From a virus (Duplodnaviria; Heunggongvirae; Uroviricota; Caudoviricetes): 64,000 nt of DNA. The notes beneath the pieces are model-generated. The model was not told where the DNA came from, did no database searches, and saw only the letters and a program-made list of their open reading frames with translations. A program made the translations under genes and the position numbers. Shown here one piece after another: positions 1 through 64,000 of this stretch. The stretch lies in the IMG/VR virus record IMGVR_UViG_3300027710_000010, positions 53,763 through 117,762 of that record; one strand, written 5' to 3'. How positions within the stretch are numbered: the first letter of the stretch is position 1; every line of letters starts with the position of its first letter.

Positions 1-120
1 TCGACCATTGCGTTATTCATATAACTCAAGTCGTCATTAAATCGTGCTCTTGTTTGTGGGCAGAACTTCATAATGTTCTTGTGCCCGAAGTGCAAGTCAC
101 TTGTTATCCATGTTTTCATT

Positions 121-318
121 TTATTCATCCGCAAACTCGCGGATCCATTCAAATTTTGTTTCGCTAGCCTTTACCCACTTAAAGTGTTCACGACGTCTGT
201 TGATCTTGTCAAAGTCGTAGCAGATAAAGATCCAGCCCTTGTCTTCAGAAAATTGTACAGAGTCGGCAACGCGGACGATTTGTACAATCTTGTCTTTGAA
301 TTTTGCTACAATCATCAT
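121..318 (-). CDS. hypothetical protein (minus-frame ORF preferred over the overlapping plus-frame ORF 73..366)
   Basis: 65 aa ORF on the same strand as neighbouring genes; no recognisable motifs. Confidence 0.3.
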   Translation of the reverse strand: MMIVAKFKDKIVQIVRVADSVQFSEDKGWIFICYDFDKINRRREHFKWVKASETKFEWIREFADE

Positions 319-582
319 ATTCGCTCCTGCCTTGTTTCTGTTTATGTGTATATTATACAGTCATAACGAAGAGTTGTCAACCAAAGTTAACAAACAAGTG
401 TTGCGTTAATACAACAGTCTAATGTACTGATTCTTTAGAGTCTACAGTACATTCTACTACCCAATTTGAAAATTGAGTAAATTTGTTAACCTCTACACCC
501 AAACCAACTGCTTCATTTACAAAATGTTTTAGAAGTGCATTATACAGTTCGTCGGGCATGGTATCTTTGTCAAAACGGATTT

Positions 583-1092
583 TCAATCTACACTCCTAAA
601 TGTACGCCAATCTTCAATGTTAGGCTTTTCGTCTGCGTCGTATGTCCAACCTAATGCCTTCATCATACGATGCTTGACTAACAGGTTAGGACTACGGAAG
701 CGGCCAGTGTCTTCAAAGCCCATCATAACACCTACCTCACAAACCGCACCCGACCGGCAAATGCCAGCATAGCAATGAACAACCACATTCATGCGATTGG
801 CCAAAGCGTATTGTAAAAGACCTACAAGTTGATTTGCTTGATCTTGGCTACACTTCATTGCTTCTTCCAGCACTTCGTCCTTTTCTTCTACATCAAGGAA
901 TTCAAAGTTGTGAACTTCTTTGAACTTGTGTGCAGGTGTAGGACGCCAGCTGGCTGGGTCAACAATGCTGATCAGCATACTGTTCTCACCGGCTTCGTGA
1001 TGAAATCTTTTTGGGATGTCATCTGCGGCAACGTTTTCAATCCAAGGCATTATCGTCTCCGTGTTGCACCAATGCGTGATGCTTTGTTCCAA
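583..1092 (-). CDS. protein tyrosine / dual-specificity phosphatase
   Basis: CX5R P-loop signature VVHCYAGICRSGA in the translation. Confidence 0.75.
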   Translation of the reverse strand: MEQSITHWCNTETIMPWIENVAADDIPKRFHHEAGENSMLISIVDPASWRPTPAHKFKEVHNFEFLDVEEKDEVLEEAMKCSQDQANQLVGLLQYALANRMNVVVHCYAGICRSGAVCEVGVMMGFEDTGRFRSPNLLVKHRMMKALGWTYDADEKPNIEDWRTFRSVD

Positions 1093-1271
1093 TCATAAGT
1101 GACACCATCTGGGCACTTGCCGTCTTTAATACTGTCAGCACCAAAGATGCCAACAACTTCCATTCCGTTACCAGTTATGATAACATATTCATTCATCACC
1201 TTAGCGGTGTGCATAGCTTCATCCAATGTCATTACATCGAATGTTGCCTTTGATCCTTTTACTTTATACAT
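1050..1271 (-). CDS. hypothetical small protein
   Basis: 73 aa ORF, compact with neighbours; start may be downstream of the overlap. Confidence 0.4.
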   Translation of the reverse strand: MYKVKGSKATFDVMTLDEAMHTAKVMNEYVIITGNGMEVVGIFGADSIKDGKCPDGVTYDWNKASRIGATRRR

Positions 1272-1345
1272 GTCGTTATTATAGCAGAGTCTGTTTAATC
1301 TGTCAATAGTTTATTTGTTGTATTTTTACAACGGAATTTTTTACC

Positions 1346-1373
1346 TAAAAAAATAGCACCCGAAGGTGCTATT
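1346..1373 (-). terminator. rho-independent terminator downstream of the 1389..2795 gene
   Basis: Hairpin TAGCACC-cgaa-GGTGCTA followed by a T-run on the minus strand. Confidence 0.6.
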
Positions 1374-1388
1374 CAAAAACGTTAGTTT

Positions 1389-2795
1389 TTAGATATCGTA
1401 GCGTGGGACCATTACAGTCTTAAGCATGATACCTTCTGGAGTGAATTGGTCCATATCCGCTGACAGCAAAGCTGTCATGATGCTTGGACTAAATCCGCTA
1501 ACTAGAGCGGCCCCAGTCTTGTCTGCCTTAACAGGAGCGTTACCGCTCGCGTTCAAGTTCCAGAACACAATTTGTGGAACGGTGTAACCCGCATCCGCAT
1601 ACTTGCGTTCAATCATTTCCATTGCGCTGTCGTCGAAACGAGCGCATTGGTTGAACTGCATGTCTGACAAGATCAGCAACATGGCTGGCATGTCGCTTGC
1701 TGGTACTGAACCCTTAACCGCAACGCTTAGGATCTTGTCCATAGCGGCATGCAGGTTAGTGCTCATTTCCCAGTTGCTCTTGCTCATTTGCTCGACCTTT
1801 TGAACAATGTTACCCTTTAGGGTAACCAGTTCTGGCTTGCTGGAGAAAGTCAAGAATGTGTCCTTGAACGCACCCTTGTTCTTATCTGCCAAGTACAAGC
1901 CAAGGCTAACTGCAACGTCCAAACAACGAACAGTCGAACCTGGAACAGATGTTGTCATCGAACCAGATACGTCAACTAGAGGCAGGATACTTGCGTCACC
2001 TACGTAGTTAGGCAGAGCGTCCCATTGTGCGATCACATGGTCGGTTTCTGTCTTGTCCAGCTTGGTGTAGCTGTGAGCGATGCCCTTTAGGACATCATGT
2101 GGGTAGATTGCGGAGGCGTTAACCTTCACTGTCTTATCCCCTGCCACCAACTTGGCCACATACTCTGCAAACGCAGGAGTGTGACGGTTGAATGCCTTCT
2201 TGTAGTTGCGTGAAGCAACAGATGGCACGTGACTGAAGTTGATGTTATCCCAATCTCCTGCACACATTTGGGTTTCAACAACCTTTGTAAGTGCCACAAG
2301 GCTCTTACGGTATTGCTTAGGAGTCATTCCAAAGAAGGAACGAACTTCAGCGGCAACTTGACCCTTACGAGGAGTCCACTTTGCTGCCAGACCGTTCTTA
2401 GCACGTAGGGCATCGCCCAACATGGTATAAGCGGCAGTCTTCAATGCTGGTGAAGAGAAGACAAAGATGTCATCCCAACGTCCCACTTCTGGAACCTTAG
2501 CCAGCAAAGCCAAAGCGGCGTCTGGGTCACGCTTTTCTAGGTGTACTAGAATGTCGCGGAACAGTTGACGTTCACCTGCACCACCACGGACATCACGTGC
2601 CCATTGTGCGATGCGAAGTGCAACGTCTGGATTTTCTACATAAGCGGCGGTGAATTCGCCGGTGATGTTCTTACCACGGCTTGCGCCAATGTTATAGAAC
2701 AAGTCAACTGTAGCCTTAGCTGTTGACTTACGAGCCTTCATACCATTTGCGGTACGGGCTTCTTGATTTGCTACTGCGTTTACAAATGCGTTCAT
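1389..2795 (-). CDS. DUF2828/TROVE-like protein with C-terminal von Willebrand A domain
   Basis: 468 aa; MIDAS-like motif LVDVSGSM (DxSGS) in C-terminal half; resembles phage DUF2828 proteins. Confidence 0.65.
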   Translation of the reverse strand: MNAFVNAVANQEARTANGMKARKSTAKATVDLFYNIGASRGKNITGEFTAAYVENPDVALRIAQWARDVRGGAGERQLFRDILVHLEKRDPDAALALLAKVPEVGRWDDIFVFSSPALKTAAYTMLGDALRAKNGLAAKWTPRKGQVAAEVRSFFGMTPKQYRKSLVALTKVVETQMCAGDWDNINFSHVPSVASRNYKKAFNRHTPAFAEYVAKLVAGDKTVKVNASAIYPHDVLKGIAHSYTKLDKTETDHVIAQWDALPNYVGDASILPLVDVSGSMTTSVPGSTVRCLDVAVSLGLYLADKNKGAFKDTFLTFSSKPELVTLKGNIVQKVEQMSKSNWEMSTNLHAAMDKILSVAVKGSVPASDMPAMLLILSDMQFNQCARFDDSAMEMIERKYADAGYTVPQIVFWNLNASGNAPVKADKTGAALVSGFSPSIMTALLSADMDQFTPEGIMLKTVMVPRYDI

Positions 2796-3370
2796 TTTAT
2801 TTTACCTTTACAGAATGTGTTTTATTTTCAATATGCGTGAAATTTAAAGTTGCTGTTAACATTCTAAAACTTTAACAGGATGAGTGTGCCAATTTGTTTA
2901 TTTTCTGGTCTGGCCAATTATAGCACCCAGACCCTAACAACAATTCATGTTGTCTATTACATGTTTTTCTGTATGTAAATCATACCCGGTGCTTTGCCGG
3001 TCTATCTATTCCTTGAGCATCTATTTCTAGAACAGTATTTCTACTGTGCCCTACGGCTACCTTCTATAGCAATTACGTTAGTATTTTTAAATTGCTGTAG
3101 TCATCCTATGACTAAACAGGATCGTTGTTGACTGCTTTTATTTTACACAGGCCATCACTCTGTGCTCGTTGGTCTATTTCAATAGATACCTTCAACGTCT
3201 CCAGGCAAGCCCTTTGACTCCAGTAAACTACCATAGGGTCCAACAGTCCATAGTATGTATGAAGTTGCTGACACGATCCTAAAACTCTCTACAAGCATTA
3301 TTGCTTGCTATGTATCTATTATAGTACATTTACTACAACTTGTCTATTCATTTTGGTTAAATGAAATAAA

Positions 3371-4000
3371 TTATTTTTTAAAGGCTAACAAAGATACAAA
3401 TCCCCATTTGGCATCAACAACTTCGATTTGAACAAATCCAGCTTGCTTCAAAGTTTCGATGTACCATTCAATAGGATGTATAAACATAACACCTTGTAAT
3501 GAGTGTTCTTTAAGTTTTATATCTTCCCAACTAACGCCTTGGCTATGTTTCCATTGATAATATTTCTTTGATACGTAATCTGTGGTAATCATTTTATCGC
3601 TGATAAACACAAATCCGTTATCAATCGATGCGCCCATTTGATTAATAATATCTGTTTTGTTTTCGTTAAAATGCAACACCCAGTTAGCCATGATCGCTTT
3701 GAACTTTTGGGGAGGAAGGTTCGTTGAATATTTTGCAATATCAGTATCGCAAACATCAATCATATCCTGACTTGAATCCACACCTAGTAAATTTGTAAAT
3801 CCTGCACTGGCTAATTGTTGTAAGGTGTAGCCTGTTGCACAACCAAAGTCTACTATAGGATCATCAGAATTGCAAAAATCAACACAGCAATCAATGGATT
3901 GACTTACAACAGTATCGTAGTTAGGTATATGCTGCCTAACATGATCATGGTAAATTACAGCAACTTGTTTGTCAAACTGCCAAGTCATGTGGTACCTCAA
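3371..4000 (-). CDS. class I SAM-dependent methyltransferase
   Basis: Motif I VDFGCATGY and Rossmann-like pattern. Confidence 0.7.
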   Translation of the reverse strand: MRYHMTWQFDKQVAVIYHDHVRQHIPNYDTVVSQSIDCCVDFCNSDDPIVDFGCATGYTLQQLASAGFTNLLGVDSSQDMIDVCDTDIAKYSTNLPPQKFKAIMANWVLHFNENKTDIINQMGASIDNGFVFISDKMITTDYVSKKYYQWKHSQGVSWEDIKLKEHSLQGVMFIHPIEWYIETLKQAGFVQIEVVDAKWGFVSLLAFKK

Positions 4001-4727
4001 ATACTATTCTCAATTCACCGTCATGTGCAGGTATATTTCTGAAAATGTCAAACTCACAATCAAGTGCAACGATAGTTAATGGTAGTTTTAAAATTATTTC
4101 TTTTGTTTTAGCAATAATGCTACCCGGATCATATGGGTTACAATTATTTTCTTCATACCATTCCCAATCAGTATATCGCAATAATCCCCAAGCAGCCAAA
4201 CTAATATAGCCTCGGCCTCCTGGTTTAATAATTTTAGAAAAGTTCATAATTTGATCTGACATGTTTCTAAATGTGCAAGGTACACCATCTTTAAGTCCAA
4301 CATCCATGTTAATGGTAAATGCGGCTTCCAGTTGACGATAATGACGATCAACCCAGGTGTCATCGTAACGAGCAATTTCATCAGCAAAATCACTATTACT
4401 ATCAATTCCATGTATGTTGGGAATATAACGCCTCCATAAATTCCAACCACATCCAATATCATAAATTTTTGTAGGGTTAATTTCTTGTAAAAATTGCAAA
4501 TAATAAAACGTTACAATAGAAACCATGGTCATGGGTTTTTTAACTACTAAGTCATTCCTGCCTAACAATTCTCTGCAAGTAGTACTAAATTTATTTTTCA
4601 TAAAAATAATACTTGGCATATTGCTTGCCACACATGTTACAATGTCAAAATCTTTTTTGACTTGTTGGCCCATGTCTGTTTCTAGGAACTGGTTCTCAAA
4701 CTGTTTGTAATTTATACTGTTTATCAT
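3972..4727 (-). CDS. SAM-dependent methyltransferase-like protein
   Basis: Motif IYDIGCGWN; overlaps the downstream methyltransferase by 29 nt in typical phage fashion. Confidence 0.6.
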   Translation of the reverse strand: MINSINYKQFENQFLETDMGQQVKKDFDIVTCVASNMPSIIFMKNKFSTTCRELLGRNDLVVKKPMTMVSIVTFYYLQFLQEINPTKIYDIGCGWNLWRRYIPNIHGIDSNSDFADEIARYDDTWVDRHYRQLEAAFTINMDVGLKDGVPCTFRNMSDQIMNFSKIIKPGGRGYISLAAWGLLRYTDWEWYEENNCNPYDPGSIIAKTKEIILKLPLTIVALDCEFDIFRNIPAHDGELRIVFEVPHDLAV

Positions 4728-4980
4728 TAAATTATCTTTAGTAATTTTACTATCTTTCTACTATAACTTATCTATTCATTTTGGTTAAACAGGATACATT
4801 TTTTACGACTTTTGCTCTACCAATTGAGCTACATTTGGCTGCTTTTTAGGCTTGACCAAAAGGTAGGACTCGAACCTACGACACAAAGTTTGGATGTAAA
4901 AATTGCTGTTAGTATCCCTAATTGGGGCGACACGGTTAAGTGAAGCTTCCACCAGCTAGTCAAATGGACTAGCACACGTT

Positions 4981-5055
4981 TGGTACCTGGTCACGGTTTC
5001 GAACCGCGGACCCTCTCCGTGTAAAGGAGACGCTCTACCCCTGAGCTAACCAGGC
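4981..5055 (-). tRNA. tRNA-Val (anticodon TAC)
   Basis: Reverse complement GCCTGGTTAGCTCAGGGGTAGAGC...TCTCC-TTTACAC-GGAGA...GGTTCGAAACC; cloverleaf folds; CCA encoded. Confidence 0.8.
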
Positions 5056-5059
5056 AAAT

Positions 5060-5287
5060 TTAATTTACTTTGTTCAAGTAAACTAAAGGATTAACCTTGC
5101 CACTTTGTATTTCCAGCAGTGCTGAAACACAAGGGCTATGATATTCTTTTTCTGCTATGCTGTTACGCCTAATTTCTCTTGCCTTTACAGCCGCAATTAA
5201 AACTAGATTAAATCTATTTCCGCCTGCTTGTTCTACACAAGCTTCTGTGTCTAACTCTGGGCCACGACTAAGTGCTTTTACGGTCAT
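5060..5287 (-). CDS. rpoZ: RNA polymerase omega subunit (RpoZ)-like protein
   Basis: 75 aa; GGNRFNLVLIAAVKAREIRR matches the conserved omega core (GNRFDLVLVAARRARQ in E. coli). Confidence 0.55.
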   Translation of the reverse strand: MTVKALSRGPELDTEACVEQAGGNRFNLVLIAAVKAREIRRNSIAEKEYHSPCVSALLEIQSGKVNPLVYLNKVN

Positions 5288-5344
5288 TATTTTCTCTTTT
5301 TAAAAATTAATTATAACACATACTTAGCAATGTGTCAAATATAT

Positions 5345-5436
5345 TGGTACCAGCGGAGGGAATCAAACCCTCTCAAGAACGCTAATCTGGCGCTAAAAGG
5401 TTTATAAAACCTCTCTGACTGTCAAGTCTCGCTGGC
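5345..5436 (-). tRNA. atypical long-variable-arm tRNA-like gene (anticodon loop TTTATAA; anticodon unresolved, UAU or UUA possible)
   Basis: Acceptor GCCAGCG/CGCTGGT, T-arm GAGGG-TTTGATT-CCCTC, variable stem GCGC/GCGT, CCA encoded; D-arm non-canonical (GACT-TGAC-AGTC). Confidence 0.45.
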
Positions 5437-5441
5437 AATTT

Positions 5442-5516
5442 TGGAGCGGGGTAAGAGAATCGAACTCTCAGCATTAGCTTGGAAGGCTAAGGTATTACCA
5501 CTATACGAACCCCGCA
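5442..5516 (-). tRNA. tRNA-Gly (TCC)
   Basis: GCGGGGTTCGTATAGTGGTAATACC-TTAGC-CTTCCAA-GCTAA...GAGAG-TTCGATT-CTCTT-ACCCCGC-T-CCA; very similar to T4 tRNA-Gly. Confidence 0.85.
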
Positions 5517-5520
5517 TATC

Positions 5521-5814
5521 TTATTTGATGTCTTTACCTGCTAGATCAACTTTACCTGTTTCGTAAAGTTCTTTTCGCTGTGCAAATTCATCTTCTGTTA
5601 GTCCATGCCAGCCAATACATTTGCCAGTCGGACTTCGACCGCACCCGCATCGACCAATATCATCTACGTTTTCTTTTACTCTTACTTGCATATCGTCCTC
5701 TGGAATTAGTTTCTTCATATATGTCGGTACACGCTTGCCAAAAATACCTTCAAAATTAGCATCTGCTTGCGCCATTGAAATATTCGTTGGACGTTGTCTA
5801 CTGCCTTTACCCAT
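5521..5814 (-). CDS. hypothetical Cys-rich protein
   Basis: 97 aa; CGCGRSPTGKCIGWHG cluster suggests a metal-binding site. Confidence 0.45.
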   Translation of the reverse strand: MGKGSRQRPTNISMAQADANFEGIFGKRVPTYMKKLIPEDDMQVRVKENVDDIGRCGCGRSPTGKCIGWHGLTEDEFAQRKELYETGKVDLAGKDIK

Positions 5815-5833
5815 TTACTATCTCCTAACTAAC

Positions 5834-5908
5834 TTGGTGGAGGTTAAGAGAATCGAACTCTTACGAAGACCTTGCAAAGGTCCCAGGCTACCATTACATC
5901 AAACCCCC
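5834..5908 (-). tRNA. tRNA-Ala (TGC)
   Basis: GGGGGTT...GGACC-TTTGCAA-GGTCT...AAGAG-TTCGATT-CTCTT-AACCTCC-A-CCA (G3-U70 present). Confidence 0.75.
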
Positions 5909-5911
5909 AAA

Positions 5912-6064
5912 TTAACTTGCTACTATATGCGGAATATATGGAACTGCTCTTGGACCACCATACAGTTGTTCAAAAAGTTTTTTAGCTTCTTGCGGTGTAT
6001 CCGCATAGATTCTTTTCTTTTCTTCACCTTGTGGTGTTCTTACAGTTGCTTCATACATTGGCAT
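5912..6064 (-). CDS. hypothetical small protein (start trimmed to avoid tRNA overlap)
   Basis: ORF 5912..6121 overlaps tRNA-Pro; internal Met (MPMYEA) is the likelier start. Confidence 0.3.
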   Translation of the reverse strand: MPMYEATVRTPQGEEKKRIYADTPQEAKKLFEQLYGGPRAVPYIPHIVAS

Positions 6065-6077
6065 AAAATTTCCTAAT

Positions 6078-6155
6078 TGGTCGGAGTACAAAGATTCGAA
6101 CTTTGGACCCCCGCGTCCCAAACGCGGTGCGCTAACCAGACTGCGCTACACTCCG
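6078..6155 (-). tRNA. tRNA-Pro (TGG)
   Basis: Plus strand shows CCGCG-tcCCAaa-CGCGG anticodon arm (codon CCA), T-arm CAAAG-attcgaa-CTTTG, acceptor CGGAGTG/TACTCCG. Confidence 0.75.
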
Positions 6156-6163
6156 AATAAACT

Positions 6164-6239
<76 letters not shown>

Positions 6240-6257
6240 GATACATTACTTATAACA

Positions 6258-6331
6258 TGGTTGCGGGACCAGGAATCGAACCTGGGACTGTAGCTTATGA
6301 GACTACTGTTTTACCGCTTCACTATCCCGCG
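6258..6331 (-). tRNA. initiator-like tRNA-fMet (CAT)
   Basis: 5' CGCGGGA..., 3' ...TCCCGCAACCA giving a C1-A72 mismatch as in bacterial initiator tRNA; anticodon loop CTCATAA. Confidence 0.65.
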
Positions 6332-6344
6332 ATAACTTTATAGG

Positions 6345-6425
6345 TGCTCTCTGTTGGAATCGAACCAAACTGTTTAACTCCGTATCTTCCTGGCACTTTC
6401 GGTGTGTAGTCGACCTAGCACCTAA
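6345..6425 (-). pseudogene. tRNA-like fragment / degenerate tRNA
   Basis: T-arm-like TTGG-aatcgaa-CCAA but acceptor and anticodon arms do not fold. Confidence 0.3.
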
Positions 6426-6678
6426 CTCGTGTGATCCAGTGTAGTTAAACTTCAAAGAGCATTTATAAAGTGTCTAGCTACCTACACCACATAGGCCCTA
6501 GACTGAGCTGTTACTCTGTCCATAACATTTTCTTCTTCTGGAAAGGTTATCAATCCTTACCCTAGATAGTTTTCAGTATCCCTTAAATAGGGACTGTAAG
6601 GTCAGGTCCTAGTGTACCCCCTGGTCTATCGTTACAGGGACGCTATTTCGTTAACGTAGAAATAGTAAGACGAGTTTC

Positions 6679-6754
6679 TTGGCTCCCCAACGTGGGCTCG
6701 AACCACGGACCAATTGATTAACAGTCAACTACTCTACCACTGAGCTATTAGGGA
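6679..6754 (-). tRNA. tRNA-Asn (GTT)
   Basis: TCCCTAA-TA-GCTC-AGTGGTA-GAGT..GTTGA-CTGTTAA-TCAAT..CGTGG-TTCGAGC-CCACG; U1-A72 as in E. coli tRNA-Asn. Confidence 0.75.
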
Positions 6755-6761
6755 ATAAACT

Positions 6762-6986
6762 TTATTCTGCGCTTGGTGTTGCGCTGTTACTTGTTGTCGT
6801 ATAATTTGCAGTACCACGTGGACCATTTGATGGCTTAGGTGACTTCATTACAATCTTACTGCATAGTTCAGCATCAATACATGCACGTTTCCATGCGCCA
6901 CGTTGATGTGCATCTTTGAACTTGCCTGTTGCTAAACTTATTTTAAGAAGCGAACTCATTTTATAGTTGCTTGTTGGCTTTAACAT
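6762..6986 (-). CDS. hypothetical protein
   Basis: 74 aa ORF between tRNAs, same strand as array. Confidence 0.3.
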   Translation of the reverse strand: MLKPTSNYKMSSLLKISLATGKFKDAHQRGAWKRACIDAELCSKIVMKSPKPSNGPRGTANYTTTSNSATPSAE

Positions 6987-7005
6987 ATTTTTCCTTTTTT
7001 AAAAT

Positions 7006-7095
7006 TGGCGGAATGACTGAGACTCGAACTCAGAAACCCTCTTTCGAGAGTCGACGGATTAGCAATCCGCTCCAATACCATTATGGGACCATTCC
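7006..7095 (-). tRNA. tRNA-Ser (GCT), type II
   Basis: 90 nt; anticodon arm CGGA-ttAGCaa-TCCG (codon AGC); variable arm CTCT-ttcg-AGAG; T-arm CTGAG-actcgaa-CTCAG. Confidence 0.75.
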
Positions 7096-7104
7096 ATTTA
7101 ACAC

Positions 7105-7195
7105 TTGGCGGAAACGGTGAGATTCGAACTCACGGTGCCTTTCGACACGGCAGTTTTCAAGACTGCTACAATAAACCGGACTCTGTCACATTTCC
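7105..7195 (-). tRNA. tRNA-Ser (TGA), type II
   Basis: 91 nt; anticodon arm GCAGT-ttTCAag-ACTGC (codon TCA); long variable arm; T-arm GTGAG-attcgaa-CTCAC. Confidence 0.75.
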
Positions 7196-7201
7196 ATAAT
7201 T

Positions 7202-7285
7202 TGGTGGGCAAAGAGAGACTCGAACTCTCAATCCTTTCGGCGCTGGCTTCTAAGACCAGAGTGTATACCATTCCACCACTTGCCC
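7202..7285 (-). tRNA. tRNA-Leu (TAG), type II
   Basis: 84 nt; tRNA anticodon arm CTGGT-CTTAGAA-GCCAG; long variable arm; T-arm GAGAG-actcgaa-CTCTC. Confidence 0.75.
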
Positions 7286-7436
7286 AAATTCTTTCCATTG
7301 TTAAGTGCTATGTGCAAATTCTGAGATAGTCGCTAAACATACTCAATGCCGATGCAGTTATGTCAGGATCAGTCGCCGGCAGCTTTGACCCGGATAGTGT
7401 AAGCGTCCTTACACGATACCTTATAACACTTAACAA

Positions 7437-7511
7437 TGGAGACGCTACGGGGAATCGAACCCCGCTTGCCAGGATGAAAACCTAGTGTCCTAACCGATAG
7501 ACGATAGCGTC
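7437..7511 (-). tRNA. tRNA-Glu (TTC)
   Basis: GACGCTA-TC-GTCT-ATCGGTTA-GGAC-A-CTAGG-TTTTCAT-CCTGG..CGGGG-TTCGATT-CCCCG-TAGCGTC-T-CCA. Confidence 0.8.
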
Positions 7512-7609
7512 ATTGTTTCTCTTAAATTTTTAATGAACAGTGTTAGTATTGCTACTAACTAAGTCTCTATTATATAGCGACTTGTGTCACTTGTCAAGTA
7601 AATTTTGGC

Positions 7610-7978
7610 TTAAAGCAAAATTAAAATTAAAAACAAGTAACAAAATTGATGAGCCATTTGGTCTAATCCCAAGTGACTCCAAAATGCCTTAGTGGTAATA
7701 TCTCTATTGCCCCAATTCATTTTTGCCCAATCAATATGATAGTGTACAACACCATCTACCATTGCGGCAATAATTATCCATACTACATACAAATCACTAA
7801 CATAGAAGCTGGCAATCAGCAATGCTATCAAAGTTCCTATGGCTTGCTCTAAGCTGTGACTAATGCCAATAGGATTCCCATAAATGGCTTTGCCTTTTAC
7901 TTGAGCTTCTGTTTGTAAGACAAAGTCCACAATCCAATGTTTGATCTGTAACCAGGTTAAAATTATTAGTATTTCCAT
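7610..7978 (-). CDS. small integral membrane protein
   Basis: 122 aa, 3-4 predicted hydrophobic helices; embedded in the tRNA array. Confidence 0.5.
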   Translation of the reverse strand: MEILIILTWLQIKHWIVDFVLQTEAQVKGKAIYGNPIGISHSLEQAIGTLIALLIASFYVSDLYVVWIIIAAMVDGVVHYHIDWAKMNWGNRDITTKAFWSHLGLDQMAHQFCYLFLILILL

Positions 7979-8030
7979 ATGTATATTATATAACGTTCTG
8001 TATGTAATGTCAAGACATTTTTAAAATATT

Positions 8031-8105
8031 TTGGCCGGGCTTGTAGGAATCGAACCTACACCGTCGGTTTCGAAGACCGAAATGATATCCATTTCACTAA
8101 AGCCC
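8031..8105 (-). tRNA. tRNA-Arg (TCG)
   Basis: CGGGCTT-TA-GTGA-AATGGATA-TCAT-T-TCGGT-CTTCGAA-ACCGA..GTAGG-TTCGATT-CCTAC-AAGCCCG-G-CCA. Confidence 0.8.
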
Positions 8106-8278
8106 GAATAGGTTTTCCGAGCGACCAACTATCTTTCTCAAGGACTCGCTGGCTTGTCTCGTATGAGAGAGTTTAGCTTGACCTTGTGTTGCTACTGGTG
8201 TGTCATGCTCAAGAATAGGGCACTAGCGCACAAGGGACTCAATCTCTACGTCTATCTCAGAAACTTTTTGGTCTCGCC

Positions 8279-8353
8279 ACCAGGAATCGAACCTGGATCT
8301 ACTCTTTAGGAGAGAGCCGTTCTATCCATTGAACTACAGCGAGATGGTGCTCC
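8279..8353 (-). tRNA. tRNA-Arg (CCT)
   Basis: Plus strand anticodon arm CTCT-ttAGGag-AGAG (codon AGG); T-arm CCAGG-aatcgaa-CCTGG; acceptor pairs with G-U wobbles. Confidence 0.7.
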
Positions 8354-8663
8354 CAACTGGTAACGATCCAGTGTTTATACATTACCAATGTATTGTAATG
8401 CCTTTATACTATGAGAGCAGTATTAGAAAAGGACCACAGAGTTGCGGTTGGATGAGGCGACCAAAGTGTTATAGCACTCTCTCTATTTGTCTCGCCTAAC
8501 ATGGAGTTCTTTTGTCCTTAGTGTATTCGCTAATACCGTCAACACTTCATCCGGACAAAGTAAAAAGTCTATAACTCTAACCTAGTGTCGCTTCCGGCAA
8601 ACACTATCGTCCCTTTCGGTTACTTTTAGAACCTTAGTCCTTTACTAATACTGCCGATATAAT

Positions 8664-8747
8664 TGGTGCGGGTGGCCGGACTCGAACCGGCATGCCTTTC
8701 GACGAGAGATTTTAAGTCTCTTGTGTATACCATTTCACCACACCCGC
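8664..8747 (-). tRNA. tRNA-Leu (TAA), type II
   Basis: 84 nt; anticodon arm AGAGA-ttTTAag-TCTCT (codon TTA); T-arm GCCGG-actcgaa-CCGGC; acceptor GCGGGTG/CACCCGC. Confidence 0.8.
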
Positions 8748-8823
8748 ATTGCTTAACAGTCCTTATTATATAACAATAAGCAGTCATTGCCTACATAATT
8801 TGGTTAACTAGTTAAAATAATTT

Positions 8824-8899
8824 TGGTGCAACCTGCAGGGATCGAACCTGCTTCAACGGTGCTTCAAACCGCCGCTATGACCACATCAGCTAAAGTTGC
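8824..8899 (-). tRNA. tRNA-Phe (GAA)
   Basis: GCAACTT-TA-GCTG-ATGTGGTCA-TAGC-G-GCGGT-TTGAAGC-ACCGT..GCAGG-TTCGATC-CCTGC-AGGTTGC-A-CCA. Confidence 0.8.
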
Positions 8900-8983
8900 A
8901 TTAATTTACCATATAGAAACACACTCCCGGAGACGAATTACCTCCCCGTACAAAGTATTATGGCTTCGAATGTGTTTTTATAT

Positions 8984-9057
8984 GGTAGGGGCACAGGGAA
9001 TCGAACCCTGATAGACCGGTTAAAAGCCGGATATTCTAGCCGTTGAATTATACCCCC
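8984..9057 (-). tRNA. tRNA-Lys (TTT)
   Basis: GGGGGTA-TA-ATTC-AACGGCTA-GAAT-A-TCCGG-CTTTTAA-CCGGT..CAGGG-TTCGATT-CCCTG-TGCCCCT-A-CCA. Confidence 0.8.
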
Positions 9058-9060
9058 ATA

Positions 9061-9135
9061 TGGTCCATGCTCTGAGAATCGAACTCAGTTCCTCCGGTTA
9101 AGAGCCGGTTACTTCGCCACTAAAGTTTAGCATGG
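9061..9135 (-). tRNA. tRNA-Lys (CTT)
   Basis: CCATGCT-AA-ACTT-TAGTGGCG-AAGT-A-ACCGG-CTCTTAA-CCGGA..CTGAG-TTCGATT-CTCAG-AGCATGG-A-CCA. Confidence 0.8.
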
Positions 9136-9581
9136 GTGTTCGTATTAGAATTATCTTTTACGTGCCACCTTAGACCATACGGGGGATCTAAGGGACACTA
9201 AAGTTTAGCTGAGCTTCGCTTCATTGTGTTTCCTCTTTTGTTGAATTAGTACAAGTTGTTCGCCGCACAACTTGTAAAGCGGGGGTCTGTTGAATTTGTT
9301 AAAGTAGTTCCCCCATCGTTATAGGAACCATTCACCCGTGTAATAAACTCGAGCAGGACTCGGTACGTTACTTGGGATCCATCCAGATGATACTCACTGT
9401 ATACCGATCCCACCGAAGCGATCAGTCGGGCAACGAACCCGCATCCTTTTACTATATCAGTAGTTCGAACATACCTTTATAGCGTGACTTCTCTTGCTAA
9501 CACTCTAACAAAACTTGGAGCAGAACATTTCTGTTTTTATTCGTATACAGGAATATTACTCCATATACAAACTGCATAACT

Positions 9582-9703
9582 TGGTGTCGCAGCCGGGATT
9601 CGAACCCGGATCTCTTCCTTGACATGGAATGTTGTAAGTTGCTGACTGTATCCTTAACAGGATAACCTTTATATAAGCGTCCTAACCATTAGACGACTGC
9701 GAC
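9582..9703 (-). tRNA. tRNA-Asp (GTC)-like gene with ~48-nt insertion between D-arm and anticodon stem (intron-containing or pseudogene)
   Basis: 3' half canonical (anticodon loop ATGTCAA, T-arm CCGGG-TTCGAAT-CCCGG, CCA); 5' acceptor GTCGCAG and D-arm found ~48 nt farther than expected; the insertion carries the AACAGGAT motif. Confidence 0.4.
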
Positions 9704-9806
9704 AAAATTGGCGGAAGGATGGCGTAATCGAAACCCTGGGCATCACTGCCTCCACCTGTGTTCAAAACAGGGCCAGCATCCCCGGCTGGACAACCTTCCA
9801 TTGTTT

Positions 9807-9883
9807 GGTACCCAAGGTCGGACTCGAACCGACACGATTCTCCTTTTGAGAGAGACGCCTCATACCAATTGGGCTACTTGGGC
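9807..9883 (-). tRNA. tRNA with anticodon CAA (Leu) but short variable arm
   Basis: GCCCAAG-TA-GCC..(12-nt D-loop)..GGC-G-TCTCT-CTCAAAA-GGAGA-ATCGT-GTCGG-TTCGAGT-CCGAC-CTTGGGT-A-CCA; class I architecture is unusual for Leu. Confidence 0.55.
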
Positions 9884-9898
9884 ATAAAACTTATTAGG

Positions 9899-9969
9899 GG
9901 TGACTAACGGGAGTTGAACCCGTACTACCAGAGTCACAGTCTAGGTTGCTACCATTACAACATAGTCAC
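9899..9969 (-). tRNA. tRNA-His (GTG)
   Basis: GTGACTA-TG-TTGT-AATGGTA-GCAA-C-CTAGA-CTGTGAC-TCTGG..ACGGG-TTCAACT-CCCGT-TAGTCAC-C; no CCA encoded. Confidence 0.7.
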
Positions 9970-9981
9970 ACCTAATAAGTC

Positions 9982-10058
9982 TTGGTAGTTCCTACAAGAT
10001 TTGAACTTGTGACCTTCACCGTGTCGAGGTGTTGCTCTACCAACTGAGCTAAGGAACT
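9982..10058 (-). tRNA. tRNA-Val (GAC), anticodon loop with C33
   Basis: AGTTCCT-TA-GCTC-AGTTGGTA-GAGC-A-ACACC-TCGACAC-GGTGA..ACAAG-TTCAAAT-CTTGT-AGGAACT-A-CCA; position 33 is C rather than U. Confidence 0.6.
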
Positions 10059-10061
10059 AAA

Positions 10062-10133
10062 TGGTGCCTCTGAGTAGATTCGAACTACTATAACCTGGCT
10101 TAGAAGGCCTGGCACTGCTCCATCAGCAGAGGC
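10062..10133 (-). tRNA. tRNA-Arg (TCT) with irregular D-arm
   Basis: Anticodon loop CTTCTAA, T-arm AGTAG-TTCGAAT-CTACT, acceptor GCCTCTG/CAGAGGC perfect; D-arm does not fold canonically. Confidence 0.5.
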
Positions 10134-10257
10134 AAATTAAACAGGATAGATTTAACATAGTGCTACCGTTACACCAAACCTTTCGGCTACGGAGTCGAAC
10201 CGTTCCTTTTCTTTTCAAGAGAAGTGAGTTATAATGTTTGCTGTTACTATCCTAAAC
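10134..10257 (-). other. tRNA-like fragment flanked by ATCCTGTTT motif and TTTGCTGTTACTATCCTAAACTGG motif
   Basis: Isolated T-arm-like CGG-TTCGACT-CCG without a matching acceptor; same architecture as 4786-4925. Confidence 0.3.
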
Positions 10258-10334
10258 TGGTACCCGCGGAAGGATTCGAACCTCCGACTCCCACGTTCGT
10301 AGCGTAGTACTCTAGTCCACTGAGTTACGCGGGT
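10258..10334 (-). tRNA. tRNA-Arg (ACG)
   Basis: ACCCGCG-TA-ACTC-AGTGGACTA-GAGT-A-CTACG-CTACGAA-CGTGG-GAGTC-GGAGG-TTCGAAT-CCTTC-CGCGGGT-A-CCA. Confidence 0.8.
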
Positions 10335-10394
10335 ATAATAAAACAGGATGCCTTTTTTGATACGGCTTGAAAGCCGTTGCTCAACCGCTGAGCG

Positions 10395-10465
10395 AATCTG
10401 CCATAAGGCAAATGTTGGAATCGAACCAACGTGTCATAAATGACGTTGCTGTAAGCATCCTTAAC
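10395..10465 (-). pseudogene. tRNA-like fragment (T-arm only)
   Basis: GTTGG-aatcgaa-CCAAC T-arm but no foldable acceptor or anticodon arm. Confidence 0.3.
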
Positions 10466-10540
10466 TTGGCACCCGGACTAGGGATCGAACCTAGGCTAAC
10501 AGAGTCAAAGTCTGTTGTGCTACCATTACACAATCCGGGA
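10466..10540 (-). tRNA. tRNA-Gln (TTG)
   Basis: Plus strand anticodon arm ACAGA-gtCAAag-TCTGT (codon CAA); T-arm CTAGG-gatcgaa-CCTAG; CCA encoded; position 1-72 mismatched. Confidence 0.7.
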
Positions 10541-10547
10541 ATAAAAT

Positions 10548-10625
10548 TGGTCTCCATGGTAGGATTCGAACCTACAGCCTCCTGACTCCAGATCAGGCCG
10601 TCTACCAGATTGACATTACACAGAG
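10548..10625 (-). tRNA. tRNA, anticodon ambiguous (loop TCTGGAG: TGG-Pro with C33, or GGA)
   Basis: CTCTGTG.. CCTGA-TCTGGAG-TCAGG-AGGCT-GTAGG-TTCGAAT-CCTAC-CATGGAG-A-CCA; good stems but non-canonical loop register. Confidence 0.5.
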
Positions 10626-10817
10626 ATATTTCTCTTACCGGCCGGACTTACACCGGCAATATACTAGATACGTTAAATCTAGCCTTCCTAATGATACGTG
10701 CTTTCTTCACACGAATGACGATAAATTTAATGTAAGGCTATGCGAGCTCATCTGCATACTTAGGCTTTTTGTCTTCTCCTGCCCGGGCAGTTACGACTGT
10801 AGCGTCACCTTAAAACT

Positions 10818-10889
10818 TGGAGCGGGCTACAGGCATCGAACCTGCATCTTTCGGCTTGGAAGGCCAAACGTATTCCTCTAACAACCCGC
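10818..10889 (-). tRNA. tRNA-Gly (TCC)-like, second copy, irregular D-arm
   Basis: GCGGGTT... TTGGC-CTTCCAA-GCCGA..GCAGG-TTCGATG-CCTGT-AGCCCGC-T-CCA. Confidence 0.5.
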
Positions 10890-10896
10890 ATAAACT

Positions 10897-10971
10897 TGGT
10901 GGAGACCGAGGGAATCGAACCCTTCTAGTCAAGTATCTTGCAAGGATACTCCGTAACCCATTACTGCCCCC
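10897..10971 (-). tRNA. tRNA-Ala (TGC)-like, atypical (6-bp anticodon stem, 4-nt D-loop)
   Basis: GGGGGCA..GTAA-TGGG-TTAC..AGTATC-CTTGCAA-GATACT..AGGG-TTCGATT-CCCT-GGTCTCC-A-CCA. Confidence 0.45.
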
Positions 10972-10973
10972 AT

Positions 10974-11055
10974 TATAGAAACACACTTAAACAGTCCATA
11001 AGCGGTTACTCGCTGACTCCCTAGGTAACAGGGCGGATCTGTATGTGTTTCTATA
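10974..11055. repeat. 11-13 bp inverted repeat TATAGAAACACAC ... GTGTTTCTATA flanking ~60 nt
   Basis: Seen directly at 10974-10986 and 11045-11055 between two tRNA genes. Confidence 0.6.
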
Positions 11056-11056
11056 A

Positions 11057-11134
11057 TGGCTGTCCGACTAGGGATCGAACCTAGCTCATTCTTCGTTAAC
11101 AGCGAAGCGCCTACACCATGCTTGCTCTCGGACA
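11057..11134 (-). tRNA. tRNA-Asn (GTT), second copy
   Basis: TGTCCGA... CTTCG-CTGTTAA-CGAAG..CTAGG-TTCGATC-CCTAG-TCGGACA-G-CCA; U1-A72. Confidence 0.7.
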
Positions 11135-11144
11135 ATAAATTTTT

Positions 11145-11217
11145 GGTATCGCGTACGGGGATCGAACCCGCCTGAGTAAGTTGAAAGCCTACGGACCTCA
11201 CCAGAAGTCAAACGCGA
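11145..11217 (-). tRNA. tRNA-Glu (TTC), second copy
   Basis: ATCGCGT-TT-GACT-TCTGGTGA-GGTC-C-GTAGG-CTTTCAA-CTTAC-TCAG-GCGGG-TTCGATC-CCCGT-ACGCGAT-A-CCA. Confidence 0.7.
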
Positions 11218-11287
11218 TGTAATAAACAGGATGCTTATTTTTCAATTAAAAGTTGAATTTTTGAATTTGCTGTTCGCATCCTAAAAT

Positions 11288-11361
11288 TGGTGCCCCATGA
11301 CAGAATCGAACTGCCGTAACCTGATTACAAAACAGGTGTAATGCCATTATACTAATAGGGC
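11288..11361 (-). tRNA. tRNA-Thr (TGT), second copy
   Basis: Anticodon arm CCTG(A)-ttACAaa-(A)CAGG (codon ACA); T-arm ACAG-aatcgaa-CTGC; acceptor GCCCTAT/ATGGGGC; CCA. Confidence 0.65.
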
Positions 11362-11438
11362 GAAAAAAACAGGATAGCATCTTTTTAGATTTTCGTATAA
11401 AGAAAAGTTTTATTAAGTTTGCTGTTACTATCCTAAAC

Positions 11439-11512
11439 TGGAGCGGGTAGCGAGAATCGAACTCGCGAATAAACCTTGGCAAGGTTTCAGGTTACCATTA
11501 CATCATACCCGC
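11439..11512 (-). tRNA. tRNA-Gly (GCC)
   Basis: Anticodon arm AAACC-ttGGCaa-GGTTT (codon GGC); T-arm GCGAG-aatcgaa-CTCGC; acceptor GCGGGTA/TACCCGC; CCA. Confidence 0.8.
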
Positions 11513-11518
11513 ATTAAC

Positions 11519-11593
11519 TTGGCGTACCTCCAGAGACTCGAACTCCGACGAACAGTTTTGGAGACTGTCATGCTGCCATTACATTAGAGATAC
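11519..11593 (-). tRNA. tRNA-Trp (CCA)
   Basis: Anticodon arm ACAGT-ttTGGag-ACTGT (codon TGG); T-arm and acceptor (GTATCTC/GAGGTAC) fold; CCA. Confidence 0.7.
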
Positions 11594-11599
11594 ACTAAT

Positions 11600-11675
11600 T
11601 GGCGCCTCGTAGGGGTTTCGATCCCCTTGCCTCCGCAGTGACAGTGCGGTGCTCTCCCGATTGAGCTAACGAAGC
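11600..11675 (-). tRNA. tRNA-Asp (GTC)
   Basis: Anticodon arm CCGCA-gtGACag-TGCGG (codon GAC); D-arm GCTC-tcccgatt-GAGC; T-arm AGGGG-tttcgat-CCCCT; CCA. Confidence 0.8.
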
Positions 11676-11680
11676 ATAAT

Positions 11681-11754
11681 TGGTTCCTCCAACAAGAATC
11701 GAACTTGTAATGACCGGTTATCAGCCGATTGTTATACCATTTAACTATAGAGGA
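11681..11754 (-). tRNA. tRNA-Ile (GAT)
   Basis: tRNA anticodon arm ATCGG-CTGATAA-CCGGT; T-arm ACAAG-TTCGATT-CTTGT; acceptor TCCTCTA/TGGAGGA; CCA. Confidence 0.75.
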
Positions 11755-11759
11755 ATAAT

Positions 11760-11837
11760 TGGAGTACGGGGAGGGAGTCGAACCCTCGGTTTTACGATTT
11801 TGCAGACCGTTGCATTGGGCCTCTCTGCCACCCGTAC
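11760..11837 (-). tRNA. tRNA-Cys (GCA)
   Basis: GTACGGG-TG-GCA-(11-nt loop)-TGC-A-ACGGT-CTGCAAA-ATCGT..GAGGG-TTCGACT-CCCTC-CCCGTAC-T-CCA. Confidence 0.7.
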
Positions 11838-11843
11838 ATGTTT

Positions 11844-11919
11844 TGGTGGTAATGATTGGATTTGAACCAATAACACTCTCCGTATGAAGGAGGAAGACTA
11901 CCATTGTCCTACATTACCA
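11844..11919 (-). tRNA. tRNA-Met (CAT), elongator-type (or Ile2 if lysidinylated)
   Basis: GGTAATG-TA-GGAC-AATGGTA-GTCT-T-CCTCC-TTCATAC-GGAGA-GTGTT-ATTGG-TTCAAAT-CCAAT-CATTACC-A-CCA. Confidence 0.7.
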
Positions 11920-11924
11920 TAATT

Positions 11925-12008
11925 GGTGGAGTATCCTGGGATCGAACCAGGCGTGCCCGAAGGCGGCGGATTTACAGTCCACTGCATCACCATTGATGCT
12001 TCTACTCC
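11925..12008 (-). tRNA. tRNA-Tyr (GTA), type II
   Basis: 84 nt; anticodon arm GTGGA-CTGTAAA-TCCGC identical in loop to E. coli tRNA-Tyr; 3-bp D-stem, long variable arm; CCA. Confidence 0.75.
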
Positions 12009-12013
12009 ATGTT

Positions 12014-12088
12014 TGGCGCCGCCGACGGGAATCGAACCCGCCTTAGTTGGATAGACAATCCAGTGCCCTCCCAGAGGACTACAACGGC
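12014..12088 (-). tRNA. tRNA with atypical anticodon loop TTGTCTA (GTC with pyrimidine at 37); identity uncertain
   Basis: GCCGTTG-TA-GTCC-TCTGGGA-GGGC-A-CTGGA-TTGTCTA-TCCAA-CTAAG-GCGGG-TTCGATT-CCCGT-CGGCGGC-G-CCA. Confidence 0.45.
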
Positions 12089-12092
12089 AAAT

Positions 12093-12178
12093 TGGTGGAT
12101 GTGGTAAGATTCGAACTTACTACACTATGTGAACGAGGTTACAGCTCGCCGTGGCTCTCCAGCTCCGACCGCACATCC
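12093..12178 (-). tRNA. type II tRNA with anticodon GTA (second Tyr-like)
   Basis: 86 nt; anticodon arm GCGAG-CTGTAAC-CTCGT, variable arm CAC-ata-GTG, T-arm GTAAG-TTCGAAT-CTTAC, acceptor GGATGTG/CACATCC, CCA. Confidence 0.6.
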
Positions 12179-12610
12179 ATTAATTGTTAACACACTCTCC
12201 GCTATGCGTTTTGATGTTCGTCAAAGGAACAAAAGAGAATGTGTATATTAAAACACACTAACGACATAGGCAATTGGATCTCCCTGTCTAACCGAACCAA
12301 CTTCGGCAGTATGCTTTAATATAACTAGTATTTTTTTATCCACATAAGGATAAGCCATCCACTAGTCCGCCCGTTCACGACATGTTTAAAGTGTGTCGCC
12401 CGGGCCTCGTTCCCGTACTTTATTACACTGTGCGATTCAAACGACACCCTTGAGCGTCTCTCGCTTTACTAATACTGCATTGTGATACTGTCTAGCACGA
12501 CTTATCTTAGCATCAAGCAACTGTTTAAATTGCTCTTTGTTTAGAGTATGCTGTCTAGTAAACTCTGCTTCTCTAATCTTCTTATCTACCATTTTTCCTA
12601 AGCGGAAAAC

Positions 12611-12645
12611 AAAAAACCCTAGTTATTTCTAACTAGGGTCCTTTT
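12611..12645 (-). terminator. rho-independent terminator
   Basis: Hairpin CCCTAGTTA-tttc-TAACTAGGG with flanking A/T runs. Confidence 0.55.
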
Positions 12646-12837
12646 GAAATTGCTATGTAAGTGTTACGTTACATCGCGTCCTCCAAGGACCCTAATCTAG
12701 GTGTGCGATCTGATTCTAGACTAATAGTATTAATCGCTAACCAATAAGACGGCATTACGCCGCCACATTTGGCTATCGTATTAAACTGATGTTGTCTAAA
12801 AGTTGATTGCATTTGTTTTCTCTTCAAAATTGTTAGT

Positions 12838-13125
12838 AAGCACCATTACTTGCTAACATGTGTTTATTATAGTGTCTTTTACGACACTTGTCAACAACTT
12901 TCTGCATTTATTTTTGTTGTATTTCTACAACAACTACGAACACATTGCTTGCTAACTTGTCTCTATTATATAGCATTTCTGCTACCTTGTCAACACTTTT
13001 GGTAAACTTTCTTTGTTGTATTTTCACAACACTTACGGACTACCTTCTTTGCTAACTTGTCTCTATTATATAACAGTATGTAGCCTTTGTCAACATCTTT
13101 CTTGTTGTATTTGAACAACAAATTT
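12838..13125 (+). promoter_or_regulatory. three tandem ~95-bp repeats, each with a promoter-like element (ATTGCTTGCTAACTTGTCTCTATTATATA) and a hairpin TTGTTGTATTTnnACAACA; candidate tandem promoters for the plus-strand operon starting at 13283
   Basis: Direct repeats at 12838-12936, 12937-13035 and 13036-13125; TTGCTT/TATATA-like hexamers with ~16-bp spacing. Confidence 0.5.
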
Positions 13126-13282
13126 TGACAAAAGAACTTCTGTAACACAATGATTGTATTATAGTTTTATTTATATCTTTTGTCAAGAACCATATTGAAA
13201 TGTGGTATTTTTACGACATTCACGAATCGCCTGTACTACAAAAGCACCCCTATAAATAAAAACATTATACAAAGGATTAACA

Positions 13283-14053
13283 ATGCCGTCAATGAGCGAG
13301 TACACTTCCGAATGGAATACTTACAAACTTAAAACTGAAACTGATCGAGGTATTATCGAAATCAAGTGGAGTGATGCAGACACACTTGCTCAATGGTCAA
13401 ACATTCAAGCAGGATTGTATTTGCAGAACGAAGCATCATCTAGACAACTCTTTTACGAACACTTTACTAGATGGTATCAAATGTTTTGGAATCAACGATT
13501 CCGTCAGGGCATTTTTAATCTAGCCGACGATGCAGTTATTATGGACATTGGATCAGGAGTGGCCGTAATCGACTTGCTCCTTGCCAAATACTTGCCCAAG
13601 TCTAAATTCTACTTATTAGACAAAGAAGGGTTTGAATTTTATCCAGGGGTTTACTACGACCCCAAGTATCCCGAGTACCATAATTGGTCTCCAGTCATTG
13701 ATGCTATCAAGACCAACGGGTTTGATGCTGACAGATTTACAATTTTAAATCAAGATTCCACTTTCCCAGAACAGGTAGATTGCATCACTTCTTACTTGTC
13801 GTGGGGTTGGCATTATCCTAAAGATGTCTATTGGAACAAGGTAATGGCTAGTTTAAAAGTAGGCGGCATGCTAGTAATGGATATACGACCATTAGAGGAC
13901 AGAGATATCATTGCAGAAATTAGTGAAGATCTAAAAGCTGAACCAGTACTTCATCCTTTTGAAATCAAGTTGCCCAAACACGTAGATGCTAGACCATCAC
14001 CTGATCCCTCAAAACCATCCGGTCACAGAGCTATGTGGATTAGAAAGGGATAA
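13283..14053 (+). CDS. methyltransferase-like Rossmann-fold protein
   Basis: IMDIGSGVAVIDLL resembles SAM-MTase motif I; RBS AAAGGA 7 nt upstream. Confidence 0.5.
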   Translation: MPSMSEYTSEWNTYKLKTETDRGIIEIKWSDADTLAQWSNIQAGLYLQNEASSRQLFYEHFTRWYQMFWNQRFRQGIFNLADDAVIMDIGSGVAVIDLLLAKYLPKSKFYLLDKEGFEFYPGVYYDPKYPEYHNWSPVIDAIKTNGFDADRFTILNQDSTFPEQVDCITSYLSWGWHYPKDVYWNKVMASLKVGGMLVMDIRPLEDRDIIAEISEDLKAEPVLHPFEIKLPKHVDARPSPDPSKPSGHRAMWIRKG

Positions 14054-14055
14054 TC

Positions 14056-14691
14056 ATGTTTGAACCCGGTATCGCAAGGGATATTTTCCCTATTAAGATT
14101 TACGAAGCAGAGTTTCCAAACTTTGAGACAATTCAGGAGCGTATACAGACTGCAATTATGCCCTACTTTGATAACCCAGCTTCGGGTAATGAATACGTTA
14201 GTGGTGACGGAACTGCTATGATTATTCGTACGGGTAATGACTTGCACAAAGATCCGTTGTTTAAAGAAGTCACAGAGTTTATCGAGTTTCATGGAAGAGA
14301 GTACTGGAAACAAATTGTCTACACAACACGAGTTGATCCTTATATACTACAAATGTGGGCTAATGATATACCCCCTGGTGGATTTACTCCTGCACACAAT
14401 CATAATCCTGTTCCTATCGGTGGCGCTTTTTATATCAACGCTACTCCAGACAAGGGTAATTTATATTTAGAAGATCCTTTAGAAATGGTTCATGGTAAAG
14501 CTCCGCGTGACTATATGCATAAGCCTTATCTATACACAGAAACAATTACAGTAAAGCCTGGTAAACTTGTTATGTTCCCAGGCTGGATGAGACATCATAC
14601 TAGAAGTAATATGACACAAGAAAATCGTTATGTGCTAGGTTTTAATATAGGTGCTTGGCTAAACTTTATGCCGAAACCCACTGGCCAGTAA
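14056..14691 (+). CDS. putative 2OG-Fe(II) oxygenase-fold protein (paralog A)
   Basis: Shares motifs HNH..GGAFYINA..NLYLEDP and MFPGWMRHHTRSN with the convergent paralog at 14666..15289. Confidence 0.5.
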   Translation: MFEPGIARDIFPIKIYEAEFPNFETIQERIQTAIMPYFDNPASGNEYVSGDGTAMIIRTGNDLHKDPLFKEVTEFIEFHGREYWKQIVYTTRVDPYILQMWANDIPPGGFTPAHNHNPVPIGGAFYINATPDKGNLYLEDPLEMVHGKAPRDYMHKPYLYTETITVKPGKLVMFPGWMRHHTRSNMTQENRYVLGFNIGAWLNFMPKPTGQ

Positions 14692-15289
14692 GATAGCTAC
14701 CTGTAGATCCAAAGTTAACGCCTAGTATTAGGCGTTTTTCATTTGTGGTGTTTGGTTTCACATGATGTCTAATCCAACCAGGAAATAGTATAAAGTCGCC
14801 TGATTCAACTTCGACTTCATAATGTAAATGTTCCTGTGCCTTATAGTCCATCGGCTGCGAAGCAAGAATAGCATCTAATGGATTTTCTATTACTAAGTTT
14901 CCCATTGCTTTGTTAGCGTTCACATACAATACACCAGTCAATGGCATTGCGCCGTGTAAATGACTTCGTACCCATCCGCTATGAGGAGTCTCGTTTGCCC
15001 ATACCTGTATAACTTTAGGTTCCAGCAAGTCTGAGTATTTTAGTTCTTTCCAGTAAATCCTTGCGTGTTCTTCTGCGAACTCTATTAGTTCTTTTGTTTC
15101 TGGAAAAGATTGCAGGAACGAGTTCGTATGGTATGTACACAGTGTTCCGTCCTGCATGGACTCAACATTATTGTCTTTTGTTTGCTCAAACAATGCTGTT
15201 AACTTGGGGAACAAGTTATTTTTAACATCATCTACATTGTTATATTTTGTCTTATAGATTTTAATAGCAAACAAATCTAATGTATTCAT
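14666..15289 (-). CDS. putative 2OG-Fe(II) oxygenase-fold protein (paralog B)
   Basis: SHLHG..GVLYVNA..NLVIENP and LFPGWIRHHVKPN; paralogous to 14056..14691. Confidence 0.5.
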   Translation of the reverse strand: MNTLDLFAIKIYKTKYNNVDDVKNNLFPKLTALFEQTKDNNVESMQDGTLCTYHTNSFLQSFPETKELIEFAEEHARIYWKELKYSDLLEPKVIQVWANETPHSGWVRSHLHGAMPLTGVLYVNANKAMGNLVIENPLDAILASQPMDYKAQEHLHYEVEVESGDFILFPGWIRHHVKPNTTNEKRLILGVNFGSTGSYLTGQWVSA

Positions 15290-15849
15290 TCGTCTTGTTT
15301 CCTGGTTATGTCTGCATAACCATCTACTACATACGCATCAGGATTAAACCTTTTAATTAACGCTTCTTGCAATGGACCTACTGTGGGTCCTTTCCACATG
15401 CTGGCAACTGTTGTGGGCTCTCTTGTTTTCCAATGTTGGAATGCTACTAATGGAAATCCTATTTTTTCGGCTTCTAATCGTAATCCTGCGCCATGTGCTT
15501 CGCCATCTTTTAACGTGTTACTCATAATTGGAGTCTTAGTATTACCTAAACGCATTTTGATAACTTCTACTCCAGGATGTTCATGTGTAGGGACTTTTGG
15601 ATGAGGGTGGATTAGATACATTTCTACTTGAAATCTTCCGTGTCTAAAAATTGAAACCGCACTCGCATCGTCTGACAAGAACACTTCTGGATTTGGCGGA
15701 AACACAATTGGCATGCCATTTTCCATCCACCAGTCTGCAAACTCTTTTACATTGTTCCATGTTTTTGGAATTTCTAAATTTAGATGCGGATTTATCGATG
15801 GAAAGAATGACATGTTTAAATCTGGTCGATGAAAAACTATTTCACTCAT
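15286..15849 (-). CDS. cupin-domain protein (paralog 1)
   Basis: Cupin motif THEHPGVEVIKMRLG (HxHxxxE). Confidence 0.55.
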   Translation of the reverse strand: MSEIVFHRPDLNMSFFPSINPHLNLEIPKTWNNVKEFADWWMENGMPIVFPPNPEVFLSDDASAVSIFRHGRFQVEMYLIHPHPKVPTHEHPGVEVIKMRLGNTKTPIMSNTLKDGEAHGAGLRLEAEKIGFPLVAFQHWKTREPTTVASMWKGPTVGPLQEALIKRFNPDAYVVDGYADITRKQDE

Positions 15850-16343
15850 TTTGTTTGTCCTGTTGTAATTAAAGAGTTGTGTGTATCACCAGTCGTGTCA
15901 CCATGCCAGTGCGCCGCAACACTTGTAGGCTGGACATTATCTGGCCATTGTTCTATACTTAAAAATGCAAAGCCTTTGCCATAAGTCGTTAGCCCATGAG
16001 AATCTTTTGGGTTAAGACGGATTGACTGCTTGAACAGTATACTAGTGCCATCATTGTTAACTTTATTAAAATACGGTTTTGGGTCAGCTACTTCTTTACC
16101 GTTCACTGTAGTATTGCCTTCTCCTGTTAGAAACATTACAATACTTTCGACCCCAGGGTGACTATGCTCTGGAGTTACAGAATTAGGGTCACCTATGTAA
16201 AGTTCTGCTTGAAACTGTCCTTCCCTATATAGCACAACTGCACTGGCATTATCGGTCCTAAAAACTGCATTTTCCTGTGGCGGTCTAACAGGAAAATTAT
16301 TCTCTTCGTACCACTTAGCAAATTGTTCTACATTTTTCCACAT
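15846..16343 (-). CDS. cupin-domain protein (paralog 2)
   Basis: EHSHPGVESIVMFLTGEG; tandem paralog of the upstream cupin. Confidence 0.55.
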   Translation of the reverse strand: MWKNVEQFAKWYEENNFPVRPPQENAVFRTDNASAVVLYREGQFQAELYIGDPNSVTPEHSHPGVESIVMFLTGEGNTTVNGKEVADPKPYFNKVNNDGTSILFKQSIRLNPKDSHGLTTYGKGFAFLSIEQWPDNVQPTSVAAHWHGDTTGDTHNSLITTGQTK

Positions 16344-16365
16344 GCTGTATTTAGTGCAATATACA

Positions 16366-16944
16366 CTAGGTTATTCGTTTGATATCGTTCCAGTCTAAAT
16401 CAGACACGTCAACTAGAATGTCTTGAATTGCCAGTGTTGATTTAAATTCTAAGAGTGTATACATTAGCTTTGCTAGTTCAATAGGTTGCATTTTTTTAGA
16501 ATCAAATATCTTCGCCATATCAGTATCTACTAGACCAATAGTAAAATTCATAATATGAGGCCTTGCTTTAAAAATCCTATCATTAATTATTCTTGACTGT
16601 TCAGCTTTATCTTGAACATATTCTTCCATGTATGCGGGAACATTTTTTATTAGTATAGATTTACTATTAATATTAATTATAGTATTTGTAGTACCTTCCC
16701 ATAATTGTATAGTGTCCAATAACAACTGTTTTTGTGCATTCGGTGCGTAGGCGTTGTTTATAAAAACATCACATGTCTTTAGAACGTTATTAATATGCTT
16801 ACGTGTTGCTTCATCATTGATGTCGTGTCCGTTTGATCTACTGAATCCAAATACTGTATGTCCTTGTGCTGTAAAATATTCAGTTAGGGCTTTACCTATT
16901 CCATTAGTATGACCAGTAATTGCTATGTTCATAACGACTTCCAA
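16366..16944 (-). CDS. short-chain dehydrogenase/reductase (SDR) family protein
   Basis: N-terminal IAITGHTNGIGKAL matches the TGxxxGxG NAD(P)-binding motif. Confidence 0.6.
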   Translation of the reverse strand: MEVVMNIAITGHTNGIGKALTEYFTAQGHTVFGFSRSNGHDINDEATRKHINNVLKTCDVFINNAYAPNAQKQLLLDTIQLWEGTTNTIININSKSILIKNVPAYMEEYVQDKAEQSRIINDRIFKARPHIMNFTIGLVDTDMAKIFDSKKMQPIELAKLMYTLLEFKSTLAIQDILVDVSDLDWNDIKRIT

Positions 16945-18485
16945 TTTAATTTTTTTAAAATATATTCTTGAACTAATATATTGCTTTCTCTTGGATAATT
17001 TTCTAAGACGTTAATATCGTCATCCATCAACTGTTGTAGAGTCTTGTCACTGTAATATTCAAATGGCTTGTTATAAACTAATTCAAGATCTCCGACATTC
17101 CACATTACTGGACCGTAATTTGATGCATATCTATTCTTATAAAAATTAGCAACAATTTTCATAGTGTCCATGATATTCCATTCATCATTTTCCCAGCTTA
17201 TACCAGTATTCTCTATCAAACTCTCCCCTACACCATACTGTGTTGGTATCTGTTTAAATAGGTCCTTAATAGCTGGATACATATCAAAAGCAGTTTCTCG
17301 ATAGTTATATTTTTTCCAGTCAGTGGTTAATTTAGAAAAGTTATCCCCACCGTTTGGTTTAGGAATATACATTGGAAATAATATTAAATTTTCTGTTTTC
17401 CAGTTAGTCTCAAACCACGTTAATGATTTTTCTAGACTCTCTTTAGTTTCATAGGGTAACCCTGCAATTAAACTAACTTGCCCTTTGTATATACCATTCT
17501 TTTTAAAATAGTCCCTTGCTTCCAATAAACCAGGTAGTAGTTTATCAGGGTGCATACCTTTACCGATTGTTTTTAAACTTTCTGGGTTAGTTGATTCTAC
17601 ACCGTAGTGATGTCCTACAAATCCCATGTCTAACATAATATCCCAGTCTTGTTTTCGTGATACTAATAAGTCTGCCCTAGCAAATCCAAAGAATCTAGGT
17701 TTAAATGAAAGTTTTTTGATTGCAGTTTGAAACTTTTGCAATTTTTCTGTATAGTCGTTGACTGTTTCATCTGCAATAACATATCGTGTAACACCAAACC
17801 GATCATATGTGTCCTGCAATTCTTCTCGTAAATCTTCTGCGTCTCTACTGTGATCTTCCTTAACACCTAATACAGGAAAGTTACAAAAACTACAATTGAA
17901 TATACAACCACGACCAAACTCTACTACTAGAGTTTCATTAGCTAAAATAAAATCTCTATCCTCATAACATATTCTTAATTTTTTCATAGGAAAACTTGGA
18001 TAGTCGGTATTGCCTTTGATTACCCTTCTTCCATTTATTCCTAATTGATATTTTACTTTTTCACCACCAGTAATATGTTTGAGCAATGCTTCTATTGCTC
18101 GTTCTCCAAACCCATCTACATACCAATCTGCTTCAATACGATAGTTGTTGCTGATTTGTCCGCCTGCAATAATTTTTATATTAGGATACGTATCTCTTAC
18201 CCACTTAAAGTATAATTCTAATTTAGGCGACCAAATTGGAAAAGTACTACCGAACCCAATAAAAACAGTTTTGTTGCTAACTCTTGAGTTGGTAAATTCT
18301 TGTAACTGTTCTAAACTCCAGCCCATTACAAAGTCTAATACTTCTATGTCCCAATTTTGCTCTCTAAGATAAGTTGCGATCCTATGTGCTCCGCCTGTCC
18401 TCTTGTATACTGCGTGTACATTAGACAATGAACTAAAACCTGTTAAAATTAATCCGTGCATAGTTGTATTATAGTACGCCAGCAA
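16929..18485 (-). CDS. B12-binding-domain radical SAM enzyme
   Basis: CxxxCxxC motif GRGCIFNCSFCNFP mid-protein; ~180-aa N-terminal domain typical of cobalamin-binding class B radical SAM proteins; paralogous to 21144..22571. Confidence 0.7.
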   Translation of the reverse strand: MLAYYNTTMHGLILTGFSSLSNVHAVYKRTGGAHRIATYLREQNWDIEVLDFVMGWSLEQLQEFTNSRVSNKTVFIGFGSTFPIWSPKLELYFKWVRDTYPNIKIIAGGQISNNYRIEADWYVDGFGERAIEALLKHITGGEKVKYQLGINGRRVIKGNTDYPSFPMKKLRICYEDRDFILANETLVVEFGRGCIFNCSFCNFPVLGVKEDHSRDAEDLREELQDTYDRFGVTRYVIADETVNDYTEKLQKFQTAIKKLSFKPRFFGFARADLLVSRKQDWDIMLDMGFVGHHYGVESTNPESLKTIGKGMHPDKLLPGLLEARDYFKKNGIYKGQVSLIAGLPYETKESLEKSLTWFETNWKTENLILFPMYIPKPNGGDNFSKLTTDWKKYNYRETAFDMYPAIKDLFKQIPTQYGVGESLIENTGISWENDEWNIMDTMKIVANFYKNRYASNYGPVMWNVGDLELVYNKPFEYYSDKTLQQLMDDDINVLENYPRESNILVQEYILKKLNWKSL

Positions 18486-19119
18486 TAATGACTACGTTTG
18501 ATTTTAAATGATATTGATCAACTTTATGTACTTTAAAAGCTAATCCGCAAGAATCTAATTGTTCTTTGATTTCTTCTACTGTAAAACATGCTCGTAAACT
18601 ATTTTCAAAATCTAATCTAAAAATGTCGTCCAAGTAGGGCTCTTTAAATTTAATTATTTCTTGTAGTTCTTCTTCAGTATCAGGTCTAATAAAATCTAGT
18701 ATAAAAACATCTTTCGGGGCTATCCTTTTAATGGATTCCCAAAACTGTAAAGGATCGTGAAAGTGATGTAAGGTCAAAGAAGAAATTACCCTATCATAGT
18801 ATTGTGTAACATCTGTGATTGATTTTTGTTCAAATTTAATATTATCGTGATTTCTAGTCAGTGATAACATTTCAGAACTATTGTCTATTCCTACAATTTT
18901 GGTAGTAGGATGTATTACAGCTATTTCTTCAGTTAAGTCTCCAGGGCCGCAGCCAAGATCAACCATAGTTTCTGGGACTTGTTTTTTGACTGACACATAG
19001 GCCAATTTAAATAGATGTTTAATTTGGTCCCTATCATTTTTATAGTATGACTGCACTTGCAAAGGATCTATCATTAATTCTGGTTCAACGATTCTTTTCA
19101 TGATATATTTATTAACCAT
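18469..19119 (-). CDS. class I SAM-dependent methyltransferase
   Basis: Motif I MVDLGCGPGDLT. Confidence 0.7.
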   Translation of the reverse strand: MVNKYIMKRIVEPELMIDPLQVQSYYKNDRDQIKHLFKLAYVSVKKQVPETMVDLGCGPGDLTEEIAVIHPTTKIVGIDNSSEMLSLTRNHDNIKFEQKSITDVTQYYDRVISSLTLHHFHDPLQFWESIKRIAPKDVFILDFIRPDTEEELQEIIKFKEPYLDDIFRLDFENSLRACFTVEEIKEQLDSCGLAFKVHKVDQYHLKSNVVIIAGVL

Positions 19120-19140
19120 ATCATTGATGATATATAATTT

Positions 19141-19992
19141 ATGAATCAGTCTTATACGTTAAGTCCTAGCAACTTCGAATTTGTGATTGAAGATCACTTT
19201 CCAAAATTGCCTAGCAATAAAAAGGTTGGGGTGTTTTTGTCTGGCGGAATGGAATCGAGTTTGATTAGTTTGATAGCCAGCAAGCATTATGGCAAAGATC
19301 GTGTTATCTTCTTTTATTCTGATAATATATTTTCCTCTAACGATCCTGCTAGAAACGTCTACATTCACACTAATATAAATCGAGCTGCCAAACTGCTTGA
19401 TATAACTCCCACTTACTTGGATTTTAATTATACTGCTCACGTTGATAATCGCAAACAATCTATACAGGATAAAATGCAAAGTTTAAAAACAGATTATGCT
19501 GTTGATTTTGTAATGTTTGGCTTTACTAAATTATTTTTCGACGTAGAAATTTTTAAACAGCAGGACATGACTATTGAAAAAATCAAAGAAATTGCCTACG
19601 CTGATCCTATTAAATACAAATCTACTATTGAAGAATTTCATTTAGACACTGGACGATATACTGAGCATTTATTAGACATAGATATTCCAGCCGAAGTATA
19701 CCCGTTGCTCAGGCAAACTTCAGGATTTATTAAGAGTCCTTTTAATCAGTTGAATAAAAGTGAAGTTGTTGACCTTTACAGGCAACTAGGATTACTAGAC
19801 AAGTTATACGGCACGAGCTCTTGTATTAGAGATAGTTTGACTGTTACTGGCAAGCATTGCGGTGCTTGTTTTAATTGTCAGCAAAGGTGGGATGCATTTA
19901 AAATATTGGGTGATATTGAAGACTTAACTGAGTACAATTCCGACAATATTAAACATTATAGAGAACAATTAGAACATGCTATTCATTCATAA
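19141..19992 (+). CDS. QueC-like PP-loop ATP pyrophosphatase
   Basis: SGGMES P-loop (SGGxDS family) and C-terminal Zn-site-like CGACFNC resembling QueC CGHCAAC. Confidence 0.6.
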   Translation: MNQSYTLSPSNFEFVIEDHFPKLPSNKKVGVFLSGGMESSLISLIASKHYGKDRVIFFYSDNIFSSNDPARNVYIHTNINRAAKLLDITPTYLDFNYTAHVDNRKQSIQDKMQSLKTDYAVDFVMFGFTKLFFDVEIFKQQDMTIEKIKEIAYADPIKYKSTIEEFHLDTGRYTEHLLDIDIPAEVYPLLRQTSGFIKSPFNQLNKSEVVDLYRQLGLLDKLYGTSSCIRDSLTVTGKHCGACFNCQQRWDAFKILGDIEDLTEYNSDNIKHYREQLEHAIHS

Positions 19993-21142
19993 AACAGTTA
20001 GTCTATGTGACCATTGTTATAAACACATACCCGCGGTTGTCTACGAAAAAGATGACAAAATCATGATGACTAAGCGTTGTCCTGAACACGGTGAACTTAC
20101 AAGCATTGTTGAAATTGATACTGAATTTTATTACAGACTGCACCATGATAGAGACATTGACTCTTTTAATCAAATTTTATTTGAAGCCAGTGATAGGTGT
20201 CAGCTAAGTTGTCCTCATTGTTATCACCTACCAGACAACAAGATTACTGATAGGCCTATTGCAGAGATCATAGAGCAATTAAGGCAATTTCCTAAAGATA
20301 GTGCGCCTATGTTAGCAGGTGCTGAAGCTACTCTTAGACCTGACTTTATTGAGCTGTGTGAAGAAATTAACACACTGGGATTTAAAAAATTCGAGCTTTT
20401 GTCTAACGGTTTGCGTTTTGCTAATGAGGAATGGACTAAACAAGTTTACGATGCTGGGTTAAAGACCATGTGCTTGGGACTGAACCATCCCAGTTATCAA
20501 GGTGAGTCAGTTCATGCTAAACAACTTGTTGGCTTGCAAAATATGATTGATATAGGCTATGACATTGGCTATGTTGGCTACACTATTGAGGATTACGATC
20601 ATTTAGAGTTTATTTTAAACGAGATCAAGTCTATCCATCATCCTAAAATTAATCACTACAGGATAAGATGTGGTAGTTTTATCGGGCGTAGCAGTGACAT
20701 TCAACGAGGTTATCTAAGTACACTAGTACGATTAGTCAAAGAACAACTTGGTGGCAATGTAACGGCTTATTCTTCGGATGACAATCCATACCATGTTATG
20801 TTACAATGGAATGATATACTACTGAGATTAATCCAGTGGCCGGATGTTACAAATATCGACTTAGAGGAACTTGCGACAGGACCGTGGTGTCAATTTTATG
20901 ATGGCCCAGTTACTAATTTTGTACATCAAGTTATTACTAGAGACGCTTATAAGAATATGAGTTTGCCAAAACTTGATACTGTCCCTGAAAAATACCAATA
21001 TAGAACGATGTCTGGTAGTCACACGGCCTACTGGAAAAACAACTGGCAAGGCCCTATAGAATTTGAATCGTTTGACTGGAATCTAGATAGTATTGGGGTT
21101 AAATTAGCCTCCGCAATCATACCTATAAAAGTAAGGAACTAA
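19976..21142 (+). CDS. radical SAM enzyme with N-terminal Cys-rich region
   Basis: CQLSCPHCY (Cx3Cx2C) plus upstream CDHC...CPEH cysteines. Confidence 0.6.
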   Translation: MLFIHKTVSLCDHCYKHIPAVVYEKDDKIMMTKRCPEHGELTSIVEIDTEFYYRLHHDRDIDSFNQILFEASDRCQLSCPHCYHLPDNKITDRPIAEIIEQLRQFPKDSAPMLAGAEATLRPDFIELCEEINTLGFKKFELLSNGLRFANEEWTKQVYDAGLKTMCLGLNHPSYQGESVHAKQLVGLQNMIDIGYDIGYVGYTIEDYDHLEFILNEIKSIHHPKINHYRIRCGSFIGRSSDIQRGYLSTLVRLVKEQLGGNVTAYSSDDNPYHVMLQWNDILLRLIQWPDVTNIDLEELATGPWCQFYDGPVTNFVHQVITRDAYKNMSLPKLDTVPEKYQYRTMSGSHTAYWKNNWQGPIEFESFDWNLDSIGVKLASAIIPIKVRN

Positions 21143-21143
21143 T

Positions 21144-22571
21144 ATGTCTGGAACTAACGTAATTTTTCTAACCTCAGTCATGACTCACTGGCTTGAAAGA
21201 AGTATTGGTGCATACCAACTTTCCAATTTTATAAAGAATCATGGTTACACAACTCAAGTGATAGATTTTATTCACTTACTGCCCAAAGATGTATTAATGA
21301 TGCTTCTTAAAAAATTTACTAGCGACAAAACTCAAGTATTAGCAGTGAGTACAACCTTTATATCTGAAGATGCCTATATCGGGGCTAACGCTATTAACAA
21401 GCAAAAGAAACCCGGAGTTATGTTTGAAAGTTTATCAACATGCTTAATAGAATATAAAAAACTTTTCCCCCATGTGAAAATAATTGCCGGAGGAGCTAAA
21501 GCAATGAGGTTTTATAATACTGGATTGTTTGACTACTGTTTTACAGGTTACGGTGAATTGGCATTACTAAACTTCTTAAAAGCAGGATCAAATAGGACTG
21601 GTAAAATTATTGAAGGCGATCTTTATCTTGCTAAATTTAAAGCTCATGAAATCGATCACAAATTTTCCGACAATGATGTTATTTTCTCCAACGAAACTTT
21701 GCCTATTGAAATAAGTCGAGGTTGTATATTTAAATGCAAATTTTGTGCGTATCCATTAAATGGCAAGAGTAAACTAGATCACGTTAGGGATACACACTTA
21801 ATAAGAGATGAGTTGATCAGCAATTATGAAAAGTGGGGGATCACAAATTATATCATAAGCGACGATACATTTAACGATAGTAATGATAAATTAAAAACTC
21901 TACATGATATGATTGTAGATCTGCCTTTTAAAATTAACTTTGTGTGTTATCTTCGTCTAGACTTACTTTATCATTTTAGGGATTCACAATTAGAGATGTT
22001 AGAAAACATGGGGTTAAAATCTTGTCACTTTGGTGTTGAAAGTTTTAATCCGACAACGGCAAAATTTATTGGTAAGGGCATGAGTGAAAATAAAACTAAA
22101 GATTTTTTATTATTTTTAAAAGATCGATGGAAGGATAAAATTAGTTTCATGTGTACGTTTATTACTGGGTTACCATTTGAAACAAAAGAAAGTTGTATAG
22201 AAACTGGTAAGTGGTGCAACGATAACAATATAACATTTTGGATGATGCCATTGTTTATAGATCCTGATAGAACATACAAAAGTGACATAGACATCAACTA
22301 TGAAAAATATGGATATAAGTTAGAGGATGACTTATCGTGGACTACTGAGTATATGACAATGGATGAGGCTATTCAAATTGCAAGTGAGTTTACTTCGGAT
22401 CCTAGTAAACACAAAATTTCTGCTTGGAATATGTTTGCATTACTATCACTAGGCGTATATACTGCTGACGAACTGTATCATTTATCTTATTCAGATTTAG
22501 ATAAAGATCAAGGCAGGACACTGATGCAGAAAAAGATGACTCAATATGTACAAAGGTTAATGACAGTGTGA
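21144..22571 (+). CDS. B12-binding-domain radical SAM enzyme (paralog)
   Basis: SRGCIFKCKFCAYP; overall co-linear with 16929..18485. Confidence 0.7.
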   Translation: MSGTNVIFLTSVMTHWLERSIGAYQLSNFIKNHGYTTQVIDFIHLLPKDVLMMLLKKFTSDKTQVLAVSTTFISEDAYIGANAINKQKKPGVMFESLSTCLIEYKKLFPHVKIIAGGAKAMRFYNTGLFDYCFTGYGELALLNFLKAGSNRTGKIIEGDLYLAKFKAHEIDHKFSDNDVIFSNETLPIEISRGCIFKCKFCAYPLNGKSKLDHVRDTHLIRDELISNYEKWGITNYIISDDTFNDSNDKLKTLHDMIVDLPFKINFVCYLRLDLLYHFRDSQLEMLENMGLKSCHFGVESFNPTTAKFIGKGMSENKTKDFLLFLKDRWKDKISFMCTFITGLPFETKESCIETGKWCNDNNITFWMMPLFIDPDRTYKSDIDINYEKYGYKLEDDLSWTTEYMTMDEAIQIASEFTSDPSKHKISAWNMFALLSLGVYTADELYHLSYSDLDKDQGRTLMQKKMTQYVQRLMTV

Positions 22572-23143
22572 ATAACTTTATTACAAAAATAAATTTTACT
22601 GCAGATGTTGAAAAAATGAACGCTGACTTAGACAGCGTATTAAAGCATTTTCATTGGACATTGCCTGCTAGCCCTATCCATAATCAAATAGGCATTAGGC
22701 ATAGACCTGACGCTGACAATATTTGGCTTGATAGCTCGGGCAGTTTATACAATAAAGAGCTAGGAAGATTTACAGGACAAGAAGGCGACTTTTCAGAATG
22801 GAATCCGCACTTACCAGAGTATACACGTACAGTTATTGAACAATTGATGACTTCTGAAAATATTAAAATAGGCCGTGCTAGGTATATGTTAGCACCCCCT
22901 CGACGTGGCCTCACTGTACACAGGGACTTTGAACAACGCTATCATTTTGTTTTACGCACAAATCCAAATGCATTTTTTGGCGAACGGGTTACAGAAGATG
23001 ATGTAACTGCTAAATGCTATCATGTTCCTGCAGATGGATCATTTTATAAAGTAGATACGTTACGTGATCACTTTATATACAACGGCGGCACTGAAGATAG
23101 GATACACTTAGTATTAAATGTGAATGGAAATCAAAATGGATGA
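22568..23143 (+). CDS. Asp/Asn beta-hydroxylase-like 2OG-Fe(II) oxygenase
   Basis: HRD ... H facial-triad arrangement (LTVHRDFE ... RIHLVLNV). Confidence 0.45.
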   Translation: MNNFITKINFTADVEKMNADLDSVLKHFHWTLPASPIHNQIGIRHRPDADNIWLDSSGSLYNKELGRFTGQEGDFSEWNPHLPEYTRTVIEQLMTSENIKIGRARYMLAPPRRGLTVHRDFEQRYHFVLRTNPNAFFGERVTEDDVTAKCYHVPADGSFYKVDTLRDHFIYNGGTEDRIHLVLNVNGNQNG

Positions 23144-23711
23144 ATACAAAGTTATAAACAGATCTACACCAGAGTGGGAAGAGATTTATAAGATTGCTCA
23201 AGAAGATAAAACTCATGATCTATGGGAGAACTATCAGTCTATTAAGTTAGACGAATATGAACATATGATTGTAAATGTGCGTGATTCTAAACCAGCAGCA
23301 TTTCACGGCATTTTTAATCACGGACGATGGCCTGAGAATTACAGTAGGATATGTAATAGAGCATATATAAACCCATACTTTAGAGATCTAGGACAAGGTC
23401 TGGAAATAACCAGTAACAACATCAAATTTGTATTGGACAATTATTCTAAATGGGGTAAGGAAGTGTTATTCATTTCCAGGGGTGTTCAGTACGACAATGT
23501 TGAAGTCAGTTGGCGAAAATTTAAAAAATTTGTGCAATATCTTAAGGATACAACTGGGTATACTGACTTAACCTATGATGATCGTTTATATAAATGTTGT
23601 AGATCTGGGTGTAAAGAATGCTACCAATTTGCTGTATGGTACAATCCGTTGGGAGTAAGTAATAACATATCAAGTATCAGCATGTCTACGTGGTCCAAGT
23701 TACCTAAATGA
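23124..23711 (+). CDS. hypothetical protein
   Basis: 195 aa ORF in operon context; no motifs recognised. Confidence 0.5.
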   Translation: MEIKMDEYKVINRSTPEWEEIYKIAQEDKTHDLWENYQSIKLDEYEHMIVNVRDSKPAAFHGIFNHGRWPENYSRICNRAYINPYFRDLGQGLEITSNNIKFVLDNYSKWGKEVLFISRGVQYDNVEVSWRKFKKFVQYLKDTTGYTDLTYDDRLYKCCRSGCKECYQFAVWYNPLGVSNNISSISMSTWSKLPK

Positions 23712-23742
23712 TAAATATTGATATTAAACAGAGAGAATTTTA

Positions 23743-24477
23743 ATGGATTCTGCAACAATTAAGCAAACACTAGTAGACGAGGTCGCATATTGGGACTCCG
23801 TCAGCATCAATGCGTTTTACAAAAACGCCGCGTATAACCCAACACTGGGCTATCTCACAGTGAAGTCATTTGAAAACGGATATATTGCCGTTAACCCAAC
23901 AACTGTAACTTACTATGATACGGTCTTTGGCATTGAATATAGAATTGCTAAAAACTATAATGAAAACGACTGGGCTTGTATGCAAGGATTATATGCATTA
24001 AGTTTGGATGATGCTAGAGGGTTTAAAATTTGCCAACCGTTGGAATCAAGTTTGGCTACTGTTAATGGTGAACAATGGATGTTTACTGCAATTCAGCATC
24101 CAGATGCTGAATTTGGAAAACCCTGGGTTAATAAAATCCCGGTAGCTGGTTCAAGTATCATTGTTCGATACGCTGAAAAAGCAGTGGATTTTCTTCGTGC
24201 AGTTAAACAGGTCAGCGGCACACATGGCATGGGATTAGCACCAGCAAAGGCTGCAAATTTAAGTGAATTTTGGAATAACGGAACAGGTTGGTATTGGAGA
24301 CGAGTCGATAACTGGTCAGTACCGTTTAATGATGCTGTTAAAAACACATTAAGCGACACTAAATCCTCATTCAATTATTTGGCTGCTAAAGGCAAACCAG
24401 AAGTACTTAGTGCAATAACACACTTAAATGATAAAGATACATACTTGGAAAACTTATGGCTACCATTAACACAATAA
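23743..24477 (+). CDS. hypothetical protein
   Basis: 244 aa ORF; no motifs recognised. Confidence 0.5.
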   Translation: MDSATIKQTLVDEVAYWDSVSINAFYKNAAYNPTLGYLTVKSFENGYIAVNPTTVTYYDTVFGIEYRIAKNYNENDWACMQGLYALSLDDARGFKICQPLESSLATVNGEQWMFTAIQHPDAEFGKPWVNKIPVAGSSIIVRYAEKAVDFLRAVKQVSGTHGMGLAPAKAANLSEFWNNGTGWYWRRVDNWSVPFNDAVKNTLSDTKSSFNYLAAKGKPEVLSAITHLNDKDTYLENLWLPLTQ

Positions 24478-24641
24478 CATTCGAAGTCATTTCTAATAAT
24501 GGAGTAGTCAGCATTGACGTGCCCGACTTCTTAATAGAAGAGTTTGGGCGAACATTAGTTTGGCCGGAAATGCCACATCATGTAAAAATGATTTCGCCAC
24601 TAGACGCTACAAAATCAATTACGACAAATTTTGCTTCTTAA
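24456..24641 (+). CDS. hypothetical small protein
   Basis: 61 aa ORF overlapping the upstream stop; weak. Confidence 0.3.
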   Translation: MATINTITFEVISNNGVVSIDVPDFLIEEFGRTLVWPEMPHHVKMISPLDATKSITTNFAS

Positions 24642-25343
24642 AACTTCTCTAGCAGAAGGTTTAACACTTAAAAATAACTGGTAAGTATCATCGGCCCCGG
24701 TATATGCATCGTGTACTAGGGTCGTATTTATGATGTAAAGTCTGCCTGGCTCTATACCATCAACGTCCTTCATTTGCCCTGAATCTTCATCATAAAATCT
24801 TACATGAAGATCATCAGCGTTCACACATGCCCATAACCTAAACCACAAGGAAGGTATAATCGTATCAATGTGCGGATAAAATTCTGCACCTGCATTCCAT
24901 TTAAAGATGTTTGATCGACACCAATGGTTGTCCAACACTCTCATGGGACTCAGTGATGGCATATTCATAACTGGTGTTGGGGTAGTAAAGTCCAAGTCTA
25001 AAAATGGTGTGTTGGGGTGTTGCTTATTCCAAGCCATCATTGATCCATTGACTGGATCGTTATTGTGTAATACCCCGTGCTCGTTGACTAGAGCTAGGCC
25101 GTACCTTGGCAAGTGTGTATGTGTAGTTCCCCACTGTTCAAAATAGTTATTATATGATTGTATATCAGTCATAAACTGTTTACAATCTATTTTTATATCA
25201 AGAGGGGTTAACGGTTGGGGATGAAACTTTTTATATTCGTCATTGTCTATTACATCAGTAAATGACTTGCATCTTTCTAATGCACCCGACTTTGTGAATA
25301 CCTCAATAGTTTCTGAAATTACTTTATTAGCATCTACTTTCAT
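24615..25343 (-). CDS. Asp/Asn hydroxylase-like 2OG-Fe(II) oxygenase-fold protein
   Basis: FYPHIDTII ... LVHDAY (HxD...H arrangement). Confidence 0.45.
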   Translation of the reverse strand: MKVDANKVISETIEVFTKSGALERCKSFTDVIDNDEYKKFHPQPLTPLDIKIDCKQFMTDIQSYNNYFEQWGTTHTHLPRYGLALVNEHGVLHNNDPVNGSMMAWNKQHPNTPFLDLDFTTPTPVMNMPSLSPMRVLDNHWCRSNIFKWNAGAEFYPHIDTIIPSLWFRLWACVNADDLHVRFYDEDSGQMKDVDGIEPGRLYIINTTLVHDAYTGADDTYQLFLSVKPSAREVLRSKICRN

Positions 25344-25801
25344 AGTTTGTATTTTATACGGGTTACTAACTGTTCGTAAGTTTCATCAAATATAGATATC
25401 TTTAACATGATGCGTTCATTAGGCCCATTAAACACCGCATGTGGTACTGTTGTGTTCAGCAAGGCTTGTTGATAGACGTACTCGATATCTTCAATGGTAA
25501 TTGGCGCAGGTGTATCTGTCAGTATTAAATTAATTGAGCATTGTGTTCCGTTATCAACATGCTCTGGTATTTCTGCAAATGGCTCTAACCAATAAAATCT
25601 TGGTCGCCCTTCAACTTCAAAGTCTGCCATTACTCTTTCAATATGTTCGTCAGTGTAATGCCCAATGTGCCATCGGTCTAATCGTAGTTCTGGATACCTA
25701 GAATCTTTATAAGGTTCAGACTGCAACTTTGCTATTGCGGCTGATTCTAATAAGACTCTGGTATCCAGAGGATAGTTTAACAGTGTCAAATATTCCTTCA
25801 T
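25340..25801 (-). CDS. hypothetical protein
   Basis: 153 aa ORF, translationally coupled to neighbours. Confidence 0.5.
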   Translation of the reverse strand: MKEYLTLLNYPLDTRVLLESAAIAKLQSEPYKDSRYPELRLDRWHIGHYTDEHIERVMADFEVEGRPRFYWLEPFAEIPEHVDNGTQCSINLILTDTPAPITIEDIEYVYQQALLNTTVPHAVFNGPNERIMLKISIFDETYEQLVTRIKYKL

Positions 25802-25812
25802 GGAATATTTAA

Positions 25813-26346
25813 TTAACTATTCAATACCCTTGCTACGGAAGTGATTACTGCGGCAATACGTCCAATATCACGAAGTTGTTCTACAGTGTAGCCTTCCTTC
25901 TTCAATGTTTCGTAGTGCGCCTTGACGCAAAAATGACACTTGCCAACGATACTTGCGGCCAAACTGTATGCTTCAAAACGTGCCTTAGTAGTTCCGCCGT
26001 GGCTAGCAATAGCATTCATACGCAACTGAGCCGGCAGACCAGTTAGTGCAGGATCATCGGCCATCTCAATGTAGGGATACCATATGTTATTCTGTGCCAT
26101 GATTGCGGCTGCTGTCAGTGCGGCGTCACGTTCTTTAACTTCATCTAGTTCATCAGTTTGACTAATCATACTTGCTGAAATAAAAGTAACAAGTTTACCG
26201 TTACCAGTTGCCATTGCGGCTGCTAATGCACAGCCATTTGCTTCAATCTCTTTAAGCGTACTGCGCTTAATTACCGCATCCAGATTTAGTTTAGTGTCCT
26301 TGGCATATTCTGGTAAGCCTTCTTTAATTTGATCAATCCAACTCAT
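25813..26346 (-). CDS. AhpD-like / carboxymuconolactone decarboxylase family protein
   Basis: GKCHFCVKAH (CxxCxxxH) signature. Confidence 0.5.
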   Translation of the reverse strand: MSWIDQIKEGLPEYAKDTKLNLDAVIKRSTLKEIEANGCALAAAMATGNGKLVTFISASMISQTDELDEVKERDAALTAAAIMAQNNIWYPYIEMADDPALTGLPAQLRMNAIASHGGTTKARFEAYSLAASIVGKCHFCVKAHYETLKKEGYTVEQLRDIGRIAAVITSVARVLNS

Positions 26347-26765
26347 TTCTTATCTCCTTGTGTTTCTTTAGCAATTGATTTGTATCCATTATATGTAGGG
26401 TGTACATTATCAGGACTACGTGCATGGTTGCGTGAATCAATGACGTTGTCGTTGTATTTTTTTGCAACCATCAATACTGCATTTCTTTTTGGTTCTTTAA
26501 TGTTAGGTAAGATCCAGTATACTCTATCTGCCTTGACTAACTGCCTAAGCGTGTCCAATTCTTCATATGTATTGATACTTGCATAATCATTCGAGCCCAA
26601 GCTGATAATCACATTTTTTGCTGTGGTGTTACCTTGCGTGTGCAATATATGACGATTAACATAGTCATAACTGTTGATACCGCTCTTGGCATAAGTCACA
26701 CATTCTTTACGAACTTGTCCTACGCCTACTGCTAAACTATCACCCATAATTAAACATTCTAACAT
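26343..26765 (-). CDS. SGNH/GDSL hydrolase family protein
   Basis: N-terminal GDSL motif (IMGDSLAVG) and SLGSNDY block. Confidence 0.6.
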   Translation of the reverse strand: MLECLIMGDSLAVGVGQVRKECVTYAKSGINSYDYVNRHILHTQGNTTAKNVIISLGSNDYASINTYEELDTLRQLVKADRVYWILPNIKEPKRNAVLMVAKKYNDNVIDSRNHARSPDNVHPTYNGYKSIAKETQGDKK

Positions 26766-26766
26766 A

Positions 26767-27387
26767 TCAATATTTCCCTGATGCTAGTACAATTTGACAA
26801 ATGTGTTCTAGTCGTTCAATATGTTCAAACGCACGCCATGGACTTGTGTCAATAGCAACTACACCGTGTCCTTTAATTCCCACAATGTCGTAAGCAACAT
26901 TGCCGTAATCATCTAATTCGAGATTTTCATGACACTTGTCTGCAAGTTCTTGACTGATAGGGGGTACATCACCTACATTAGGCGCAACCTTAGTATAGCG
27001 GTTCAATTCTGGAAACGCATCGCTAATAGTACTTAGGTCAATACCGGCATGCATAGCGGCGATACAGTAAGTCGGATGTAGATGAACTACAACCCTAACA
27101 TCGTTGTTATGCTGTCCCATTGCTCGCTGTAAGCCAAAGTGCAGAGGAATCTCCCCACTTGGTTTTAGATTAGCACTAATATCAGTGTAGAAATCTTCTT
27201 GCCAGAGCAAACCGTGAATGCTGATCTTTTTAAATTGATCAGGTTGCATTGTCTGTTTACGGACGCCACTGGGAGTGATGTAAAAGTGATCACGGTCGTG
27301 ATGACGAATACTTACGTTGCCATCACGACTGGTAATCCAGTTGCGTCTATATGCTTCAACTAATGTATCGCATATAGTTTCTAACAT
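26767..27387 (-). CDS. class II aldolase/adducin family protein (start trimmed to internal Met)
   Basis: RDGNVSIRH ... ITPSGV motifs typical of the L-fuculose/L-ribulose-5-P epimerase family. Confidence 0.65.
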   Translation of the reverse strand: MLETICDTLVEAYRRNWITSRDGNVSIRHHDRDHFYITPSGVRKQTMQPDQFKKISIHGLLWQEDFYTDISANLKPSGEIPLHFGLQRAMGQHNNDVRVVVHLHPTYCIAAMHAGIDLSTISDAFPELNRYTKVAPNVGDVPPISQELADKCHENLELDDYGNVAYDIVGIKGHGVVAIDTSPWRAFEHIERLEHICQIVLASGKY

Positions 27388-27926
27388 TACAGAGTCTCGC
27401 CGCCAACTGTGCGGTTGCAAGCACACAGTTCACCAGTTTGCAATGCGTCAAGAATACGCAGAGTTTCTTCCGGGCTACGACCAACGTTCAAGTTATTGAC
27501 AGTCACATGTTGGATAACGTTCTCTGGGTCAACAATGAATGTGGCGCGGAGTGCGGCTCCTGCTGGTGCGTAGAATACACCCAACTGTTCAACCAAGCTC
27601 AACTCACCACGTTGCGTGTCGGCAAACTGGGTGTGAGTGATCTTCTTCAAATCAGCGTGTGCCATTTGCCATGCTATCTTACAGAACTCATTGTCTGTTG
27701 AGCCTGTTAGCAATACTGCATCGCGGTCAGCAAAGTCGCCTGTTAGTTTGTCGTATGCGACAATTTCAGTTGGGCAAACGAATGTGAAGTCTTTTGGATA
27801 GAACACGATTACTTTCCATTTGCCTTCAAAGCTCTGGTCTGTAATTGTGAAGTATGCATCTTCTGGTTGTCCTGGCTTAACGCCTGTGACTGCGAACGCT
27901 GTTAGTTTATCACCGATTGTTTTCAT
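27387..27926 (-). CDS. peroxiredoxin (AhpC/TSA family)
   Basis: DFTFVCPTEI peroxidatic Cys motif. Confidence 0.75.
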   Translation of the reverse strand: MKTIGDKLTAFAVTGVKPGQPEDAYFTITDQSFEGKWKVIVFYPKDFTFVCPTEIVAYDKLTGDFADRDAVLLTGSTDNEFCKIAWQMAHADLKKITHTQFADTQRGELSLVEQLGVFYAPAGAALRATFIVDPENVIQHVTVNNLNVGRSPEETLRILDALQTGELCACNRTVGGETL

Positions 27927-28063
27927 ATTTTTCTCCTGTGTGTAAAATGAAAATTAAGAACTTTCGTTCCTTGTATATATTGTACTTTTATTTAATCTAC
28001 AAATCAAGCATTTTAATAGATTTTAGCTATAATTATTTCAATAAGGCTTATAGGAAAAATCAA

Positions 28064-28474
28064 TTATGTTTTTCGATTTTTTGTTTCCTCTAGAACCTTT
28101 GCAATGTTTTTAATACGCTCCACATCTTCATATGTTGCGTTATTTTTAAAACGGTTACATCGTTCACAGATGATCCAAAAATTCTCAATGCTATCTTCTC
28201 CACCATAACTTTGTGGGATAATGTGATCAGTACTAGGAGTAGCGTAATCCTTTTTACCGTGATTATTTTTTCCTAGTCCATAATCTAATTCACTGCCACA
28301 GCAAGGACAATGTGTTTTACACAATGCTAGATAGGGCGCATAATCAACTCCCCAAGTAACACTGTTCACTTTTGCCCAAACTGGCCGCAGGTCATTTGTT
28401 TCACATACTACAGCAAAAAGATCTCTACTGTAGTATGTTTCTGGATTGTATTTTGGATACAAACTTTTATTCAT
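28064..28474 (-). CDS. HNH homing endonuclease
   Basis: CPCCG...HIIPQSYGG...CERCNRFKNN. Confidence 0.75.
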   Translation of the reverse strand: MNKSLYPKYNPETYYSRDLFAVVCETNDLRPVWAKVNSVTWGVDYAPYLALCKTHCPCCGSELDYGLGKNNHGKKDYATPSTDHIIPQSYGGEDSIENFWIICERCNRFKNNATYEDVERIKNIAKVLEETKNRKT

Positions 28475-29477
28475 CGTCTTCTTCTGTATCCTCTACCTTC
28501 ATAATAGGGATAGTGATGTCAAACGGCTTACTGGCAAGACTCTTGCCTTTTGCTTGTTCGTAAATTGCAATGATACCACTTGCTTGCTTTTCTCGAACAC
28601 CCATACCTTTGTAGTTAGTAGGATATGTGCGTTCAAATGCGTGGTTAATGCTCAAGTGCAGATCTTTGCCTGTTTCAAAACGTTGACTTGCTTCGTAAAA
28701 CAAATCTTTGAACACTGAATCAGAATATGCGTCTTCTGCAATTAGAATTTCTCGAGCTTTCAAGAATCCCATTACAGTGGGCTCTGCAATTTTATCATTA
28801 GGCCAGTATTCTCGATAACGGGCCAACACATAAGTCAACGGGCCGTTACCATAGCTTTCACTACATTCGTACAAGTGGCTAATGTGTGTAATGCAACCAG
28901 GAGCACGTTTCTTATATGCTGTTTCGCAGTTGGCATCAGTAACTGCCTTTTCAATGGCCAGTGATGCCTTATCACCCATTTTGCAGTTTTGCTTGTGGAT
29001 GAAGAATTTTGCCATTGGCTCGCTGTCTGTGTTCAATGCCAGCAACTGTCGGCTCTCTACGTTTACGTCTTCGGTCTCGACATAGAAGCAGGGAATTTCT
29101 GTTAGAAGACCATAATAGATCAACCATACAGTCATATGCTGTTGACCATCTGAGCCGTAGTAACGATCCTCTTTAGGATCATAACGACATTGCAAGGGTG
29201 TGACACAATTGATGTCCCACTTGCCGTGCAATTTTTTCATATGTTTAGGTTCTGGCCAACGCTGACGTTCATAGTTAATATAAATCTTATCAGCAGGCAC
29301 CCATGCAAATTTCAAAGTGTTCTTCACACTCTTGGCAATAGCTGTCATCTGCGCTGGGATTTTAATTCCAATTCGACGAGAGCAGGCTTTTGCTACATCT
29401 GTGATTGGAACACGTTTATCGGGAAGTCCGATACTGGGGTCAAACGGTGCAAGTGTAGCACCAATATTCTTACTCAT
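28467..29477 (-). CDS. hypothetical protein
   Basis: 336 aa, no recognisable motif. Confidence 0.5.
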   Translation of the reverse strand: MSKNIGATLAPFDPSIGLPDKRVPITDVAKACSRRIGIKIPAQMTAIAKSVKNTLKFAWVPADKIYINYERQRWPEPKHMKKLHGKWDINCVTPLQCRYDPKEDRYYGSDGQQHMTVWLIYYGLLTEIPCFYVETEDVNVESRQLLALNTDSEPMAKFFIHKQNCKMGDKASLAIEKAVTDANCETAYKKRAPGCITHISHLYECSESYGNGPLTYVLARYREYWPNDKIAEPTVMGFLKAREILIAEDAYSDSVFKDLFYEASQRFETGKDLHLSINHAFERTYPTNYKGMGVREKQASGIIAIYEQAKGKSLASKPFDITIPIMKVEDTEEDDE

Positions 29478-29586
29478 AATAACACCTTTTTCTATGTTTA
29501 CTGTTAGTTTTGGCTACGCCCCAACAGACCAAATAAAATGCTTATTCAGTAAAGTAATTATACTATCAAATATAAGGCAAGTCAAT

Positions 29587-29615
29587 AAAAAAGGCTGTAA
29601 AAACAGCCTTTTTGG
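29587..29615. terminator. bidirectional rho-independent terminator
   Basis: AAAAAAGGCTG-taaaaa-CAGCCTTTTT. Confidence 0.7.
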
Positions 29616-29634
29616 TAAACCTATTTAAAATGCA

Positions 29635-30459
29635 TTATGCAAAAATTTCCAATGCAGTTCCGCACTCGACACAGAACTTGGCGTGAGCTCGATTCTGTTT
29701 ACCGCAGGTTACACATTTTGGTTTGTGTTGTACTGTTACTGGTTTGGTAACAGGCTTATTGTCACCCAAGTCACCTACTAGTCTCAATACAATGTTGTGT
29801 ACAGTTGACTCCAGTGTGCCTACTGTGGTCTCTTGAAACTTTTGTGTACTCTTGCTACCCGGAACTGTGATTCCTACATCGTTCCAATCCATAGTAGCCA
29901 TACCATCATGTGATTCCATCTTGTTGATGATACCGTTGTCAGCGCAATACTTGTCTACTGCGGCACTCGCTGCCTGTGCAGTAACTTCACCGTTCTTACT
30001 AAGGTCAATACTACGCAACATACCACCTACATTGTAACTAGCAGTATTGGTAGTAGCATAAGTGCTACCACTTGCCGTAATCCAGCTGGTATTAAAAATA
30101 GGACGTGGAATTTCAAACTGATATTCAATACGAACAAGTCCGTCTTCTAGTTTGATACCACGTGGTCCATCTTCGATAGCAGTAGTACGTTCAATAAACT
30201 TGAACTTGTTACCTTCGGAGAGATTGCCGTTTTTAATCCAACGCTCTAAGTCGACAGTCCGACCCGGGTCAATGACCAGTCCGCCAGGAACGACATTCTC
30301 TCCGTCGATAAACACATTTACCACAGCACGGGTTGTATTGAGATTTTTAAGTAAGATGCTATATTCGCTGGCAAATGGAATATAGACTGTGTCCTTGAAT
30401 TCACGTAGGACTTTTGAGTTGGCTTTTATACTCGCAACGAGTTTTTGATTATACATCAT
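29635..30459 (-). CDS. hypothetical protein with C-terminal zinc ribbon
   Basis: C-terminal CVTCG...CVECG. Confidence 0.5.
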   Translation of the reverse strand: MMYNQKLVASIKANSKVLREFKDTVYIPFASEYSILLKNLNTTRAVVNVFIDGENVVPGGLVIDPGRTVDLERWIKNGNLSEGNKFKFIERTTAIEDGPRGIKLEDGLVRIEYQFEIPRPIFNTSWITASGSTYATTNTASYNVGGMLRSIDLSKNGEVTAQAASAAVDKYCADNGIINKMESHDGMATMDWNDVGITVPGSKSTQKFQETTVGTLESTVHNIVLRLVGDLGDNKPVTKPVTVQHKPKCVTCGKQNRAHAKFCVECGTALEIFA

Positions 30460-30537
30460 GGTTCTTCCTTTTTACGGTACACACTCTAAGTACCTAGTTA
30501 TTAAAGAGTGTTAGTTGTGGACCATCCACAAATTTAT

Positions 30538-30783
30538 TTATTCTACTGTTAGTCGCTTGATATCTTTTGGCTTTACTTTAATAAAAGTAGTGTGCCAGTT
30601 ATCTTTATCTTTAAGAGGAAGATCTAGAAATACAGTTACTAAACTACCTTGCTCTTCATTGACCATACCTTCACCGCCGCATGTGCCTACGAATGGAACT
30701 CCGTTGTATTTGCCAAACACTCGATCACCAAACGTCCATTTTGCTTTAGGACGATTCAATGCAAAGTATTCAGCTAGATTCAT
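30538..30783 (-). CDS. hypothetical protein
   Basis: 81 aa ORF coupled to the downstream gene. Confidence 0.4.
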   Translation of the reverse strand: MNLAEYFALNRPKAKWTFGDRVFGKYNGVPFVGTCGGEGMVNEEQGSLVTVFLDLPLKDKDNWHTTFIKVKPKDIKRLTVE

Positions 30784-31268
30784 TCTTCATCCTGATCGTT
30801 GTGTAATTGATTCTTGAAAAATTCAAGTTGGTCAATCAAATGCTGTACGCCTGGCTCATTCATAGTAAGTGTAGTATATCCCATTGTGAATGCCAAACGA
30901 TTGTCATCTGTAAGACCAAATGTGTAATACGTCTTAGGTTCCTTTTTTGGCGCAGGCGGTTCAACATAAGGAACTGCTTCAGGCTTTGGAAACTTAACGA
31001 CATTGTCGTATTCAGCTTCACGTTCTTTACGGCTTTTAAAAAAATCAAACATCAAAGGCTCCATGTTAAAATAACGAGCTACTGGCGGACACACTAGCGG
31101 TACACTAAGAGTTAGTATAAATCCTAGTGTGGCAATTTCAGTAAGGCCGGAATGTGTAAATGCCAAACATGTTCCGACCCAGAAATATACAAAGCCTGTC
31201 CAGAATAAGTAGTATCCACTACTACGTCCAAATAATTTCATAGTCCTATTTGTCTTCCAAACAAGCAA
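30780..31268 (-). CDS. membrane protein
   Basis: Two N-terminal hydrophobic helices. Confidence 0.5.
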   Translation of the reverse strand: MLVWKTNRTMKLFGRSSGYYLFWTGFVYFWVGTCLAFTHSGLTEIATLGFILTLSVPLVCPPVARYFNMEPLMFDFFKSRKEREAEYDNVVKFPKPEAVPYVEPPAPKKEPKTYYTFGLTDDNRLAFTMGYTTLTMNEPGVQHLIDQLEFFKNQLHNDQDEE

Positions 31269-31579
31269 TATACTTCAAACCATTTAGTAGGAGGATTCTC
31301 TAGGAAGTAAGGATTAACACGAAATGTTATTTCCCAATCCCTAGAGAATTGAAAGTGCCTGGATCCAAATCTAATGTTGAACCAGAGATTGCTCATTTGG
31401 TAACCTCAACACATGTGAACTTCATAACCTTAGTTGTTCCAGTAGCCATTCTTTCAGCAGTTTTGCCGGCTGCTACACATTCTTGTTGAGTTCGGAAACC
31501 AGGCACTGAAGTCAGCGCCATGGAATCCTTATCACTCATCATACCAACGTGTGCGAATAGTATTAGAGTCCAGAGCATA

Positions 31580-32416
31580 TTACTTGTTCATCATCAATGC
31601 GTTGAAGTTGCTAGGAACAACAATGGTCTGCACCTTGCCGTTCTTAATACCTTCGGAGATGTTTAACATGGCCTGTGCTTGCATGAATGCAATTGAGCTA
31701 CCACTGTTATTAGCCAATGCTGCCATACGACGCGATTCAGCTTCGGCAGTCTTGACTTCAACTTCTTTCTGCTTCAATTCGTTTTTACTGCGAACTAGCG
31801 CATTAGCACTTTCAACAACTGTATCGGCTGGCACAACATTACGAATCAGCACTTGGCTAATCATAATAGTACCGTCAAGTTTTTCTTCAGCCAAGTTGCG
31901 AACAATTTCGTCTTGAATAAACTTTTCCATCTCACCACGGTTGTCTGCCATGTCCAGTGCTTCATATTTACGTGCCGCTTTGTAGATAGCATTACGAGCA
32001 TTTTGAACAATGTAGTTATACATCACGTATGTATCGCCCTTGAACTCTGCGTGGAACGCTTTATTCTTAGTGCTATACAGCTCACTCACTTGCTGTGGGT
32101 TAATGTTATAAACAACCACAGCGTCAAAGTCTTTCATAGTTGAGTTGTCTTTGGCTACAGGTGTCATATTTTCTAGCGACACATTAACGTCTTTAATTGG
32201 GAATGTAAGAACGTCACCAATTAGTACTTGGTTAAACGTACCTGGAAGCAGTTCTCCACTTTGGACTTGTTTATCAAAGCCAACACGGACACCGACCTCA
32301 CCAGTTTCGATACGAGTACAACCTGTAGCAAAAACAGCGGCGGCAAGAACGGAGAGAGTAAAAATACGTTTCATTTTAGATAATACCTTGTGTGAAAAGA
32401 AAGAAGCAAATAACAA
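31580..32416 (-). CDS. SPFH/band-7 (prohibitin-like) domain lipoprotein
   Basis: Lipobox LAAAVFATGC; band-7 core and C-terminal coiled coil. Confidence 0.65.
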   Translation of the reverse strand: MLFASFFSHKVLSKMKRIFTLSVLAAAVFATGCTRIETGEVGVRVGFDKQVQSGELLPGTFNQVLIGDVLTFPIKDVNVSLENMTPVAKDNSTMKDFDAVVVYNINPQQVSELYSTKNKAFHAEFKGDTYVMYNYIVQNARNAIYKAARKYEALDMADNRGEMEKFIQDEIVRNLAEEKLDGTIMISQVLIRNVVPADTVVESANALVRSKNELKQKEVEVKTAEAESRRMAALANNSGSSIAFMQAQAMLNISEGIKNGKVQTIVVPSNFNALMMNK

Positions 32417-32643
32417 ACCCTAGTGCAAAATACAGTGGGCGAAGATAACGATCATTGATCATAAAAATCCTTAAAAGAGAATTACAAGTACAGTCATTAA
32501 CATTACTGTTGCCAGTGATACAAGTATACTATAACCTGCAGTCTTTGTCAAATTCCATTTGTCCTTACCGTTCAAATTTCTCCAAGCAGTTATGCCAAAG
32601 TGAATAAGAGCGGCAAGGATAGCAAATGCTAGCCAAAGTCTAA

Positions 32644-33648
32644 TCATGACTGACCTTTATTTGGGAAAGGCCAAGCACCAGATTGGATTGGCGCACTCGT
32701 ATAACGGTAACGTTCATTACCACTGTACAACCGGTCGTTGGTGCCTTTCTCAAAGCCTTCACGATAGTCCAATCGTTCACGACCAAACTTGTCGTCTACT
32801 GCATTGTAGCTGTTTTGCCATCCTGCTGAGTAGCCTGCGTAGAACGCACTATTACCCAACTTAGGCCCTGTGTATACAGGCTTGCTACCTACCGCAGTAG
32901 ACTGTACTGATTTTGTAAACGCATCTTCTGGACTCACGTTCAACTCACCAATAACTTCATATCGGCAAGCACGACCCTTAGCATCGTTGTAGTCACTTGG
33001 AATGCTTACAACATCACGTGGATTGATCTTAACAATCACTGTGCGAGCACCACCAAAACTAGCCAAGTAGCTCATAGCACAGAAGTGCAAGCCTGTTGAA
33101 CAAGTACGATCCTTGTTGTCGTCAACATCATGTCGTTCCATTTCAACAACTTGACCGATGCTGTTATCCATTGTACCCGAATGGCAATCTTTATAGTCTT
33201 CACGAACTTTCTTGTAAGCAAGGAAGTGACCGTCCGGAGTAATTGGCAAATTGCTCTTTTCCAAGAAGTTATACAGTTCAGTAACTGCTCGCTTGCTTGG
33301 GTTCTGATACAAGTTTTCCATAAAGTTGACCATGGGCTCAATAGGAAAGCCTTCTTGCAACATGGCAATCATACGCACTGACAAACCAGTGTTCAGTTCT
33401 TTACCTTTCCAGTATAGTGTTTCGCCTTGGATGCTAACATTGCCAGCACCGTAGTTCAACACAACCTTTTTAGGTTCAATAATGTCTGGGAGGGCGTCCC
33501 AATCTTCTGCTTTAATTGCGTCCAGCACTTTTTGGTAAGTGATGTGCGTCTTGCTAATGGTATGCGGTTTGTTGTCAATTACAACAACAATGTTACTACC
33601 TTGAATCAAAAATGGATAAGCCATTTTAAACACCTTTCTTTTGGTCAA
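32644..33648 (-). CDS. rIIB: rIIB-like protein
   Basis: Immediately downstream of rIIA-like gene, right size (334 aa), T4-type arrangement. Confidence 0.5.
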   Translation of the reverse strand: MTKRKVFKMAYPFLIQGSNIVVVIDNKPHTISKTHITYQKVLDAIKAEDWDALPDIIEPKKVVLNYGAGNVSIQGETLYWKGKELNTGLSVRMIAMLQEGFPIEPMVNFMENLYQNPSKRAVTELYNFLEKSNLPITPDGHFLAYKKVREDYKDCHSGTMDNSIGQVVEMERHDVDDNKDRTCSTGLHFCAMSYLASFGGARTVIVKINPRDVVSIPSDYNDAKGRACRYEVIGELNVSPEDAFTKSVQSTAVGSKPVYTGPKLGNSAFYAGYSAGWQNSYNAVDDKFGRERLDYREGFEKGTNDRLYSGNERYRYTSAPIQSGAWPFPNKGQS

Positions 33649-35791
33649 TCATCGAAATATATTCTGCAATAGCATGACTGTTATTGCAACCACCTAGACT
33701 GCTCAACAATGGATAGCGGCTGTAAATGGCAGTACTTTCACTTACAAGGCTTTTCTTCAACACTTCAATTTCAAAGTTAATGCTATAACGAGTACACATG
33801 CGATGCAAACTGTAATCGGTCAAGTCAACTTTTTCTGCTGTTGCCAACTTACTTACAGTCTTAACATAAGGACTGTTTGTATTATTGATTAGCTCCACAA
33901 TTTGTTTATTATACTGGATCAGCAAGCCTCTGTCAACACTGCTGTACGCCAAATTCAGTTTTTGTGCATCAGTCATTTTGGACAATGTTGAGATGACAAG
34001 TTCTTCTACGTTAACCCAATTTTTTTGAGTTTTGATAAAATCCAAATCACCTTTACGCACACCCAAAACATCAACCCGCAGTGTTTTAAATCCGCATCGC
34101 TTCAAATCTTCAATAAATTCCTTACCACTGAAGTTATTACCTGCTTTGCTGATTACATTGTAACCACTCAAAGGCAAATAGTAGTGTGTAGAGTTAGTGT
34201 CAAAGCCGTCAGCTTTGCCTGCATCACGCCATACCACTTCCTTAGCACGGTAATAACCACCGCGGCCACGTTCTTCCAAACGCAAAATGCTAACGTTCTT
34301 ACCACTGGCAGAACTTTGAGCACGTTCTTTCTGCAAAAGCGCACTCGCCAGCATGACCTTTGGAGGCGACTTGATAAACTTTAAAAACGCATCAAACTGT
34401 GCAGGCTTTGTTTTGTCCACAGGTTCCATAACAAATACATGCGAGCTGTAAGGCATGTCCTTACTGTCTGTATTACGCCAGTGAAACTTAGCACGTTCTG
34501 CCGCACCTACTTTAGTATCGTTCTTAATAAAGTATGCACTGTCGCTAACACTAATACGCCATGAATGAATAGACGCCTTAGTAGTTTGATCGTATTCGTG
34601 ATCAGACTTCATAGTGCTACAGGTATTGCTACCGCGGGCCTTTGTAAAGCCTCGGATTACAATGTTGTACTTTTTAGACAGCGTTGATTCCAAAATCTTA
34701 AATGGGATCAAACGACCTGTGTTGTAATGGTTAGGAGTTTGATCAAAGAACACATCTTTAGTGTCTGTGATAAATTTGATGGCCGCAGTGGACATCAAAG
34801 TGTCATCACGTTGCTTGTTCAACCAAATTGCACGTTCCCATTTGTTAGTGAACGTCTTTGCCTTTTCTGCAATGTGTACTGCCAACTGAGTATTCAGTGC
34901 TTCCAACTTTGCTTTGATTGCGGCAATAGTTTGTGGAATGTATGACAAGCCTTCACGTGACGCTTGAAAGTCTACTTCACCGATAGCAAAGTGAATTTCC
35001 AAACCACAACCCAACAAGCGAGACACGTCGCCCAAATCCTTATGGTTAGCTTGCGGCACTTCAATAGGGTAAGCAATATTGCCCATAATGGCAACACTAC
35101 GGCCTCCATCGTTATGCGAATGCACGCCTGGGATGATGTCGCGTTCTTTGTAAGACACGTCACGGAATTGAAAATCGCTAACACCGCAAACAACAGGGCG
35201 CAGTTTAAAATATTTGTAGACATGACGTGCTTCGTCGTGGAACTTACTAAAGTCCCAACGGTCGTTAACACTGAACTTAACTTCCACACCAGTGGGTTCG
35301 TCTGTAGTTTCAGTCATCATTTTAGCAATGGATGGCACACCTGCATCGTTAATGAACGCAGAGTAAATACCCTTAACACCGTTTTGGATAGCGGTAACAG
35401 TAAAGTTGTCTGTGTAGCTGAATGGGCTCTTACTGCCCAAACCCAACGCACCAATAAACTCGTTGCTATTAGTCTTAGTGGATTCAAAGTAAGTGGTGTA
35501 AATTTGTGTCACTTGTTCATGCGACAAGCCAGTACCGTAGTCACGGATGGCGAACCAAGGTTCCAATTGATTGGGCAAATGCACATCAAATGGTGTTTCG
35601 TGTTTGCCTGCGGCAGCATGACTGTCCACAGCATTACAACTCAGTTCGCGAACGATAGCACGGACCTTGTTAGCATACAAGCCCGAGCTCAAAATGTTAA
35701 ATGCTTTTGCCGAATTGCGAATTCGAAATTCACCAATTTCGCCAACATTGCTCAAAACTGCTTCGTTAACTGGAGCATTGTTCAAAATCAT
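33626..35791 (-). CDS. rIIA: rIIA-like protein (GHKL-ATPase-like N-terminus)
   Basis: ILSSGLYANKVRAIVRELSCNAVDSH and GLGSKSPFSYTD blocks match T4 RIIA; 721 aa versus T4 725 aa. Confidence 0.75.
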   Translation of the reverse strand: MILNNAPVNEAVLSNVGEIGEFRIRNSAKAFNILSSGLYANKVRAIVRELSCNAVDSHAAAGKHETPFDVHLPNQLEPWFAIRDYGTGLSHEQVTQIYTTYFESTKTNSNEFIGALGLGSKSPFSYTDNFTVTAIQNGVKGIYSAFINDAGVPSIAKMMTETTDEPTGVEVKFSVNDRWDFSKFHDEARHVYKYFKLRPVVCGVSDFQFRDVSYKERDIIPGVHSHNDGGRSVAIMGNIAYPIEVPQANHKDLGDVSRLLGCGLEIHFAIGEVDFQASREGLSYIPQTIAAIKAKLEALNTQLAVHIAEKAKTFTNKWERAIWLNKQRDDTLMSTAAIKFITDTKDVFFDQTPNHYNTGRLIPFKILESTLSKKYNIVIRGFTKARGSNTCSTMKSDHEYDQTTKASIHSWRISVSDSAYFIKNDTKVGAAERAKFHWRNTDSKDMPYSSHVFVMEPVDKTKPAQFDAFLKFIKSPPKVMLASALLQKERAQSSASGKNVSILRLEERGRGGYYRAKEVVWRDAGKADGFDTNSTHYYLPLSGYNVISKAGNNFSGKEFIEDLKRCGFKTLRVDVLGVRKGDLDFIKTQKNWVNVEELVISTLSKMTDAQKLNLAYSSVDRGLLIQYNKQIVELINNTNSPYVKTVSKLATAEKVDLTDYSLHRMCTRYSINFEIEVLKKSLVSESTAIYSRYPLLSSLGGCNNSHAIAEYISMIDQKKGV

Positions 35792-35873
35792 TGGAAACCT
35801 TTCTGTGTGTGTTTGTTTACGCTATGTATGTATTATAGCGCCATCTGCATTGAAAGTCAAGTCAGAATTGTAG

Positions 35874-35898
35874 AAAATGGGGCAGTTTGCCCCATTTT
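35874..35898. terminator. bidirectional rho-independent terminator
   Basis: AAAATGGGGCA-gttt-GCCCCATTTT. Confidence 0.7.
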
Positions 35899-35916
35899 GG
35901 TAAACCAAATTATGGT

Positions 35917-37017
35917 TTAAAACGCATCGTAGTAATGGAACTGCTTTTCTTTCACTTTGGTAAGTGTTAGTGCAACCCCGTTCTTATTCATAAAGATGAA
36001 TGTTCCGTTAGCAGGATCGATCTTTTGGATTTCACCTGGATGGAATTGTGTTTCTTCCCAATTCCAATCTGCTTCCTCGTCATTGTCGTCTCGGTCAGTC
36101 CATGGAAGACCTGCATCTGAGATTTTGAATGACAAGTGAATATTGCTTTGAAGTGGGTTGCCCTTCCATTCACGAGACTCCAAGTGCTTTTGGTCAATTG
36201 GAATACCTTTGAAGGTCAATTGAGTAGTGTACTTGTTGCCGTCGTCAAACTCTGGCTTGGCGTTCAACATCTTCAATGCTTGCTCCGGAGTTTCGTTGTA
36301 GCGGTTCATTTCTTCAACCAATGCCTTCAACATGTCAAAGTTGAACTGATTGAACAAGCTGGCAATAGAGCACAATTTGGTGATGTGTTCTTTAGCCTTC
36401 AAATTGTCTTCACAGTATTCAACAATGAATGCCATGTCTAACCCCTTGTAGTCGATCATGTAGTAGATACGACCTGGGCGGTTACGCATGTGTGAGTCAA
36501 CACGCCACTTGTCATTACAAGTCAACATGAACAGTTTCTTTGAAGGAAACACGCCATCCAACAAAGTTAGAATAGCTTCTTGCTCGTCGCTTGAGTAAAC
36601 TTTCTCGAACTCGTCAAACAACACAATGCATGGCTGGTCGATAGTCTGCATGAACGCATTAAACTTATCACCGTGAAATGGAGCATTGATAACAATAGTT
36701 GGAATGCCTGTCTTAGCACCTTCGATAGATACTGCCTTAGCCAGCAATGACTTGCCAGAACCTTTTTCACCTGTAAGCATTACACCAGTAGTAGCAGGAC
36801 GATCACCAAACGTATCTAGGATACGTCGGCAGTTAGTCATGTGGTCACCGTAAGTCTTGCCTTTGATCTCAAAGTCGCTGATATGCTCCAAGAACAATTC
36901 GCCCGACATGGGATTCTCTTTGATAATGTAGTTACCAGCAGGCAGTGCTTCGTGGAGGTCCAGTGCTTCTTTAGCAGACACTCGGAACTGATTACCTGAT
37001 TTCAAAAAATATGTCAT
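35917..37017 (-). CDS. AAA-family ATPase
   Basis: Walker A GEKGSGKS, Walker B IVLFDEFEK. Confidence 0.7.
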   Translation of the reverse strand: MTYFLKSGNQFRVSAKEALDLHEALPAGNYIIKENPMSGELFLEHISDFEIKGKTYGDHMTNCRRILDTFGDRPATTGVMLTGEKGSGKSLLAKAVSIEGAKTGIPTIVINAPFHGDKFNAFMQTIDQPCIVLFDEFEKVYSSDEQEAILTLLDGVFPSKKLFMLTCNDKWRVDSHMRNRPGRIYYMIDYKGLDMAFIVEYCEDNLKAKEHITKLCSIASLFNQFNFDMLKALVEEMNRYNETPEQALKMLNAKPEFDDGNKYTTQLTFKGIPIDQKHLESREWKGNPLQSNIHLSFKISDAGLPWTDRDDNDEEADWNWEETQFHPGEIQKIDPANGTFIFMNKNGVALTLTKVKEKQFHYYDAF

Positions 37018-37018
37018 T

Positions 37019-37222
37019 TTATTTCTTAGTTTCGATTGAAGATTTAAACAGTAGGCCGCACAAGATCATTAGTCCCCATGCCTGCCACCATCCAATTGCA
37101 TTAACTCCGGTAACTGCACCAACAAGGCAATAGTTCCAAAGTAGCATTACTGGTAAACTGACTAGCAGTCCAAAACACACAATGAGGCCAACTGCTCCAA
37201 AAAGTGCAAAAAGGATTTTCAT
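37019..37222 (-). CDS. small membrane protein
   Basis: 67 aa, two hydrophobic helices. Confidence 0.45.
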   Translation of the reverse strand: MKILFALFGAVGLIVCFGLLVSLPVMLLWNYCLVGAVTGVNAIGWWQAWGLMILCGLLFKSSIETKK

Positions 37223-37293
37223 ATAATACTCTGTTTGTTTGTATGTGTTAATTATAGCAGAGGTAAACGATATTGTCTACCCCTGCGTACAAT

Positions 37294-38688
37294 TTATTTG
37301 CGAGCGTTTGCTCGAACTTGCTCAAATGTAATTTCCTTCACAAGTCGACCATCACGGTATACTTCTTCCAAAGCATCAGTCCATTCCATACCTTTGTCAG
37401 TCCAACCTTTTGGTTGGGTAACAGCAGATTGAAATTCACCTCCGCTTGTCCAAAGTGTCACACGGCCTGCTTTTGACTTCTTGCCCGAGTCAGTAATTGG
37501 ATCTTTCTGTACGTCTACCCATTTACCGTTAATTTCCGCACTCGAGCATTTCATAGCAAAACGCTGTGTATCACGATCCAGTTGTTGCAACAGAGCACCG
37601 CCCATACCAAACGCAATGTTATCAGCACTCCAACCGTATGCTTGGAAGCTACCAAGGATACAACGGATAGTGTGTTCGTTAACGCCGTCACCTTGGATAA
37701 GGCGAACGTTGTTCAATACACGGAAGCCTTTATCGTTGGTAGTGTATCCAAACTTGTCTCCTAGGATCTGTACAAGTTTTCTACAAACAATTTCAGGATC
37801 ACCAGAGTCTGGACGGATGACAACAGTAGCGCCACTATCAATAACTTTCTGGCGAAGTTCTTCTCCCCAAAGTTTTTCGGTAGCGTTGTAGATATCATAA
37901 CTATCGCTAACCACTGCAAGAATACTACCAGGCTTAGCAAATTGAGTAAGCATATTGTCATAGGCGTTTACTTCGTTGTCTCGACCCCAACTGGTAATAG
38001 TACTGTGCTCGGCTGCTGGAATACTAAAGCCAGCAATACCAGCAGAGTAATATTCGCGAGCAAAAAGAATGCCACTAATAGTATCTGTTCCCATAAAGTT
38101 AACGAGGTGACTAGCGCCGCCGATACCAGCACTCTCCATGCTAGACACACCCCGAGCGCCAAAGTCGTGCAGTTTAAAATCAATAGTACTAGGGTCACCT
38201 GTTTTCTCCAATGCGTCAAGAATGACTTGTTTAATTTTCCAGCTCTGTGTGGCTACAGTAACTGGATACCAAACTGCACGAAGCAGAGCAGTTTCCAACC
38301 AAGTAGTTAACCAGAACGCCTTAGGATCAGTATTTTCAATTGTTGCCAAAACATTGCTAACAGGGACCACTGTGCCTTCAGGAACACTCTTAATAACGAC
38401 AGGAAGGTAACCTCCGTGTGCTGATAGAATGTACTCCCATCCTTCTCGGTTGAAGGGCTCTCCGTGAGCAGTAAGGATCTCATCTGCAATATCAATGTCG
38501 GCTTGAGTAATTGGCTCAAGTAGGTATTCCTTAATAAATGCTTGGAGTCCAAACATCACAGTAGAATCGTAGCGACCGCCACGTGACTCAATGTAGGAGT
38601 AGACTCCTGTAGTACCTACTGGGTACTGTTTGAACATGCTCACTTTGTATGAGTCAGTATTCAAAATAAGATTTTTTGCGAGTTTCAT
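37294..38688 (-). CDS. nadV: nicotinamide phosphoribosyltransferase (NAMPT/NadV)
   Basis: 464 aa; N-terminal NTDSYKVSMFKQYP block and overall length characteristic of NAMPT. Confidence 0.8.
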   Translation of the reverse strand: MKLAKNLILNTDSYKVSMFKQYPVGTTGVYSYIESRGGRYDSTVMFGLQAFIKEYLLEPITQADIDIADEILTAHGEPFNREGWEYILSAHGGYLPVVIKSVPEGTVVPVSNVLATIENTDPKAFWLTTWLETALLRAVWYPVTVATQSWKIKQVILDALEKTGDPSTIDFKLHDFGARGVSSMESAGIGGASHLVNFMGTDTISGILFAREYYSAGIAGFSIPAAEHSTITSWGRDNEVNAYDNMLTQFAKPGSILAVVSDSYDIYNATEKLWGEELRQKVIDSGATVVIRPDSGDPEIVCRKLVQILGDKFGYTTNDKGFRVLNNVRLIQGDGVNEHTIRCILGSFQAYGWSADNIAFGMGGALLQQLDRDTQRFAMKCSSAEINGKWVDVQKDPITDSGKKSKAGRVTLWTSGGEFQSAVTQPKGWTDKGMEWTDALEEVYRDGRLVKEITFEQVRANARK

Positions 38689-38961
38689 TGTAAAGTTCCT
38701 TTACGTATTATGCCAGGCGTCTATCGCTTGGACTTGTTGTTAGTATAACATAGACCCCATGTCTATGTCAACTAATTTGATTAATAACATTCCTTGTAAA
38801 TTGTATAACGAGGTTTTGGATACAATTCAGAAAAGTTTTGTTCTTTAATGTACTTGTTCATATCACCAGCATTGAAAAACATCTTGTTAAACACGGTTAT
38901 GTGCTTACCGTCAATTATTTCGGTTACTGTAAGATAATTGCTTTTTGCGACTCCGGCCATT

Positions 38962-39981
38962 TTATGCTCCTAAAAAGTGTTGGATAATTTCGTAATGATC
39001 TTCAAAACATTCTTCGCTCTTGACCTCAGCAATGGGAACCCAACGTGCTTTTTCTGCATCGTCGGAGCCTTTTACTTTGGGCAATTCGCCATCTGGCAAT
39101 TGAATAAAGAATGCGTGTGTAATAATGCGACCACGTGGACTACGGTCAATCGCATCAAATACCTTACTGCGTTGAATACTGCCGCGAAGTACTGGAGCTG
39201 GTACTTTGATTAGCGTTTCTTCACGCAATTCGCGGATCGCGGCATCTTCAACTGACTTGTCTGTGTTGGCGTTTACATATCCGCCTGGCAATGCCCACAA
39301 GCCCTTACCTGGTTCAGCACGGCGTTTGATAAGCAAGATGTGTCCGCTTTGGATCACAACTGCATCAGCTGTACTGAATATTGGAGGATAAGGCAAACTT
39401 GCGTATTGCTTCTTGTAGTTGATAACAAACTCGCGTTCGCGGATGATCTGTTCGTACTCTGCTGTTTCTTTGAACTTCATTAGGAAGTCAAAGGTAGATT
39501 CTGGAACAACGCCTTTGATAAAGCTCATATTGACATCACGCTTGAAGAACAAGTCTCGAATGTTAACGGCACTTAAAAACTCAATAAGCTCTACGTTTTC
39601 AAATCCCCATTGTGGGAACATATCTAAGTAGAATGAACTGTCATCTTTCTTGTGACCGATGATGCCAACCTTGTCGCCGGGCTTAGTGTGTTTGGCAACT
39701 AGTGCCTGTACACGAACTGCCCATGCTTGGTCGTTGTAAATTGTATCTGGATTTTCTTCAACGCTGATTAGCATTGAAAGTCCGCCTGCCGCATACTTAA
39801 TCATCTGTGCTCGTTCAGCACTTGTAAACGGGTTTTTGTAAGTGCGGGGTTGTGCGGCACTACCTGTAATAATCACCAGCTGTTCACAAAGTGCTGTGGC
39901 ACGTTTGATAATCTCTAAGTGAGCATTATGTATGGGTTGGAAGCGTCCAATAAGGACTAGGGTATCGTATTTTCTAGACAT
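38962..39981 (-). CDS. nadM: bifunctional NMN adenylyltransferase / Nudix ADP-ribose pyrophosphatase (NadM-Nudix, NatV-like)
   Basis: N-terminal LVLIGRFQPIHNAH (HxGH nucleotidyltransferase) plus C-terminal Nudix box AAIRELREETLI. Confidence 0.8.
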   Translation of the reverse strand: MSRKYDTLVLIGRFQPIHNAHLEIIKRATALCEQLVIITGSAAQPRTYKNPFTSAERAQMIKYAAGGLSMLISVEENPDTIYNDQAWAVRVQALVAKHTKPGDKVGIIGHKKDDSSFYLDMFPQWGFENVELIEFLSAVNIRDLFFKRDVNMSFIKGVVPESTFDFLMKFKETAEYEQIIREREFVINYKKQYASLPYPPIFSTADAVVIQSGHILLIKRRAEPGKGLWALPGGYVNANTDKSVEDAAIRELREETLIKVPAPVLRGSIQRSKVFDAIDRSPRGRIITHAFFIQLPDGELPKVKGSDDAEKARWVPIAEVKSEECFEDHYEIIQHFLGA

Positions 39982-40071
39982 TGAAAAATCCTTTCAATAA
40001 TGTCAACTTTGCGTCTATCGCATCGCTTTGTTTTATTTATGCTTTAATTATAACATCAAAGCATTCTTGGG

Positions 40072-40515
40072 TCAAGCTAATTTGGCTCTAATTTCCATAT
40101 AAAAAGCATGGTACTTTGCCATTCTAGCGATGTCCTTTTCAGTAACACCCTTGAGTCTTCGGATGTCTGTGTTATGACGCAGATCAGCCATTTTGACTCG
40201 CATAGCATCTTCGCTAGCAAAAACGCCTTCCTTATATTCTTCATAAGTTTGGCCAGGTTGCTTGGTAAGAGCACGGATGCCAGTGATAACTCTTTCGGTC
40301 ATACCAGCTTCACGTAAGTCTTTGTAAGTGACATTGGTGTCTTCAATAACATCATGTCCCAGTGCCATACACATCAATTCTTCGTCATCACTCTTTAGGT
40401 AGTGCATAACTTTGAGTGGGTGCAGGATGTAAGGATTGCCGCCTTTGTCAAATTGACCGTGATGGGCAGTGGTTGCAATGTGCAACATTTGTGCTAACAT
40501 TTCGCCTTTTCTCAT
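40072..40515 (-). CDS. HD-domain (p)ppGpp hydrolase-like protein (small alarmone hydrolase)
   Basis: HHGQFDKGGNPYILHPLKV matches the SpoT/RelA hydrolase HD motif; single-domain 147 aa. Confidence 0.65.
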   Translation of the reverse strand: MRKGEMLAQMLHIATTAHHGQFDKGGNPYILHPLKVMHYLKSDDEELMCMALGHDVIEDTNVTYKDLREAGMTERVITGIRALTKQPGQTYEEYKEGVFASEDAMRVKMADLRHNTDIRRLKGVTEKDIARMAKYHAFYMEIRAKLA

Positions 40516-40577
40516 CTTTTACTCCTATTACTTACTGTACTTACAGTATAACGCAAGTCCGCCAATCTGTCAACCAT

Positions 40578-40605
40578 AAAGAAACCCGCCGAAGCGGGTT
40601 TAATG
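40578..40605 (-). terminator. rho-independent terminator after the OM protein gene
   Basis: AAACCCGC-cgaa-GCGGGTTT plus T-run on minus strand. Confidence 0.7.
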
Positions 40606-40616
40606 TTTAATACTAA

Positions 40617-41339
40617 TTAGTTAAACGATTTGGTTACTGACACTACAAAAGTATCTTTGTAAAGACGTTGACCATTTATTGTATTAGCAGATTGGAATGT
40701 GCTTCCTTGATTGCTGTTTGTGTAATACTTACCAGCAATATTCCAACCTTGCAAGTCATATGCAACACCGACATTGTAGTCTGTATAGTTCAATGATGAG
40801 CTGTTTTCAACTAGTGTGCGGCCAACATGACCAACTGCCGACAATTTGCCAACTAGTGGAATTGTTGCGTCTGCCTGTAGGTAGTTAGAACCTTTACTGT
40901 TAGCAGTACCAAAGTAGTTGCTTAATGATTGACTAGCTTTAACACTAACCAACTCTTTGTAACCTACACCAACGTACAATTCGTTCGTGTCAAAGTTATT
41001 ACCACCTGTGGTAGTTGTAGCACGTGGATAGAAATAATTCATAGTACCAACGTCGATTGTAACGCCTTTATAAACTTCTTTCTTAAAGCCAGCGTATACA
41101 TCTGACTCAACGCCTGCGCCATTTGTATACATTTGACTTGAAACAGAACTGTTCCAGTTACCGACGTATAGCCCACTTGAGTGTGCGTAATCAATACCGC
41201 CTTGTACTGCTGGAGCATTTTGGGTTTGACTTACGCCACGGAAACGGTAGTCGGAGGTCAAGCCCAAATTGCCTGTAACCTGTGCTTGGGCAACAGAGAT
41301 ACCTGCTACCATCATCAATGCTAAAAATAGCTTTTTCAT
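40617..41339 (-). CDS. outer-membrane beta-barrel protein (TIGR02001-like)
   Basis: Signal peptide ending AQA; TSDYRFRGVSQT N-terminal block; alternating amphipathic strands; C-terminal F. Confidence 0.55.
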   Translation of the reverse strand: MKKLFLALMMVAGISVAQAQVTGNLGLTSDYRFRGVSQTQNAPAVQGGIDYAHSSGLYVGNWNSSVSSQMYTNGAGVESDVYAGFKKEVYKGVTIDVGTMNYFYPRATTTTGGNNFDTNELYVGVGYKELVSVKASQSLSNYFGTANSKGSNYLQADATIPLVGKLSAVGHVGRTLVENSSSLNYTDYNVGVAYDLQGWNIAGKYYTNSNQGSTFQSANTINGQRLYKDTFVVSVTKSFN

Positions 41340-41424
41340 ATTTGTATTTCCTTTTAATAAAGTGACTGTACGTCACTTGTACATTATATAGTATTGTTGA
41401 TTCTAGAGCAAGATTTTTATAGTC

Positions 41425-41450
41425 AAAAGAAACCCGCCGAAGCGGGTCCT
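41425..41450 (-). terminator. rho-independent terminator at 3' end of tmRNA coding piece
   Basis: GGACCCGC-ttcg-GCGGGTTTCTTTT on minus strand. Confidence 0.7.
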
Positions 41451-41850
41451 ACTATTTTGGATGACACGGTATAGTTACCGCGCAAGGGCTGTTTTTTAGG
41501 CAGCTAATTCGAAACGCTCAGCGTTTGCGGCGCGAGCCACAGAAGCTGGAACTTCGAAAAACTTGAAAGTAGATGTTTTTGCATTTACTAGATTTTGCTT
41601 GATTTAGAGTCATCGCCTACTCAGTTGCCGTCTTCAATATCTCACCCTGTCGAAACCATGGCAGGCCCATTAGTAAGTATGCTAACCGGTATACAAAGCC
41701 TTCTGTACACCACGGAGGAATAAATTCCTGCTTATCCGTTAAACTGTCGCTAACATACTTGCTGGTGGACCTGGCGGGAGTCGAACCCGCGTCCAAGATG
41801 CCTTTTCTCTAAAGGAATTACAACTATACCGCTATTATACGGCATAATAT
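41430..41850 (-). ncRNA. ssrA: tmRNA (ssrA), apparently circularly permuted two-piece form; tag reading frame 41531..41496 encodes (A)ANAERFELAA-stop
   Basis: Minus strand contains a tRNA-like acceptor/T-arm ending ...GCGGG-TTCGACT-CCCGC-CAGGTCC-A-CCA at 41763-41790. About 110 nt downstream lies a 5' acceptor strand GGGCCUGCCAUGGUUUCGACAGGG resembling the E. coli tmRNA 5' end, then GCC GCA AAC GCT GAG CGT TTC GAA TTA GCT GCC TAA, then a terminator. Confidence 0.7.
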
Positions 41851-41914
41851 TTATCCTGTCAAACTTTTTGGTTGTTAAAGCAATAAATACATACATAACA
41901 TTGGGAGCGAATCA

Positions 41915-42196
41915 ATGGGTGATATTTTTAAAATTATTGGCGACTTAGGTATGCCAGTAGCGGCAGCACTAGCAGGTGGGTACTTCGTGTACCTTACTAT
42001 CAAATTGTTATTACAAGGAGTACTTGGTTCAATCAAAGGTATGGCCGGTATTATCACAGCACTAGATAACCGTGTCAAAACCATGAACCACGACGTTGTA
42101 CGTATTGATACTATCGTATCGAATGCATTAGGGTTGCGCCCAGATGTAGAGCGAATTGCTCGTGCTGATGGTAAGAATGATGCAAGAAGGGATTAA
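41915..42196 (+). CDS. small membrane protein
   Basis: 93 aa, hydrophobic N-terminal half; first gene of a plus-strand block. Confidence 0.45.
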   Translation: MGDIFKIIGDLGMPVAAALAGGYFVYLTIKLLLQGVLGSIKGMAGIITALDNRVKTMNHDVVRIDTIVSNALGLRPDVERIARADGKNDARRD

Positions 42197-42198
42197 TT

Positions 42199-42408
42199 AT
42201 GTTGTACATTGATTACTCTTGGGACCTTAGTCCAAGTGGTATTAGATTAGATGAAGAACTTAACATAGACAAATTAGGCTGGAAGGCCGGGGATCTGTTC
42301 GAAGTTACAAACACCAACGGTCGAGCGATGTTAAGAAAAGTAGATCCTGTAGTAGCATTTGCTAAGGGATATAGAGTAAACTTTGGAGAAGAAAATGGAC
42401 GTAGTTGA
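42199..42408 (+). CDS. hypothetical small protein
   Basis: 69 aa ORF. Confidence 0.4.
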   Translation: MLYIDYSWDLSPSGIRLDEELNIDKLGWKAGDLFEVTNTNGRAMLRKVDPVVAFAKGYRVNFGEENGRS

Positions 42409-42718
42409 GTTAGTCAATAAGTATGGCTTTCCAATTGTCATGGCAGTTGGAATGGGCTTCATTATCAAGTACGTTTGGGAATGGGCTACAAAGGAAGTTA
42501 AACCAGTTATCTCAGAAGCCAATACAGTGCTGATTGCGCTAATTGATCGTATACGTATGTTAGACAATGACTTGATTCGATTGAATCAAAAAGTAAATAC
42601 AGTACTGCACTTGCGAGGCAAGACTATTGAATATGAACGTGTTGAAGCTGAGAAAGAAATTAATGAAGTTAAACAAAAGAAAGAAGATGATAAAACTGCT
42701 AGTGCAGGAGAGTCATAA
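42383..42718 (+). CDS. hypothetical membrane/coiled-coil protein
   Basis: 111 aa, one TM segment. Confidence 0.45.
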   Translation: MEKKMDVVELVNKYGFPIVMAVGMGFIIKYVWEWATKEVKPVISEANTVLIALIDRIRMLDNDLIRLNQKVNTVLHLRGKTIEYERVEAEKEINEVKQKKEDDKTASAGES

Positions 42719-42838
42719 AGAACACCTACCTTAGGACCGTACTTGTACGGAGGTGTGGCCGGCTGCTGGCTACAAATGTTGGGAGTCGTGCCCCGGAAGA
42801 CATTTGTAAAGTGAGCATTTTTTACGACTAAATATTCA

Positions 42839-43552
42839 ATGGATAAAATCATAGCAACGTTAGTGATGACGCACATCACAATAGTATGTGTAACATTATA
42901 CTTACACAGAAGTCAAGCACACAGGGGCATTGAGTTTCATCCCGTAATAAGTCACTTCATGAGACTTTGGTTATGGATGACTACAGGGATGACTACCAAG
43001 CAATGGGTAGCTATACATCGTAAGCATCATCAAAATACAGATGTAGAAGGTGATCCGCATAGTCCGCATGTGTTCGGAATTTGGCAACTAGTTTTTGGTG
43101 GTGTTAAATTTTATAATCTAGCAGGTAAAGATGCACACATGGTTATGAAATACGGCATGGGCACACCTAAAGACTGGATTGAACGCAAACTTTATACACC
43201 CCACCATCGCCTTGGCATTCTCTTAATGCTAGTCATAGACTTATTGTTCTTTGGGCCTTGGGGATTTTTAGTGTGGGGTGTTCAAATGATATGGATACCA
43301 TTCTGGGCCGCAGGATTTATTAACGGCATCGGACACTGGTGGGGTTATCGCAATGGCGAAACTAAGGACCGCAGTCACAACGTCAGTCCTTGGGGAATTT
43401 TAATTGGTGGAGAAGAACTACATAACAATCATCACCTAGATCCTGCTAACCCTAAACTAAGTCGTCGCTGGTTTGAGTTTGATATTGGCTGGATGTGGTT
43501 TAAGATTTTTGAATTGCTAAAGTTAGCTAAACTTAGAAACTCTTCGCAATAA
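42839..43552 (+). CDS. membrane fatty-acid desaturase family protein
   Basis: Histidine boxes HRKHH and HNNHH with hydrophobic spans. Confidence 0.7.
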   Translation: MDKIIATLVMTHITIVCVTLYLHRSQAHRGIEFHPVISHFMRLWLWMTTGMTTKQWVAIHRKHHQNTDVEGDPHSPHVFGIWQLVFGGVKFYNLAGKDAHMVMKYGMGTPKDWIERKLYTPHHRLGILLMLVIDLLFFGPWGFLVWGVQMIWIPFWAAGFINGIGHWWGYRNGETKDRSHNVSPWGILIGGEELHNNHHLDPANPKLSRRWFEFDIGWMWFKIFELLKLAKLRNSSQ

Positions 43553-44282
43553 ACTCTGCTTCGGGGATACGGGTATGTGTATTTTTACTACCTAACACAA
43601 CAACAATACGTCTTCCTATTTCAGTATCTAGCATCATAACAATACAACCTCCACTGGCTCTTATGTAGCCAGTTTTGCTGACTATGAAGTTATGACGTTT
43701 GCCAATAATAGGATTTGTGTTATTAAAAATAAACCACTGTTTCTTTAGTTTAATTTTAACTTGGCTTGTTTTACTAGTTTCAACAATTTCTGGATACTTT
43801 GCTGACTCTAAAACAATTTTAATTAATTCTTCAGCTGTGCTGACATTCATTACACTGAGTCCAGTTGGGTCTATATACTTTGTTTTTGTTAGCCCAAGTT
43901 GTTTGGCTTTTGCGTTCATAGCACGTATACATTCAACAGTTCCGCCGGGGTAATGCTCGCAAAGCATTAGAGAGGCGGTGTTATCGCTTTTAACCATTGC
44001 CAACTGTATTAGTTCTTTGCGTGTGTATGGTTTGATAAAATCATTTAAATCTTGATTTGCATCTAATACAACCATAACAGTCATCAATTTAGTAATACTG
44101 GCAATGCTACGCTGTTGCTCAGTATTTTCGCCTTGTATTATTTTGCCGTCGGCACTTGCCACCAACCACGATGTTGCTGTAATTGGCACAGGTTTGGCAT
44201 TGGAGGCGTTTGCTTGCCCAACATATAAAAGGGCAAAAAATGCCAATAGATATAAGATTCTATACATTTGTCTAGTATACAC
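43533..44282 (-). CDS. D-alanyl-D-alanine carboxypeptidase/endopeptidase (peptidase S11)
   Basis: Signal peptide; SITKLMT (SxxK), SDN and C-terminal KTG-like block. Confidence 0.7.
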   Translation of the reverse strand: MYTRQMYRILYLLAFFALLYVGQANASNAKPVPITATSWLVASADGKIIQGENTEQQRSIASITKLMTVMVVLDANQDLNDFIKPYTRKELIQLAMVKSDNTASLMLCEHYPGGTVECIRAMNAKAKQLGLTKTKYIDPTGLSVMNVSTAEELIKIVLESAKYPEIVETSKTSQVKIKLKKQWFIFNNTNPIIGKRHNFIVSKTGYIRASGGCIVMMLDTEIGRRIVVVLGSKNTHTRIPEAEFIAKSF

Positions 44283-44303
44283 TCTGTTATTGGCATTGTA
44301 AAG

Positions 44304-46358
44304 TTATTTTTCGTGTGCAACAAATTCACCGTTCCAGTTGTCGCCCAAATCTTGGTGTTTCATAAACTCGCAACGTTCAATCCAAATCTTATAGTACTTG
44401 TCCATTTGTCCGCCAAAGTTACCCTTTAGCTTTTTACACATAGCGGCAGCTTCGTCAAACTTTTTAGCTTTGTATAAGTCATGCATTACTTCGTGTGCTA
44501 TCTTATCTCTAGTGTAATCAACACCACGAGTACGTAACACAGTATAAATTAAGTCTGCTACTGTCTTGCCTTTTGGTTGCAAGTTGTCTAGCAACAAGTA
44601 GAAGAAATCATCTTTAGTTCTGTTGTATGTTTCTGCCCCAACAATGGCCAATACACCGTACGCTTTACAACGTGCTTCTAAACGTGCCGCAGTACTAACC
44701 ATGTCACCTAGAATGTCATAGCTGTGACGTTCTGTTGAACCCATCTCACCGATAAAGCCAATACCTGTGTTACAACCCCAACCCATTGCGGCTGGCGGTA
44801 AACCTTGTGCTTCCATTAGCTTGGTATATTCGTCTACAGCATCCAACATTTCTAATCCTACCTTAACGATAGTACGAGCATGATTAGGATCTTCAATAGG
44901 AGCACCGTGTATGTGCATTGACGCATCACCTACATACTTGATAACCATGCCCTTGTTATCTAACATTGGCTGACTGATAGCATCCATGTATCCGTTCATG
45001 TACTTGCCTAGCCCAGCGACGTCATCTCCATAGTGTTCGCCAATTGGTGTAAAGCCACGTAGGTCACTAAACATAACACTTACGTCTTTTCGCACACCAC
45101 GCTTGATTAAGTCTGGATCTTTTTGTAACAGCTCTACTACTTCTTTTGAACAGTATCCAGCAAACTGTTTCTTAATAGCTTGCTTCTGTAAGAACTCGCT
45201 TACAAACTTAACGCCATAAGTATGCAGAGCGACAAGAATAAGACCAAACGAGATTGCTGTCGCGTCTGATAAGATGAGCCAGCTATTGAAAGCGTACATA
45301 GTACCAGGAATGATGGCACCAACAATAACCACAGTAGCACAAATGCCAACATAAGTCCACCTCGATAAGAAAATTAATAAAATGCCAAATGCTAGTAATG
45401 CTAAAACTTCAACTCCCTCGGCATAGTCGGGACGTTGTATAACTACTCCATTAACCATTGTGCCTATTGCGGCTGCTTGTACATCCTGTGGCCATACAGC
45501 GCCCTTGCTTGTTGGCACTGGATTGGCAATACCTGCGGCTGTTGGTCCTACGATAACAATAGCGCCCCCAAAATCTTTAGGTAGCTCCATTAGACTTACC
45601 TGTTTATTTTCTTGGCTCCAGTCAATCCATACACGACCCAACGCATCAGTAGTAATTGGACCAAATTTAGGAATTCGCATTTTTTCAACACCACCAGCGA
45701 ATAGCTTAATCTGTGTTGTTGAATCTCCTGCTACTACACGAAGTGTCTCCATAGCAAGGCTTGGATAGATATCTCCGTTAACTGTAATGACTAATGGTAG
45801 TCGGCGATTAACACCGTCAATTTCTTCTTTAGTATGAGTTGTGCCAACTCCTATGGCATTATTTTCCAACATTGGCACATTGGCAATTAGACCACCGTAC
45901 GGAGTAATGCTGTCTACAAATTCTGAATTGATAACTGCTGTTCCAGGCTTGCGTGGACTGTTCTTAGTTTTACCCTCGTAAGGTGTTGATGAAAGAACTA
46001 CAGGATATTGTTTTAGGGCATTTGCGAGAACAGCATCGCCACCAGTACGATCAGACTCAGCCATGATAACATTGAGCACAACAAGCCCAGCGCCACGATC
46101 GTACAAATCTTTAATAATCTTAGCATACTCTGCCCTCGGTAATGGCCATTGGCCATACTTATCTAAACTAGCTTCGTCTATGTTAACTGTATAGATATTA
46201 TTTTCTGTAGGTGCTTTGCTAGTAATTAGTGTATCAAAATAACGTAGCCTTACACTTTCAACAAATGTAGGATCTGCAACACGTATGCTCAATACTAACG
46301 CTAGTGTTAGTAGTGCAGTCCAAGGGCTTAACAATGTTTTCTTAAATTCTATTTTCAT
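44304..46358 (-). CDS. CHASE2 sensor domain-containing adenylate/guanylate cyclase
   Basis: N-terminal TM plus periplasmic CHASE2-like domain, 3 TM helices, class III cyclase core (FSDLRGFT). Confidence 0.7.
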   Translation of the reverse strand: MKIEFKKTLLSPWTALLTLALVLSIRVADPTFVESVRLRYFDTLITSKAPTENNIYTVNIDEASLDKYGQWPLPRAEYAKIIKDLYDRGAGLVVLNVIMAESDRTGGDAVLANALKQYPVVLSSTPYEGKTKNSPRKPGTAVINSEFVDSITPYGGLIANVPMLENNAIGVGTTHTKEEIDGVNRRLPLVITVNGDIYPSLAMETLRVVAGDSTTQIKLFAGGVEKMRIPKFGPITTDALGRVWIDWSQENKQVSLMELPKDFGGAIVIVGPTAAGIANPVPTSKGAVWPQDVQAAAIGTMVNGVVIQRPDYAEGVEVLALLAFGILLIFLSRWTYVGICATVVIVGAIIPGTMYAFNSWLILSDATAISFGLILVALHTYGVKFVSEFLQKQAIKKQFAGYCSKEVVELLQKDPDLIKRGVRKDVSVMFSDLRGFTPIGEHYGDDVAGLGKYMNGYMDAISQPMLDNKGMVIKYVGDASMHIHGAPIEDPNHARTIVKVGLEMLDAVDEYTKLMEAQGLPPAAMGWGCNTGIGFIGEMGSTERHSYDILGDMVSTAARLEARCKAYGVLAIVGAETYNRTKDDFFYLLLDNLQPKGKTVADLIYTVLRTRGVDYTRDKIAHEVMHDLYKAKKFDEAAAMCKKLKGNFGGQMDKYYKIWIERCEFMKHQDLGDNWNGEFVAHEK

Positions 46359-46822
46359 GATGGTCTTCTTACCTCTACATCGTGCAGGGAACCGTCTTCT
46401 TGTGTCCAATTTGGCAACAGCTTACTAAAAATTCGACCATATACTCCTGATCTACCACTAGACCCTTGTATATCATATTCTATCACTCGAATTTTGTCGT
46501 TGTATTTTACTATAAAATCTTTTATTATATCAGTGATTGCTGATATAACTTGTGCCGCATTACCAGTTCCGAGCATGTTAACTTTTCCGTTGCCGGTGAA
46601 ACTGATCTCCCAATAACCGCTGTAGTCGACTTCTTCGTTTTCGGCGTCGTCATCATAACCTATTTCATCGCGGTCCGCATCTACGTGATCGTATTCTGAA
46701 TTGCTGGCCCTGAAGTCGTACTCCACACCACCCACAAAAAATTCAGCGTTGGCGTAGCGTTCTCCGCGTGAGGTCCATTTCCACGGAACTGAAGTCGCCG
46801 CCATTATTTCGTCGATTCTCAT
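46355..46822 (-). CDS. hypothetical acidic protein
   Basis: 155 aa. Confidence 0.45.
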   Translation of the reverse strand: MRIDEIMAATSVPWKWTSRGERYANAEFFVGGVEYDFRASNSEYDHVDADRDEIGYDDDAENEEVDYSGYWEISFTGNGKVNMLGTGNAAQVISAITDIIKDFIVKYNDKIRVIEYDIQGSSGRSGVYGRIFSKLLPNWTQEDGSLHDVEVRRPS

Positions 46823-47373
46823 TCTCGTCTGTCCGTTTCAGGACCCTTTGGCATATGATCCTTGCCGTAGCTAATCTTACTACCTAGTATTGCTTCCAAT
46901 GCAACATGTAACGCTGGTCCTGACAAATGTTTACGTAGCCAACGTTCTGCTAAATTATTGATAACCTTTTCATTAGCATGTACACGCCCACCGCCTTTAA
47001 TCTTATCATGTACATAAGCATGGCAAGCTTCGTGTACAGCAACGGCAACATCCTTGGCTGCTTTACTTTCTAAATTTGGTACATTGATACTTCCGCCTGG
47101 ACCAGATTCTTCAGTATCTCTAAACATGGGTGGTTCATTACTCTGGTAAACATAATACATGCCAGGCTGTAATTCATTATCGTCGTCTGTTACTCTGTTA
47201 CTGCCTAGGATATTTCTGATAGCATCATAGCAAGTCCAAAGTGTTGGAGCAGGTGCGCCGCCGACTTGTGTTGTTGGCAGCATGGGTTTGTCTTCAGGAT
47301 CGAAGTCCCCATACCGTTGTTTTAATTCGGCATCGCCGGCTTCTGCTTCAGATAGTATTTCGTGTATTTTCAT
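46819..47373 (-). CDS. putative zinc metallopeptidase-like protein
   Basis: HEACH (HExxH) motif. Confidence 0.4.
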   Translation of the reverse strand: MKIHEILSEAEAGDAELKQRYGDFDPEDKPMLPTTQVGGAPAPTLWTCYDAIRNILGSNRVTDDDNELQPGMYYVYQSNEPPMFRDTEESGPGGSINVPNLESKAAKDVAVAVHEACHAYVHDKIKGGGRVHANEKVINNLAERWLRKHLSGPALHVALEAILGSKISYGKDHMPKGPETDRRE

Positions 47374-47390
47374 ATAAATTATTTATCGTA

Positions 47391-47414
47391 AAAAAAGCCT
47401 GCCGAAGCAGGCTT
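47391..47414 (-). terminator. rho-independent terminator
   Basis: AAGCCTGC-cgaa-GCAGGCTT with T-run on minus strand. Confidence 0.7.
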
Positions 47415-47429
47415 GATAAGCGGTGTATA

Positions 47430-49988
47430 TTAGAATCTGTAAACTACACCTGCTGTAAACACATTAGAACCACCTTGCTTAGTTTGAAGTCTATCAGCAC
47501 GAATGTTAAATGTTAGGTCGTCTTTCTCTTGTTGCATTCCTACACCAATTTGATTAACACCATCTGTATGGTGCAATGCTGTAGCATTGAACATGTCGTA
47601 TTTGGCTACTAACCCAACAGTTCCAAAACCGTAGTTGTCATTAACAACACCAATTTTATTGGATACTGTTGTGCCGGGTAACACTTCTATTGCGCCATTG
47701 TAGCCAGCAACTTTACGAGTTCCGTATGTTGCGCCAATTACTGGACGAACGATTTCTTCAGGATCTAATGCCGGACCTACTGCACGTAATGTAATGGAAC
47801 TATCTCTTCCTGACGTCTTACCTGACACGTTAGGTAACGAGCGATTAATTGGCTGCGTCGCTAATAATCTATTATCGCCGGATGTATTGACAGTTACTGT
47901 AGGAGTTGCACTGGCATTGTAGTCAGTCATACTGTGCTGTATAGTACTGCTTAAATCAAATCCGCCAACATCTTTCTTAGACAATGTTGCACCTAATTGA
48001 ACAGTATCTGCCTTAACATTGCTGTTATTGCCAGATAAGTATGTGTCGAGTTTATTAACACCAAAGCCTAATGTCATATCGCCTTCGATGTCTTTACTAT
48101 GTCCAACTCCAAACAAATTGGTGTAACCTGCATAGCCATCGTTCTGGTGATCATAACGTTTGTAGACAACTGTCTTACCAAACTCAGTACCTCTAGACAT
48201 CATGCTGTGTAGTTTGTTTACTGTTTGAACTTGGTCAGTTCTTAAGTTAACTGACACTGCGTATTTGGCATCACGTCCTACGCTGTCACCTGTTACTACA
48301 TCATAGTCACCTGTAACTGTTGATGATTCATCGGCTGTAGCACTAGCATCAGCATAAACACTTCCAGGAGCAAAACTATCTGCTGTAGTTGTGGATACAA
48401 CTCTACCGTAAGTAAAACGTGTAGGTGTAGTTACAGTGTATAGTTCATTGGCTTTAATAACTCCTGCGGCATTTACAGTTATTGATTTACCGTTGTTTAT
48501 TGTTGTTGGAGTTGACTTGGTGTTAATTAAGCTACCTGCATCAATTCCATTAGACACACGTTGTATCTCACCAATAACTTCAGATCCTATTTTTGTATCT
48601 AACACACCCTTAGTTACAGTTCTAGTAAAATCTTCAACCTTAATTACATTGTAAGTTTCATCAACAGTGGATGTTGTATTAACTGTGCTGGTTGTATCTG
48701 TATAGCTACTAGTAGGAGCAAAGTCGTCTGTAGTTACAGTAGTAGTTGACCTTGCGTAAGTAAACAACGTTGGGGTTGTTGATGTTCTAGTGATCAGTCC
48801 TGAAGTAGTTGCAGATCCTGTACGAATAGAGTAATCAGCATTTGGTGTCACTGTAGGAGTAGCCAATGTTACTGTGCCAACATCCACATGTGTTCTGGCA
48901 GCACTGTTAGGCGCCACAGAAGTTGCTACATCGTTATGCGTAGTGTCTACAATGTTTGAATAATATTCTGATACAGTGATAGGAGATCCAGCTGCCGAAG
49001 TTGTAGAGTTATCGCTGTATGTAGTAATTACCGTAGTTGGAGTAGTAGTTAATCGTCCAACACTAGTGTTTGCTACATTGTTAAATGTTCTTGTTAAGAA
49101 GTCGCCAGCAATCAAAGCAGAAGATGTTACTACACTGCCGCCTGTACTATCTAAGAAAGATGAAGTACCATTTGTTGTTGAGGTACTGACCACAGTCACT
49201 GCTGGAGGAGTAGGCGTTACTGATCCACCACTTGTGTCTGGCGCACTAGTTCCTGGGTTAGGAGCAACAGCACCAAAGGATGTTCCATTCAATGAAGTCG
49301 TTCCAACTACTTCGTCAACATACAGTACAGGACTTAATGCTGTGTCATCTAAGTTGAACACACCAAAACCTAATAAGTAGTTGCCAGTCTCAGTTACTGA
49401 ATAAGTGGCAGTTTGCCAGCCAGTTGAGCCGTAGCTACCTGTTGAGTAGTCTCCTGTACCTGGGTTGGTAAATCCTAACAAAGCGTACTGACTTGTATAG
49501 TTGTTCAATACCGCTGTGGTAGACGGACTATCTATCTTTACCAGTGTAGCAATTGATCCGTCATTGAACGGGACGTAATCTGTTGAGATATATTGCCATG
49601 CCAGTGAAAATGTTTGTCCTGCTGTTAATGCAACAGTCTTACTGGCCCACGATGCTGTAGTAGGATTGCCTTGGCCGTTGCCCGTTGTTTGCGCCTGTGT
49701 AGTAAGTGTTGTTTGTATACCAGTGGCACTAGACGACGTTAGACTTAGGGCACTGGTCATATCGCTAAATGACCCGGTAGCTATTGACAACTTACCCATG
49801 TAGCTACCGTAGGGATTAATTGTCCATGTATTTGACCCAGCTTGTAAAGTTTGAGAACCAACAGCACTAAGACCGTTGCCGCTCCAGCTTCCGATATTTC
49901 CATCTTCAAAGCCAATGTTCTGCGCCATTGCAGACTGTGCCAACATCATAGCCACAAATGTAGCTAAGATTTTTTTCTTAAATTTCAT
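47430..49988 (-). CDS. large Ser/Thr-rich outer-membrane protein (autotransporter-like)
   Basis: Signal peptide; hundreds of residues of T/S/N/G-rich repeats; C-terminal amphipathic beta-strands ending AGVVYRF. Confidence 0.55.
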   Translation of the reverse strand: MKFKKKILATFVAMMLAQSAMAQNIGFEDGNIGSWSGNGLSAVGSQTLQAGSNTWTINPYGSYMGKLSIATGSFSDMTSALSLTSSSATGIQTTLTTQAQTTGNGQGNPTTASWASKTVALTAGQTFSLAWQYISTDYVPFNDGSIATLVKIDSPSTTAVLNNYTSQYALLGFTNPGTGDYSTGSYGSTGWQTATYSVTETGNYLLGFGVFNLDDTALSPVLYVDEVVGTTSLNGTSFGAVAPNPGTSAPDTSGGSVTPTPPAVTVVSTSTTNGTSSFLDSTGGSVVTSSALIAGDFLTRTFNNVANTSVGRLTTTPTTVITTYSDNSTTSAAGSPITVSEYYSNIVDTTHNDVATSVAPNSAARTHVDVGTVTLATPTVTPNADYSIRTGSATTSGLITRTSTTPTLFTYARSTTTVTTDDFAPTSSYTDTTSTVNTTSTVDETYNVIKVEDFTRTVTKGVLDTKIGSEVIGEIQRVSNGIDAGSLINTKSTPTTINNGKSITVNAAGVIKANELYTVTTPTRFTYGRVVSTTTADSFAPGSVYADASATADESSTVTGDYDVVTGDSVGRDAKYAVSVNLRTDQVQTVNKLHSMMSRGTEFGKTVVYKRYDHQNDGYAGYTNLFGVGHSKDIEGDMTLGFGVNKLDTYLSGNNSNVKADTVQLGATLSKKDVGGFDLSSTIQHSMTDYNASATPTVTVNTSGDNRLLATQPINRSLPNVSGKTSGRDSSITLRAVGPALDPEEIVRPVIGATYGTRKVAGYNGAIEVLPGTTVSNKIGVVNDNYGFGTVGLVAKYDMFNATALHHTDGVNQIGVGMQQEKDDLTFNIRADRLQTKQGGSNVFTAGVVYRF

Positions 49989-50010
49989 AGTTTTCGCTCC
50001 TATTTGAAAA

Positions 50011-51108
50011 TTAATTTTGAGTGATAGTAATCATACTAGTCGCTCCTTTGTTTATGTTTTGTATAATAGTCTGACCATCTTGAATAATTGTTAGTGTAGC
50101 ACTCCTATTCGTGTCAAATGTCACTGTTGCATTGTGACTCGCTGCCTTATACAATGTTACCTGACTAGCATCATCATTATAATAATACATCAACCCTAGG
50201 GGCTTATTGTAACTGTATCCGGGTAGTATTGGGTCGTCTAATTCATTTGATAGAAATGATCTATTTTGTTTGTCCAAATCACTTTCTGTGTAAAATTCTA
50301 ATAGATCAGCGTTTAAATCATTTCGATCTAATGCTTTATTATCATCAAGTTTGTTTTCTTCTAGTCCATTAAATTTCAATAGATCAATATTCAGTTCGTT
50401 AAAATCTAACCCAGCACGATCTCGTTTAGTGTTGACACTATCGTCATTTACTTCTGGCGGTTTGCTAACAATTAACAAGTTATTAATGTTGGCTTGATCT
50501 ATTTTAACCACTGCAGGCTCGCTTGGTCGGGTATACGCACTATTAACTAATGTTGCTTGGTACGGCACGTCCAATAACACTATTCCGGCTAATGTGCTAA
50601 CTTCAATAGCGCCAGTGACACATGCGCCTTTGTCATCACAACTAGGCAATAGCATGACAAGACTTCGACCTAACTCGTCTACAGTCATACTAAAATCAGT
50701 GCCCCGTACTGCGATAGTTGCTGTTGGAGTTTTTATTGCGACTTGTTGAGGATTGTTTTTAGCAATCTGACCACTAGCATAACGAGCAGTACCCAGCGCC
50801 ATATTAATAGCTAACTTGCCTGTACCTTTTTTTGGGTCATAGACAAAATCATCAATAATCAACTTACTCTGTTCTGTAATTTTAACAGTAGTTGCATCAT
50901 CAAAAGTAATTGTTGCCTTAGCCTTTGCTGTGCTAATAGCATCGTTCATTTCTACGCCCGTGTTGATGCTCGAGGATAAACTTTTCTTATCTCGTACGAT
51001 CTCTGTTGGGCCCGACTGCTCAGTAACCTTGCCCACACCTGCAAACCCGTTAATCGGTTTGAGTAACAGAAATATTATTATTAGAGCCGTTACTGTTGAT
51101 AGATGCAT
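50011..51108 (-). CDS. FecR-domain protein
   Basis: N-terminal TM; AIKTPTATIAVRGTDFSMTV block typical of the FecR domain. Confidence 0.5.
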   Translation of the reverse strand: MHLSTVTALIIIFLLLKPINGFAGVGKVTEQSGPTEIVRDKKSLSSSINTGVEMNDAISTAKAKATITFDDATTVKITEQSKLIIDDFVYDPKKGTGKLAINMALGTARYASGQIAKNNPQQVAIKTPTATIAVRGTDFSMTVDELGRSLVMLLPSCDDKGACVTGAIEVSTLAGIVLLDVPYQATLVNSAYTRPSEPAVVKIDQANINNLLIVSKPPEVNDDSVNTKRDRAGLDFNELNIDLLKFNGLEENKLDDNKALDRNDLNADLLEFYTESDLDKQNRSFLSNELDDPILPGYSYNKPLGLMYYYNDDASQVTLYKAASHNATVTFDTNRSATLTIIQDGQTIIQNINKGATSMITITQN

Positions 51109-51703
51109 TCTTAGCCATGCCGCCAGTTTGTAATAATGTAACCAAATTTGGTGTACCTGGAGTTCCACCACCTGCTACTGTGATATCAGCTGTATGCATA
51201 CCTGCACCGCTTGTAGTATGCGATACGTTATTATTACTACCTGCAATATTGATAACACTAGACAACACATTACCGGCTAACATCTGCGTGACATTATTAT
51301 TGTTACCAGTTACATTATTAGTAATAGTATCAGCAATACATGTTTCGCATTTGATAAGTTGGTTGTTTCCAGACCCGTCAGCTGACACGTTAACAATAGT
51401 TCCTGTACCTTTAGTCATGCTGTCCAGCACTAAACTAAGAGTGTTGCTTGCACCAATTTGAGTTACCGTAACGACGTTGAAGTCGCCTTTAATCATTGCC
51501 GGAGTTGTTGAACTTGTTTTTGCAACGTCTCCGTTGACTAGGTTTCCTGCGCCCGTTTGTGTTATACTTACAGTAGCATTATCGCCCACCTGTTCTACGT
51601 ACACATCATTGGCCCATGCTCCCGATGACAACATTCCAGTTGCCATTAGTATTGCGAATACTTTTCTCGACAATCCGCCACCGCCTTTTATTCTTTTAAT
51701 CAT
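51050..51703 (-). CDS. curlin-repeat-like secreted protein
   Basis: Signal peptide then imperfect repeats (ATVSITQTGAGN, NVVTVTQIGASN, NISVTQTD) resembling CsgA/CsgB repeats. Confidence 0.5.
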   Translation of the reverse strand: MIKRIKGGGGLSRKVFAILMATGMLSSGAWANDVYVEQVGDNATVSITQTGAGNLVNGDVAKTSSTTPAMIKGDFNVVTVTQIGASNTLSLVLDSMTKGTGTIVNVSADGSGNNQLIKCETCIADTITNNVTGNNNNVTQMLAGNVLSSVINIAGSNNNVSHTTSGAGMHTADITVAGGGTPGTPNLVTLLQTGGMAKNASINSNGSNNNISVTQTD

Positions 51704-51743
51704 TTTACTTCGCTCCTTGATACATCGCTAGATTGTATCGTTG

Positions 51744-52562
51744 TTAGTTTACTTCTTGATCTATTAAAGGTGCCACCTTTTTAAATCTCCAAATACCCTT
51801 CTTCTCGCCTTGTATTATCATATCATATACTGCCTGTTCGATAGCTACTCGAACAGCATATGTTGTTGGTTCATTTAATGCCATACCATTTTCTAATTCT
51901 AATGCTTTAGTTCCCGCATCCACAAACCTTAATACACCAACGTTGTGCTGTGTGCTGTAAATAGTTTTACTCACAGCGTTCGACAGTAGGATCTCTCCAC
52001 TATTCACGCTTATCAGTCTCAAACTAATCACAACTTCATCAACACGGTACTGCTGACTTCCACCGATGCCTAAAAATCTAGCACCGTTACCTCCACTGCG
52101 AATATTGCTGTCATAGCCAATAATCCCACCTTCAATCATTATACCTGCCACTGTCATTGGTTTAAGTTGCTTCGCATCCTTACCTTCGTATACTTCACGT
52201 TGGTTACGGATCAACTGTCGTTCTTTAATAAGATTATCTAATCCTACACGCTCTACTACTTTAAACCAATTCTTACTGTCCTGCAAGCTCTTGATTAAGA
52301 ATACTTCAGACCCCTGTGTTACTGCTTTACTAAACAATGCTAACTTGTCGTTTGGCTTCATTTGTCCAGTTTTATCTTGGAATCCGTAAACTGCAATAGT
52401 CATCGGAGGCCCATCCAAATCTGGTATCACCTCAGTTAAGCTCTGTCGCGGTTTTAACACTACAGGCCCCTCTTTTTTCGCCATGTCCATATGTACTGCG
52501 GCGCATCCGGAGAGCATTATTGTAAAAAATATTGCTAGTATAAGTCTCATATTAGAATGCAA
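51744..52562 (-). CDS. csgG: CsgG-family secretion channel lipoprotein
   Basis: Lipobox LSGC; TIAVYGFQDKTGQ, IMIEGGIIGYDSN, GGNGARFLGIGGS blocks align with E. coli CsgG. Confidence 0.8.
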   Translation of the reverse strand: MHSNMRLILAIFFTIMLSGCAAVHMDMAKKEGPVVLKPRQSLTEVIPDLDGPPMTIAVYGFQDKTGQMKPNDKLALFSKAVTQGSEVFLIKSLQDSKNWFKVVERVGLDNLIKERQLIRNQREVYEGKDAKQLKPMTVAGIMIEGGIIGYDSNIRSGGNGARFLGIGGSQQYRVDEVVISLRLISVNSGEILLSNAVSKTIYSTQHNVGVLRFVDAGTKALELENGMALNEPTTYAVRVAIEQAVYDMIIQGEKKGIWRFKKVAPLIDQEVN

Positions 52563-52992
52563 AGCTCGCTATAGGTACAATTATTTCAGTGGTGCCAGTG
52601 GGTGCAACGATAACCAACTTTACTTGCCCTAATGTGGTATCTTTAGACCATGTTATTGTTGTACCTTGAAACTCCATAGTTCCAGTATTACCGCTAGTTT
52701 CGGCAAACAACTGATCTGCTAATTGCTTAGATAATTGTGCGTAGATACGTGCTTCTACGTTGACTAGAAATTTAGCTAAGTTGGTACTCTTGGCGGCAGT
52801 TTCTGCTTTGGCAATTGCCGCCGCCTCTTCTGATTTTATCTCTTTCTTCTTGTTTTCTTCCAACTGATGGATCGACAAGACGTGAGCCGAGAACCCATTG
52901 CCTGGTATAAAGGCTGGGCTTTGGAAGTTATGTAATAGTTCAGCTGCCGACACACACGTAGGCAACAGTACTAGTAATAATAGTTTTTTCAT
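52552..52992 (-). CDS. csgF: CsgF-like curli assembly protein
   Basis: Signal peptide then NFQSPAFIPGNGFSA resembling the CsgF FxNPxFGGNP N-terminus; adjacent to csgG. Confidence 0.55.
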   Translation of the reverse strand: MKKLLLLVLLPTCVSAAELLHNFQSPAFIPGNGFSAHVLSIHQLEENKKKEIKSEEAAAIAKAETAAKSTNLAKFLVNVEARIYAQLSKQLADQLFAETSGNTGTMEFQGTTITWSKDTTLGQVKLVIVAPTGTTEIIVPIASFAF

Positions 52993-53067
52993 GGTTTTCG
53001 CTCCCAGAAGACTTATTTCTCTACAAAGTATTTAATCTATAACAAACTTTAATAACATTAGCAGATT

Positions 53068-53095
53068 AAAAAAGGACTCCTAAGAGTCCTTTTAT
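53068..53095. terminator. bidirectional rho-independent terminator
   Basis: AAAAAAGGACTC-ctaa-GAGTCCTTTT. Confidence 0.7.
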
Positions 53096-53114
53096 GTATA
53101 AAAATGTTGTTTTA

Positions 53115-54932
53115 TTATTGTTTTGGTAGCACTGTTGCCAAGTATGCAGGTGATGCACTTTGTTGGCTATCGTTAAAGTTAAAGCCTGAAGTTATTTTAA
53201 TATCTCCGCTGGCTAGTTTACCTAATAGATCTTTACCGTGGCGTGCAATGCTGTAATCCAATGATCTAGTGTTTAAGAACAGTATAGATTCAACACCGTT
53301 TTCTCTATTATAGCTTTCGTACGCTAAACGTGTGTAGGCCAGCATCATAGCATCAACATCAATAGTGCCATCATCATACAGTGTATTCCATACGATGTCT
53401 TCCAATTTAACACCCTTAAATCTATTACCTTTGCTGTCAGTGTAGCTTTGTTCAACTTCAGACAAGTTAGTAATCAACGCATTAAACGTATCTGCAAACA
53501 AATCGTAAGTCAATTCGGGAGTACTATATACTAGAATTTCCTCATTTAACTTGTTAAGGCCTTGCTTGTTAAAGTTATATTTCGCGGCTTCTTTAACACC
53601 TTTTTTAGTCTTGTTAAATGTGTTAGCACTGAAGTTAGCACTTGTGGTTTCAACAGCATCACCCTTCTTGGTAAAGCTGGTCCATTTCATGTTCTTTGGT
53701 GCACCTTTTTTAACAATCCGTTCAATGCCAGCTTTCCATACAGGCCATGCCGCTGGTCCTTTAAGGATCTTGTCACTGTTTAGTCTACCACCAGAATCTG
53801 CACCGGCTTTGATTTCAAATTCTTCGCCGCCTACTTCTAAGTCGCCCTTGTCTTTTGCCTTGTTACTTGGACTTCCCATCATACATAGTGCCATTTCTCC
53901 AGGACCAACAGCGCCACTAGTTTTGCCTGGGCTCCAAGAGAATACTTTTTGTTTTGCAAACAAATCAAGCATAGGTTGCCATTCTTGATTTACGTGATCT
54001 CGTACATTGCCCCTATCCGAGCTTACTAGTGATAGCATGTCAATAACATCGCCATCTAAACAGGCCTGTAAGAAGTTCTGTATTTCCTTCTTATCTATTT
54101 GCTGATTTTGTTTGCTGATATCTAGCACCATTGAGAACAGGGATTGTCTAAATGTTGTGGTAAAGTTTCTAGCATTATCATGCAACGATTTTGCTCTGGC
54201 GCTTAATGCATCATATTCGTCTGGCTTAATTGCAACGTAGTCTTGTACTTTGTTTCCTAGAGCAACTAACAAGTCGTTTACTGTTTGAATAAACTCCTCT
54301 GCGGCTCTTAACTTCTCTGTGGTGATTTTAAGTTCTGAAGCAACATCTTTAAGTTTCTTAAGAGTTGCAACCATCTCATCTAAATTCTTTGTAAGGTCTG
54401 CTGTAATACGTTTTTTAATCTCAGCAGGCATTTTTAAAGAATCATAATATGTAATATTTTGCCTTGTTTCTTCAATAGCTGCCTGTAACCTTGCCGCACG
54501 TTCCTCAGTGCCAACAATTGGTTCATCTACTGCTAGTTCTTCAGCTTCTTGAATTGCTGGTTCTTCTTCGGCAGGCTCTTCAGTAGGCTCTTCAACAGGT
54601 TGTGGCTCAACTAACTCTTCTGGCGAAGCTTCTGGTGCTACTGGTTCTAATTCAGGTTGTTGAGCAATTTCATCTTCTGATGGTGCGTCATCAACTACTG
54701 CTTCTTCTGCCTTACCAGTTGCAAGTAAATCACTGACAAACTGTGCAATCCTGGCATTAGTAGATTCTAATTTATCTGCAAGTTTATCTAAAATCCCAGC
54801 TTTTTCTTCAGGAACTTGACTAGCAATAGTGCTAATAAGATCCAGCTGATTAATAGCTTTTACGGCAGATAAGTCAGTTACGTTACTAGTATCTGTTTCA
54901 ATTAATAATGGTTTAAACTCGGTATATCTCAT
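53115..54932 (-). CDS. hypothetical large acidic protein
   Basis: 605 aa with acidic, Glu/Pro-rich central region. Confidence 0.5.
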   Translation of the reverse strand: MRYTEFKPLLIETDTSNVTDLSAVKAINQLDLISTIASQVPEEKAGILDKLADKLESTNARIAQFVSDLLATGKAEEAVVDDAPSEDEIAQQPELEPVAPEASPEELVEPQPVEEPTEEPAEEEPAIQEAEELAVDEPIVGTEERAARLQAAIEETRQNITYYDSLKMPAEIKKRITADLTKNLDEMVATLKKLKDVASELKITTEKLRAAEEFIQTVNDLLVALGNKVQDYVAIKPDEYDALSARAKSLHDNARNFTTTFRQSLFSMVLDISKQNQQIDKKEIQNFLQACLDGDVIDMLSLVSSDRGNVRDHVNQEWQPMLDLFAKQKVFSWSPGKTSGAVGPGEMALCMMGSPSNKAKDKGDLEVGGEEFEIKAGADSGGRLNSDKILKGPAAWPVWKAGIERIVKKGAPKNMKWTSFTKKGDAVETTSANFSANTFNKTKKGVKEAAKYNFNKQGLNKLNEEILVYSTPELTYDLFADTFNALITNLSEVEQSYTDSKGNRFKGVKLEDIVWNTLYDDGTIDVDAMMLAYTRLAYESYNRENGVESILFLNTRSLDYSIARHGKDLLGKLASGDIKITSGFNFNDSQQSASPAYLATVLPKQ

Positions 54933-54942
54933 AGTCTAGTAT

Positions 54943-55626
54943 TTAGTGTATTTCAGGGAACAAGCAATCCTGAATGAACACTGCTACATCGTCGTCGTTT
55001 AGCCCTAAACTGGACATGACTTTAGGAGTATGCGGGTTTTGTTTTTGATTCTGTGCGTAGTAATTCTGTGCATCTTTGGTATTGACCGCTTGACCTTTAG
55101 ATTCGTCTACACATTCCAAATAATGATTTATTACAATGTGTGCCAATGATTCAAGTTGCTTTAGTTCGTCACCATCACTAACATTACCTGCGGCAATCAT
55201 TCCTGGACTAAAGATACGTTCTGCCCAATCTGGAAGTTTACGTTTCTTGTTCCATTCATACCTTTCAGCTTCTTCACCAAAGTATTGGATCATTGGATGA
55301 TTAGCATCACCTGCAGGACTATAGTCAATAAAGCATCCAGTAATTTTGTTTCTACCTGCTACTACATCAAAACCAAAGATAGGAGCAGGATTATCTAAAT
55401 GCGGGAAAATGCAACAATGCATCATCCATAATCCCTTAGTCTCACGAGCATCTACAACATCAATGTGTGCTCGGCGATATCGACTGCTGGCCCAAACTTT
55501 GTTGACCCAGCCAGGTTGATTGAATCGATCCATACCAGGTTCATGAATTATACTGCCAGTTGCATAAAACTGTGACTCAAAATATTGCTCAATTTTAATT
55601 AGCGTGTCCCAAACATTACTCTCCAT
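54943..55626 (-). CDS. ferredoxin-dependent bilin reductase (PcyA/PebS-like)
   Basis: HIDVVDARETKGLWMMHCCIFPH block typical of the FDBR family; adjacent to heme oxygenase. Confidence 0.65.
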   Translation of the reverse strand: MESNVWDTLIKIEQYFESQFYATGSIIHEPGMDRFNQPGWVNKVWASSRYRRAHIDVVDARETKGLWMMHCCIFPHLDNPAPIFGFDVVAGRNKITGCFIDYSPAGDANHPMIQYFGEEAERYEWNKKRKLPDWAERIFSPGMIAAGNVSDGDELKQLESLAHIVINHYLECVDESKGQAVNTKDAQNYYAQNQKQNPHTPKVMSSLGLNDDDVAVFIQDCLFPEIH

Positions 55627-56161
55627 GGTACAAGTCTCGCATCATCTTAATAGCATACTCAAATGCCACACGAGCCTCATCACCTAAGTCGTCTGTAAGT
55701 GTTACACGAATGGCCATCTTCATAGCATCGGCGTTCTCAAAGTCGTAGAACTTGCCACTGCTGATATGTGCTACCTGCTTCTTAATGATTTGACCACCGA
55801 ATAGGTCGCCCATATGGCGGCAGTATAAATGCGCCTTAACAAGATGTTTGCGTTGTTCATCATTACCTAGTTTGTGTAAGTATGCTTGGTACTCAAGTGT
55901 TGCAGGAGTTAGGTAACAGTAACTACCATCATCCAACTCTAGGAAGTCTGCAAGTATTCCCTTGAGGCGAGGTAGTGCTGGCATTGTGACAAGGAATCCT
56001 TGACGCTGACAATACCATTCAATGGGGTCATAAATTGCAAGTAAGTTATACAGATAGTTCCTGTAGTCTTCCTTACCGATCTTGCCGCTAAGTAACATCT
56101 TAGCGAACGTTGTTTTCTCTGCTTCGTGATGTAGATCTTGTGTAATCTCTCGTAAGCTCAT
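55616..56161 (-). CDS. heme oxygenase
   Basis: LREITQDLHHEAEKTTFAKMLLSGKIGKEDYRNYL resembles the HO-1 proximal helix. Confidence 0.65.
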   Translation of the reverse strand: MSLREITQDLHHEAEKTTFAKMLLSGKIGKEDYRNYLYNLLAIYDPIEWYCQRQGFLVTMPALPRLKGILADFLELDDGSYCYLTPATLEYQAYLHKLGNDEQRKHLVKAHLYCRHMGDLFGGQIIKKQVAHISSGKFYDFENADAMKMAIRVTLTDDLGDEARVAFEYAIKMMRDLYHGE

Positions 56162-56460
56162 TCTTCTTCCAATTTAATTTGTAATGGAAAGCCACTTGCA
56201 CGAGCAAGTTGTGTTGACTCTACTGCTTTTGCTTCAGCAATTTCAAAACCATAGGTTCCAGCCACACCACTGCCGTCTTCATGAATTTGCGAAGTGATAT
56301 TTCTAGCTACATCATCTGTATGCTTAAACACTTCAGTAAGTATACTGATTACAAAATCCATCGGGGTATGGTCATCATTTAGTAGGATAACTTTCCATTT
56401 TTTAGGCTCTTGTATTTTTTGTTTAATTTTTTCGTCTAATTTAATATCTGCTGTGGTCAT
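56158..56460 (-). CDS. clpS: ATP-dependent Clp protease adaptor ClpS (start trimmed to second Met)
   Basis: KVILLNDDHTPMDFVISIL core. Confidence 0.7.
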   Translation of the reverse strand: MTTADIKLDEKIKQKIQEPKKWKVILLNDDHTPMDFVISILTEVFKHTDDVARNITSQIHEDGSGVAGTYGFEIAEAKAVESTQLARASGFPLQIKLEEE

Positions 56461-56475
56461 AGTTCTCTCCAGAAG

Positions 56476-56495
56476 TAGGGGAAGTTTCCTTCCCC
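56476..56495 (-). terminator. hairpin terminator after the sHSP gene
   Basis: AGGGGAAG-tttc-CTTCCCCT. Confidence 0.5.
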
Positions 56496-56503
56496 TTATT
56501 ATA

Positions 56504-56944
56504 TTACTTAACCTCGACGATGTCAATCAAGCGTGGTTTCTTATCCTCAGGGATAATTCGCTCAATAGCAATCGACAAAATGCCGTCTTTAATTTCGGCA
56601 CCCTTAACTATCATGTGTTCAGCCAATGTAAACTGACGGACAAAATCACGGCTGCTCAATCCCCTGTGCAGGTATTGACGCTGTGCTGGTTCATCAGATG
56701 GTTGACTTACCCCCTTGATAGTAAGTTGCTCTTGGTCAACTTCAACAGTGATTTCATCTTTCTTGAAGCCTGCTACTGCTACTTCAACAGAGTAATGATC
56801 ATCATCTGTTTTTACTACATTGTAGGGTGGATAGTTTGTGTTAAGTTGATTTGCGAATCTGCTCTCAAATGTGTCAAACATTTGATCAAATCCTACAAGT
56901 GCTCTGTTTAGAGCTTGTGTGTCGAATCGTGTTAATGCGTTCAT
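56504..56944 (-). CDS. small heat-shock protein (Hsp20/alpha-crystallin)
   Basis: YNVVKTDDDHYSVEVAVAGFKKDEITVEV alpha-crystallin domain. Confidence 0.75.
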   Translation of the reverse strand: MNALTRFDTQALNRALVGFDQMFDTFESRFANQLNTNYPPYNVVKTDDDHYSVEVAVAGFKKDEITVEVDQEQLTIKGVSQPSDEPAQRQYLHRGLSSRDFVRQFTLAEHMIVKGAEIKDGILSIAIERIIPEDKKPRLIDIVEVK

Positions 56945-57031
56945 AGTTTTCTCCTTTAGTAAGCAAGAACGTGTTGGGCAACTCGCCCATTAAATGCAAC
57001 CCCAACCGGGCATTGCATGAAATTATTTATG

Positions 57032-57316
57032 TCAGATTTCTTCTAAATTCTTAATTGTGGACCACTTTTTTAGCTTTTCAATTTTAGCCTTAGTAGCTAT
57101 TTCCAATGCATCTTGAGTTATAATGCCCATCTTTTCCAAAATGCATATCATAGCAAGCATGTCGCCCAACTCTTCTTCCAAGTGTTCGCGGTTAGTTTTT
57201 GGTTTGCCGGGCTTATAGTTGTTTAAGCCAAAGCGACTGATTTTACTAACTGCTTGGATTACTTCTGCACATTCTTCCTGCAGAATATCCATCACTTCTT
57301 TAACGTCTGAATTCAT
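57032..57316 (-). CDS. MazG-like nucleotide pyrophosphohydrolase domain protein
   Basis: EECAEV ... EEELGD acidic metal-binding helices. Confidence 0.6.
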   Translation of the reverse strand: MNSDVKEVMDILQEECAEVIQAVSKISRFGLNNYKPGKPKTNREHLEEELGDMLAMICILEKMGIITQDALEIATKAKIEKLKKWSTIKNLEEI

Positions 57317-57843
57317 TCAAACTTCCTTCTCATTTTCTTGAACATTGTTTGAACTCCAATGGCCTGTCGTCGAGCATCTTCTAAAGCATGATGCTTATAT
57401 GCTTGTGGCATTTCTGGATCCATGCCTAAGTCAAACAGGGTACGTGTATCTCGAACATCCCAGAAGTTCCACGGGAATGGTTTGCCCATCTTTCGAAAGT
57501 AATGTTCTAGGATGATAATATCAAATGTTGAACCGTGACTCCAAAAACGACTGGATCCCACACAGAACTTGTAAAACTTTTCTAATGCTTCTTTACAGTC
57601 CACACGATTGTCTGGATTGAATGCTTCGTCCTGTGCGGCTTTATCTTGATCCGCCCACCATTTGATTGTGTTGTCGTCCACATAGGGATCAGCGAAAGTG
57701 CATGTATCTACATCAATGCGTAGATAAAGTTCGTCGTATACCTCATAGCCATTTGGGTTGAATGTCACTGCGCCCAGAGTAAGAATCTGAGCGTTTGGGG
57801 TGGTAGCTAAAGTTTCCAAGTCTACCATTAAATGCTTTGCCAT
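57313..57843 (-). CDS. DEDD-family 3'-5' exonuclease
   Basis: MVDLETL Exo I motif, later H..D block. Confidence 0.55.
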   Translation of the reverse strand: MAKHLMVDLETLATTPNAQILTLGAVTFNPNGYEVYDELYLRIDVDTCTFADPYVDDNTIKWWADQDKAAQDEAFNPDNRVDCKEALEKFYKFCVGSSRFWSHGSTFDIIILEHYFRKMGKPFPWNFWDVRDTRTLFDLGMDPEMPQAYKHHALEDARRQAIGVQTMFKKMRRKFE

Positions 57844-57908
57844 TATAGCCTTTCGTGTTATGTTTAAACTATTATAGCATAGTTGCAACAATAATCAAAC
57901 CATATTGG

Positions 57909-58121
57909 TTAATAAAGTTTTTTAGGTAATTGCTCTTTTTCCAACTTTTTCTTATAACGCTGGACTGCGGCTGCTTTTTTGCGTTTGCGTTTAGTTGTTG
58001 GTTTTTCGTAGAACTCTTTTTTACGTAGTGATTCTAACACTCCGTTATCTTCTACTTTCTTTTTGAATCTGCGTAAAGCTCTAATCGCATCTTCACCTTC
58101 TCGTACATATACTTTTGTCAT
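57909..58121 (-). CDS. rpsU: ribosomal protein bS21
   Basis: [54 protein letters not shown] aligns with bacterial S21. Confidence 0.85.
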
Positions 58122-58537
58122 TGTTCCTCTTCTTCCTCGTCATCGTCGAGTTCATCGTTGTCTGTTAATTGAGCTACGATTGCATCTAAGTTGTAAATCC
58201 TATTTTTACTAATAAGTCCATACGGAGTTATTTCGTCACTAGTTATATAGTGTGTATTAGGTTGTGCTAACAAAAAAGTAGTAAACAGTTTAGTAGTCGG
58301 ATCACAGTTATCAATATCGACGATTGTAATATCGGCCTGCATTGCTACACTCAACAACCAGCTAATATCAGTTTCATTTTCATCATAGATAAAAACATTA
58401 AGTTCATCTATGTTATGACTTAAAATTGTTTGAAATTGTTGTTTGACATTCAAAGAAGGTTTGACCAATAAGTAACTCAAATTTAAATTGAACAACTTAT
58501 CAGGCGGTGTAATAACGTTTATTTTTCCTAAGTTCAT
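58118..58537 (-). CDS. hypothetical protein with acidic C-terminus
   Basis: 139 aa, ends DDDEEEEEQ. Confidence 0.45.
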
Positions 58538-59973
58538 TTGTTAGCTTTATTTTTAATTCGTTGCCAGATGGATTCTTCAGATTGCTCGCTGTTTTGGACG
58601 TAGGTCACTGTCGAGTCTTCTTCACCTGTTGATCTTTCTGTTTGACTATGTAAGTCATTTTTTTTTTGGTCATTGGGTTCAATGACTTCAGTGAGATCTG
58701 GTCTGTTGCGTGGAAAGTCGGGATCAGGCGTTAGCTTGTTTACCTCGGTTTGCAACTCAGGAAAAATTTGGTAAGTTGATGCGATCTCTTCCTTTCTTTC
58801 CTGTGTTGTGTCTTCCCACGGCAATGTATTGATGATGCCAAGTTGTTTTAGTTTTTCATGATGCTTAATAGTATCATCAGGGTTCTCAGCCTTCCATTGG
58901 GACTTTGCTGATTTTTCCTTTTCTACTTCTTTCTCGGCCTCTTCGATCATTTTGTTCCATTGTTCTAGTGGTATATCTTCTACCACTTCTACAGGCTTTT
59001 CCTCTGTTGCTGTTATATCACCTCCTAGTGCAGTCAACGGTGTTTCGCTTGGAACTTCTTCTGTGTGTGTTTGTTCATATCCATAGTTATCCTTAGGATG
59101 TTCACCATGGTCAATAAATTTTTTGATAGCTACTTCTTCAGGAGCAGGTTCCGCAATTTCTTCTGCTGTTGGCTTTTCTCCGACATCTGCAACATACGGA
59201 TCTGGAGTATGTTCTTCATCCTCTTTCTTCCAACCAAATGTCATTTGTGCAGCCAACAACATGATAACTGCTAATGGATCAAACACTACAATGATTGTAA
59301 TAATAACCCAGGTAACTGCTTTTTCTAAAACAGTCTCATCAGTCTCGCCGTATACAAATGCCGCAATATATTTTAACGGACCAACTTCTGCTTCCACCTT
59401 ACGTACTTCAGCGGCAATGGGTGCCCGTTCTTCACTAAGCTGTGTAATTGTTTTCTGTTCGGCTGTAATCTCAGAAAGTAATCTAGTGCGTTCTTTGGCC
59501 TGCCCTCTACGTAGCGCAACTGCCTTGTCCGCACCTTTTTCATCTTGACTTCGACCCATAACTTGGTCCACAGCCTCATCCATTTGTTTGAGTGCTTTGC
59601 GGTTAGCATCGATGTTTTCCTTTGCTGTCTTAATCTTCTCGTCGTAAATTGAAATCTTTGATATTACATCGCCCGACACTAAACTTTGATCGCTGTGTGC
59701 TTTTGATAAAAATCCAAAGATGCCCATTGATGTAATAAGCATTAACACAATTACCGCAGTAGTCATGTAAATTTTCATTAATCTCGGAGCACGGCTCCAG
59801 TTTGCTTTTAACCAACTAGCGCAGACAAGTTTAGCAACTTCTAGTGTAGTACCCATCACTATGATAGGAATAACAGCCGCAGAGAAAATAGCAGCCAAAC
59901 CTACTACGGAATAGTAGATTGCGACTGCTGAAATTGTTAAACCAGTTAGTAGTAGTAAGAACGCTAAAGCCAT
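58534..59973 (-). CDS. membrane-anchored coiled-coil protein
   Basis: 3-4 N-terminal TM helices, long charged coiled-coil middle and acidic C-terminal region. Confidence 0.5.
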   Translation of the reverse strand: MALAFLLLLTGLTISAVAIYYSVVGLAAIFSAAVIPIIVMGTTLEVAKLVCASWLKANWSRAPRLMKIYMTTAVIVLMLITSMGIFGFLSKAHSDQSLVSGDVISKISIYDEKIKTAKENIDANRKALKQMDEAVDQVMGRSQDEKGADKAVALRRGQAKERTRLLSEITAEQKTITQLSEERAPIAAEVRKVEAEVGPLKYIAAFVYGETDETVLEKAVTWVIITIIVVFDPLAVIMLLAAQMTFGWKKEDEEHTPDPYVADVGEKPTAEEIAEPAPEEVAIKKFIDHGEHPKDNYGYEQTHTEEVPSETPLTALGGDITATEEKPVEVVEDIPLEQWNKMIEEAEKEVEKEKSAKSQWKAENPDDTIKHHEKLKQLGIINTLPWEDTTQERKEEIASTYQIFPELQTEVNKLTPDPDFPRNRPDLTEVIEPNDQKKNDLHSQTERSTGEEDSTVTYVQNSEQSEESIWQRIKNKANK

Positions 59974-59976
59974 AAT

Positions 59977-60420
59977 TTATTTATCAGCAAAAACCCATGT
60001 ATTTGTGTTAGTTTTATAACAAGCCCATTCTTCAAATGAACGCTGATCTGATTTTAACGTAATTACACTGTAAAGTCTACGGCACATATCACCATTTAAG
60101 GTAGTAGTTACCATCACTTGTACTTGACCGGTATGATATCCATCATATGAATACCATGTAGTTACTTCACCGTTGTCTAATCTGTTTAGCGCATGGAAGA
60201 CAGCTTGTTGATGTTTAAGACTGTCTTCTTTATTCAGCCGACTAAACATGCTTCGGTAGATATTGAAGATCAGTGTTGGTGCGTTAGTTCCGTAAATTTC
60301 AGTTTGATATACTGGCTTATCCCAACTATTGGCATAGGCTGTATTACTAATGAATATTACGGCCGTCAATAACTTCCCAAGTACCATCATACTTTTGGCA
60401 AGCATATCCTCTCCCTTCAA
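59977..60420 (-). CDS. secreted hypothetical protein
   Basis: Signal peptide. Confidence 0.45.
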   Translation of the reverse strand: MKGEDMLAKSMMVLGKLLTAVIFISNTAYANSWDKPVYQTEIYGTNAPTLIFNIYRSMFSRLNKEDSLKHQQAVFHALNRLDNGEVTTWYSYDGYHTGQVQVMVTTTLNGDMCRRLYSVITLKSDQRSFEEWACYKTNTNTWVFADK

Positions 60421-60670
60421 TTATACGACCGCTTGGCAGTTGATGCCTATACGGTGATTCAAAACATTGTTTTGCCACACCCATTTTTTTAATGCCAATT
60501 TGTTCAATAGGGTCATCATTGCACCTGACCACTGTTTCACTAGACACGGTGTCCTTGCCCTGCTTACGTATCTCTTGGCTGGTATGGCAGTATTGTTTGT
60601 GTTGCTTTGGAGGAGCACTACTGCACCCCACCAAAGACAATACTGCTAGGCCTAAGATGATTGCTTTCAT
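60347..60670 (-). CDS. lipoprotein
   Basis: Lipobox LSLVGC. Confidence 0.45.
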   Translation of the reverse strand: MKAIILGLAVLSLVGCSSAPPKQHKQYCHTSQEIRKQGKDTVSSETVVRCNDDPIEQIGIKKMGVAKQCFESPYRHQLPSGRIIEGRGYACQKYDGTWEVIDGRNIH

Positions 60671-60671
60671 C

Positions 60672-61139
60672 TCAGTTACCTTTTGATTCTTTAATCAATT
60701 GATCAAATGTAGCCTTAGGCATTTTTAGACGTACAAAAGTATAATGACGTTCGCCCATAGTAAACTGACCTTGCTCACGTTGCAAGTGTTCACGAATCGC
60801 TGTGTCACTTACCTTGTAAGAAATTACAGTACGGGTTGACTTCTTGTCATCAACAAACTTAATTTCAGTTTCGCTGTTTACTTTTGAGTTAATGCGTTTT
60901 GCAAAGTTGTTCATTGCAATAGCATACATCTGTTCTTCAGCCGCTTGTGCATAACGACTTTCGCCTGCACCACAAGCATAGACCATATCTTTGCTCCACC
61001 AGAACCAACCTTCAACTCCTGATTGAGCACAGTCTTGATACCAGCTAGGCTGTGCATACGTTTTACGGTCCTCGACGGTCTTCATACCTGAACAGGCAGT
61101 AAGCGCCGCAACGATTGGAATAAGGATTAGTTTTTTCAT
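60672..61139 (-). CDS. lipoprotein
   Basis: Lipobox AALTACS. Confidence 0.5.
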   Translation of the reverse strand: MKKLILIPIVAALTACSGMKTVEDRKTYAQPSWYQDCAQSGVEGWFWWSKDMVYACGAGESRYAQAAEEQMYAIAMNNFAKRINSKVNSETEIKFVDDKKSTRTVISYKVSDTAIREHLQREQGQFTMGERHYTFVRLKMPKATFDQLIKESKGN

Positions 61140-61339
61140 TTTGCCAACTCCTGACTTTGAGTTTTAACGGTGTCAACACCTTTATCAAGCATCTTAGCGA
61201 TGCCACCAAAACCTACTGTTGCCAGGACCAATCCAAAAATAGTGCCTGCGATAAAGCCTCTCATATCATGCCTTTCTGTGTGTGTTAATAGTAAAGCCTC
61301 TACAGTACATAGTATACTATAGAGGCCAGTGTTTGTCAA
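61136..61339 (-). CDS. small membrane protein
   Basis: 67 aa, two TM helices. Confidence 0.4.
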   Translation of the reverse strand: MTNTGLYSILCTVEALLLTHTERHDMRGFIAGTIFGLVLATVGFGGIAKMLDKGVDTVKTQSQELAK

Positions 61340-61357
61340 ACGTTTTGGTTAAATCAA

Positions 61358-61711
61358 TTATTTGAAAAAGATCAACGCCAGTAAAACTGCTTGGATAATA
61401 AAGCCAACTCCAATTGTCGCTACATTAAGCATATCTTTGGCAATGATTGATCGAGCAAACAGTAAAGTCAATCCTCCCCAAATCAAAAGGATGATGTCAA
61501 TTCCGGGTAACTTATCAGTTAGTCCCATTCCTACTGCCAAAAATGTTGGAATTGTTGCGGCATGTAATACTATGTTAGCAAGCCAGCCTAAAGTTTCAGT
61601 AGAAATATGAGCAAACTTATCTTTGATCAGATCAACAACTGATTTTACGAATTGATTAATTTTTTCCATTTTTTGGATCCCTATAAAATATGTGACGACC
61701 AATTTTACCAA
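61358..61711 (-). CDS. membrane protein (holin-like candidate adjacent to lysin)
   Basis: 117 aa, 3 TM helices, next to SleB-like hydrolase. Confidence 0.4.
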   Translation of the reverse strand: MVKLVVTYFIGIQKMEKINQFVKSVVDLIKDKFAHISTETLGWLANIVLHAATIPTFLAVGMGLTDKLPGIDIILLIWGGLTLLFARSIIAKDMLNVATIGVGFIIQAVLLALIFFK

Positions 61712-62213
61712 TCTTCTCTTTACCCCAACGTGGGTTTACGTAGTCCCCATGAAAATACAATGCATCCTTCATTATGTCAAGCCTAAAGTTTTCAAGCAAA
61801 ACTTTTTTGGCTACAGCCATACTTTCATCGTACATTTCCCGCGAACGAATTGGTGGACGTCCGCCGTTTTCACAATACCAACTAAATTGGCAAACTACTT
61901 TTTCCATGAATACATTTTTTTGGTAAACAACTCCGCATATATCGGATGGGAATTTTCCGCTTTCTGCACGATTCATTGTTACTTGTGCAACCGCTACCTT
62001 ACCCTCAAACGGCTCGCCGCCTGCTTCGTGGTAAATATTTTTTGCTAGACAATCTAGTTGTCTTTCGCGGTCTCTAATTGATACAACATCTTTGGAACTA
62101 ACAAATTGTTGATCCTTTAGTTTATCAATTTTACTTACGGTAATCTGAGATACTGCTGTACCCACAATTAAGATACCGACTATCAAGGCAATAAGCCTAA
62201 TTACTTTTTCCAT
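61656..62213 (-). CDS. SleB-family cell-wall hydrolase (endolysin candidate)
   Basis: N-terminal TM/signal anchor; LAKNIYHEAGGEP...VAQVTMNRA...YHG block of the Hydrolase_2 family. Confidence 0.6.
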   Translation of the reverse strand: MEKVIRLIALIVGILIVGTAVSQITVSKIDKLKDQQFVSSKDVVSIRDRERQLDCLAKNIYHEAGGEPFEGKVAVAQVTMNRAESGKFPSDICGVVYQKNVFMEKVVCQFSWYCENGGRPPIRSREMYDESMAVAKKVLLENFRLDIMKDALYFHGDYVNPRWGKEKIGKIGRHIFYRDPKNGKN

Positions 62214-62510
62214 AGTGTTCTCCTTTCACTTGGTGTTGCAAAATGCAACATTACATTAAGGGAGATGACCGACTACTTGGCTTCCAACCCTAAGCAGATA
62301 CTGTCTTCTCTCCATCAGCCACTGTAAGTTCATAACACTTACAGTACCTTTGGCAAGCCTGGCATTCCCGGAACTTCGGGTTTCTTCATTGGCCAAGACT
62401 CGCGGATTTGATAGCAACTTACACTCACAAATCAAATCTACTATCTTAGTTTCTTTCGAAACGATACTTTATATAGCTTTCAAAGTTCAATATAGGACTA
62501 AAACGGTCCA

Positions 62511-62894
62511 TTATCGACGCATTCTGGCTATATCTTGTGCTTCTTCATCTGAAAATATTGGTACTGCATTTGATTTATGCATTGTACCAATACCTTTAAT
62601 CATAGTACCTGTGTAGACCTTATCTGGTGCTTTAACACAAGGACCACCAGTAAACGGTAAGCTACCAATTTTAGGTGTTTCTCTATGATAGGATGGAGCT
62701 GTCTTTAACGTACCAGACTCCATCGCTCGCTTACGTTTACGTTCTTCTTGTTCAATGCCGTGACGCTTCATAAGATCCTTCCAACTTTCATCAAGTTGTT
62801 CAGCCTTACGTTTGTGCTCGGCGCTTGCCCATTTCTTTTTACCTTTTTTCTTACCTGTTGTAGTAAGTGAAGGATGATGTAAATGCATTGTCAT
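62511..62894 (-). CDS. hypothetical basic protein
   Basis: 127 aa, Lys/Arg-rich. Confidence 0.4.
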   Translation of the reverse strand: MTMHLHHPSLTTTGKKKGKKKWASAEHKRKAEQLDESWKDLMKRHGIEQEERKRKRAMESGTLKTAPSYHRETPKIGSLPFTGGPCVKAPDKVYTGTMIKGIGTMHKSNAVPIFSDEEAQDIARMRR

Positions 62895-62961
62895 ACGTGT
62901 ATTATACGACGACTTCTGTTAAAAGTCTAGATATTTTGGCTACACATATGACTAACCAAAA

Positions 62962-63162
62962 TTACTTGCCTGATGCTTCTTTTCGAGCGTTCTTAACGGC
63001 TGTTACATCATTTCGTACTTCTTTACAAAGTTTTGAAATTTCTTGCAAATGCTTACGTACACGGGTACCTGCCGCACCTACTTCTTTGTCGTAAAACTTT
63101 TCAAAATCGCCCTCTGCTTCTTCTAAAAGTTTTGCGAATTCTTGGAATCTATTTGTTGCCAT
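62962..63162 (-). CDS. small Lys-rich alpha-helical (possibly nucleoid-associated) protein
   Basis: 66 aa, charged helical. Confidence 0.35.
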   Translation of the reverse strand: MATNRFQEFAKLLEEAEGDFEKFYDKEVGAAGTRVRKHLQEISKLCKEVRNDVTAVKNARKEASGK

Positions 63163-63229
63163 GTTAATCTCCTATGTTATATTAGTTAGCTTCAGTACCT
63201 AGCCATGCCTGTGATACTGAATATGTGTG

Positions 63230-63730
63230 TTACTGTGTTAAGGTCTGTTCCAACCATTGTTTACAATCAGTCCAGTTTTTATAAATGTGGCTCTTGCCAC
63301 CTGCACTTCGCCATTCATTACAGTTACTATGTCGGTCATCAATCAAAATATCGTCGGGACTTTGACAATAACGATATTTGTCGTGACTAAATGGTCCAAA
63401 GAAAACTGGGATTCCTGGGAAATGTTCGTTAGCCCACCAAACTTTGTCTTGTGCGGCGTATGGCACACTGTAATCATGTGGTAGTGCTGTTAAGAAATAC
63501 AACCCCACATTTTCATGTGTTGTTGCATATTGTGTACACCATTGAACTAGTTCTTTGGCTCCATCTTTTAAAGGCAGTGTGCGGTAAAATCTACTGTCTG
63601 CCTTTAATCGATTCCAATCGGATTGCGGGATGCGTTCACCAACGGAGTGATCCCAGCGCATTTTTAGGAATTCTTGAGCGTGGGCAATCCAATCTGCTAC
63701 CACGTCGTCCATGTCTAAATAAATGTTCAT
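63230..63730 (-). CDS. HAD-family 5'(3')-deoxyribonucleotidase
   Basis: N-terminal IYLDMDDVVADW (DxDx[T/V]) motif. Confidence 0.65.
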   Translation of the reverse strand: MNIYLDMDDVVADWIAHAQEFLKMRWDHSVGERIPQSDWNRLKADSRFYRTLPLKDGAKELVQWCTQYATTHENVGLYFLTALPHDYSVPYAAQDKVWWANEHFPGIPVFFGPFSHDKYRYCQSPDDILIDDRHSNCNEWRSAGGKSHIYKNWTDCKQWLEQTLTQ

Positions 63731-63771
63731 GATGTAATTATACTATCATGCATTAAAAAGTCAAGTGTTTG

Positions 63772-64000
63772 TTATGGTTGAACTACGTTCTCAACCAAGT
63801 AATCATACCAAAATTGCCCAGTTGTAAATTCGCCAGGATTAGTTACAATAATAACATCGCCCGGTTCGCCACCTATGCTTTTGAAATATTCTTCTCGAAA
63901 TATTTCCCTCCAAGTAGTCGGGTTTTCTTCTCGGAACTGAATTGCGGCTAAGGTCACCTTATCAGGTATTACTACTAACGAGCCACCGTTGACACCGCCG
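63772..64000 (-). CDS. hypothetical protein (C-terminal part; extends beyond window)
   Basis: Open minus-strand frame running off the right edge. Confidence 0.3.
   Translation of the reverse strand, partial: GGVNGGSLVVIPDKVTLAAIQFREENPTTWREIFREEYFKSIGGEPGDVIIVTNPGEFTTGQFWYDYLVENVVQP

Follow-up and report, generated by a model that had tools for sequence, protein, structure and literature searches.

A Permuted tmRNA Gene on the Minus Strand

The window, by which we mean the whole 64-kb stretch of viral DNA that was analysed, carries on its minus strand a complete, circularly permuted tmRNA gene of the two-piece type, and this gene lies in a phage genome. ARAGORN calls a permuted tmRNA (tmRNA*) at 41405..41855 (−), which is its sole tmRNA call in the window, and two Rfam 15 models match the minus strand at full length: tmRNA_permuted (RF04321) reaches 122.8 bits where the threshold is 47 (E = 1.7e-23) and covers model positions 1-213, and beta_tmRNA (RF01850) reaches 104 bits where the threshold is 84 (E = 1.4e-30) and covers positions 1-331 of 331. 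The beta_tmRNA model is the top scorer of clan CL00001 at this locus, with three weaker matches from the same clan suppressed, and since its score is just 20 bits above threshold the gene is regarded as a divergent member. A first-pass annotation, made from the sequence, had already recognized a permuted tmRNA with its CCA end upstream of the tag region, and ARAGORN, both Rfam models and covariation agree with it on this point. Its comparison of the gene order with that in alphaproteobacteria and marine cyanobacteria gives way here to the betaproteobacterial type, to which the best-scoring Rfam subtype belongs. A permissive Rfam search of 41300-42000 added nothing credible and gave no riboswitch or other family in or beside the gene. 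Matches to YrlA, isrK and PCA3_2 near the gene were dismissed, being far under their thresholds with E-values of 0.3-0.9.

Transcription is predicted to start at about 41827-41825, at the beginning of the acceptor piece, where the Rfam model of the RNA also has its first base. The sigma-70 promoter at 41834..41862 (−) agrees with the consensus at 12 of 12 positions, with TTGACA at 41862..41857, a 17-nt spacer and TATAAT at 41839..41834. In six of the related loci described below a promoter stands at the same distance, the −10 element ending 39 nt before GGAC, and the RF01850 model alignment extends to the promoter region. The transcript would then run in the order acceptor piece (P2 strands, T-arm, acceptor 3' strand and CCA), spacer, coding piece and terminator.

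The acceptor piece, of about 63 nt (41763..41825, −), was delimited from the Rfam alignment, the sequence and pair counts. It begins with the 5' strand of the outer P2 helix (AGUUG, 41825..41821), which is followed by a local hairpin (CCUUU/AAAGG, 41815..41801) and the 5' strand of P2a (CAUCUU, 41800..41795), and it continues through the T-arm (41790..41774) and the acceptor 3' strand (CAGGUCC, 41773..41767) to the discriminator A (41766) and an encoded CCA (41765..41763). The stretch GCGGG-UUCGACU-CCCGC-CAGGUCC-A-CCA thereby spans 41790..41763 (−). Between this CCA and the GGG of the coding piece is an intervening sequence of 94 nt (41669..41762, −), which the first-pass annotation had estimated at about 110 nt. 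In the predicted fold the spacer is closed by a 12-bp stem, AAGUAUGUUAGC paired with GUUAGCAUACUU, with two hairpins inside, and this arrangement would bring the CCA 3' end beside the GGG 5' end. The fold has an energy of −31.4 kcal/mol (z = −4.41), and none of 200 shuffled sequences was equally stable. Spacer lengths in the relatives are mostly about 50-270 nt, a wide range that is expected of a spacer that is discarded.

The coding piece, of about 240 nt (41425..41668, −), has its 3' end placed from the terminator, and its 5' end, GGGCCUGCCAUGGUUUCGACAGGG, begins at 41668. It opens with the acceptor 5' strand (GGGCCUG, 41668..41662), in which G3 stands opposite U to give G3:U70, and this is followed by a D-loop-like element, GGUUUCGAC (41657..41649), the 3' strand of P2a (AGGGUG, 41648..41643), the 3' strand of the outer helix (CAACU, 41627..41623) and a hairpin in the PK1 region (GAGU/ACUC, 41622..41607). 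The tag region occupies 41496..41588 (−) and comprises GUAAAU (41588..41583), an open reading frame running from GCA to GCC (41582..41499) and a UAA stop codon (41498..41496). After a 3' hairpin, an intrinsic terminator (41430..41449, −), GGACCCGC-UUCG-GCGGGUUU followed by a U-rich tract, completes the gene, and it is also aligned with the 3' hairpin of RF01850. All of the minus-strand elements listed in the first-pass annotation are present where it had placed them, including the terminator after the tag stop (41449..41430).

The order of elements on the minus strand, with the T-arm, acceptor 3' strand and CCA upstream and the acceptor 5' strand and tag reading frame downstream, is that of a permuted gene. 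The alternative of a standard one-piece tmRNA with an overlooked 3' tRNA-like end has next to no probability. ARAGORN and Rfam, the checks that had been proposed at the outset, returned permuted models only and no standard one-piece model, and a pattern search of the 64 kb with the 25-mer of the T-arm, acceptor and CCA, with 3 mismatches permitted, found a single copy and no second one. Hence no downstream 3' tRNA-like end was overlooked, in accordance with the initial observation that none follows the tag. In addition, just hairpins and the terminator occupy the 155 nt that separate the stop codon from the following gene.

Pairing Between the Two Pieces

To place the gene among its relatives, IMG/VR was scanned with a 32-nt T-arm/acceptor pattern, which gave at least 120 contigs. 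The working set comprises these loci of at least 120 IMG/VR contigs together with the window and the cultured Xanthomonas jumbo phage XacN1, and ARAGORN finds a complete permuted tmRNA in 93 sequences, 84 of them unique. When all types of tRNA-like domain were aligned jointly with MAFFT the 5' P2 region was misaligned, and two other alignments were used instead. The first, A2, was trimmed at fixed anchors and contains 28 distinct tRNA-like domains, while the second, A3, is gap-free and contains 18 relatives with the same type of tRNA-like domain as the window.

Standard pairs fill 99.8% of the proposed-pair cells in A2, a share that falls to 34-58% once the partners are shifted by 1-3 columns. 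The P2a helix has compensatory changes at four of its six pairs in this alignment, with one pair seen as UA, CG, GC and AU, and the covariation score was reached by none of 500 shuffles. The full two-piece fold applied to A3 is 98.1% paired with 10 covarying pairs, and the helices that would connect the pieces are paired at 100% (outer helix), 99% (P2a) and 100% (acceptor stem), with compensatory changes at seven pairs of these three helices. One such change is the swap of C:G to G:C in the acceptor stem of XacN1, seen in A3. The helices of the acceptor piece as a whole are paired at 99-100% in the relatives and include compensatory changes. The third pair of the acceptor stem is an invariant G:U (3:70) in all 28 sequences of A2 and likewise in A3, and G3:U70 is the identity element for alanine. 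Covariation thus supports the joining of the two pieces by an acceptor stem containing G3:U70, by P2a and by an outer P2 helix, and the compensatory changes in these helices point to selection on the full structure.

Cofolding of the two pieces, which had been suggested as a check in the first-pass annotation, gave a partial answer, in that the minimum free energy structure recovers the T-arm, the acceptor stem, the hairpin and the terminator and does not contain P2a. The case for P2a therefore rests on covariation. A covarying hairpin is seen in the PK1 region, and the pseudoknot itself is putative.

The Tag Reading Frame

The tag predicted by ARAGORN is AKTSTFKFFEVPASVARAANAERFELAA, with 28 codons for 28 residues, and the open reading frame ends in FELAA followed by UAA, which is a hydrophobic degron end of the LAA type. 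The tag had first been read as ANAERFELAA, and this sequence constitutes the last 10 residues of AKTSTFKFFEVPASVARAANAERFELAA in the same frame, beginning at 41531. The frame, the LAA end and the UAA stop of that first reading all hold, and what changes is its start, which is too short, with 28 residues now favoured.

The point at which translation would resume determines the length of the tag, and a resume codon within the reading frame (GCC at 41531 or GCA at 41528) would give a tag of 10-11 residues, (A)ANAERFELAA, with the upstream 17 codons untranslated. There are reasons to consider such a start. The last 11 codons resemble a complete canonical tag (AANxxxFxLAA), the tag consensus of RF01850 is aligned at this position with a 66-nt insertion upstream, and ARAGORN itself chose a shorter internal start in two of the relatives. 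We nevertheless consider it unlikely, on four grounds. The first is the sequence context, as the RF04321 alignment puts UAAAUGCA at the resume site of the model, and GUAAAU|GCA (41588..41580) provides a U at −5 and an A at −4, both of which are conserved and both of which are missing at the internal site. These positions match U85 and A86 of the E. coli tmRNA, which chiefly determine the choice of frame (PMC2481249). The second is position, since the GUAAAU|GCN site keeps its place among genes that share the window's tRNA-like domain type, the resume codon being 84-86 nt from the 5' end of the coding piece at tag lengths of 10, 12, 23, 27, 28 and 31 residues.

The third is a frame test, in which two landmarks, the resume context and the GCN-GCN-stop motif at the end of the tag, were each located irrespective of frame. 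The distance from the one to the other is a multiple of three in all 49 unique genes that have both, and it takes 11 distinct values between 33 and 105 nt. The fourth is the pattern of substitution within the extension. In the best-sampled subgroup the substitutions at the first, second and third codon positions number 9, 6 and 20, an excess at the third, with synonymous changes making up 15 of the alternative codons. The corresponding numbers in the subgroup of the window, which is more diverged, are 20, 15 and 20, so that a third-position excess is not clear there. Compared with its closest relative, the gene of the window differs at nine codons, six of them synonymously. The resume context, its fixed position, the 49 in-frame relatives and the substitution pattern together lead us to conclude that the tag is most likely one of 28 residues starting from GCA at 41582. 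The canonical-looking internal start is probably wrong, and tag prediction in this group consequently needs to take the GUAAAU|GCN site into account.

Extended tags are not peculiar to this gene. Among 74 unique coding sequences in the sample, approximately 33 have tags of 21-33 residues, and the long tags have the appearance of a complete canonical AANxxxFxLAA tag to which an N-terminal module (A-N/K-A/T-x-T-F-D/E/K-F/Y...) has been added. No published description of extended phage tags was found in the part of the literature that was covered. The phage-borne extended tag, 28 residues compared with the usual 10, is the sole unusual point of the gene.

Phage Setting of the Gene

The surroundings of the gene are those of a large phage of freshwater type. 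In the window ARAGORN finds 37 tRNA genes in a single array, and rIIA and rIIB are both present, with best cultured matches to T4-like phages at 35-37% identity. The window also has NAD-salvage genes, a CsgG homologue (51744-52562) and other auxiliary genes. A JGI contig (3300009419, 59 kb) and an ENA contig (ERZ27245771), which are independent assemblies, each match the 6.7 kb around the tmRNA at 100% identity. A 1.1-kb Logan contig (SRR5818248) contains the neighbouring gene and covers 201 bases of the tmRNA, all of them identical. Such identity across independent assemblies means that the locus is not an artefact. The gene neighbouring the tmRNA is found on a contig of 299,582 bp as well, and in related viral contigs from IMG/VR, several of which are 200-380 kb in size, genes for rIIA, an AAA ATPase and NMNAT are syntenic near the tmRNA. 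The closest homologues of the neighbouring outer-membrane gene, Gcw_chp, come from metagenomes and are 70-86% identical, and one Gcw_chp homologue has a similar phage-like neighbourhood. Host inference by means of these homologues failed, the matches being metagenomic only.

The alternative offered in the first-pass annotation was that the gene marks a junction between host and prophage, and it can be stated more broadly as a host tmRNA sequence lying beside an integrated phage or as a remnant of an attP site. The idea has some background, as tmRNA genes are common sites of integration (PMC4383910, PMC12595487) and many of the metabolic genes in the window are host-like, and we attach only a very small probability to it. 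The gene is whole and is framed by a promoter and a terminator of its own. An att-like duplicate of the tmRNA 3' end was not found in the 64 kb, and the genes on both flanks are either typical of phages or shared with related phages and are syntenic in several viral contigs. Moreover, the same gene is present in the cultured phage XacN1, and this 32-nt sequence occurs in no permuted tmRNA of the 185,579 species genomes, where its 34 matches are one-piece or uncalled. The gene is inside a phage genome, and the junction idea is excluded. A 2025 PNAS paper on jumbo phages and tmRNA is about islands that integrate beside the host tmRNA, and was judged irrelevant here.

Distribution and Descent

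The window's exact T-arm/acceptor sequence is shared by at least 120 IMG/VR contigs. A megablast search of GenBank phages with the 20 kb around the gene gave no match, and a blastn search of the same phages with the gene itself gave short matches to the tRNA-like domain only, XacN1 being the useful one. For cellular genomes the 32-mer was scanned against 185,579 genomes of Bacteria and Archaea, one per species, a search that detects the exact sequence and misses single-base variants. It returned 34 matches, 33 of which lie in standard one-piece tmRNA genes (in Lachnospiraceae, Saprospiraceae and others), and the remaining one (L137) has no ARAGORN call. The single permuted call, that in L155, shares its position with a standard one-piece gene and appears to be spurious. 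No permuted tmRNA built on the exact 32-mer was found in these species genomes, and the combination of the exact 32-nt tRNA-like domain with a permuted layout appears to be confined to viral sequence among the collections searched.

The initial view that tmRNA genes are rare in phages, and permuted ones even more so, does not survive a comparison with published counts, with the XacN1 gene and with the number of IMG/VR contigs given above. Of 18,146 phage genomes in a published survey, 402 (about 2.3%) had a tmRNA, and 53 of the 133 unique genes were of the two-piece type according to ARAGORN (PMC9004378). Lists of phage tmRNAs go back to those of mycobacteriophages of the Bxz1 type and of phage G (PMC4131195), the genomes of huge phages contain tmRNA and in some cases SmpB (PMC7162821), and the 2025 tmRNA database has 79 phage sequences (PMC11915505). 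The RF04321 model, which derives from the same work (PMC11915505), detects the window gene easily. Two-piece tmRNAs in phages are therefore already known, and what the present gene would add is another member with an extended tag. Where it seems to depart from the described cases is in the beta-type layout in a phage, which it shares with XacN1, in a tRNA-like-domain sequence that was virus-only in our searches, and in the extended tag.

The full-length match to the RF01850 model and the ANDxxFALAA tags of relatives suggest common descent with the beta lineage. We tentatively propose, as a possibility that we consider less probable than its negation, that there is a phage lineage of beta-type permuted tmRNAs, carried by large, often jumbo, aquatic phages and by XacN1 and not recently copied from sequenced bacteria, and that a subclade including the window has two-part tags of 21-33 residues whose added module is translated and functional. 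If this were true, the module might bind an adaptor or a second protease, which is a guess, or it might steer the fate of tagged proteins in a way unlike that of the host tmRNA.

Proposed Function and Significance

We propose that the locus is very probably a functional, phage-encoded permuted ssrA gene with an architecture of the betaproteobacterial type, its function being deduced from that of known tmRNAs. The individual steps are modelled on the two-piece tmRNA of Caulobacter, which was reportedly described by Keiler et al. in 2000. Host RNase P would cleave at G41668 and 3' trimming would expose the encoded CCA. Such processing has indirect support in that the CCA is encoded, the geometry resembles that of an RNase P substrate, and the spacer is structured and differs in length among relatives. 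The mature product would be a pair of base-paired RNAs of about 63 nt and about 240 nt from which the spacer had been removed. Host alanyl-tRNA synthetase (AlaRS) could then charge this RNA with alanine through G3:U70, and host SmpB and EF-Tu would bring it to ribosomes stalled on broken or non-stop mRNAs. Translation would resume at GCA 41582 and would add the 28-residue tag, and the tagged chain would presumably be degraded through its LAA end, a degron of the ClpXP/ClpAP type.

The requirement for SmpB would have to be met by the host. A gene for SmpB was not found in the window, and XacN1 is absent among the phage records that match a query confirmed to be E. coli SmpB; the RNA is thus likely to depend on host SmpB, which we assume to be compatible with it. 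Together with the 37 tRNAs, the likely role of the gene, by analogy with known tmRNAs, is in recycling ribosomes and clearing truncated proteins while host mRNA is degraded in infection. A ribosome-recycling role agrees with proposals made for other large phages (PMC7162821, PMC9004378).

That a phage SmpB was found neither in the window nor in XacN1 would also fit a decaying relic, or a decoy that titrates host SmpB and blocks trans-translation by the host. There is a precedent for the decoy in mycobacteriophage DS6A, where an RNA that has the tRNA-like domain only has been proposed to inhibit the host system (PMC4131195, PMC11915505). Both forms of this explanation are improbable in our view, as throughout the family the entire mRNA-like part is conserved, with an open, in-frame tag that ends in an LAA-type degron, and the compensatory changes described above point to selection on the full structure. 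For a decoy, in addition, a conserved tag reading frame would be needless. A functional rescue RNA therefore continues to be the reading that we prefer.

As such, the gene is a well-supported additional case of a large phage with its own ribosome-rescue RNA and a near-complete set of tRNAs, and it agrees with the view that big phages maintain translation after host shutdown. Genes of this type are abundant in IMG/VR and are readily found with ARAGORN or RF04321. If the extended tags are translated and functional, they would provide a tractable case of a phage changing a protein-quality-control signal of its host. XacN1, which belongs to the family and has been cultured, has a tag of just 12 residues.

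Comparison With Known Systems

A close architectural counterpart of the gene is the two-piece tmRNA of the Betaproteobacteria, which was reportedly described by Sharkady and Williams in 2004 and is represented by RF01850. The two share the order of promoter, acceptor piece, CCA, spacer, coding piece and terminator, and they share G3:U70, the GGUUUCGAC analogue of the D-loop and the UAAAU|GCN resume context, while many relatives of the window gene have tags of the ANDxxFALAA type. The window gene differs in being phage-borne and in its spacer, which is 94 nt in length compared with a few tens of nt in the consensus of the model. It differs also in the middle P2 helix of the model, in place of which the acceptor piece of the window has a local hairpin, and in its tag of 28 residues.

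With respect to length, the extended tag has a counterpart in the ssrA tags of Mycoplasma, which are reported by Gur and Sauer (2008) to be 27 residues long and to be degraded by Lon. Both are far above the usual 10 residues, at approximately 27-28, and there is no sequence similarity between them. In Mycoplasma the ClpX degron is said to have been replaced, whereas the tag of the window would keep its LAA end and have an added N-terminal module.

Permuted and standard tmRNAs of other large phages provide a second set of comparisons. The OM43 phage Melnitz and the pelagimyophages are likewise T4-like large phages with a complete permuted ssrA gene near an early-type promoter (PMC9004378), and their genomes have CsgG curli-pore genes (PMC9004378), as the window has a CsgG homologue. 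The Melnitz gene, for which there is a detailed published description, was in contrast reported to be of the alphaproteobacterial type and to be accompanied by a glutamine riboswitch (PMC9004378), and the window has no riboswitch match. The tmRNAs of the Bxz1 group of mycobacteriophages and of Bacillus phage G also belong to large phages with many tRNAs and presumably use host SmpB, but they are standard, non-permuted genes (PMC4131195).

Among cultured phages a close case is XacN1 (AP018399), which has a genome of 385 kb and in which a tmRNA*, unannotated in the record, is located at 37201..37621 with a 12-residue tag, ANANTFDYALAA. It scores 123.2 bits with RF04321 and 107.8 bits with RF01850, nearly the same as the gene of the window. 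A GOLLD RNA is located about 1 kb downstream of the XacN1 tmRNA. Xanthomonas belongs to the Gammaproteobacteria, outside the three lineages that have been reported to possess two-piece tmRNA (PMC9004378). The genes of XacN1 and of the window are alike in their permuted type, in a P2 and hairpin layout maintained with compensatory differences, and in their location near tRNA genes. They are unlike in that XacN1 has the shorter tag and a spacer of 114 nt, and blastn similarity between them is limited to a 73-nt stretch with 78% identity.

Possible module exchange and transcription of related tmRNA genes

Among viral loci related to the window's tmRNA, long tags that are almost the same (ANADTFDFSAMSFTGN...) are combined with either of two distinct versions of the acceptor piece and of P2, helices that help to pair it with the coding piece (L101 versus L121, L019, L040, and L056, and others), which suggests that the tRNA-like and mRNA-like modules of these genes were exchanged by recombination. 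The relatives also differ in how transcription would begin. The acceptor piece lacks a promoter in many of them (L004, L011, L017, L021, L099, L101, and L121) where a conserved ORF (...QGMKGxQASNIQPA*) has its stop codon ~10 nt before the acceptor piece starts, and because of this spacing these tmRNAs are probably co-transcribed with the upstream ORF and require 5′ processing. The window, L006, L090, L104, L119, and L120 instead have their own tmRNA promoter.

Genes flanking the tmRNA and other auxiliary genes

Host-like genes lie on both sides of the window's tmRNA, namely those for NAMPT (37294-38688), an NMNAT-Nudix fusion (38962-39981), a Gcw_chp outer-membrane protein (40617-41339), a fatty-acid desaturase (42839-43552), an S11 D-Ala-D-Ala peptidase (43533-44282), and a CHASE2-nucleotide cyclase (44304-46409). 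Many homologues of the Gcw_chp protein, at 70-86% identity, come from metagenomes, and the neighborhood of P0044 (75%), the one homologue viewed in context, is phage-like and resembles that of the window.

Elsewhere the window encodes a ferredoxin-dependent bilin reductase (54943-55626, minus strand), a 2OG-Fe(II) oxygenase (14056-14691, plus), a QueC-like protein (19141-19992, plus), and a pair of radical-SAM ORFs comparable in length and on opposite strands (518 aa, 16929-18485, minus; 475 aa, 21144-22571, plus), both with the domain at residues 188-357. A 468-aa protein with DUF2828 and DUF7788 (1389-2795, minus), encoded ~2 kb away from where the tRNA array ends, matches phrog_850 (5e-142), which is annotated as an RNA-binding protein. 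Two minus-strand tRNAs were called by Rfam and not by ARAGORN (9585-9703 and 11927-12008), and the first may contain an intron or large insertion, as it is 119 nt long.

Comparison with known phages

In the Xanthomonas jumbo phage XacN1 (locus L001), a GOLLD RNA (4350-4763 of L001, 227 bits) lies ~1 kb downstream of the tmRNA. XacN1 (1827-1985 of L001) and five large viral contigs related to it or to the window (L005, L022, L049, L063, and L078) have amber-suppressor-type tRNA(CUA) genes a few kb, at most ~10 kb, from the tmRNA. Neither tRNA(CUA) nor GOLLD RNA was found in the window. The window encodes a homologue of the curli pore CsgG (51744-52562, minus; Pfam 7.8e-54), ~0.6 kb from a FecR-domain gene (50011-51171, minus; phrog_37870) with an uncharacterized 217-aa ORF (51050-51703) intervening. 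CsgG is known from the genomes of the OM43 phage Melnitz and of pelagimyophages, which also have two-piece tmRNAs (PMC9004378).

Follow-up and report, generated by a model that had tools for sequence, protein, structure and literature searches.

The genes on a 64,000-nucleotide stretch of IMG/VR virus record IMGVR_UViG_3300027710_000010 (positions 53,763 to 117,762, hereafter the window) point to a large uncultured T4-like phage that carries a miniature curli (type VIII secretion) set, a surface protein that would export itself and a membrane sensor predicted to make cAMP. The reading that we favour, with a probability of roughly 0.6, is that this is the phage-borne type VIII module known from marine pelagiphages, present here in a divergent large T4-like phage, and that it serves both surface remodelling and envelope signalling. 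All five features named in the initial annotation were recovered on the minus strand where it had placed them, in the order csgF, csgG, curlin-repeat gene, FecR-domain gene and 852-aa autotransporter gene.

Results

The channel gene csgG (51744..52550, minus strand) most likely starts at the ATG at 52550, which gives an outer-membrane lipoprotein of 268 aa. The assignment is carried by PF03783 (E 7.8e-54, 182.6 bits), by the E. coli CsgG entries 3x2r and 6l7a of the PDB (E 4e-48, residues 7-263) and by an LSGC lipobox, and dN/dS against relatives is about 0.05. A single nucleotide separates its start from the stop codon of csgF (52552..52992, minus strand), whose secreted 146-aa product matches PF10614 over positions 6-132 of the 132 in the profile (E 1.3e-11, 45.3 bits against a cutoff of 25.8) and phrog_35372 (E 6e-40). 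Both proteins had been proposed from the open reading frames, and the Pfam searches bear them out. The match between E. coli CsgF and the phage CsgF is weak (E 0.13) and covers only the N-terminal 45 residues; the N-terminal motif F-x-x-P-x-F-x-x-G-x-G-x-S is unchanged in 7 divergent phage copies. By homology, the protein would be the cap partner of the CsgG channel.

The third gene (51050..51703, minus strand) encodes a secreted curlin-repeat protein of 217 aa, a subunit of the CsgA/CsgB type as belongs to a type VIII system, presumed to be both export substrate and fibre subunit. It was found as the initial annotation had described it, with a Pfam curlin score barely over threshold. A Foldseek search of the PDB with the model of this protein gave nothing significant, and the protein stays under the NCBIfam CsgB equivalog cutoff (18 vs 165 bits), as CsgG does under the CsgG equivalog cutoff (179 vs 505 bits). 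When the set is compared with the curli of E. coli and Salmonella (CsgBAC-CsgDEFG; structures 6l7a and 6si7, fibril 8enq), CsgG aligns end to end, the CsgF family is matched and the phage subunit is likewise a beta-solenoid of curlin repeats, although with about 7-8 rungs instead of 5 and without the Gly-rich N-terminal targeting segment. The phage also differs in having no CsgE, CsgC, CsgD or separate CsgB: searches of the cassette ORFs with Pfam and NCBIfam gave no match to CsgE, CsgC/H or CsgD. These are missing as well from pelagiphage modules and from alphaproteobacterial curli modules (PMC9599517). The Caulobacter holdfast anchor HfaA/HfaB/HfaD also combines a CsgG-family outer-membrane protein with curlin-like proteins, which there anchor an adhesin, but HfaB is a weaker match to the phage protein (E 2.3e-10) than CsgG is (E 1.5e-52), and the phage showed neither HfaD nor genes for holdfast polysaccharide.

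A further departure from E. coli lies in the constriction loop of CsgG, which reads QMKPNDKLALFSKAV here and QFKPYP-ASNFSTAV in E. coli when the two are aligned. Both constriction residues, Tyr51 and Asn55 (E. coli CsgG numbering), are changed in the phage copy. The unusual loop and the missing periplasmic gate CsgE fit the idea that CsgG, alone or together with CsgF, has taken on a new task as a gated pore, setting the moment of lysis by depolarising the envelope or making it permeable, and the window also holds rIIA and rIIB, which are lysis-inhibition genes in T4. This 'secretin/pinholin-like' role was put forward for phage Melnitz from structural modelling and synteny (PMC9004378). We regard it as improbable for this module, since an outer-membrane channel cannot depolarise the inner membrane and a conserved CsgA-like protein with a signal peptide, a substrate that the Melnitz paper took to be absent (PMC9004378), stands behind csgG in every locus. 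Additionally, the window contains no riboswitch, and its endolysin-like gene lies 9 kb from the cassette and is unlinked to it. The absence of CsgE can also be read as leaving CsgG ungated, so that the infected cell could take up nutrients or cofactors through it, as raised in PMC7029224 and PMC9599517, and the phage is indeed rich in metabolic genes, those for NAD salvage and haem/bilin among them. Such import is very unlikely to be the main role, however, because it leaves CsgF, the curlin protein, the surface-displayed proteins described below and the cyclase unexplained, all of which are conserved and under purifying selection.

The FecR-domain gene (50011..51108, minus strand) overlaps the curlin gene by 59 nt. 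Its start at 51108 gives a protein of 365 aa that is identical to a metagenomic protein (P0121) and matches phrog_37870 (E 2.5e-89) and, at residues 78-166 of the long ORF, PF04773 (E 3e-11, 44.1 bits against a cutoff of 24). Its core motifs YASGQIAK and RGTDFSMT, as well as a Cys pair, are unchanged in 5 divergent copies. The protein had been described as a FecR-domain membrane protein; the domain stands, whereas the membrane location does not, because the N-terminus carries a cleavable-looking signal peptide, which makes the protein periplasmic and not a membrane anti-sigma factor. The FecR domain follows this segment at once, neither the cytoplasmic anti-sigma N-terminal domain nor a membrane anchor was found, and the cassette ORFs scanned gave no sigma factor or TonB-receptor match. 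The names FecR and iron regulator are therefore unsuitable. Beyond the domain lies a 200-aa C-terminal extension with no assigned fold.

The most constant partner of the cassette lies beyond the originally described region, and the module thus reaches past it. This gene (44304..46358, minus strand) encodes a 684-aa inner-membrane protein in which a periplasmic CHASE2 receptor domain between transmembrane segments (PF05226, E 1.5e-37, 130 bits, residues 36-343) is fused to a class III nucleotide cyclase domain (PF00211, E 2.4e-14, 53.8 bits, residues 441-599). It is found downstream of the FecR gene in 55/55 related phage loci that are long enough, directly abutting it in seven, and its dN/dS is about 0.1. 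The catalytic set retains both metal-binding Asp residues, Lys, Asp and Arg, and Ser replaces the transition-state Asn. Ser is found across the window's clade, whereas Asn is kept in the second large alignment group. In mammalian cyclases, Asn to Ser at this position strongly lowers activity.

FecR and CHASE2 together are a bacterial signalling gene pair. Neighbouring genes of this kind encode FecR-OmpA and then CHASE2-HD-GYP proteins in Acidobacteria, LysM-FecR and then a CHASE2 kinase in Burkholderiales (the Burkholderia 'BiofilmReg' pair) and P. aeruginosa (PMC5192318), and in S. meliloti cyaD1 adjoins smc02177 (PMC5498481). Throughout, a secreted FecR-domain protein is encoded upstream of or beside a CHASE2 transmembrane signalling gene, and S. 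meliloti CyaD1 shares with the phage protein the fusion of CHASE2 to a class III cyclase. The bacterial FecR-domain proteins usually carry a peptidoglycan-binding LysM or OmpA domain, in contrast to the C-terminal extension of the phage protein, and the bacterial pair shows no linkage to curli genes (PMC9599517).

This pairing raises the possibility that the module is mainly a sensor, in which outer-membrane parts (CsgG/CsgF, the fibres or the displayed head) perceive a cue, the FecR-domain protein relays it to CHASE2, and cAMP tunes host physiology or the timing of infection; the cue could be adsorption of a secondary phage, contact with a neighbouring cell, or polysaccharide. The FecR-CHASE2 pair is the invariant core of the module, including the direct abutments, and unrelated bacteria have it too, with other output domains attached. 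The FecR domain of FecA-FecR systems touches an outer-membrane protein, and S. meliloti CyaD1 becomes constitutively active when CHASE2 is deleted, which identifies CHASE2 as a gate (both PMC5498481). However, signal perception in S. meliloti did not need the FecR-domain gene (PMC5498481), so that a coupler role is nowhere established, and in profile comparisons the C-terminus of the phage protein was not significantly similar to curlin repeats, nor the protein to CsgE (E 0.39). The Asn to Ser exchange may also weaken catalysis, and a complete export substrate is hard to account for if sensing is the only role. On balance, we consider a mainly sensory module unlikely, and signalling is retained as part of the favoured reading.

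Between the FecR-domain and cyclase genes lies a hypervariable slot, occupied here by the autotransporter gene (47430..49988, minus strand). The initial annotation took its 852-aa product for an autotransporter-like beta-barrel protein of the outer membrane, and structural modelling agrees. The protein has no Pfam or PHROG match, and PF03797 does not match its barrel even at E 1, but the AlphaFold2 model (pLDDT 77, about 90 in head and barrel) predicts a helix at 586-600 and a beta-barrel at 607-850, and Foldseek aligns the barrel with NalP (1uyn, E 3.8e-5, TM 0.66, probability 1.0) and further with BrkA, EspP, EstA, Hbp and AIDA-I. The model thus indicates the fold of a type Va autotransporter: the signal peptide is followed by a beta-sandwich head (about residues 30-240) on a stalk that forms a Thr/Ser-rich beta-ribbon, and then come the linker helix and the C-terminal barrel. 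By inspection only, the start of the sequence (MKFKKKILATFVAMMLAQSAMAQN) reads as a Sec signal and its end (VVYRF) has a C-terminal aromatic residue. The signal peptide, passenger, linker helix inside the barrel and terminal aromatic are shared with type Va proteins such as NalP, BrkA, EspP, EstA and AIDA-I, whereas the head on its ribbon differs from the classical beta-helix passenger, the barrel escapes PF03797, and the gene is phage-encoded.

Homology in this protein is mosaic. Relatives with the same head domain match PF03797 at 72-73 bits; the head is fused to a PF03797 barrel in loci L088 and L089, and in L086, in the same slot, it is fused to curlin repeats. In other phages the slot holds secreted or envelope proteins: large secreted proteins with a terminal Phe in the window's clade, and curlin-repeat proteins in pelagiphage-type loci, where HTVC008M combines PA14 with curlin repeats. 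Two further slot residents (46355..47373, minus strand) are small genes whose products, one of 184 aa with a HEACH motif and one of 155 aa, lack a signal peptide. The two genes overlap by 4 nt, and an overlap of the same length joins them to the cyclase gene. They gave no significant Pfam, PHROG or NCBIfam match, and recur in other loci (both in L023, L028 and L029, the 184-aa gene also in L003).

The cassette genes are densely packed, with 1-nt spacing and overlaps of 59 nt and 4 nt, and every secreted part has a signal peptide or lipobox in its sequence. A terminator-like hairpin after the upstream 605-aa gene (53070..53093, minus strand; RNA fold, dG -13.7 kcal/mol, z -4.4, equally good folds in 0/200 shuffles) marks where the csgF transcription unit is bounded on its 5' side. 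A terminator scan placed an intrinsic-terminator-like hairpin with a U-run right behind the autotransporter stop codon (47388..47414, minus strand; dG -14.1 kcal/mol, z -3.4, likewise 0/200), and the genes from csgF to the autotransporter are flanked on both sides by such hairpins.

The same gene order was found in 72 IMG/VR loci and two cultured phages, and csgF-csgG-curlin-FecR, followed by 0 to 7 kb of variable sequence and the CHASE2 cyclase, is kept in all 55 of the 55 loci of sufficient length, HTVC008M and Melnitz included, across CsgG identities of 50% to 89%. This arrangement lies well outside what chance would give. In all five core genes dN is well below dS (ratio 0.04-0.28). It should also be noted that shared descent, rather than function, may explain part of the synteny among related phages. 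Two paralogous genes for small membrane proteins (93 and 111 aa; 41915..42718, plus strand), whose products both match phrog_18771 (E about 1e-29), border the cassette in 56 of 74 loci, upstream of csgF in some and past the cyclase gene in others. A D-Ala-D-Ala carboxypeptidase gene (S11; 43533..44282, minus strand; PF00768, E 1.7e-40) shares the strand of the cyclase gene and follows it after about 20 nt. It has the matching position in L009, L012, L015, L018 and L019 and is a peripheral, clade-specific neighbour.

The initial annotation treated the segment as phage-borne, and this holds. The window contains the phage genes rIIA, rIIB, NadV and NatV, 37 tRNAs and a tmRNA, the GC content is even throughout the region at about 40%, and the same protein is carried by a 299.6-kb contig. 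Bacterial homologues exist for all parts, and five MAG contigs, each placed in a different bacterial group, carry the cassette, which would suit a piece of host chromosome, or a recent bacterial insertion without function in the phage. These contigs also bear the small phage genes that flank the HTVC008M and Melnitz cassettes, one of them with a baseplate-region gene, and are therefore most likely mis-binned phage DNA. Among 185,579 species, no genuine bacterial genome had a close homologue of the FecR-type protein, the cassette sits between replication and baseplate genes in cultured, lytic HTVC008M and Melnitz, and selection is purifying. This leaves a bacterial segment only the slightest chance.

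Discussion

The claim that phage-borne machinery of this kind is essentially undescribed fails. Curli genes were already annotated in the HTVC008M record, and the phage cassette is described in three papers, which analysed the curli genes of pelagimyophage genomes from metagenomes (PMC7029224) and of Melnitz (PMC9004378) and listed CsgA/B, FecR and adenylate cyclase in the module of podo- and myo-pelagiphages (PMC9599517). The pelagiphage versions are expressed in published metatranscriptomes (PMC9599517), and no clumping was seen in Melnitz-infected cultures (PMC9004378). Superinfection exclusion, receptor masking and matrix modification, the roles proposed in the initial annotation, are also already in print.

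The known module (HTVC008M, the pelagimyophage genomes from metagenomes, HTVC023P-type podophages and Methylophilales phage Melnitz) has the same order of csgF, csgG, curlin repeat, FecR, variable gene and adenylate cyclase and the same two small paralogous border genes. It likewise lies in a variable part of T4-like genomes and lacks CsgE, CsgC and CsgD. The differences are nevertheless substantial. The proteins here are only 32-50% identical to those of HTVC008M and Melnitz, and rIIA is at most 37% identical to that of any cultured phage. Contigs related to the window, with its GC content of about 40%, reach 300-365 kb, compared with 141-147 kb for Melnitz and HTVC008M. The phages with the published module infect Pelagibacter (SAR11) or OM43. 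The tmRNA here is of the betaproteobacterial type (RF01850), and an Hsp20-ClpS-haem oxygenase-bilin reductase block lies upstream. What is new is a clade that diverges from the published phages (CsgG identity about 50%), an autotransporter where those phages have a second curlin-repeat protein, a head that a relative has joined to curlin repeats, the recognition of FecR and CHASE2 as a bacterial signalling gene pair, and a cyclase with Ser for the catalytic Asn.

Several observations count against the favoured reading, namely the lack of clumping in Melnitz-infected cultures, the absence of CsgE, CsgC/H and CsgD, the changes at Tyr51 and Asn55, the marginal curlin score and the Asn to Ser exchange. 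Under the favoured reading, CsgG, CsgF and the autotransporter would reach the outer membrane during infection by way of the host's Sec, Lol and BAM machineries. CsgG and CsgF would export the curlin-repeat protein, which would polymerise into curli-like fibres at the surface of the infected cell. The slot protein would show an adhesin-like head at the cell surface, and in relatives where the head is fused to curlin repeats it may lie within the fibre. The FecR-domain protein and the CHASE2 cyclase would work together in envelope signalling, as seems to be the case for their counterparts in bacteria, and may couple the state of the envelope or surface to cAMP in the infected cell. The outcome would be a remodelled cell surface, sticky or shielded, which may lead to aggregation with neighbouring hosts, to the exclusion of other phages, or to both.

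Results

The initial annotation had called a curli-like secretion module at 47430-52992, and its gene calls there, all on the minus strand, were borne out by the ORF listing and by Pfam scans. The csgF gene (52552-52992, minus) matched PF10614 across the entire profile (E 1.3e-11), and csgG (ORF 51744-52562, minus) matched PF03783 at E 7.8e-54, which gives both assignments HMM support. The likely csgG start is the ATG at 52550, where 1 nt separates it from the csgF stop. The window CsgG carries an LSGC lipobox and aligns end to end with the solved E. coli CsgG (E 4e-48), but its constriction loop is changed, with QMKPNDKLALFSKAV in place of the E. coli QFKPYP-ASNFSTAV. CsgG is 354-415 aa long in most close relatives (L004-L031, about 10790-11250; e.g. 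L004:9995-11137), where it has a Pro/Glu/Lys-rich linker plus, at the C-terminus, a domain of ~65 aa that resembles a bacterial SH3 domain (Pfam SH3_4 at E 0.068 only); this extension is absent from the window CsgG. The curlin-repeat protein (217 aa; 51050-51703, minus) scored 22.9 bits against PF07012, for which the cutoff is 20.7. The positions of its Gln/Asn/Gly ladder are invariant across 46 homologues, and AlphaFold2 (pLDDT 80, pTM 0.77) modelled 16 short strands in series with a period of ~11 residues.

When the window proteins were mapped on the 72 loci recovered by an IMG/VR scan (contigs up to 364 kb), the gene order was uniform: csgF, csgG, the curlin-repeat gene and the FecR-domain gene, then a variable slot of 0 to 7 kb, then a CHASE2 cyclase gene. 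The cyclase gene was found in 55/55 loci with enough downstream sequence, and in the 11 loci that lack it the sequence stops <2.4 kb past the FecR gene. The FecR gene directly abuts the cyclase gene in 7 loci, and in 3 loci the cyclase gene is inverted. The cassette thus extends beyond the interval first annotated, to the CHASE2 cyclase gene. All five core genes gave dN/dS values of 0.04-0.28, a rough range given that dS is saturated. The stretch from csgF through the autotransporter gene in the slot looks like one transcription unit, since the first annotated interval is bracketed exactly by two terminator-like hairpins, one at 53070-53093 (dG -13.7 kcal/mol, z -4.4) and one, followed by a U-run, at 47395-47414 (dG -14.1 kcal/mol, z -3.4). 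The T4 late promoter TATAAATA was absent from the vicinity of the cassette and occurred twice in the window, below chance expectation, and sigma-70-like sites were no commoner than in shuffled sequence.

The possibility that the segment is host DNA is very improbable. GC content is uniform at ~0.40, and the window encodes the phage proteins rIIA, rIIB, NadV and NatV as well as an endolysin-like protein; no cultured phage has an rIIA more than 37% identical to that of the window. A megablast search of the region against phage genomes gave no match because the relatives are too divergent in DNA, and a protein search was needed. A tblastn search with CsgG found seven phage records, namely HTVC008M, a cultured Pelagibacter phage (2), strains of Melnitz, a cultured Methylophilales phage (4), and an unannotated 1.5-kb record under the name Salmonella phage S.Kent 1-2-1 (1). 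HTVC008M and Melnitz carry the cassette between replication genes and baseplate genes, annotated in the order CsgF, CsgG, curlin protein, FecR-domain or hypothetical protein, variable protein and adenylate/guanylate cyclase. A FecR-profile scan of 185,579 species genomes returned five MAG contigs with the whole cassette and flanking phage genes (L078-L082: NZAX01000026.1, FZLS01000092.1, NHJA01000016.1, PBLX01000006.1 and JADHSL010000081.1). These are probably mis-binned phage DNA, and the scan found no other bacterial copy of the whole cassette. Their bins are assigned to Flavobacteriaceae, Rhodobacteraceae, Pelagibacter, Legionellales and Pirellulales.

The Thr/Ser-rich 852-aa protein in the window slot (47430-49988, minus) has no Pfam or PHROG match and shows mosaic homology. 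Its residues 1-250 are common to ~90 among the 120 best matches listed, at 50-83% identity, and these proteins differ widely at their C-termini; residues 464-852 are common to a separate protein set. The AlphaFold2 model (pLDDT 77 overall, ~90 in head and barrel) has a beta-sandwich head at ~30-240, a helix at 586-600 and a barrel at 607-850, with the Thr/Ser-rich middle modelled at lower confidence as long beta-hairpins. In Foldseek the barrel matched NalP (1uyn, E 3.8e-5, target-normalised TM 0.66, probability 1.0) as well as BrkA, EspP, EstA, Hbp and AIDA-I, each at probability 1.0. On these matches to autotransporter translocators, the 852-aa protein is predicted to be a self-exporting type Va autotransporter and no substrate of CsgG. 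The Pfam model PF03797 did not match this barrel, and the head domain had no match among PDB sequences.

The slot of other loci holds large secreted proteins with a terminal Phe, curlin-repeat proteins, small lipoprotein-like proteins, or proteins that resemble, by eye alone, secreted endonuclease I, LpxH or glycosyltransferases; that of HTVC008M encodes PA14 with curlin repeats. In one related locus (L086) the head domain of the 852-aa protein is joined to curlin repeats (metagenomic protein P0105; PF07012, 33.6 bits), and in two contigs of 205 and 365 kb (L088 and L089) it is joined to a PF03797 barrel (P0054, 71.6 bits; attributed by one source to an uncultured Caudovirales phage). The recurrence of one head domain on interchangeable anchors argues that selection maintains its surface display, so that the function under selection is probably display at the surface or adhesion. 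The window slot also encodes a 184-aa protein (46819-47373, minus) with no signal peptide and no family match, which may be a small metallopeptidase given its HEACH (HExxH-like) motif.

The FecR-domain protein (ORF 50011-51171, minus; PF04773, E 3e-11) starts at 51108, and from there its 365 aa are identical to metagenomic protein P0121. Its N-terminus is signal-peptide-like. It has no anti-sigma domain, and the ORFs scanned included neither a sigma factor nor a TonB-receptor gene, so that an identity as a FecR-type iron regulator was rejected. Its profile matched none of the PDB sequences. A by-eye likeness of its C-terminus (TLTIIQDGQTIIQNINKGATSMITITQN) to curlin half-repeats was unsupported by profile-profile comparison with the curlin family (E 0.13, probability 0.5%), as was a role as a CsgE analogue (E 0.39 against an E. 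coli CsgE sequence). The cyclase gene (44304-46358, minus; CHASE2 E 1.5e-37, class III cyclase E 2.4e-14) is preceded by two small slot genes and followed by a gene for an S11 carboxypeptidase. Its product retains the two metal-binding Asp together with the catalytic Lys, Asp and Arg, and has Ser for the transition-state Asn at residues ~575-580 (VSTAAR), a substitution conserved across the window's clade; a second large group of phage cyclases in the alignment reads VNLASR, with Asn kept. The substrate-specifying residue is Asp or Thr, depending on the group.

Several further genes lie around the cassette. The cyclase gene is flanked by genes for a fatty-acid desaturase (42839-43552, plus) and the D-Ala-D-Ala carboxypeptidase S11 (43533-44282, minus); both recur beside the cassette in related loci, suggesting that the neighbourhood of envelope-remodelling genes is wider than the cassette. 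A putative outer-membrane porin of the TorF/Gcw_chp family (40617-41339, minus; PF09694, E 5.6e-53) is encoded nearby, a further envelope protein of the phage. A permuted two-piece tmRNA (41405-41876, minus; Rfam tmRNA_permuted 122.8 bits, betaproteobacterial RF01850 104 bits) separates the porin gene from two small genes at the border of the cassette; Melnitz has a two-piece tmRNA too, and the type may hint at a betaproteobacterial-type host. The border genes encode paralogous small proteins (41915-42196 and 42383-42718, both plus) with an N-terminal hydrophobic segment and a match to phrog_18771; such genes border the cassette in 56/74 related loci, lying close upstream of csgF in some and past the cyclase in others. 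PMC9599517 may refer to these genes as 'histidine kinase' genes, and Pfam found no kinase domain in them. Immediately upstream of the cassette (54943-56944, minus) is a block of genes for Hsp20, ClpS, haem oxygenase and a bilin reductase that depends on ferredoxin (PebS/PcyX-like; phrog_7278); the block is conserved there across the window's clade. Elsewhere in the window are a single-strand array of 37 tRNAs (4981-12178, minus) covering nearly all amino acids, and two radical SAM proteins on opposite strands (16929-18485, minus; 21144-22571, plus), both with the Pfam domain at residues 188-357, with a third, weaker radical SAM match at 19976-21142.

Discussion

The data are best accounted for, with a probability of roughly 60%, by a cassette that gives the infected cell fibres and adhesin-like heads while a FecR-CHASE2 pair ties envelope state to cAMP. 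CsgG, CsgF and the autotransporter would be installed by the host Sec, Lol and BAM machineries, the curlin protein would be exported and then polymerise, and the FecR-CHASE2 cyclase pair would couple some envelope state to cAMP synthesis. What the parts are, that they are linked and that they are conserved is shown by the data, and export, polymerisation, adhesion and cAMP synthesis are inferred from it. The phage FecR and cyclase genes are read as a borrowed bacterial envelope signalling pair because the same adjacency occurs in bacteria. The genome scan found two Acidobacteria loci in which a CHASE2-HD-GYP gene directly follows a FecR(-OmpA) gene; in Burkholderiales and P. aeruginosa a LysM-FecR gene adjoins a gene for a CHASE2 histidine kinase (PMC5192318), and in S. 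meliloti the CHASE2 cyclase gene cyaD1 neighbours the FecR-domain gene smc02177 (PMC5498481). In the latter organism the cyclase becomes constitutive once its CHASE2 domain is removed, and smc02177 is dispensable for signal perception (PMC5498481). The same pair could also belong to a cassette that is primarily a sensor, a phage-encoded cell-surface signalling machine with fibres or adhesin heads as antenna, the periplasmic FecR protein as relay and the CHASE2 cyclase as transducer. This is the less likely account by a wide measure, though the strongest of the alternatives; if true, the phage would sense events beyond the infected cell (e.g. neighbouring hosts, competing phages, particles) and use cAMP to tune host physiology or the timing of lysis.

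Fibre and adhesin display also has to be weighed against published proposals. Pelagimyophages were reported to carry CsgF, CsgG, a 'curli-associated protein' and two hypothetical proteins, with import or 'sibling capture' as proposed functions (PMC7029224); an import channel is improbable for the cassette described here. The Melnitz curli genes were described with csgA/B treated as absent, and a gated pore for lysis timing was proposed (PMC9004378). Such a pore is hardly more probable, given that the substrate is conserved, that CsgG is an outer-membrane protein and that no riboswitch, of the glutamine type or any other, was detected in the window. The full set of CsgF, CsgG, CsgA/B, FecR, a second CsgA/B, adenylate cyclase and upstream 'histidine kinases' has been described in podo- and myo-pelagiphages, with global distribution and metatranscriptome expression, in a paper that makes no mention of CHASE2 or autotransporters (PMC9599517).

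The initial annotation was right in its observation and is supported in part in its interpretation; its view that such phage-borne machinery is 'essentially undescribed' is contradicted by these three papers (PMC7029224, PMC9004378, PMC9599517). Phage curli modules are abundant, accounting in one survey for ~0.1% of the viral proteins assembled from ocean viromes (PMC9599517), and the window cassette opens no new category. What is new here is that a single head domain appears in the slot on exchangeable anchors (an autotransporter barrel or curlin repeats), and that the genes known as 'FecR' and 'AC' are recognisable as a bacterial FecR-CHASE2 pair and not an iron regulator. The module also reaches beyond the pelagiphages, to a divergent clade whose genomes are much larger.

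Follow-up and report, generated by a model that had tools for sequence, protein, structure and literature searches.

A conserved run of seven auxiliary genes, including clpS, a heme oxygenase and a bilin reductase, in a large uncultured freshwater phage

The run of host-like auxiliary genes at positions 54943-58121 of the window (the whole 64,000-nucleotide stretch of viral DNA that was analysed) raises the question of whether it belongs to the phage and whether it acts as one system. The preliminary description had identified a bilin reductase, a heme oxygenase (HO), ClpS, an sHSP, MazG, an exonuclease and bS21 from the sequence alone, and every one of these identities was correct. According to the window ORF list, seven consecutive ORFs, all on the minus strand, tile the interval exactly; all seven pass their Pfam gathering scores, PHROGs and NCBIfam are concordant, and the genes are confirmed as real. 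Their juxtaposition is not due to chance, as dozens of independent viral contigs show the identical order, with 45-92% amino acid identity. The features of the locus are collected in Table 1.

Table 1. Features in and around the seven-gene run (window coordinates)
Feature	Position	Strand	Description	Evidence or context
orf605	53115..54932	-		10 nt downstream of pcyX
pcyX	54943..55626	-	PcyX-type ferredoxin-dependent bilin reductase (FDBR), 227 aa	PF05996, 61.9 bits (cut-off 31)
hemO	55616..56161	-	heme oxygenase, 181 aa	PF01126, 79 bits (cut-off 23)
clpS	56158..56460	-	ClpAP N-degron adaptor, 100 aa, corrected start	PF02617, 94 bits (cut-off 23)
hairpin	56477..56496	-	GC-rich, 8 bp, GAAA tetraloop	between hsp20 stop and clpS ribosome-binding site
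promoter	56498..56526	-	perfect sigma-70 type, TTGACA-17-TATAAT (12/12)	within hsp20 3' end; reads into clpS-hemO-pcyX
hsp20	56504..56944	-	IbpA/IbpB-like sHSP, 146 aa	PF00011, 71.7 bits (cut-off 20.8)
mazG	57032..57316	-	small all-alpha NTP pyrophosphohydrolase, 94 aa	PF03819, 32.8 bits (cut-off 22)
exo	57313..57843	-	DEDDh 3'-5' exonuclease, 176 aa, corrected start	PF16473 (Rv2179c-like), 136.9 bits (cut-off 27)
promoter	57871..57898	-	TTGATT-16-(TG)TATAAT	upstream of exo
rpsU	57909..58121	-	bS21, 70 aa	PF01165, 70.6 bits (cut-off 27); last gene of upstream operon
orf139	58118..58537	-	alpha/beta protein, poly-acidic C-terminal tail	ATGA overlap with bS21
promoter	61311..61339	-	11/12	nearest strong one upstream of the orf155...tm479-orf139-S21 gene string

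The bilin reductase matched the PcyX structure PDB 5OWG at 230.9 bits (E=1.4e-67) and the best PcyA at 55.7 bits (E=4.7e-14), and it scored below the NCBIfam PcyA equivalog cut-off (87.9 vs 206 bits); a PcyA identity was rejected on both counts. Residues D56, M68, H70 and D87, equivalent to PcyX D55, M67, H69 and D86, are invariant in an alignment of 55 sequences, Asp rather than Glu stands at the position of PcyA Glu76, and the His/Asp pair is also present; the diagnostic Asp and the roles of these residues in PcyX have been described (PMC13446030, PMC11480375). From its sequence we assign the enzyme to PcyX, the type of phages of heterotrophs, and the cyanophage types PebS and PcyA were rejected. 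The predicted product is phycoerythrobilin, formed from biliverdin IXalpha via 15,16-DHBV, because the PcyX Asp is kept in all 55 aligned sequences. With regard to the electron donor, no ferredoxin motif was found within the 64-kb window. The final 11 nt of hemO overlap the start of pcyX, and the hemO product has the canonical heme oxygenase features of HO fold, proximal His and Gly-rich distal-helix motif. It matched HO-1 and HO-2 PDB entries at ~2e-10, its proximal His11 and GDLFGGQ motif lining up with theirs, and H11, E15, G118, G122 and G123 are invariant among 59 sequences; the protein is short, spanning profile positions 6-165 of 204. The reaction products given here for both enzymes are those predicted from family membership.

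The ClpS start was first placed at TTG 56526, which was rejected because that TTG is the -35 hexamer of the perfect promoter; translation starts at ATG 56460, behind a GGAGAG ribosome-binding site and in agreement with the JGI call, and the gene joins hemO through an ATGA overlap. The protein matched PDB 4YJM (ClpS2) at 4.5e-20 with the NDDxTPM and H motifs visible in PDB alignments, and ~19 residues ahead of the core form a flexible N-terminal extension. In the numbering of what we take to be the E. coli sequence, pocket residues N34, D35, T38 and H66 are invariant in 46 phage copies and the M62 position is Thr in 36 of them; of the ClpA-contact residues, E79 and E82 never vary, and the K84 position carries K or R in 45 of the 46. 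No clpA or clpP gene lies within the window. ClpS had been called uncommon in phages, and it is indeed present in just 17 of 50,697 phage records, mostly jumbo phages. The sHSP combines an alpha-crystallin domain with a C-terminus (...RLIDIVEVK) bearing the I-x-I motif (LIDIV), and it matched phrog_432 at 9e-41 and NCBIfam IbpA at 128.9 bits, under the equivalog cut-off of 212.

MazG carries the EEELGD metal-binding motif (phrog_4856, 2e-23), and its gene is variably present, being missing from many collinear loci of relatives. The exonuclease start was corrected to ATG 57843, again in agreement with JGI, and the gene overlaps the mazG start. DLET, FD and HHALED (H-x4-D) motifs read from the sequence correspond to Exo I-III; the protein matched phrog_255 at 5.8e-49, and with its family in 748 phage records it is a common phage gene to which the earlier label "host-like" does not apply. 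The bS21 passes the TIGR00030 equivalog model (62.7 vs a cut-off of 28.95). In the S21 phylogeny, 42 phage copies form one highly diverged clade, and among the matches listed the closest bacterial proteins are from Burkholderiales (53-61% identity), with 61% to the best betaproteobacterial copy among them; identity is 54% to what we take to be the E. coli S21.

Both flanks of the run are occupied by proteins of no recognised family. The orf139 product has no match in Pfam, PHROG, NCBIfam or PDB, its AF2 model (pLDDT 59) gave no significant fold match, and its homologs fall into 1,513 clusters, every one hypothetical. It is variably present among relatives, and where present it adjoins S21 on the upstream side. 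At the other end, orf605 has no Pfam, PHROG or NCBIfam family match, recurs at only a few loci of relatives (27-49% identity) and is probably co-transcribed with pcyX.

The surroundings are those of a phage. Elsewhere in the window are rIIA, NAMPT and NMNAT-NUDIX (an NAD-salvage pair), phage-only families, 37 tRNAs and a tmRNA. The rIIA protein (441.8 bits) is 35-37% identical to those of T4-like phages, a 299,582-bp contig encodes the exact orf139 protein, and the contigs of relatives measure 345-379 kb. The rIIA gene, the promoter architecture and a size above 200 kb would place the genome with T4-like jumbo phages, whose structural and replication core genes lie outside the window. Lake metagenomes are the source of the relatives, the tmRNA belongs to the permuted betaproteobacterial type (Rfam beta_tmRNA), and the phage is large, uncultured and freshwater; the tmRNA and S21 affinities point to a probable host among the betaproteobacterial Burkholderiales. 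The preliminary description thus holds in part. Its gene identities, its phage assignment, its expectation of a huge phage (contigs of 300-379 kb) and the rarity of ClpS stand, whereas its marine setting and its view of the genes as cyanophage hallmarks are not supported, given lake relatives, a PcyX-type reductase, a betaproteobacterial tmRNA and, among the matches listed, nearest S21 proteins from Burkholderiales.

As five of the seven families are typically cellular, we considered whether the run is host bacterial DNA, introduced by misassembly, by a mis-binned contig or as a prophage flank. Such a source predicts a bacterial neighbourhood that holds all of these genes together, and around 80 bacterial S21 loci there was none: HO, FDBR, hsp20, exo and mazG were near 0 of the 80 and ClpS near just one. 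Those loci average 61% GC vs ~40% here, and both GC and GC3 of the run genes match the phage's own genes. Independent assemblies from JGI, ENA and Logan all contain the contig, phage genes and phage-type promoters lie on both flanks, and FDBR is carried by 333 viral contigs. A host origin is vanishingly improbable and effectively already refuted. The matching GC and GC3, the single highly diverged clade of phage S21 copies and the result from the bacterial S21 loci show that the run has long been resident in the phage lineage. Dozens of related viral contigs share the order S21-exo-(mazG)-hsp20-clpS-HO-pcyX, and in this lineage clpS is always directly upstream of HO, even where the HO allele has been replaced.

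Promoter content bears on whether the genes act together. The window holds 24 near-consensus sigma-70 promoters (at least 11/12), 12 of them perfect and all on the gene strand, where ~3 are expected, and the late-type motif TATAAATA occurs only twice in 64 kb, neither time near the run. The promoter upstream of exo recurs in 82-92% of relatives (82% at a score of at least 11/12), the clpS promoter in 24-28% (28% at at least 10/12) and an hsp20 promoter in 30-36%, while no promoter was found directly before S21, mazG, HO or pcyX in relatives. Further upstream, the orf155 homologue is preceded by a promoter of at least 10/12 in 67% of relatives. The hairpin ahead of clpS lacks a trailing U-tract and covers the point at which transcription is expected to begin; either the 3' terminus of the hsp20 transcript or a 5' stem is thus conceivable. 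We read the run as two to four early transcription units rather than one module, the early timing being deduced from the consensus promoter matches.

This division weighs against the proposal that a huge phage of marine, cyanophage-like character carries the genes as one integrated module for taking over translation and proteostasis, with S21, ClpS, the sHSP and the others acting jointly. The genes are indeed contiguous, co-directional and collinear in many relatives, 37 tRNAs and a tmRNA share the window, and a published survey places Hsp20, "Clp protease" pVOGs and an exonuclease among the genes most often located beside phage bS21 (PMC9723584). However, the run is split by separate promoters, mazG and orf139 are variable, and HO, pcyX, and exo or mazG, three of the seven genes, serve neither translation nor proteostasis. 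HO alleles at the one slot differ by >45% among relatives and have been exchanged in place, and HO and pcyX occur as an independent cassette elsewhere, as in a second phage lineage (L059) where they adjoin a DNA polymerase without the other five genes. With lake relatives, betaproteobacterial affinities and a PcyX-type rather than a PebS or PcyA cyanophage reductase added, we regard a joint module of this kind as unlikely.

Comparison with known systems places the components more precisely. The marine metagenomic PcyX EBK42635 (PDB 5OWG) and Pelagibacter phage Mosig EXVC030M likewise have adjacent, overlapping HO and FDBR genes. The Mosig FDBR is 48% identical to that of the window, with HO adjoining there too, whereas its HO is only 28% identical. 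The known hemO-pcyX pairs are from a 141-kb marine pelagiphage and marine contigs, and PcyX has so far been described as marine only (PMC11480375); here the pair resides in a lake jumbo phage of ~300 kb or more with betaproteobacterial affinities, and clpS, not 2OG oxygenases and ferrochelatase, lies ahead of it. Closer in habitat are CB_2 (vHemO, vPcyA), TP6_1, BML_S_1 and CB_1 (ho1/pcyX-like), large freshwater T4-related phages of 32-44% GC with many tRNAs that also carry HO and an AX-clade FDBR, in many cases side by side (Chen et al. 2020; PMC11480375). The CB_2 FDBR is without the PcyX Asp55 and makes phycocyanobilin (PMC11480375), whereas the window FDBR keeps the Asp, a separation that rests on the published description. 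Unlike in CB_2-type phages, alaS was not found in the window.

Similar differences apply to the remaining genes. Full-length bS21 is known from HTVC008M and from freshwater Bacteroidetes phages, which also have large freshwater myovirus-type genomes (Chen et al. 2022, PMC9723584). The bS21 of that study lies on the reverse strand in the structural late-gene region, with late expression and Bacteroidetes affinities, whereas the window bS21 is the final gene of an operon within an accessory region rich in sigma-70 promoters and has its nearest bacteria, among the matches listed, in Burkholderiales. Incorporation into 30S subunits was demonstrated in E. coli for the HTVC008M protein (PMC9723584) and is predicted for that of the window. 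Stand-alone ClpS adaptors, presumed to use host ClpAP, occur in jumbo phages of the Pseudomonas PA5oct group, Sinorhizobium Phosso and Salicola SCTP-2 (Iyer et al. 2021, PMC7824862). These share only 30-47% core identity with the window ClpS, and unlike them the window clpS is joined with hemO-pcyX in one transcription unit. The "core" auxiliary hsp20 and mazG of T4-like cyanophages are the same two families, likewise in a T4-like genome, but here the sHSP is nearest to proteobacterial IbpA/IbpB and MazG is a 94-aa minimal form that is dispensable among relatives.

Our preferred reading, which we consider probable, is that the run forms a conserved segment of the early, sigma-70-driven accessory region of a ~300-380 kb T4-like freshwater jumbo phage, built of small, independently promoted units directed at different host systems. 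All units would act soon after infection. The bS21, translationally coupled to the acidic orf139 product, would join the 30S subunits of the host and skew the initiation of translation; the DEDDh exonuclease and small MazG may recycle nucleic acids and nucleotides, and the IbpA-like sHSP may hold unfolded proteins. The clpS-hemO-pcyX genes would form a single tightly overlapping unit behind the perfect promoter. From it, ClpS is expected to dock on host ClpA and turn ClpAP toward N-degron substrates and away from its others; HemO would open host heme, yielding biliverdin, Fe2+ and CO, and PcyX, with host ferredoxin, would carry out the four-electron reduction of biliverdin to phycoerythrobilin.

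The benefit for which HemO and PcyX are selected is most likely iron release and heme turnover, a reading we favour for the large number of iron enzymes in the phage. These include three radical-SAM enzymes, two 2OG-Fe oxygenases, a hydroxylase-like protein and a fatty-acid desaturase in the window, and NrdA/B, Fe-SOD, IscU and IscA on the same contig just outside it. A more tightly coupled version would make clpS-hemO-pcyX an iron-mining operon in which ClpS steers ClpAP to degrade host proteins, hemoproteins among them, HemO opens the heme, PcyX removes inhibitory biliverdin and Fe2+ passes to the phage's IscU/IscA for loading its many Fe and Fe-S enzymes. Beyond these iron proteins, it draws on the single perfect promoter ahead of the trio, on the unbroken placement of clpS directly upstream of HO with overlapping stop and start codons despite HO replacement, and on an iron-supply role already discussed for phage HemO (PMC11480375). 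Hemoproteins as ClpS targets are nevertheless conjecture, the HO and pcyX cassette functions without ClpS in Mosig and the L059 lineage, and in a phage genome packed so densely, adjacency says little about coupling; we consider this version unlikely. The strict clpS-HO adjacency, HO allele swaps notwithstanding, could still mean that a functional link is underrated by the preferred reading of independent units.

PcyX is needless for iron alone and yet is kept with invariant catalytic residues wherever HO occurs, so that the bilin itself, or biliverdin clearance, must matter. Taken further, phycoerythrobilin or phycocyanobilin could be the point of the pathway, as chromophore or signal (phytochrome, BBAG globin) or as antioxidant, with iron release incidental; the enzyme pair of the freshwater phage CB_2 can supply a functional phytochrome chromophore (PMC11480375). 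Among the ~50 window ORFs scanned against Pfam, however, no phytochrome, GAF or globin partner was found, and light-harvesting use is not expected in heterotrophic Betaproteobacteria. We judge a pathway run chiefly for its bilin to be quite unlikely.

Every gene type in the run has already been published from phages, and the run is in that sense a well-conserved but fairly ordinary auxiliary-gene block within a large freshwater phage. A bolder interpretation, to which we give a slim chance, would see a freshwater jumbo lineage with probably non-photosynthetic betaproteobacterial hosts whose coupled early clpS-hemO-pcyX unit redirects ClpAP and strips heme iron for IscU/IscA and a dozen iron enzymes, leaving a "pink" bilin as by-product or signal, while bS21 with its orf139 partner, the tmRNA and 37 tRNAs would reprogram translation from the first minutes.

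The seven minus-strand genes of the run tile 54943-58121 exactly and each product scores above its Pfam curated cut-off, which bears out the identities assigned in the preliminary description. These assignments are also backed by PHROGs and NCBIfam, with bS21 above the TIGR00030 equivalog cut-off, the small heat-shock protein (sHSP) nearest to proteobacterial IbpA/IbpB in NCBIfam and the exonuclease belonging to a family present in 748 phage records. The exonuclease start was corrected to the ATG at 57843, and the ClpS start was placed at the ATG at 56460, which follows a GGAGAG ribosome-binding site and yields a protein of 100 aa. A ClpS start at TTG 56526 was rejected, as this TTG belongs to the -35 hexamer of a perfect TTGACA-17-TATAAT promoter. 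The JGI gene calls for the identical contig use the same starts for both genes.

Genes of the run, promoters that head its units, and other features of the window
Feature	Position	Strand	Match or content
pcyX		minus	Pfam Fe_bilin_red, 61.9 bits
hemO		minus	Pfam Heme_oxygenase, 79 bits
clpS		minus	Pfam ClpS, 94 bits
hsp20		minus	Pfam HSP20, 71.7 bits
mazG		minus	Pfam MazG, 32.8 bits
exo		minus	Pfam Rv2179c-like DEDDh exonuclease, 136.9 bits
rpsU		minus	Pfam Ribosomal_S21, 70.6 bits
orf139	58118-58537	minus	alpha/beta protein with conserved poly-Asp/Glu tail
Promoter, 11/12	61339-61311	minus	heads orf155...tm479-orf139-S21
Extended -10 promoter	57898-57871	minus	heads exo-mazG
Perfect promoter	56526-56498	minus	heads clpS-hemO-pcyX (overlapping coding regions)
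Curli-type (type VIII) secretion genes	50011-52992	minus	CsgG (182.6 bits), CsgF, curlin-repeat protein, FecR-like protein
CHASE2-cyclase	44304-46409	minus	CHASE2 sensor fused to adenylate/guanylate cyclase domain, 701 aa; phrog_35576, 602 bits
Envelope-related genes	40617-44282		Gcw_chp outer-membrane-like protein (180.7 bits), fatty-acid desaturase, S11 D-Ala-D-Ala carboxypeptidase
Permuted (two-piece) tmRNA	41428-41876	minus	perfect promoter 41862-41834; tag end ...ANAERFELAA
NAD salvage pair	37294-39981	minus	NAMPT (phrog_448, 544.6 bits); NMN adenylyltransferase fused to NUDIX
SPFH/Band-7 protein	31580-32416
Radical-SAM cluster	16929-23143	partly plus	three radical-SAM proteins (one with HMPTM-type zinc ribbon), QueC-like ATP-pyrophosphatase, methyltransferase, Asp/Asn-hydroxylase-like protein; GC falls to 33-36%
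Promoter cassette	12843-13190		four tandem copies of ~99-100 nt, each with perfect TTGACA-17-TATAAT; just upstream of tRNA array
tRNA array	4981-12178	minus	37 genes, all 20 amino acids; perfect sigma-70 promoters inside at 8013, 7597 and 5338

The evidence says that the DNA of the run is phage and not host. Besides the run, the window has genes for rIIA (441.8 bits), NAMPT, the NMNAT-NUDIX protein and several phage-only families, together with 37 tRNA genes and a tmRNA. Host DNA or a misassembly, as the source of these genes, was rejected for the following reasons. The same sequence was recovered in separate JGI, ENA and Logan assemblies, and the seven genes match rIIA and other phage genes in GC (35-43%) and GC3 (22-44%). 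No such gene neighbourhood, which the preliminary description had named as grounds for refutation, exists at the 80 closest bacterial S21 loci among the matches listed (mean GC 61%), where heme oxygenase (HO), ferredoxin-dependent bilin reductase (FDBR), hsp20, exo and mazG were near none of the 80 and ClpS near one. The suggestion of a huge phage held as well, as the exact protein of orf139, the gene directly upstream of bS21, lies on a contig of 299,582 bp and the contigs of relatives measure 345-379 kb. A megablast search for a cultured close relative, with 54000-59000 against 50,697 phage genomes, returned no match. Elsewhere in the window, the match of the CHASE2-cyclase to a phage family indicates that this protein recurs in phages, the NAD salvage pair resembles that of KVP40-like phages, and the radical-SAM cluster is possibly a modification or natural-product island.

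The window contains 24 sigma-70-type promoters scoring at least 11/12, twelve of them perfect and all on the gene strand, with ~3 expected from shuffles; such a strand-biased set is, judged from sequence, what marks the early region of a T4-type phage. The 64 kb contain only two T4-type late motifs (TATAAATA), neither near the run. At tm479/orf139 and, as ATGA, at orf139/S21, the stop codon of one gene overlaps the start of the next. In the loci of relatives, a strong promoter precedes exo in 82-92%, hsp20 in 30-36% and clpS in 24-28%, and none precedes S21, mazG, HO or pcyX. A candidate sigma-32 heat-shock promoter upstream of hsp20 was dropped, as no convincing match was seen by eye. The promoter layout in the window and in relatives thus divides the run into two to four predicted early units, and the single take-over module originally proposed was not borne out.

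FDBR relatives were found on at least 333 IMG/VR contigs; the best 80 of these 333 share at least 70% identity with that of the window. The longer loci are strictly collinear, in the order tm479-(orf139)-S21-(exo)-(mazG)-hsp20-clpS-HO-pcyX-(orf605)-csgF-csgG, with S21, hsp20, clpS, HO and pcyX constant, exo mostly present, and mazG, orf139 and orf605 (the gene downstream of pcyX) variably present. The curli-type genes directly downstream of the run are conserved in many relatives (34-88% identity). Constraint was gauged by invariance of catalytic residues rather than by dN/dS, since synonymous sites would saturate at 50-85% amino acid identity. Invariant positions include D56, M68, H70 and D87 of PcyX (n=55 sequences), H11, E15 and the Gly motif of HO (n=59), and N34, D35, T38, H66, E79 and E82 of ClpS (n=46), in which position 84 is K/R in 45/46; the ClpS numbering follows what we take to be the E. 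coli reference sequence. Across the related loci compared (L004-L083), the slot between clpS and pcyX holds two main HO clusters, with 25 and 19 distinct sequences, and several minor clusters. As these HO types differ by >45% while the adjoining pcyX keeps 70-85% identity to that of the window, the pattern points to exchange of HO alleles in place. The phage S21 copies (n=42) form one clade with a mean identity of 61%, versus 85% among bacterial copies, and this far greater divergence within one clade indicates a single and old capture.

The window FDBR is of the PcyX type, the form tied to phages of heterotrophs and not to cyanophages. Against the PcyX crystal structure 5OWG it gives E=1.4e-67, versus 4.7e-14 for PcyA, and it falls below the PcyA equivalog cut-off. 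It has Asp where PcyA has Glu76, and this residue distinguishes phycoerythrobilin-making PcyX from phycocyanobilin-making PcyA (PMC13446030; PMC11480375). Its closest cultured relative, at 48% identity, is in Pelagibacter phage Mosig, where HO also adjoins the FDBR. A second phage lineage, represented by L059 (IMGVR_UViG_3300042564_002458, 121 kb) and ~17 similar loci, carries the pair in reversed order, pcyX then HO, next to DNA polymerase, endonuclease and exonuclease genes. Its pcyX is 72-74% identical to the window copy and its HO is distant (33%). Because this lineage has the pair and lacks ClpS, sHSP, S21 and the rest of the run, HO and pcyX form a mobile two-gene cassette. The window ORFs scanned included neither alaS, the published "broken cassette" partner, nor a phage ferredoxin gene, and a Cys-motif search of the window likewise gave no ferredoxin.

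The enzyme type does not support the cyanophage hallmark first ascribed to these genes, nor do the freshwater metagenomes that yielded the relatives support a marine origin. The literature gave nothing on the sample of the window itself, and habitat is documented for relatives only, in a co-assembly of ice-covered Quebec lakes (IMG 3300010885) and a freshwater bacterioplankton metagenome (IMG 3300020160); for many others, the IMG identifiers lie within the numeric range of Lake Mendota MAG labels in the S21 scan, suggesting a link to that lake. The 80 closest bacterial S21 proteins among the matches listed (GTDB species genomes) are almost all from Betaproteobacteria, at 53-61% identity, with Burkholderiales such as Limnohabitans, Rubrivivax, Comamonadaceae and Casimicrobiaceae. 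The tmRNA exceeds the Rfam beta_tmRNA gathering score (104 vs 84 bits) and matches tmRNA_permuted at 122.8 bits; the 28-residue tag called by ARAGORN probably begins too early. The host is fairly likely to be a betaproteobacterium.

Late context has been reported for the bS21 of Bacteroidetes phages (PMC9723584), whereas the window bS21 lies in an early accessory context, which shows that residence in a late structural module is not universal for phage bS21. The same phage survey noted genes for Hsp20, exonuclease and Clp-related proteins in the neighbourhood of bS21. In relatives that carry it, orf139 directly precedes the very basic bS21. The family has 1,513 homolog clusters, zero annotated, and gave no match in Pfam, PHROGs, NCBIfam or a PDB profile search; its AlphaFold2 model was poor (pLDDT 59) and had no significant fold match in the PDB with Foldseek, the best (E 0.04) being only a generic flavodoxin/CheY-like fold.

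In the proposed mechanism, bS21 would enter host 30S subunits, as shown in E. coli for that of another phage (PMC9723584), the exonuclease and MazG would act in nucleic acid and nucleotide recycling, and sHSP would hold unfolded proteins. ClpS, with pocket and ClpA-docking surface intact, would retarget host ClpAP, a role already proposed for jumbo-phage ClpS by Iyer et al. 2021 (PMC7824862). The reaction proposed for HemO and PcyX takes heme to phycoerythrobilin, Fe2+ and CO, with a ferredoxin that the window does not encode. The favoured benefit is release of iron with turnover of heme, in view of the many iron enzymes of this phage. In the window these are three radical-SAM proteins, two 2OG-Fe oxygenases, the hydroxylase-like protein and the desaturase, and the same contig carries NrdA/NrdB, Fe-superoxide dismutase, IscU (NifU_N) and IscA (Fe-S_biosyn) just past the right edge of the window (L164 1-3575). 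Glutaredoxin is also encoded there, with Hc1 histone-like and PAAR-like proteins nearby. PcyX is universally retained, which shows that the bilin itself or its clearance is important too; HO turnover is limited by biliverdin release.

Every element of the run has already been published for phages and none is new in kind. Both hsp20 and mazG are known from T4-like cyanophages. ClpS has been noted in jumbo phages (PMC7824862), and earlier work described hemO-pcyX cassettes as well as freshwater jumbo phages that carry ho1 and pcyX-like genes (PMC11480375). Three points are modestly new: a PcyX with the Asp occurs in a freshwater lineage that is widespread, clpS-hemO-pcyX form a fixed unit that follows a consensus early promoter, and bS21 lies in an early accessory region, where it is coupled to an uncharacterised acidic protein. 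These findings provide useful leads for specialists. PcyX has so far been described as marine, the one characterised freshwater phage enzyme being PcyA (PMC11480375), and a bona fide PcyX with the diagnostic Asp is here extended to an abundant freshwater jumbo-phage lineage with likely betaproteobacterial hosts. The clpS-hemO-pcyX unit, headed by this promoter within a genome that has Isc scaffold genes and an abundance of Fe and Fe-S enzymes, offers a concrete conserved context for asking why phages of non-photosynthetic hosts degrade heme.
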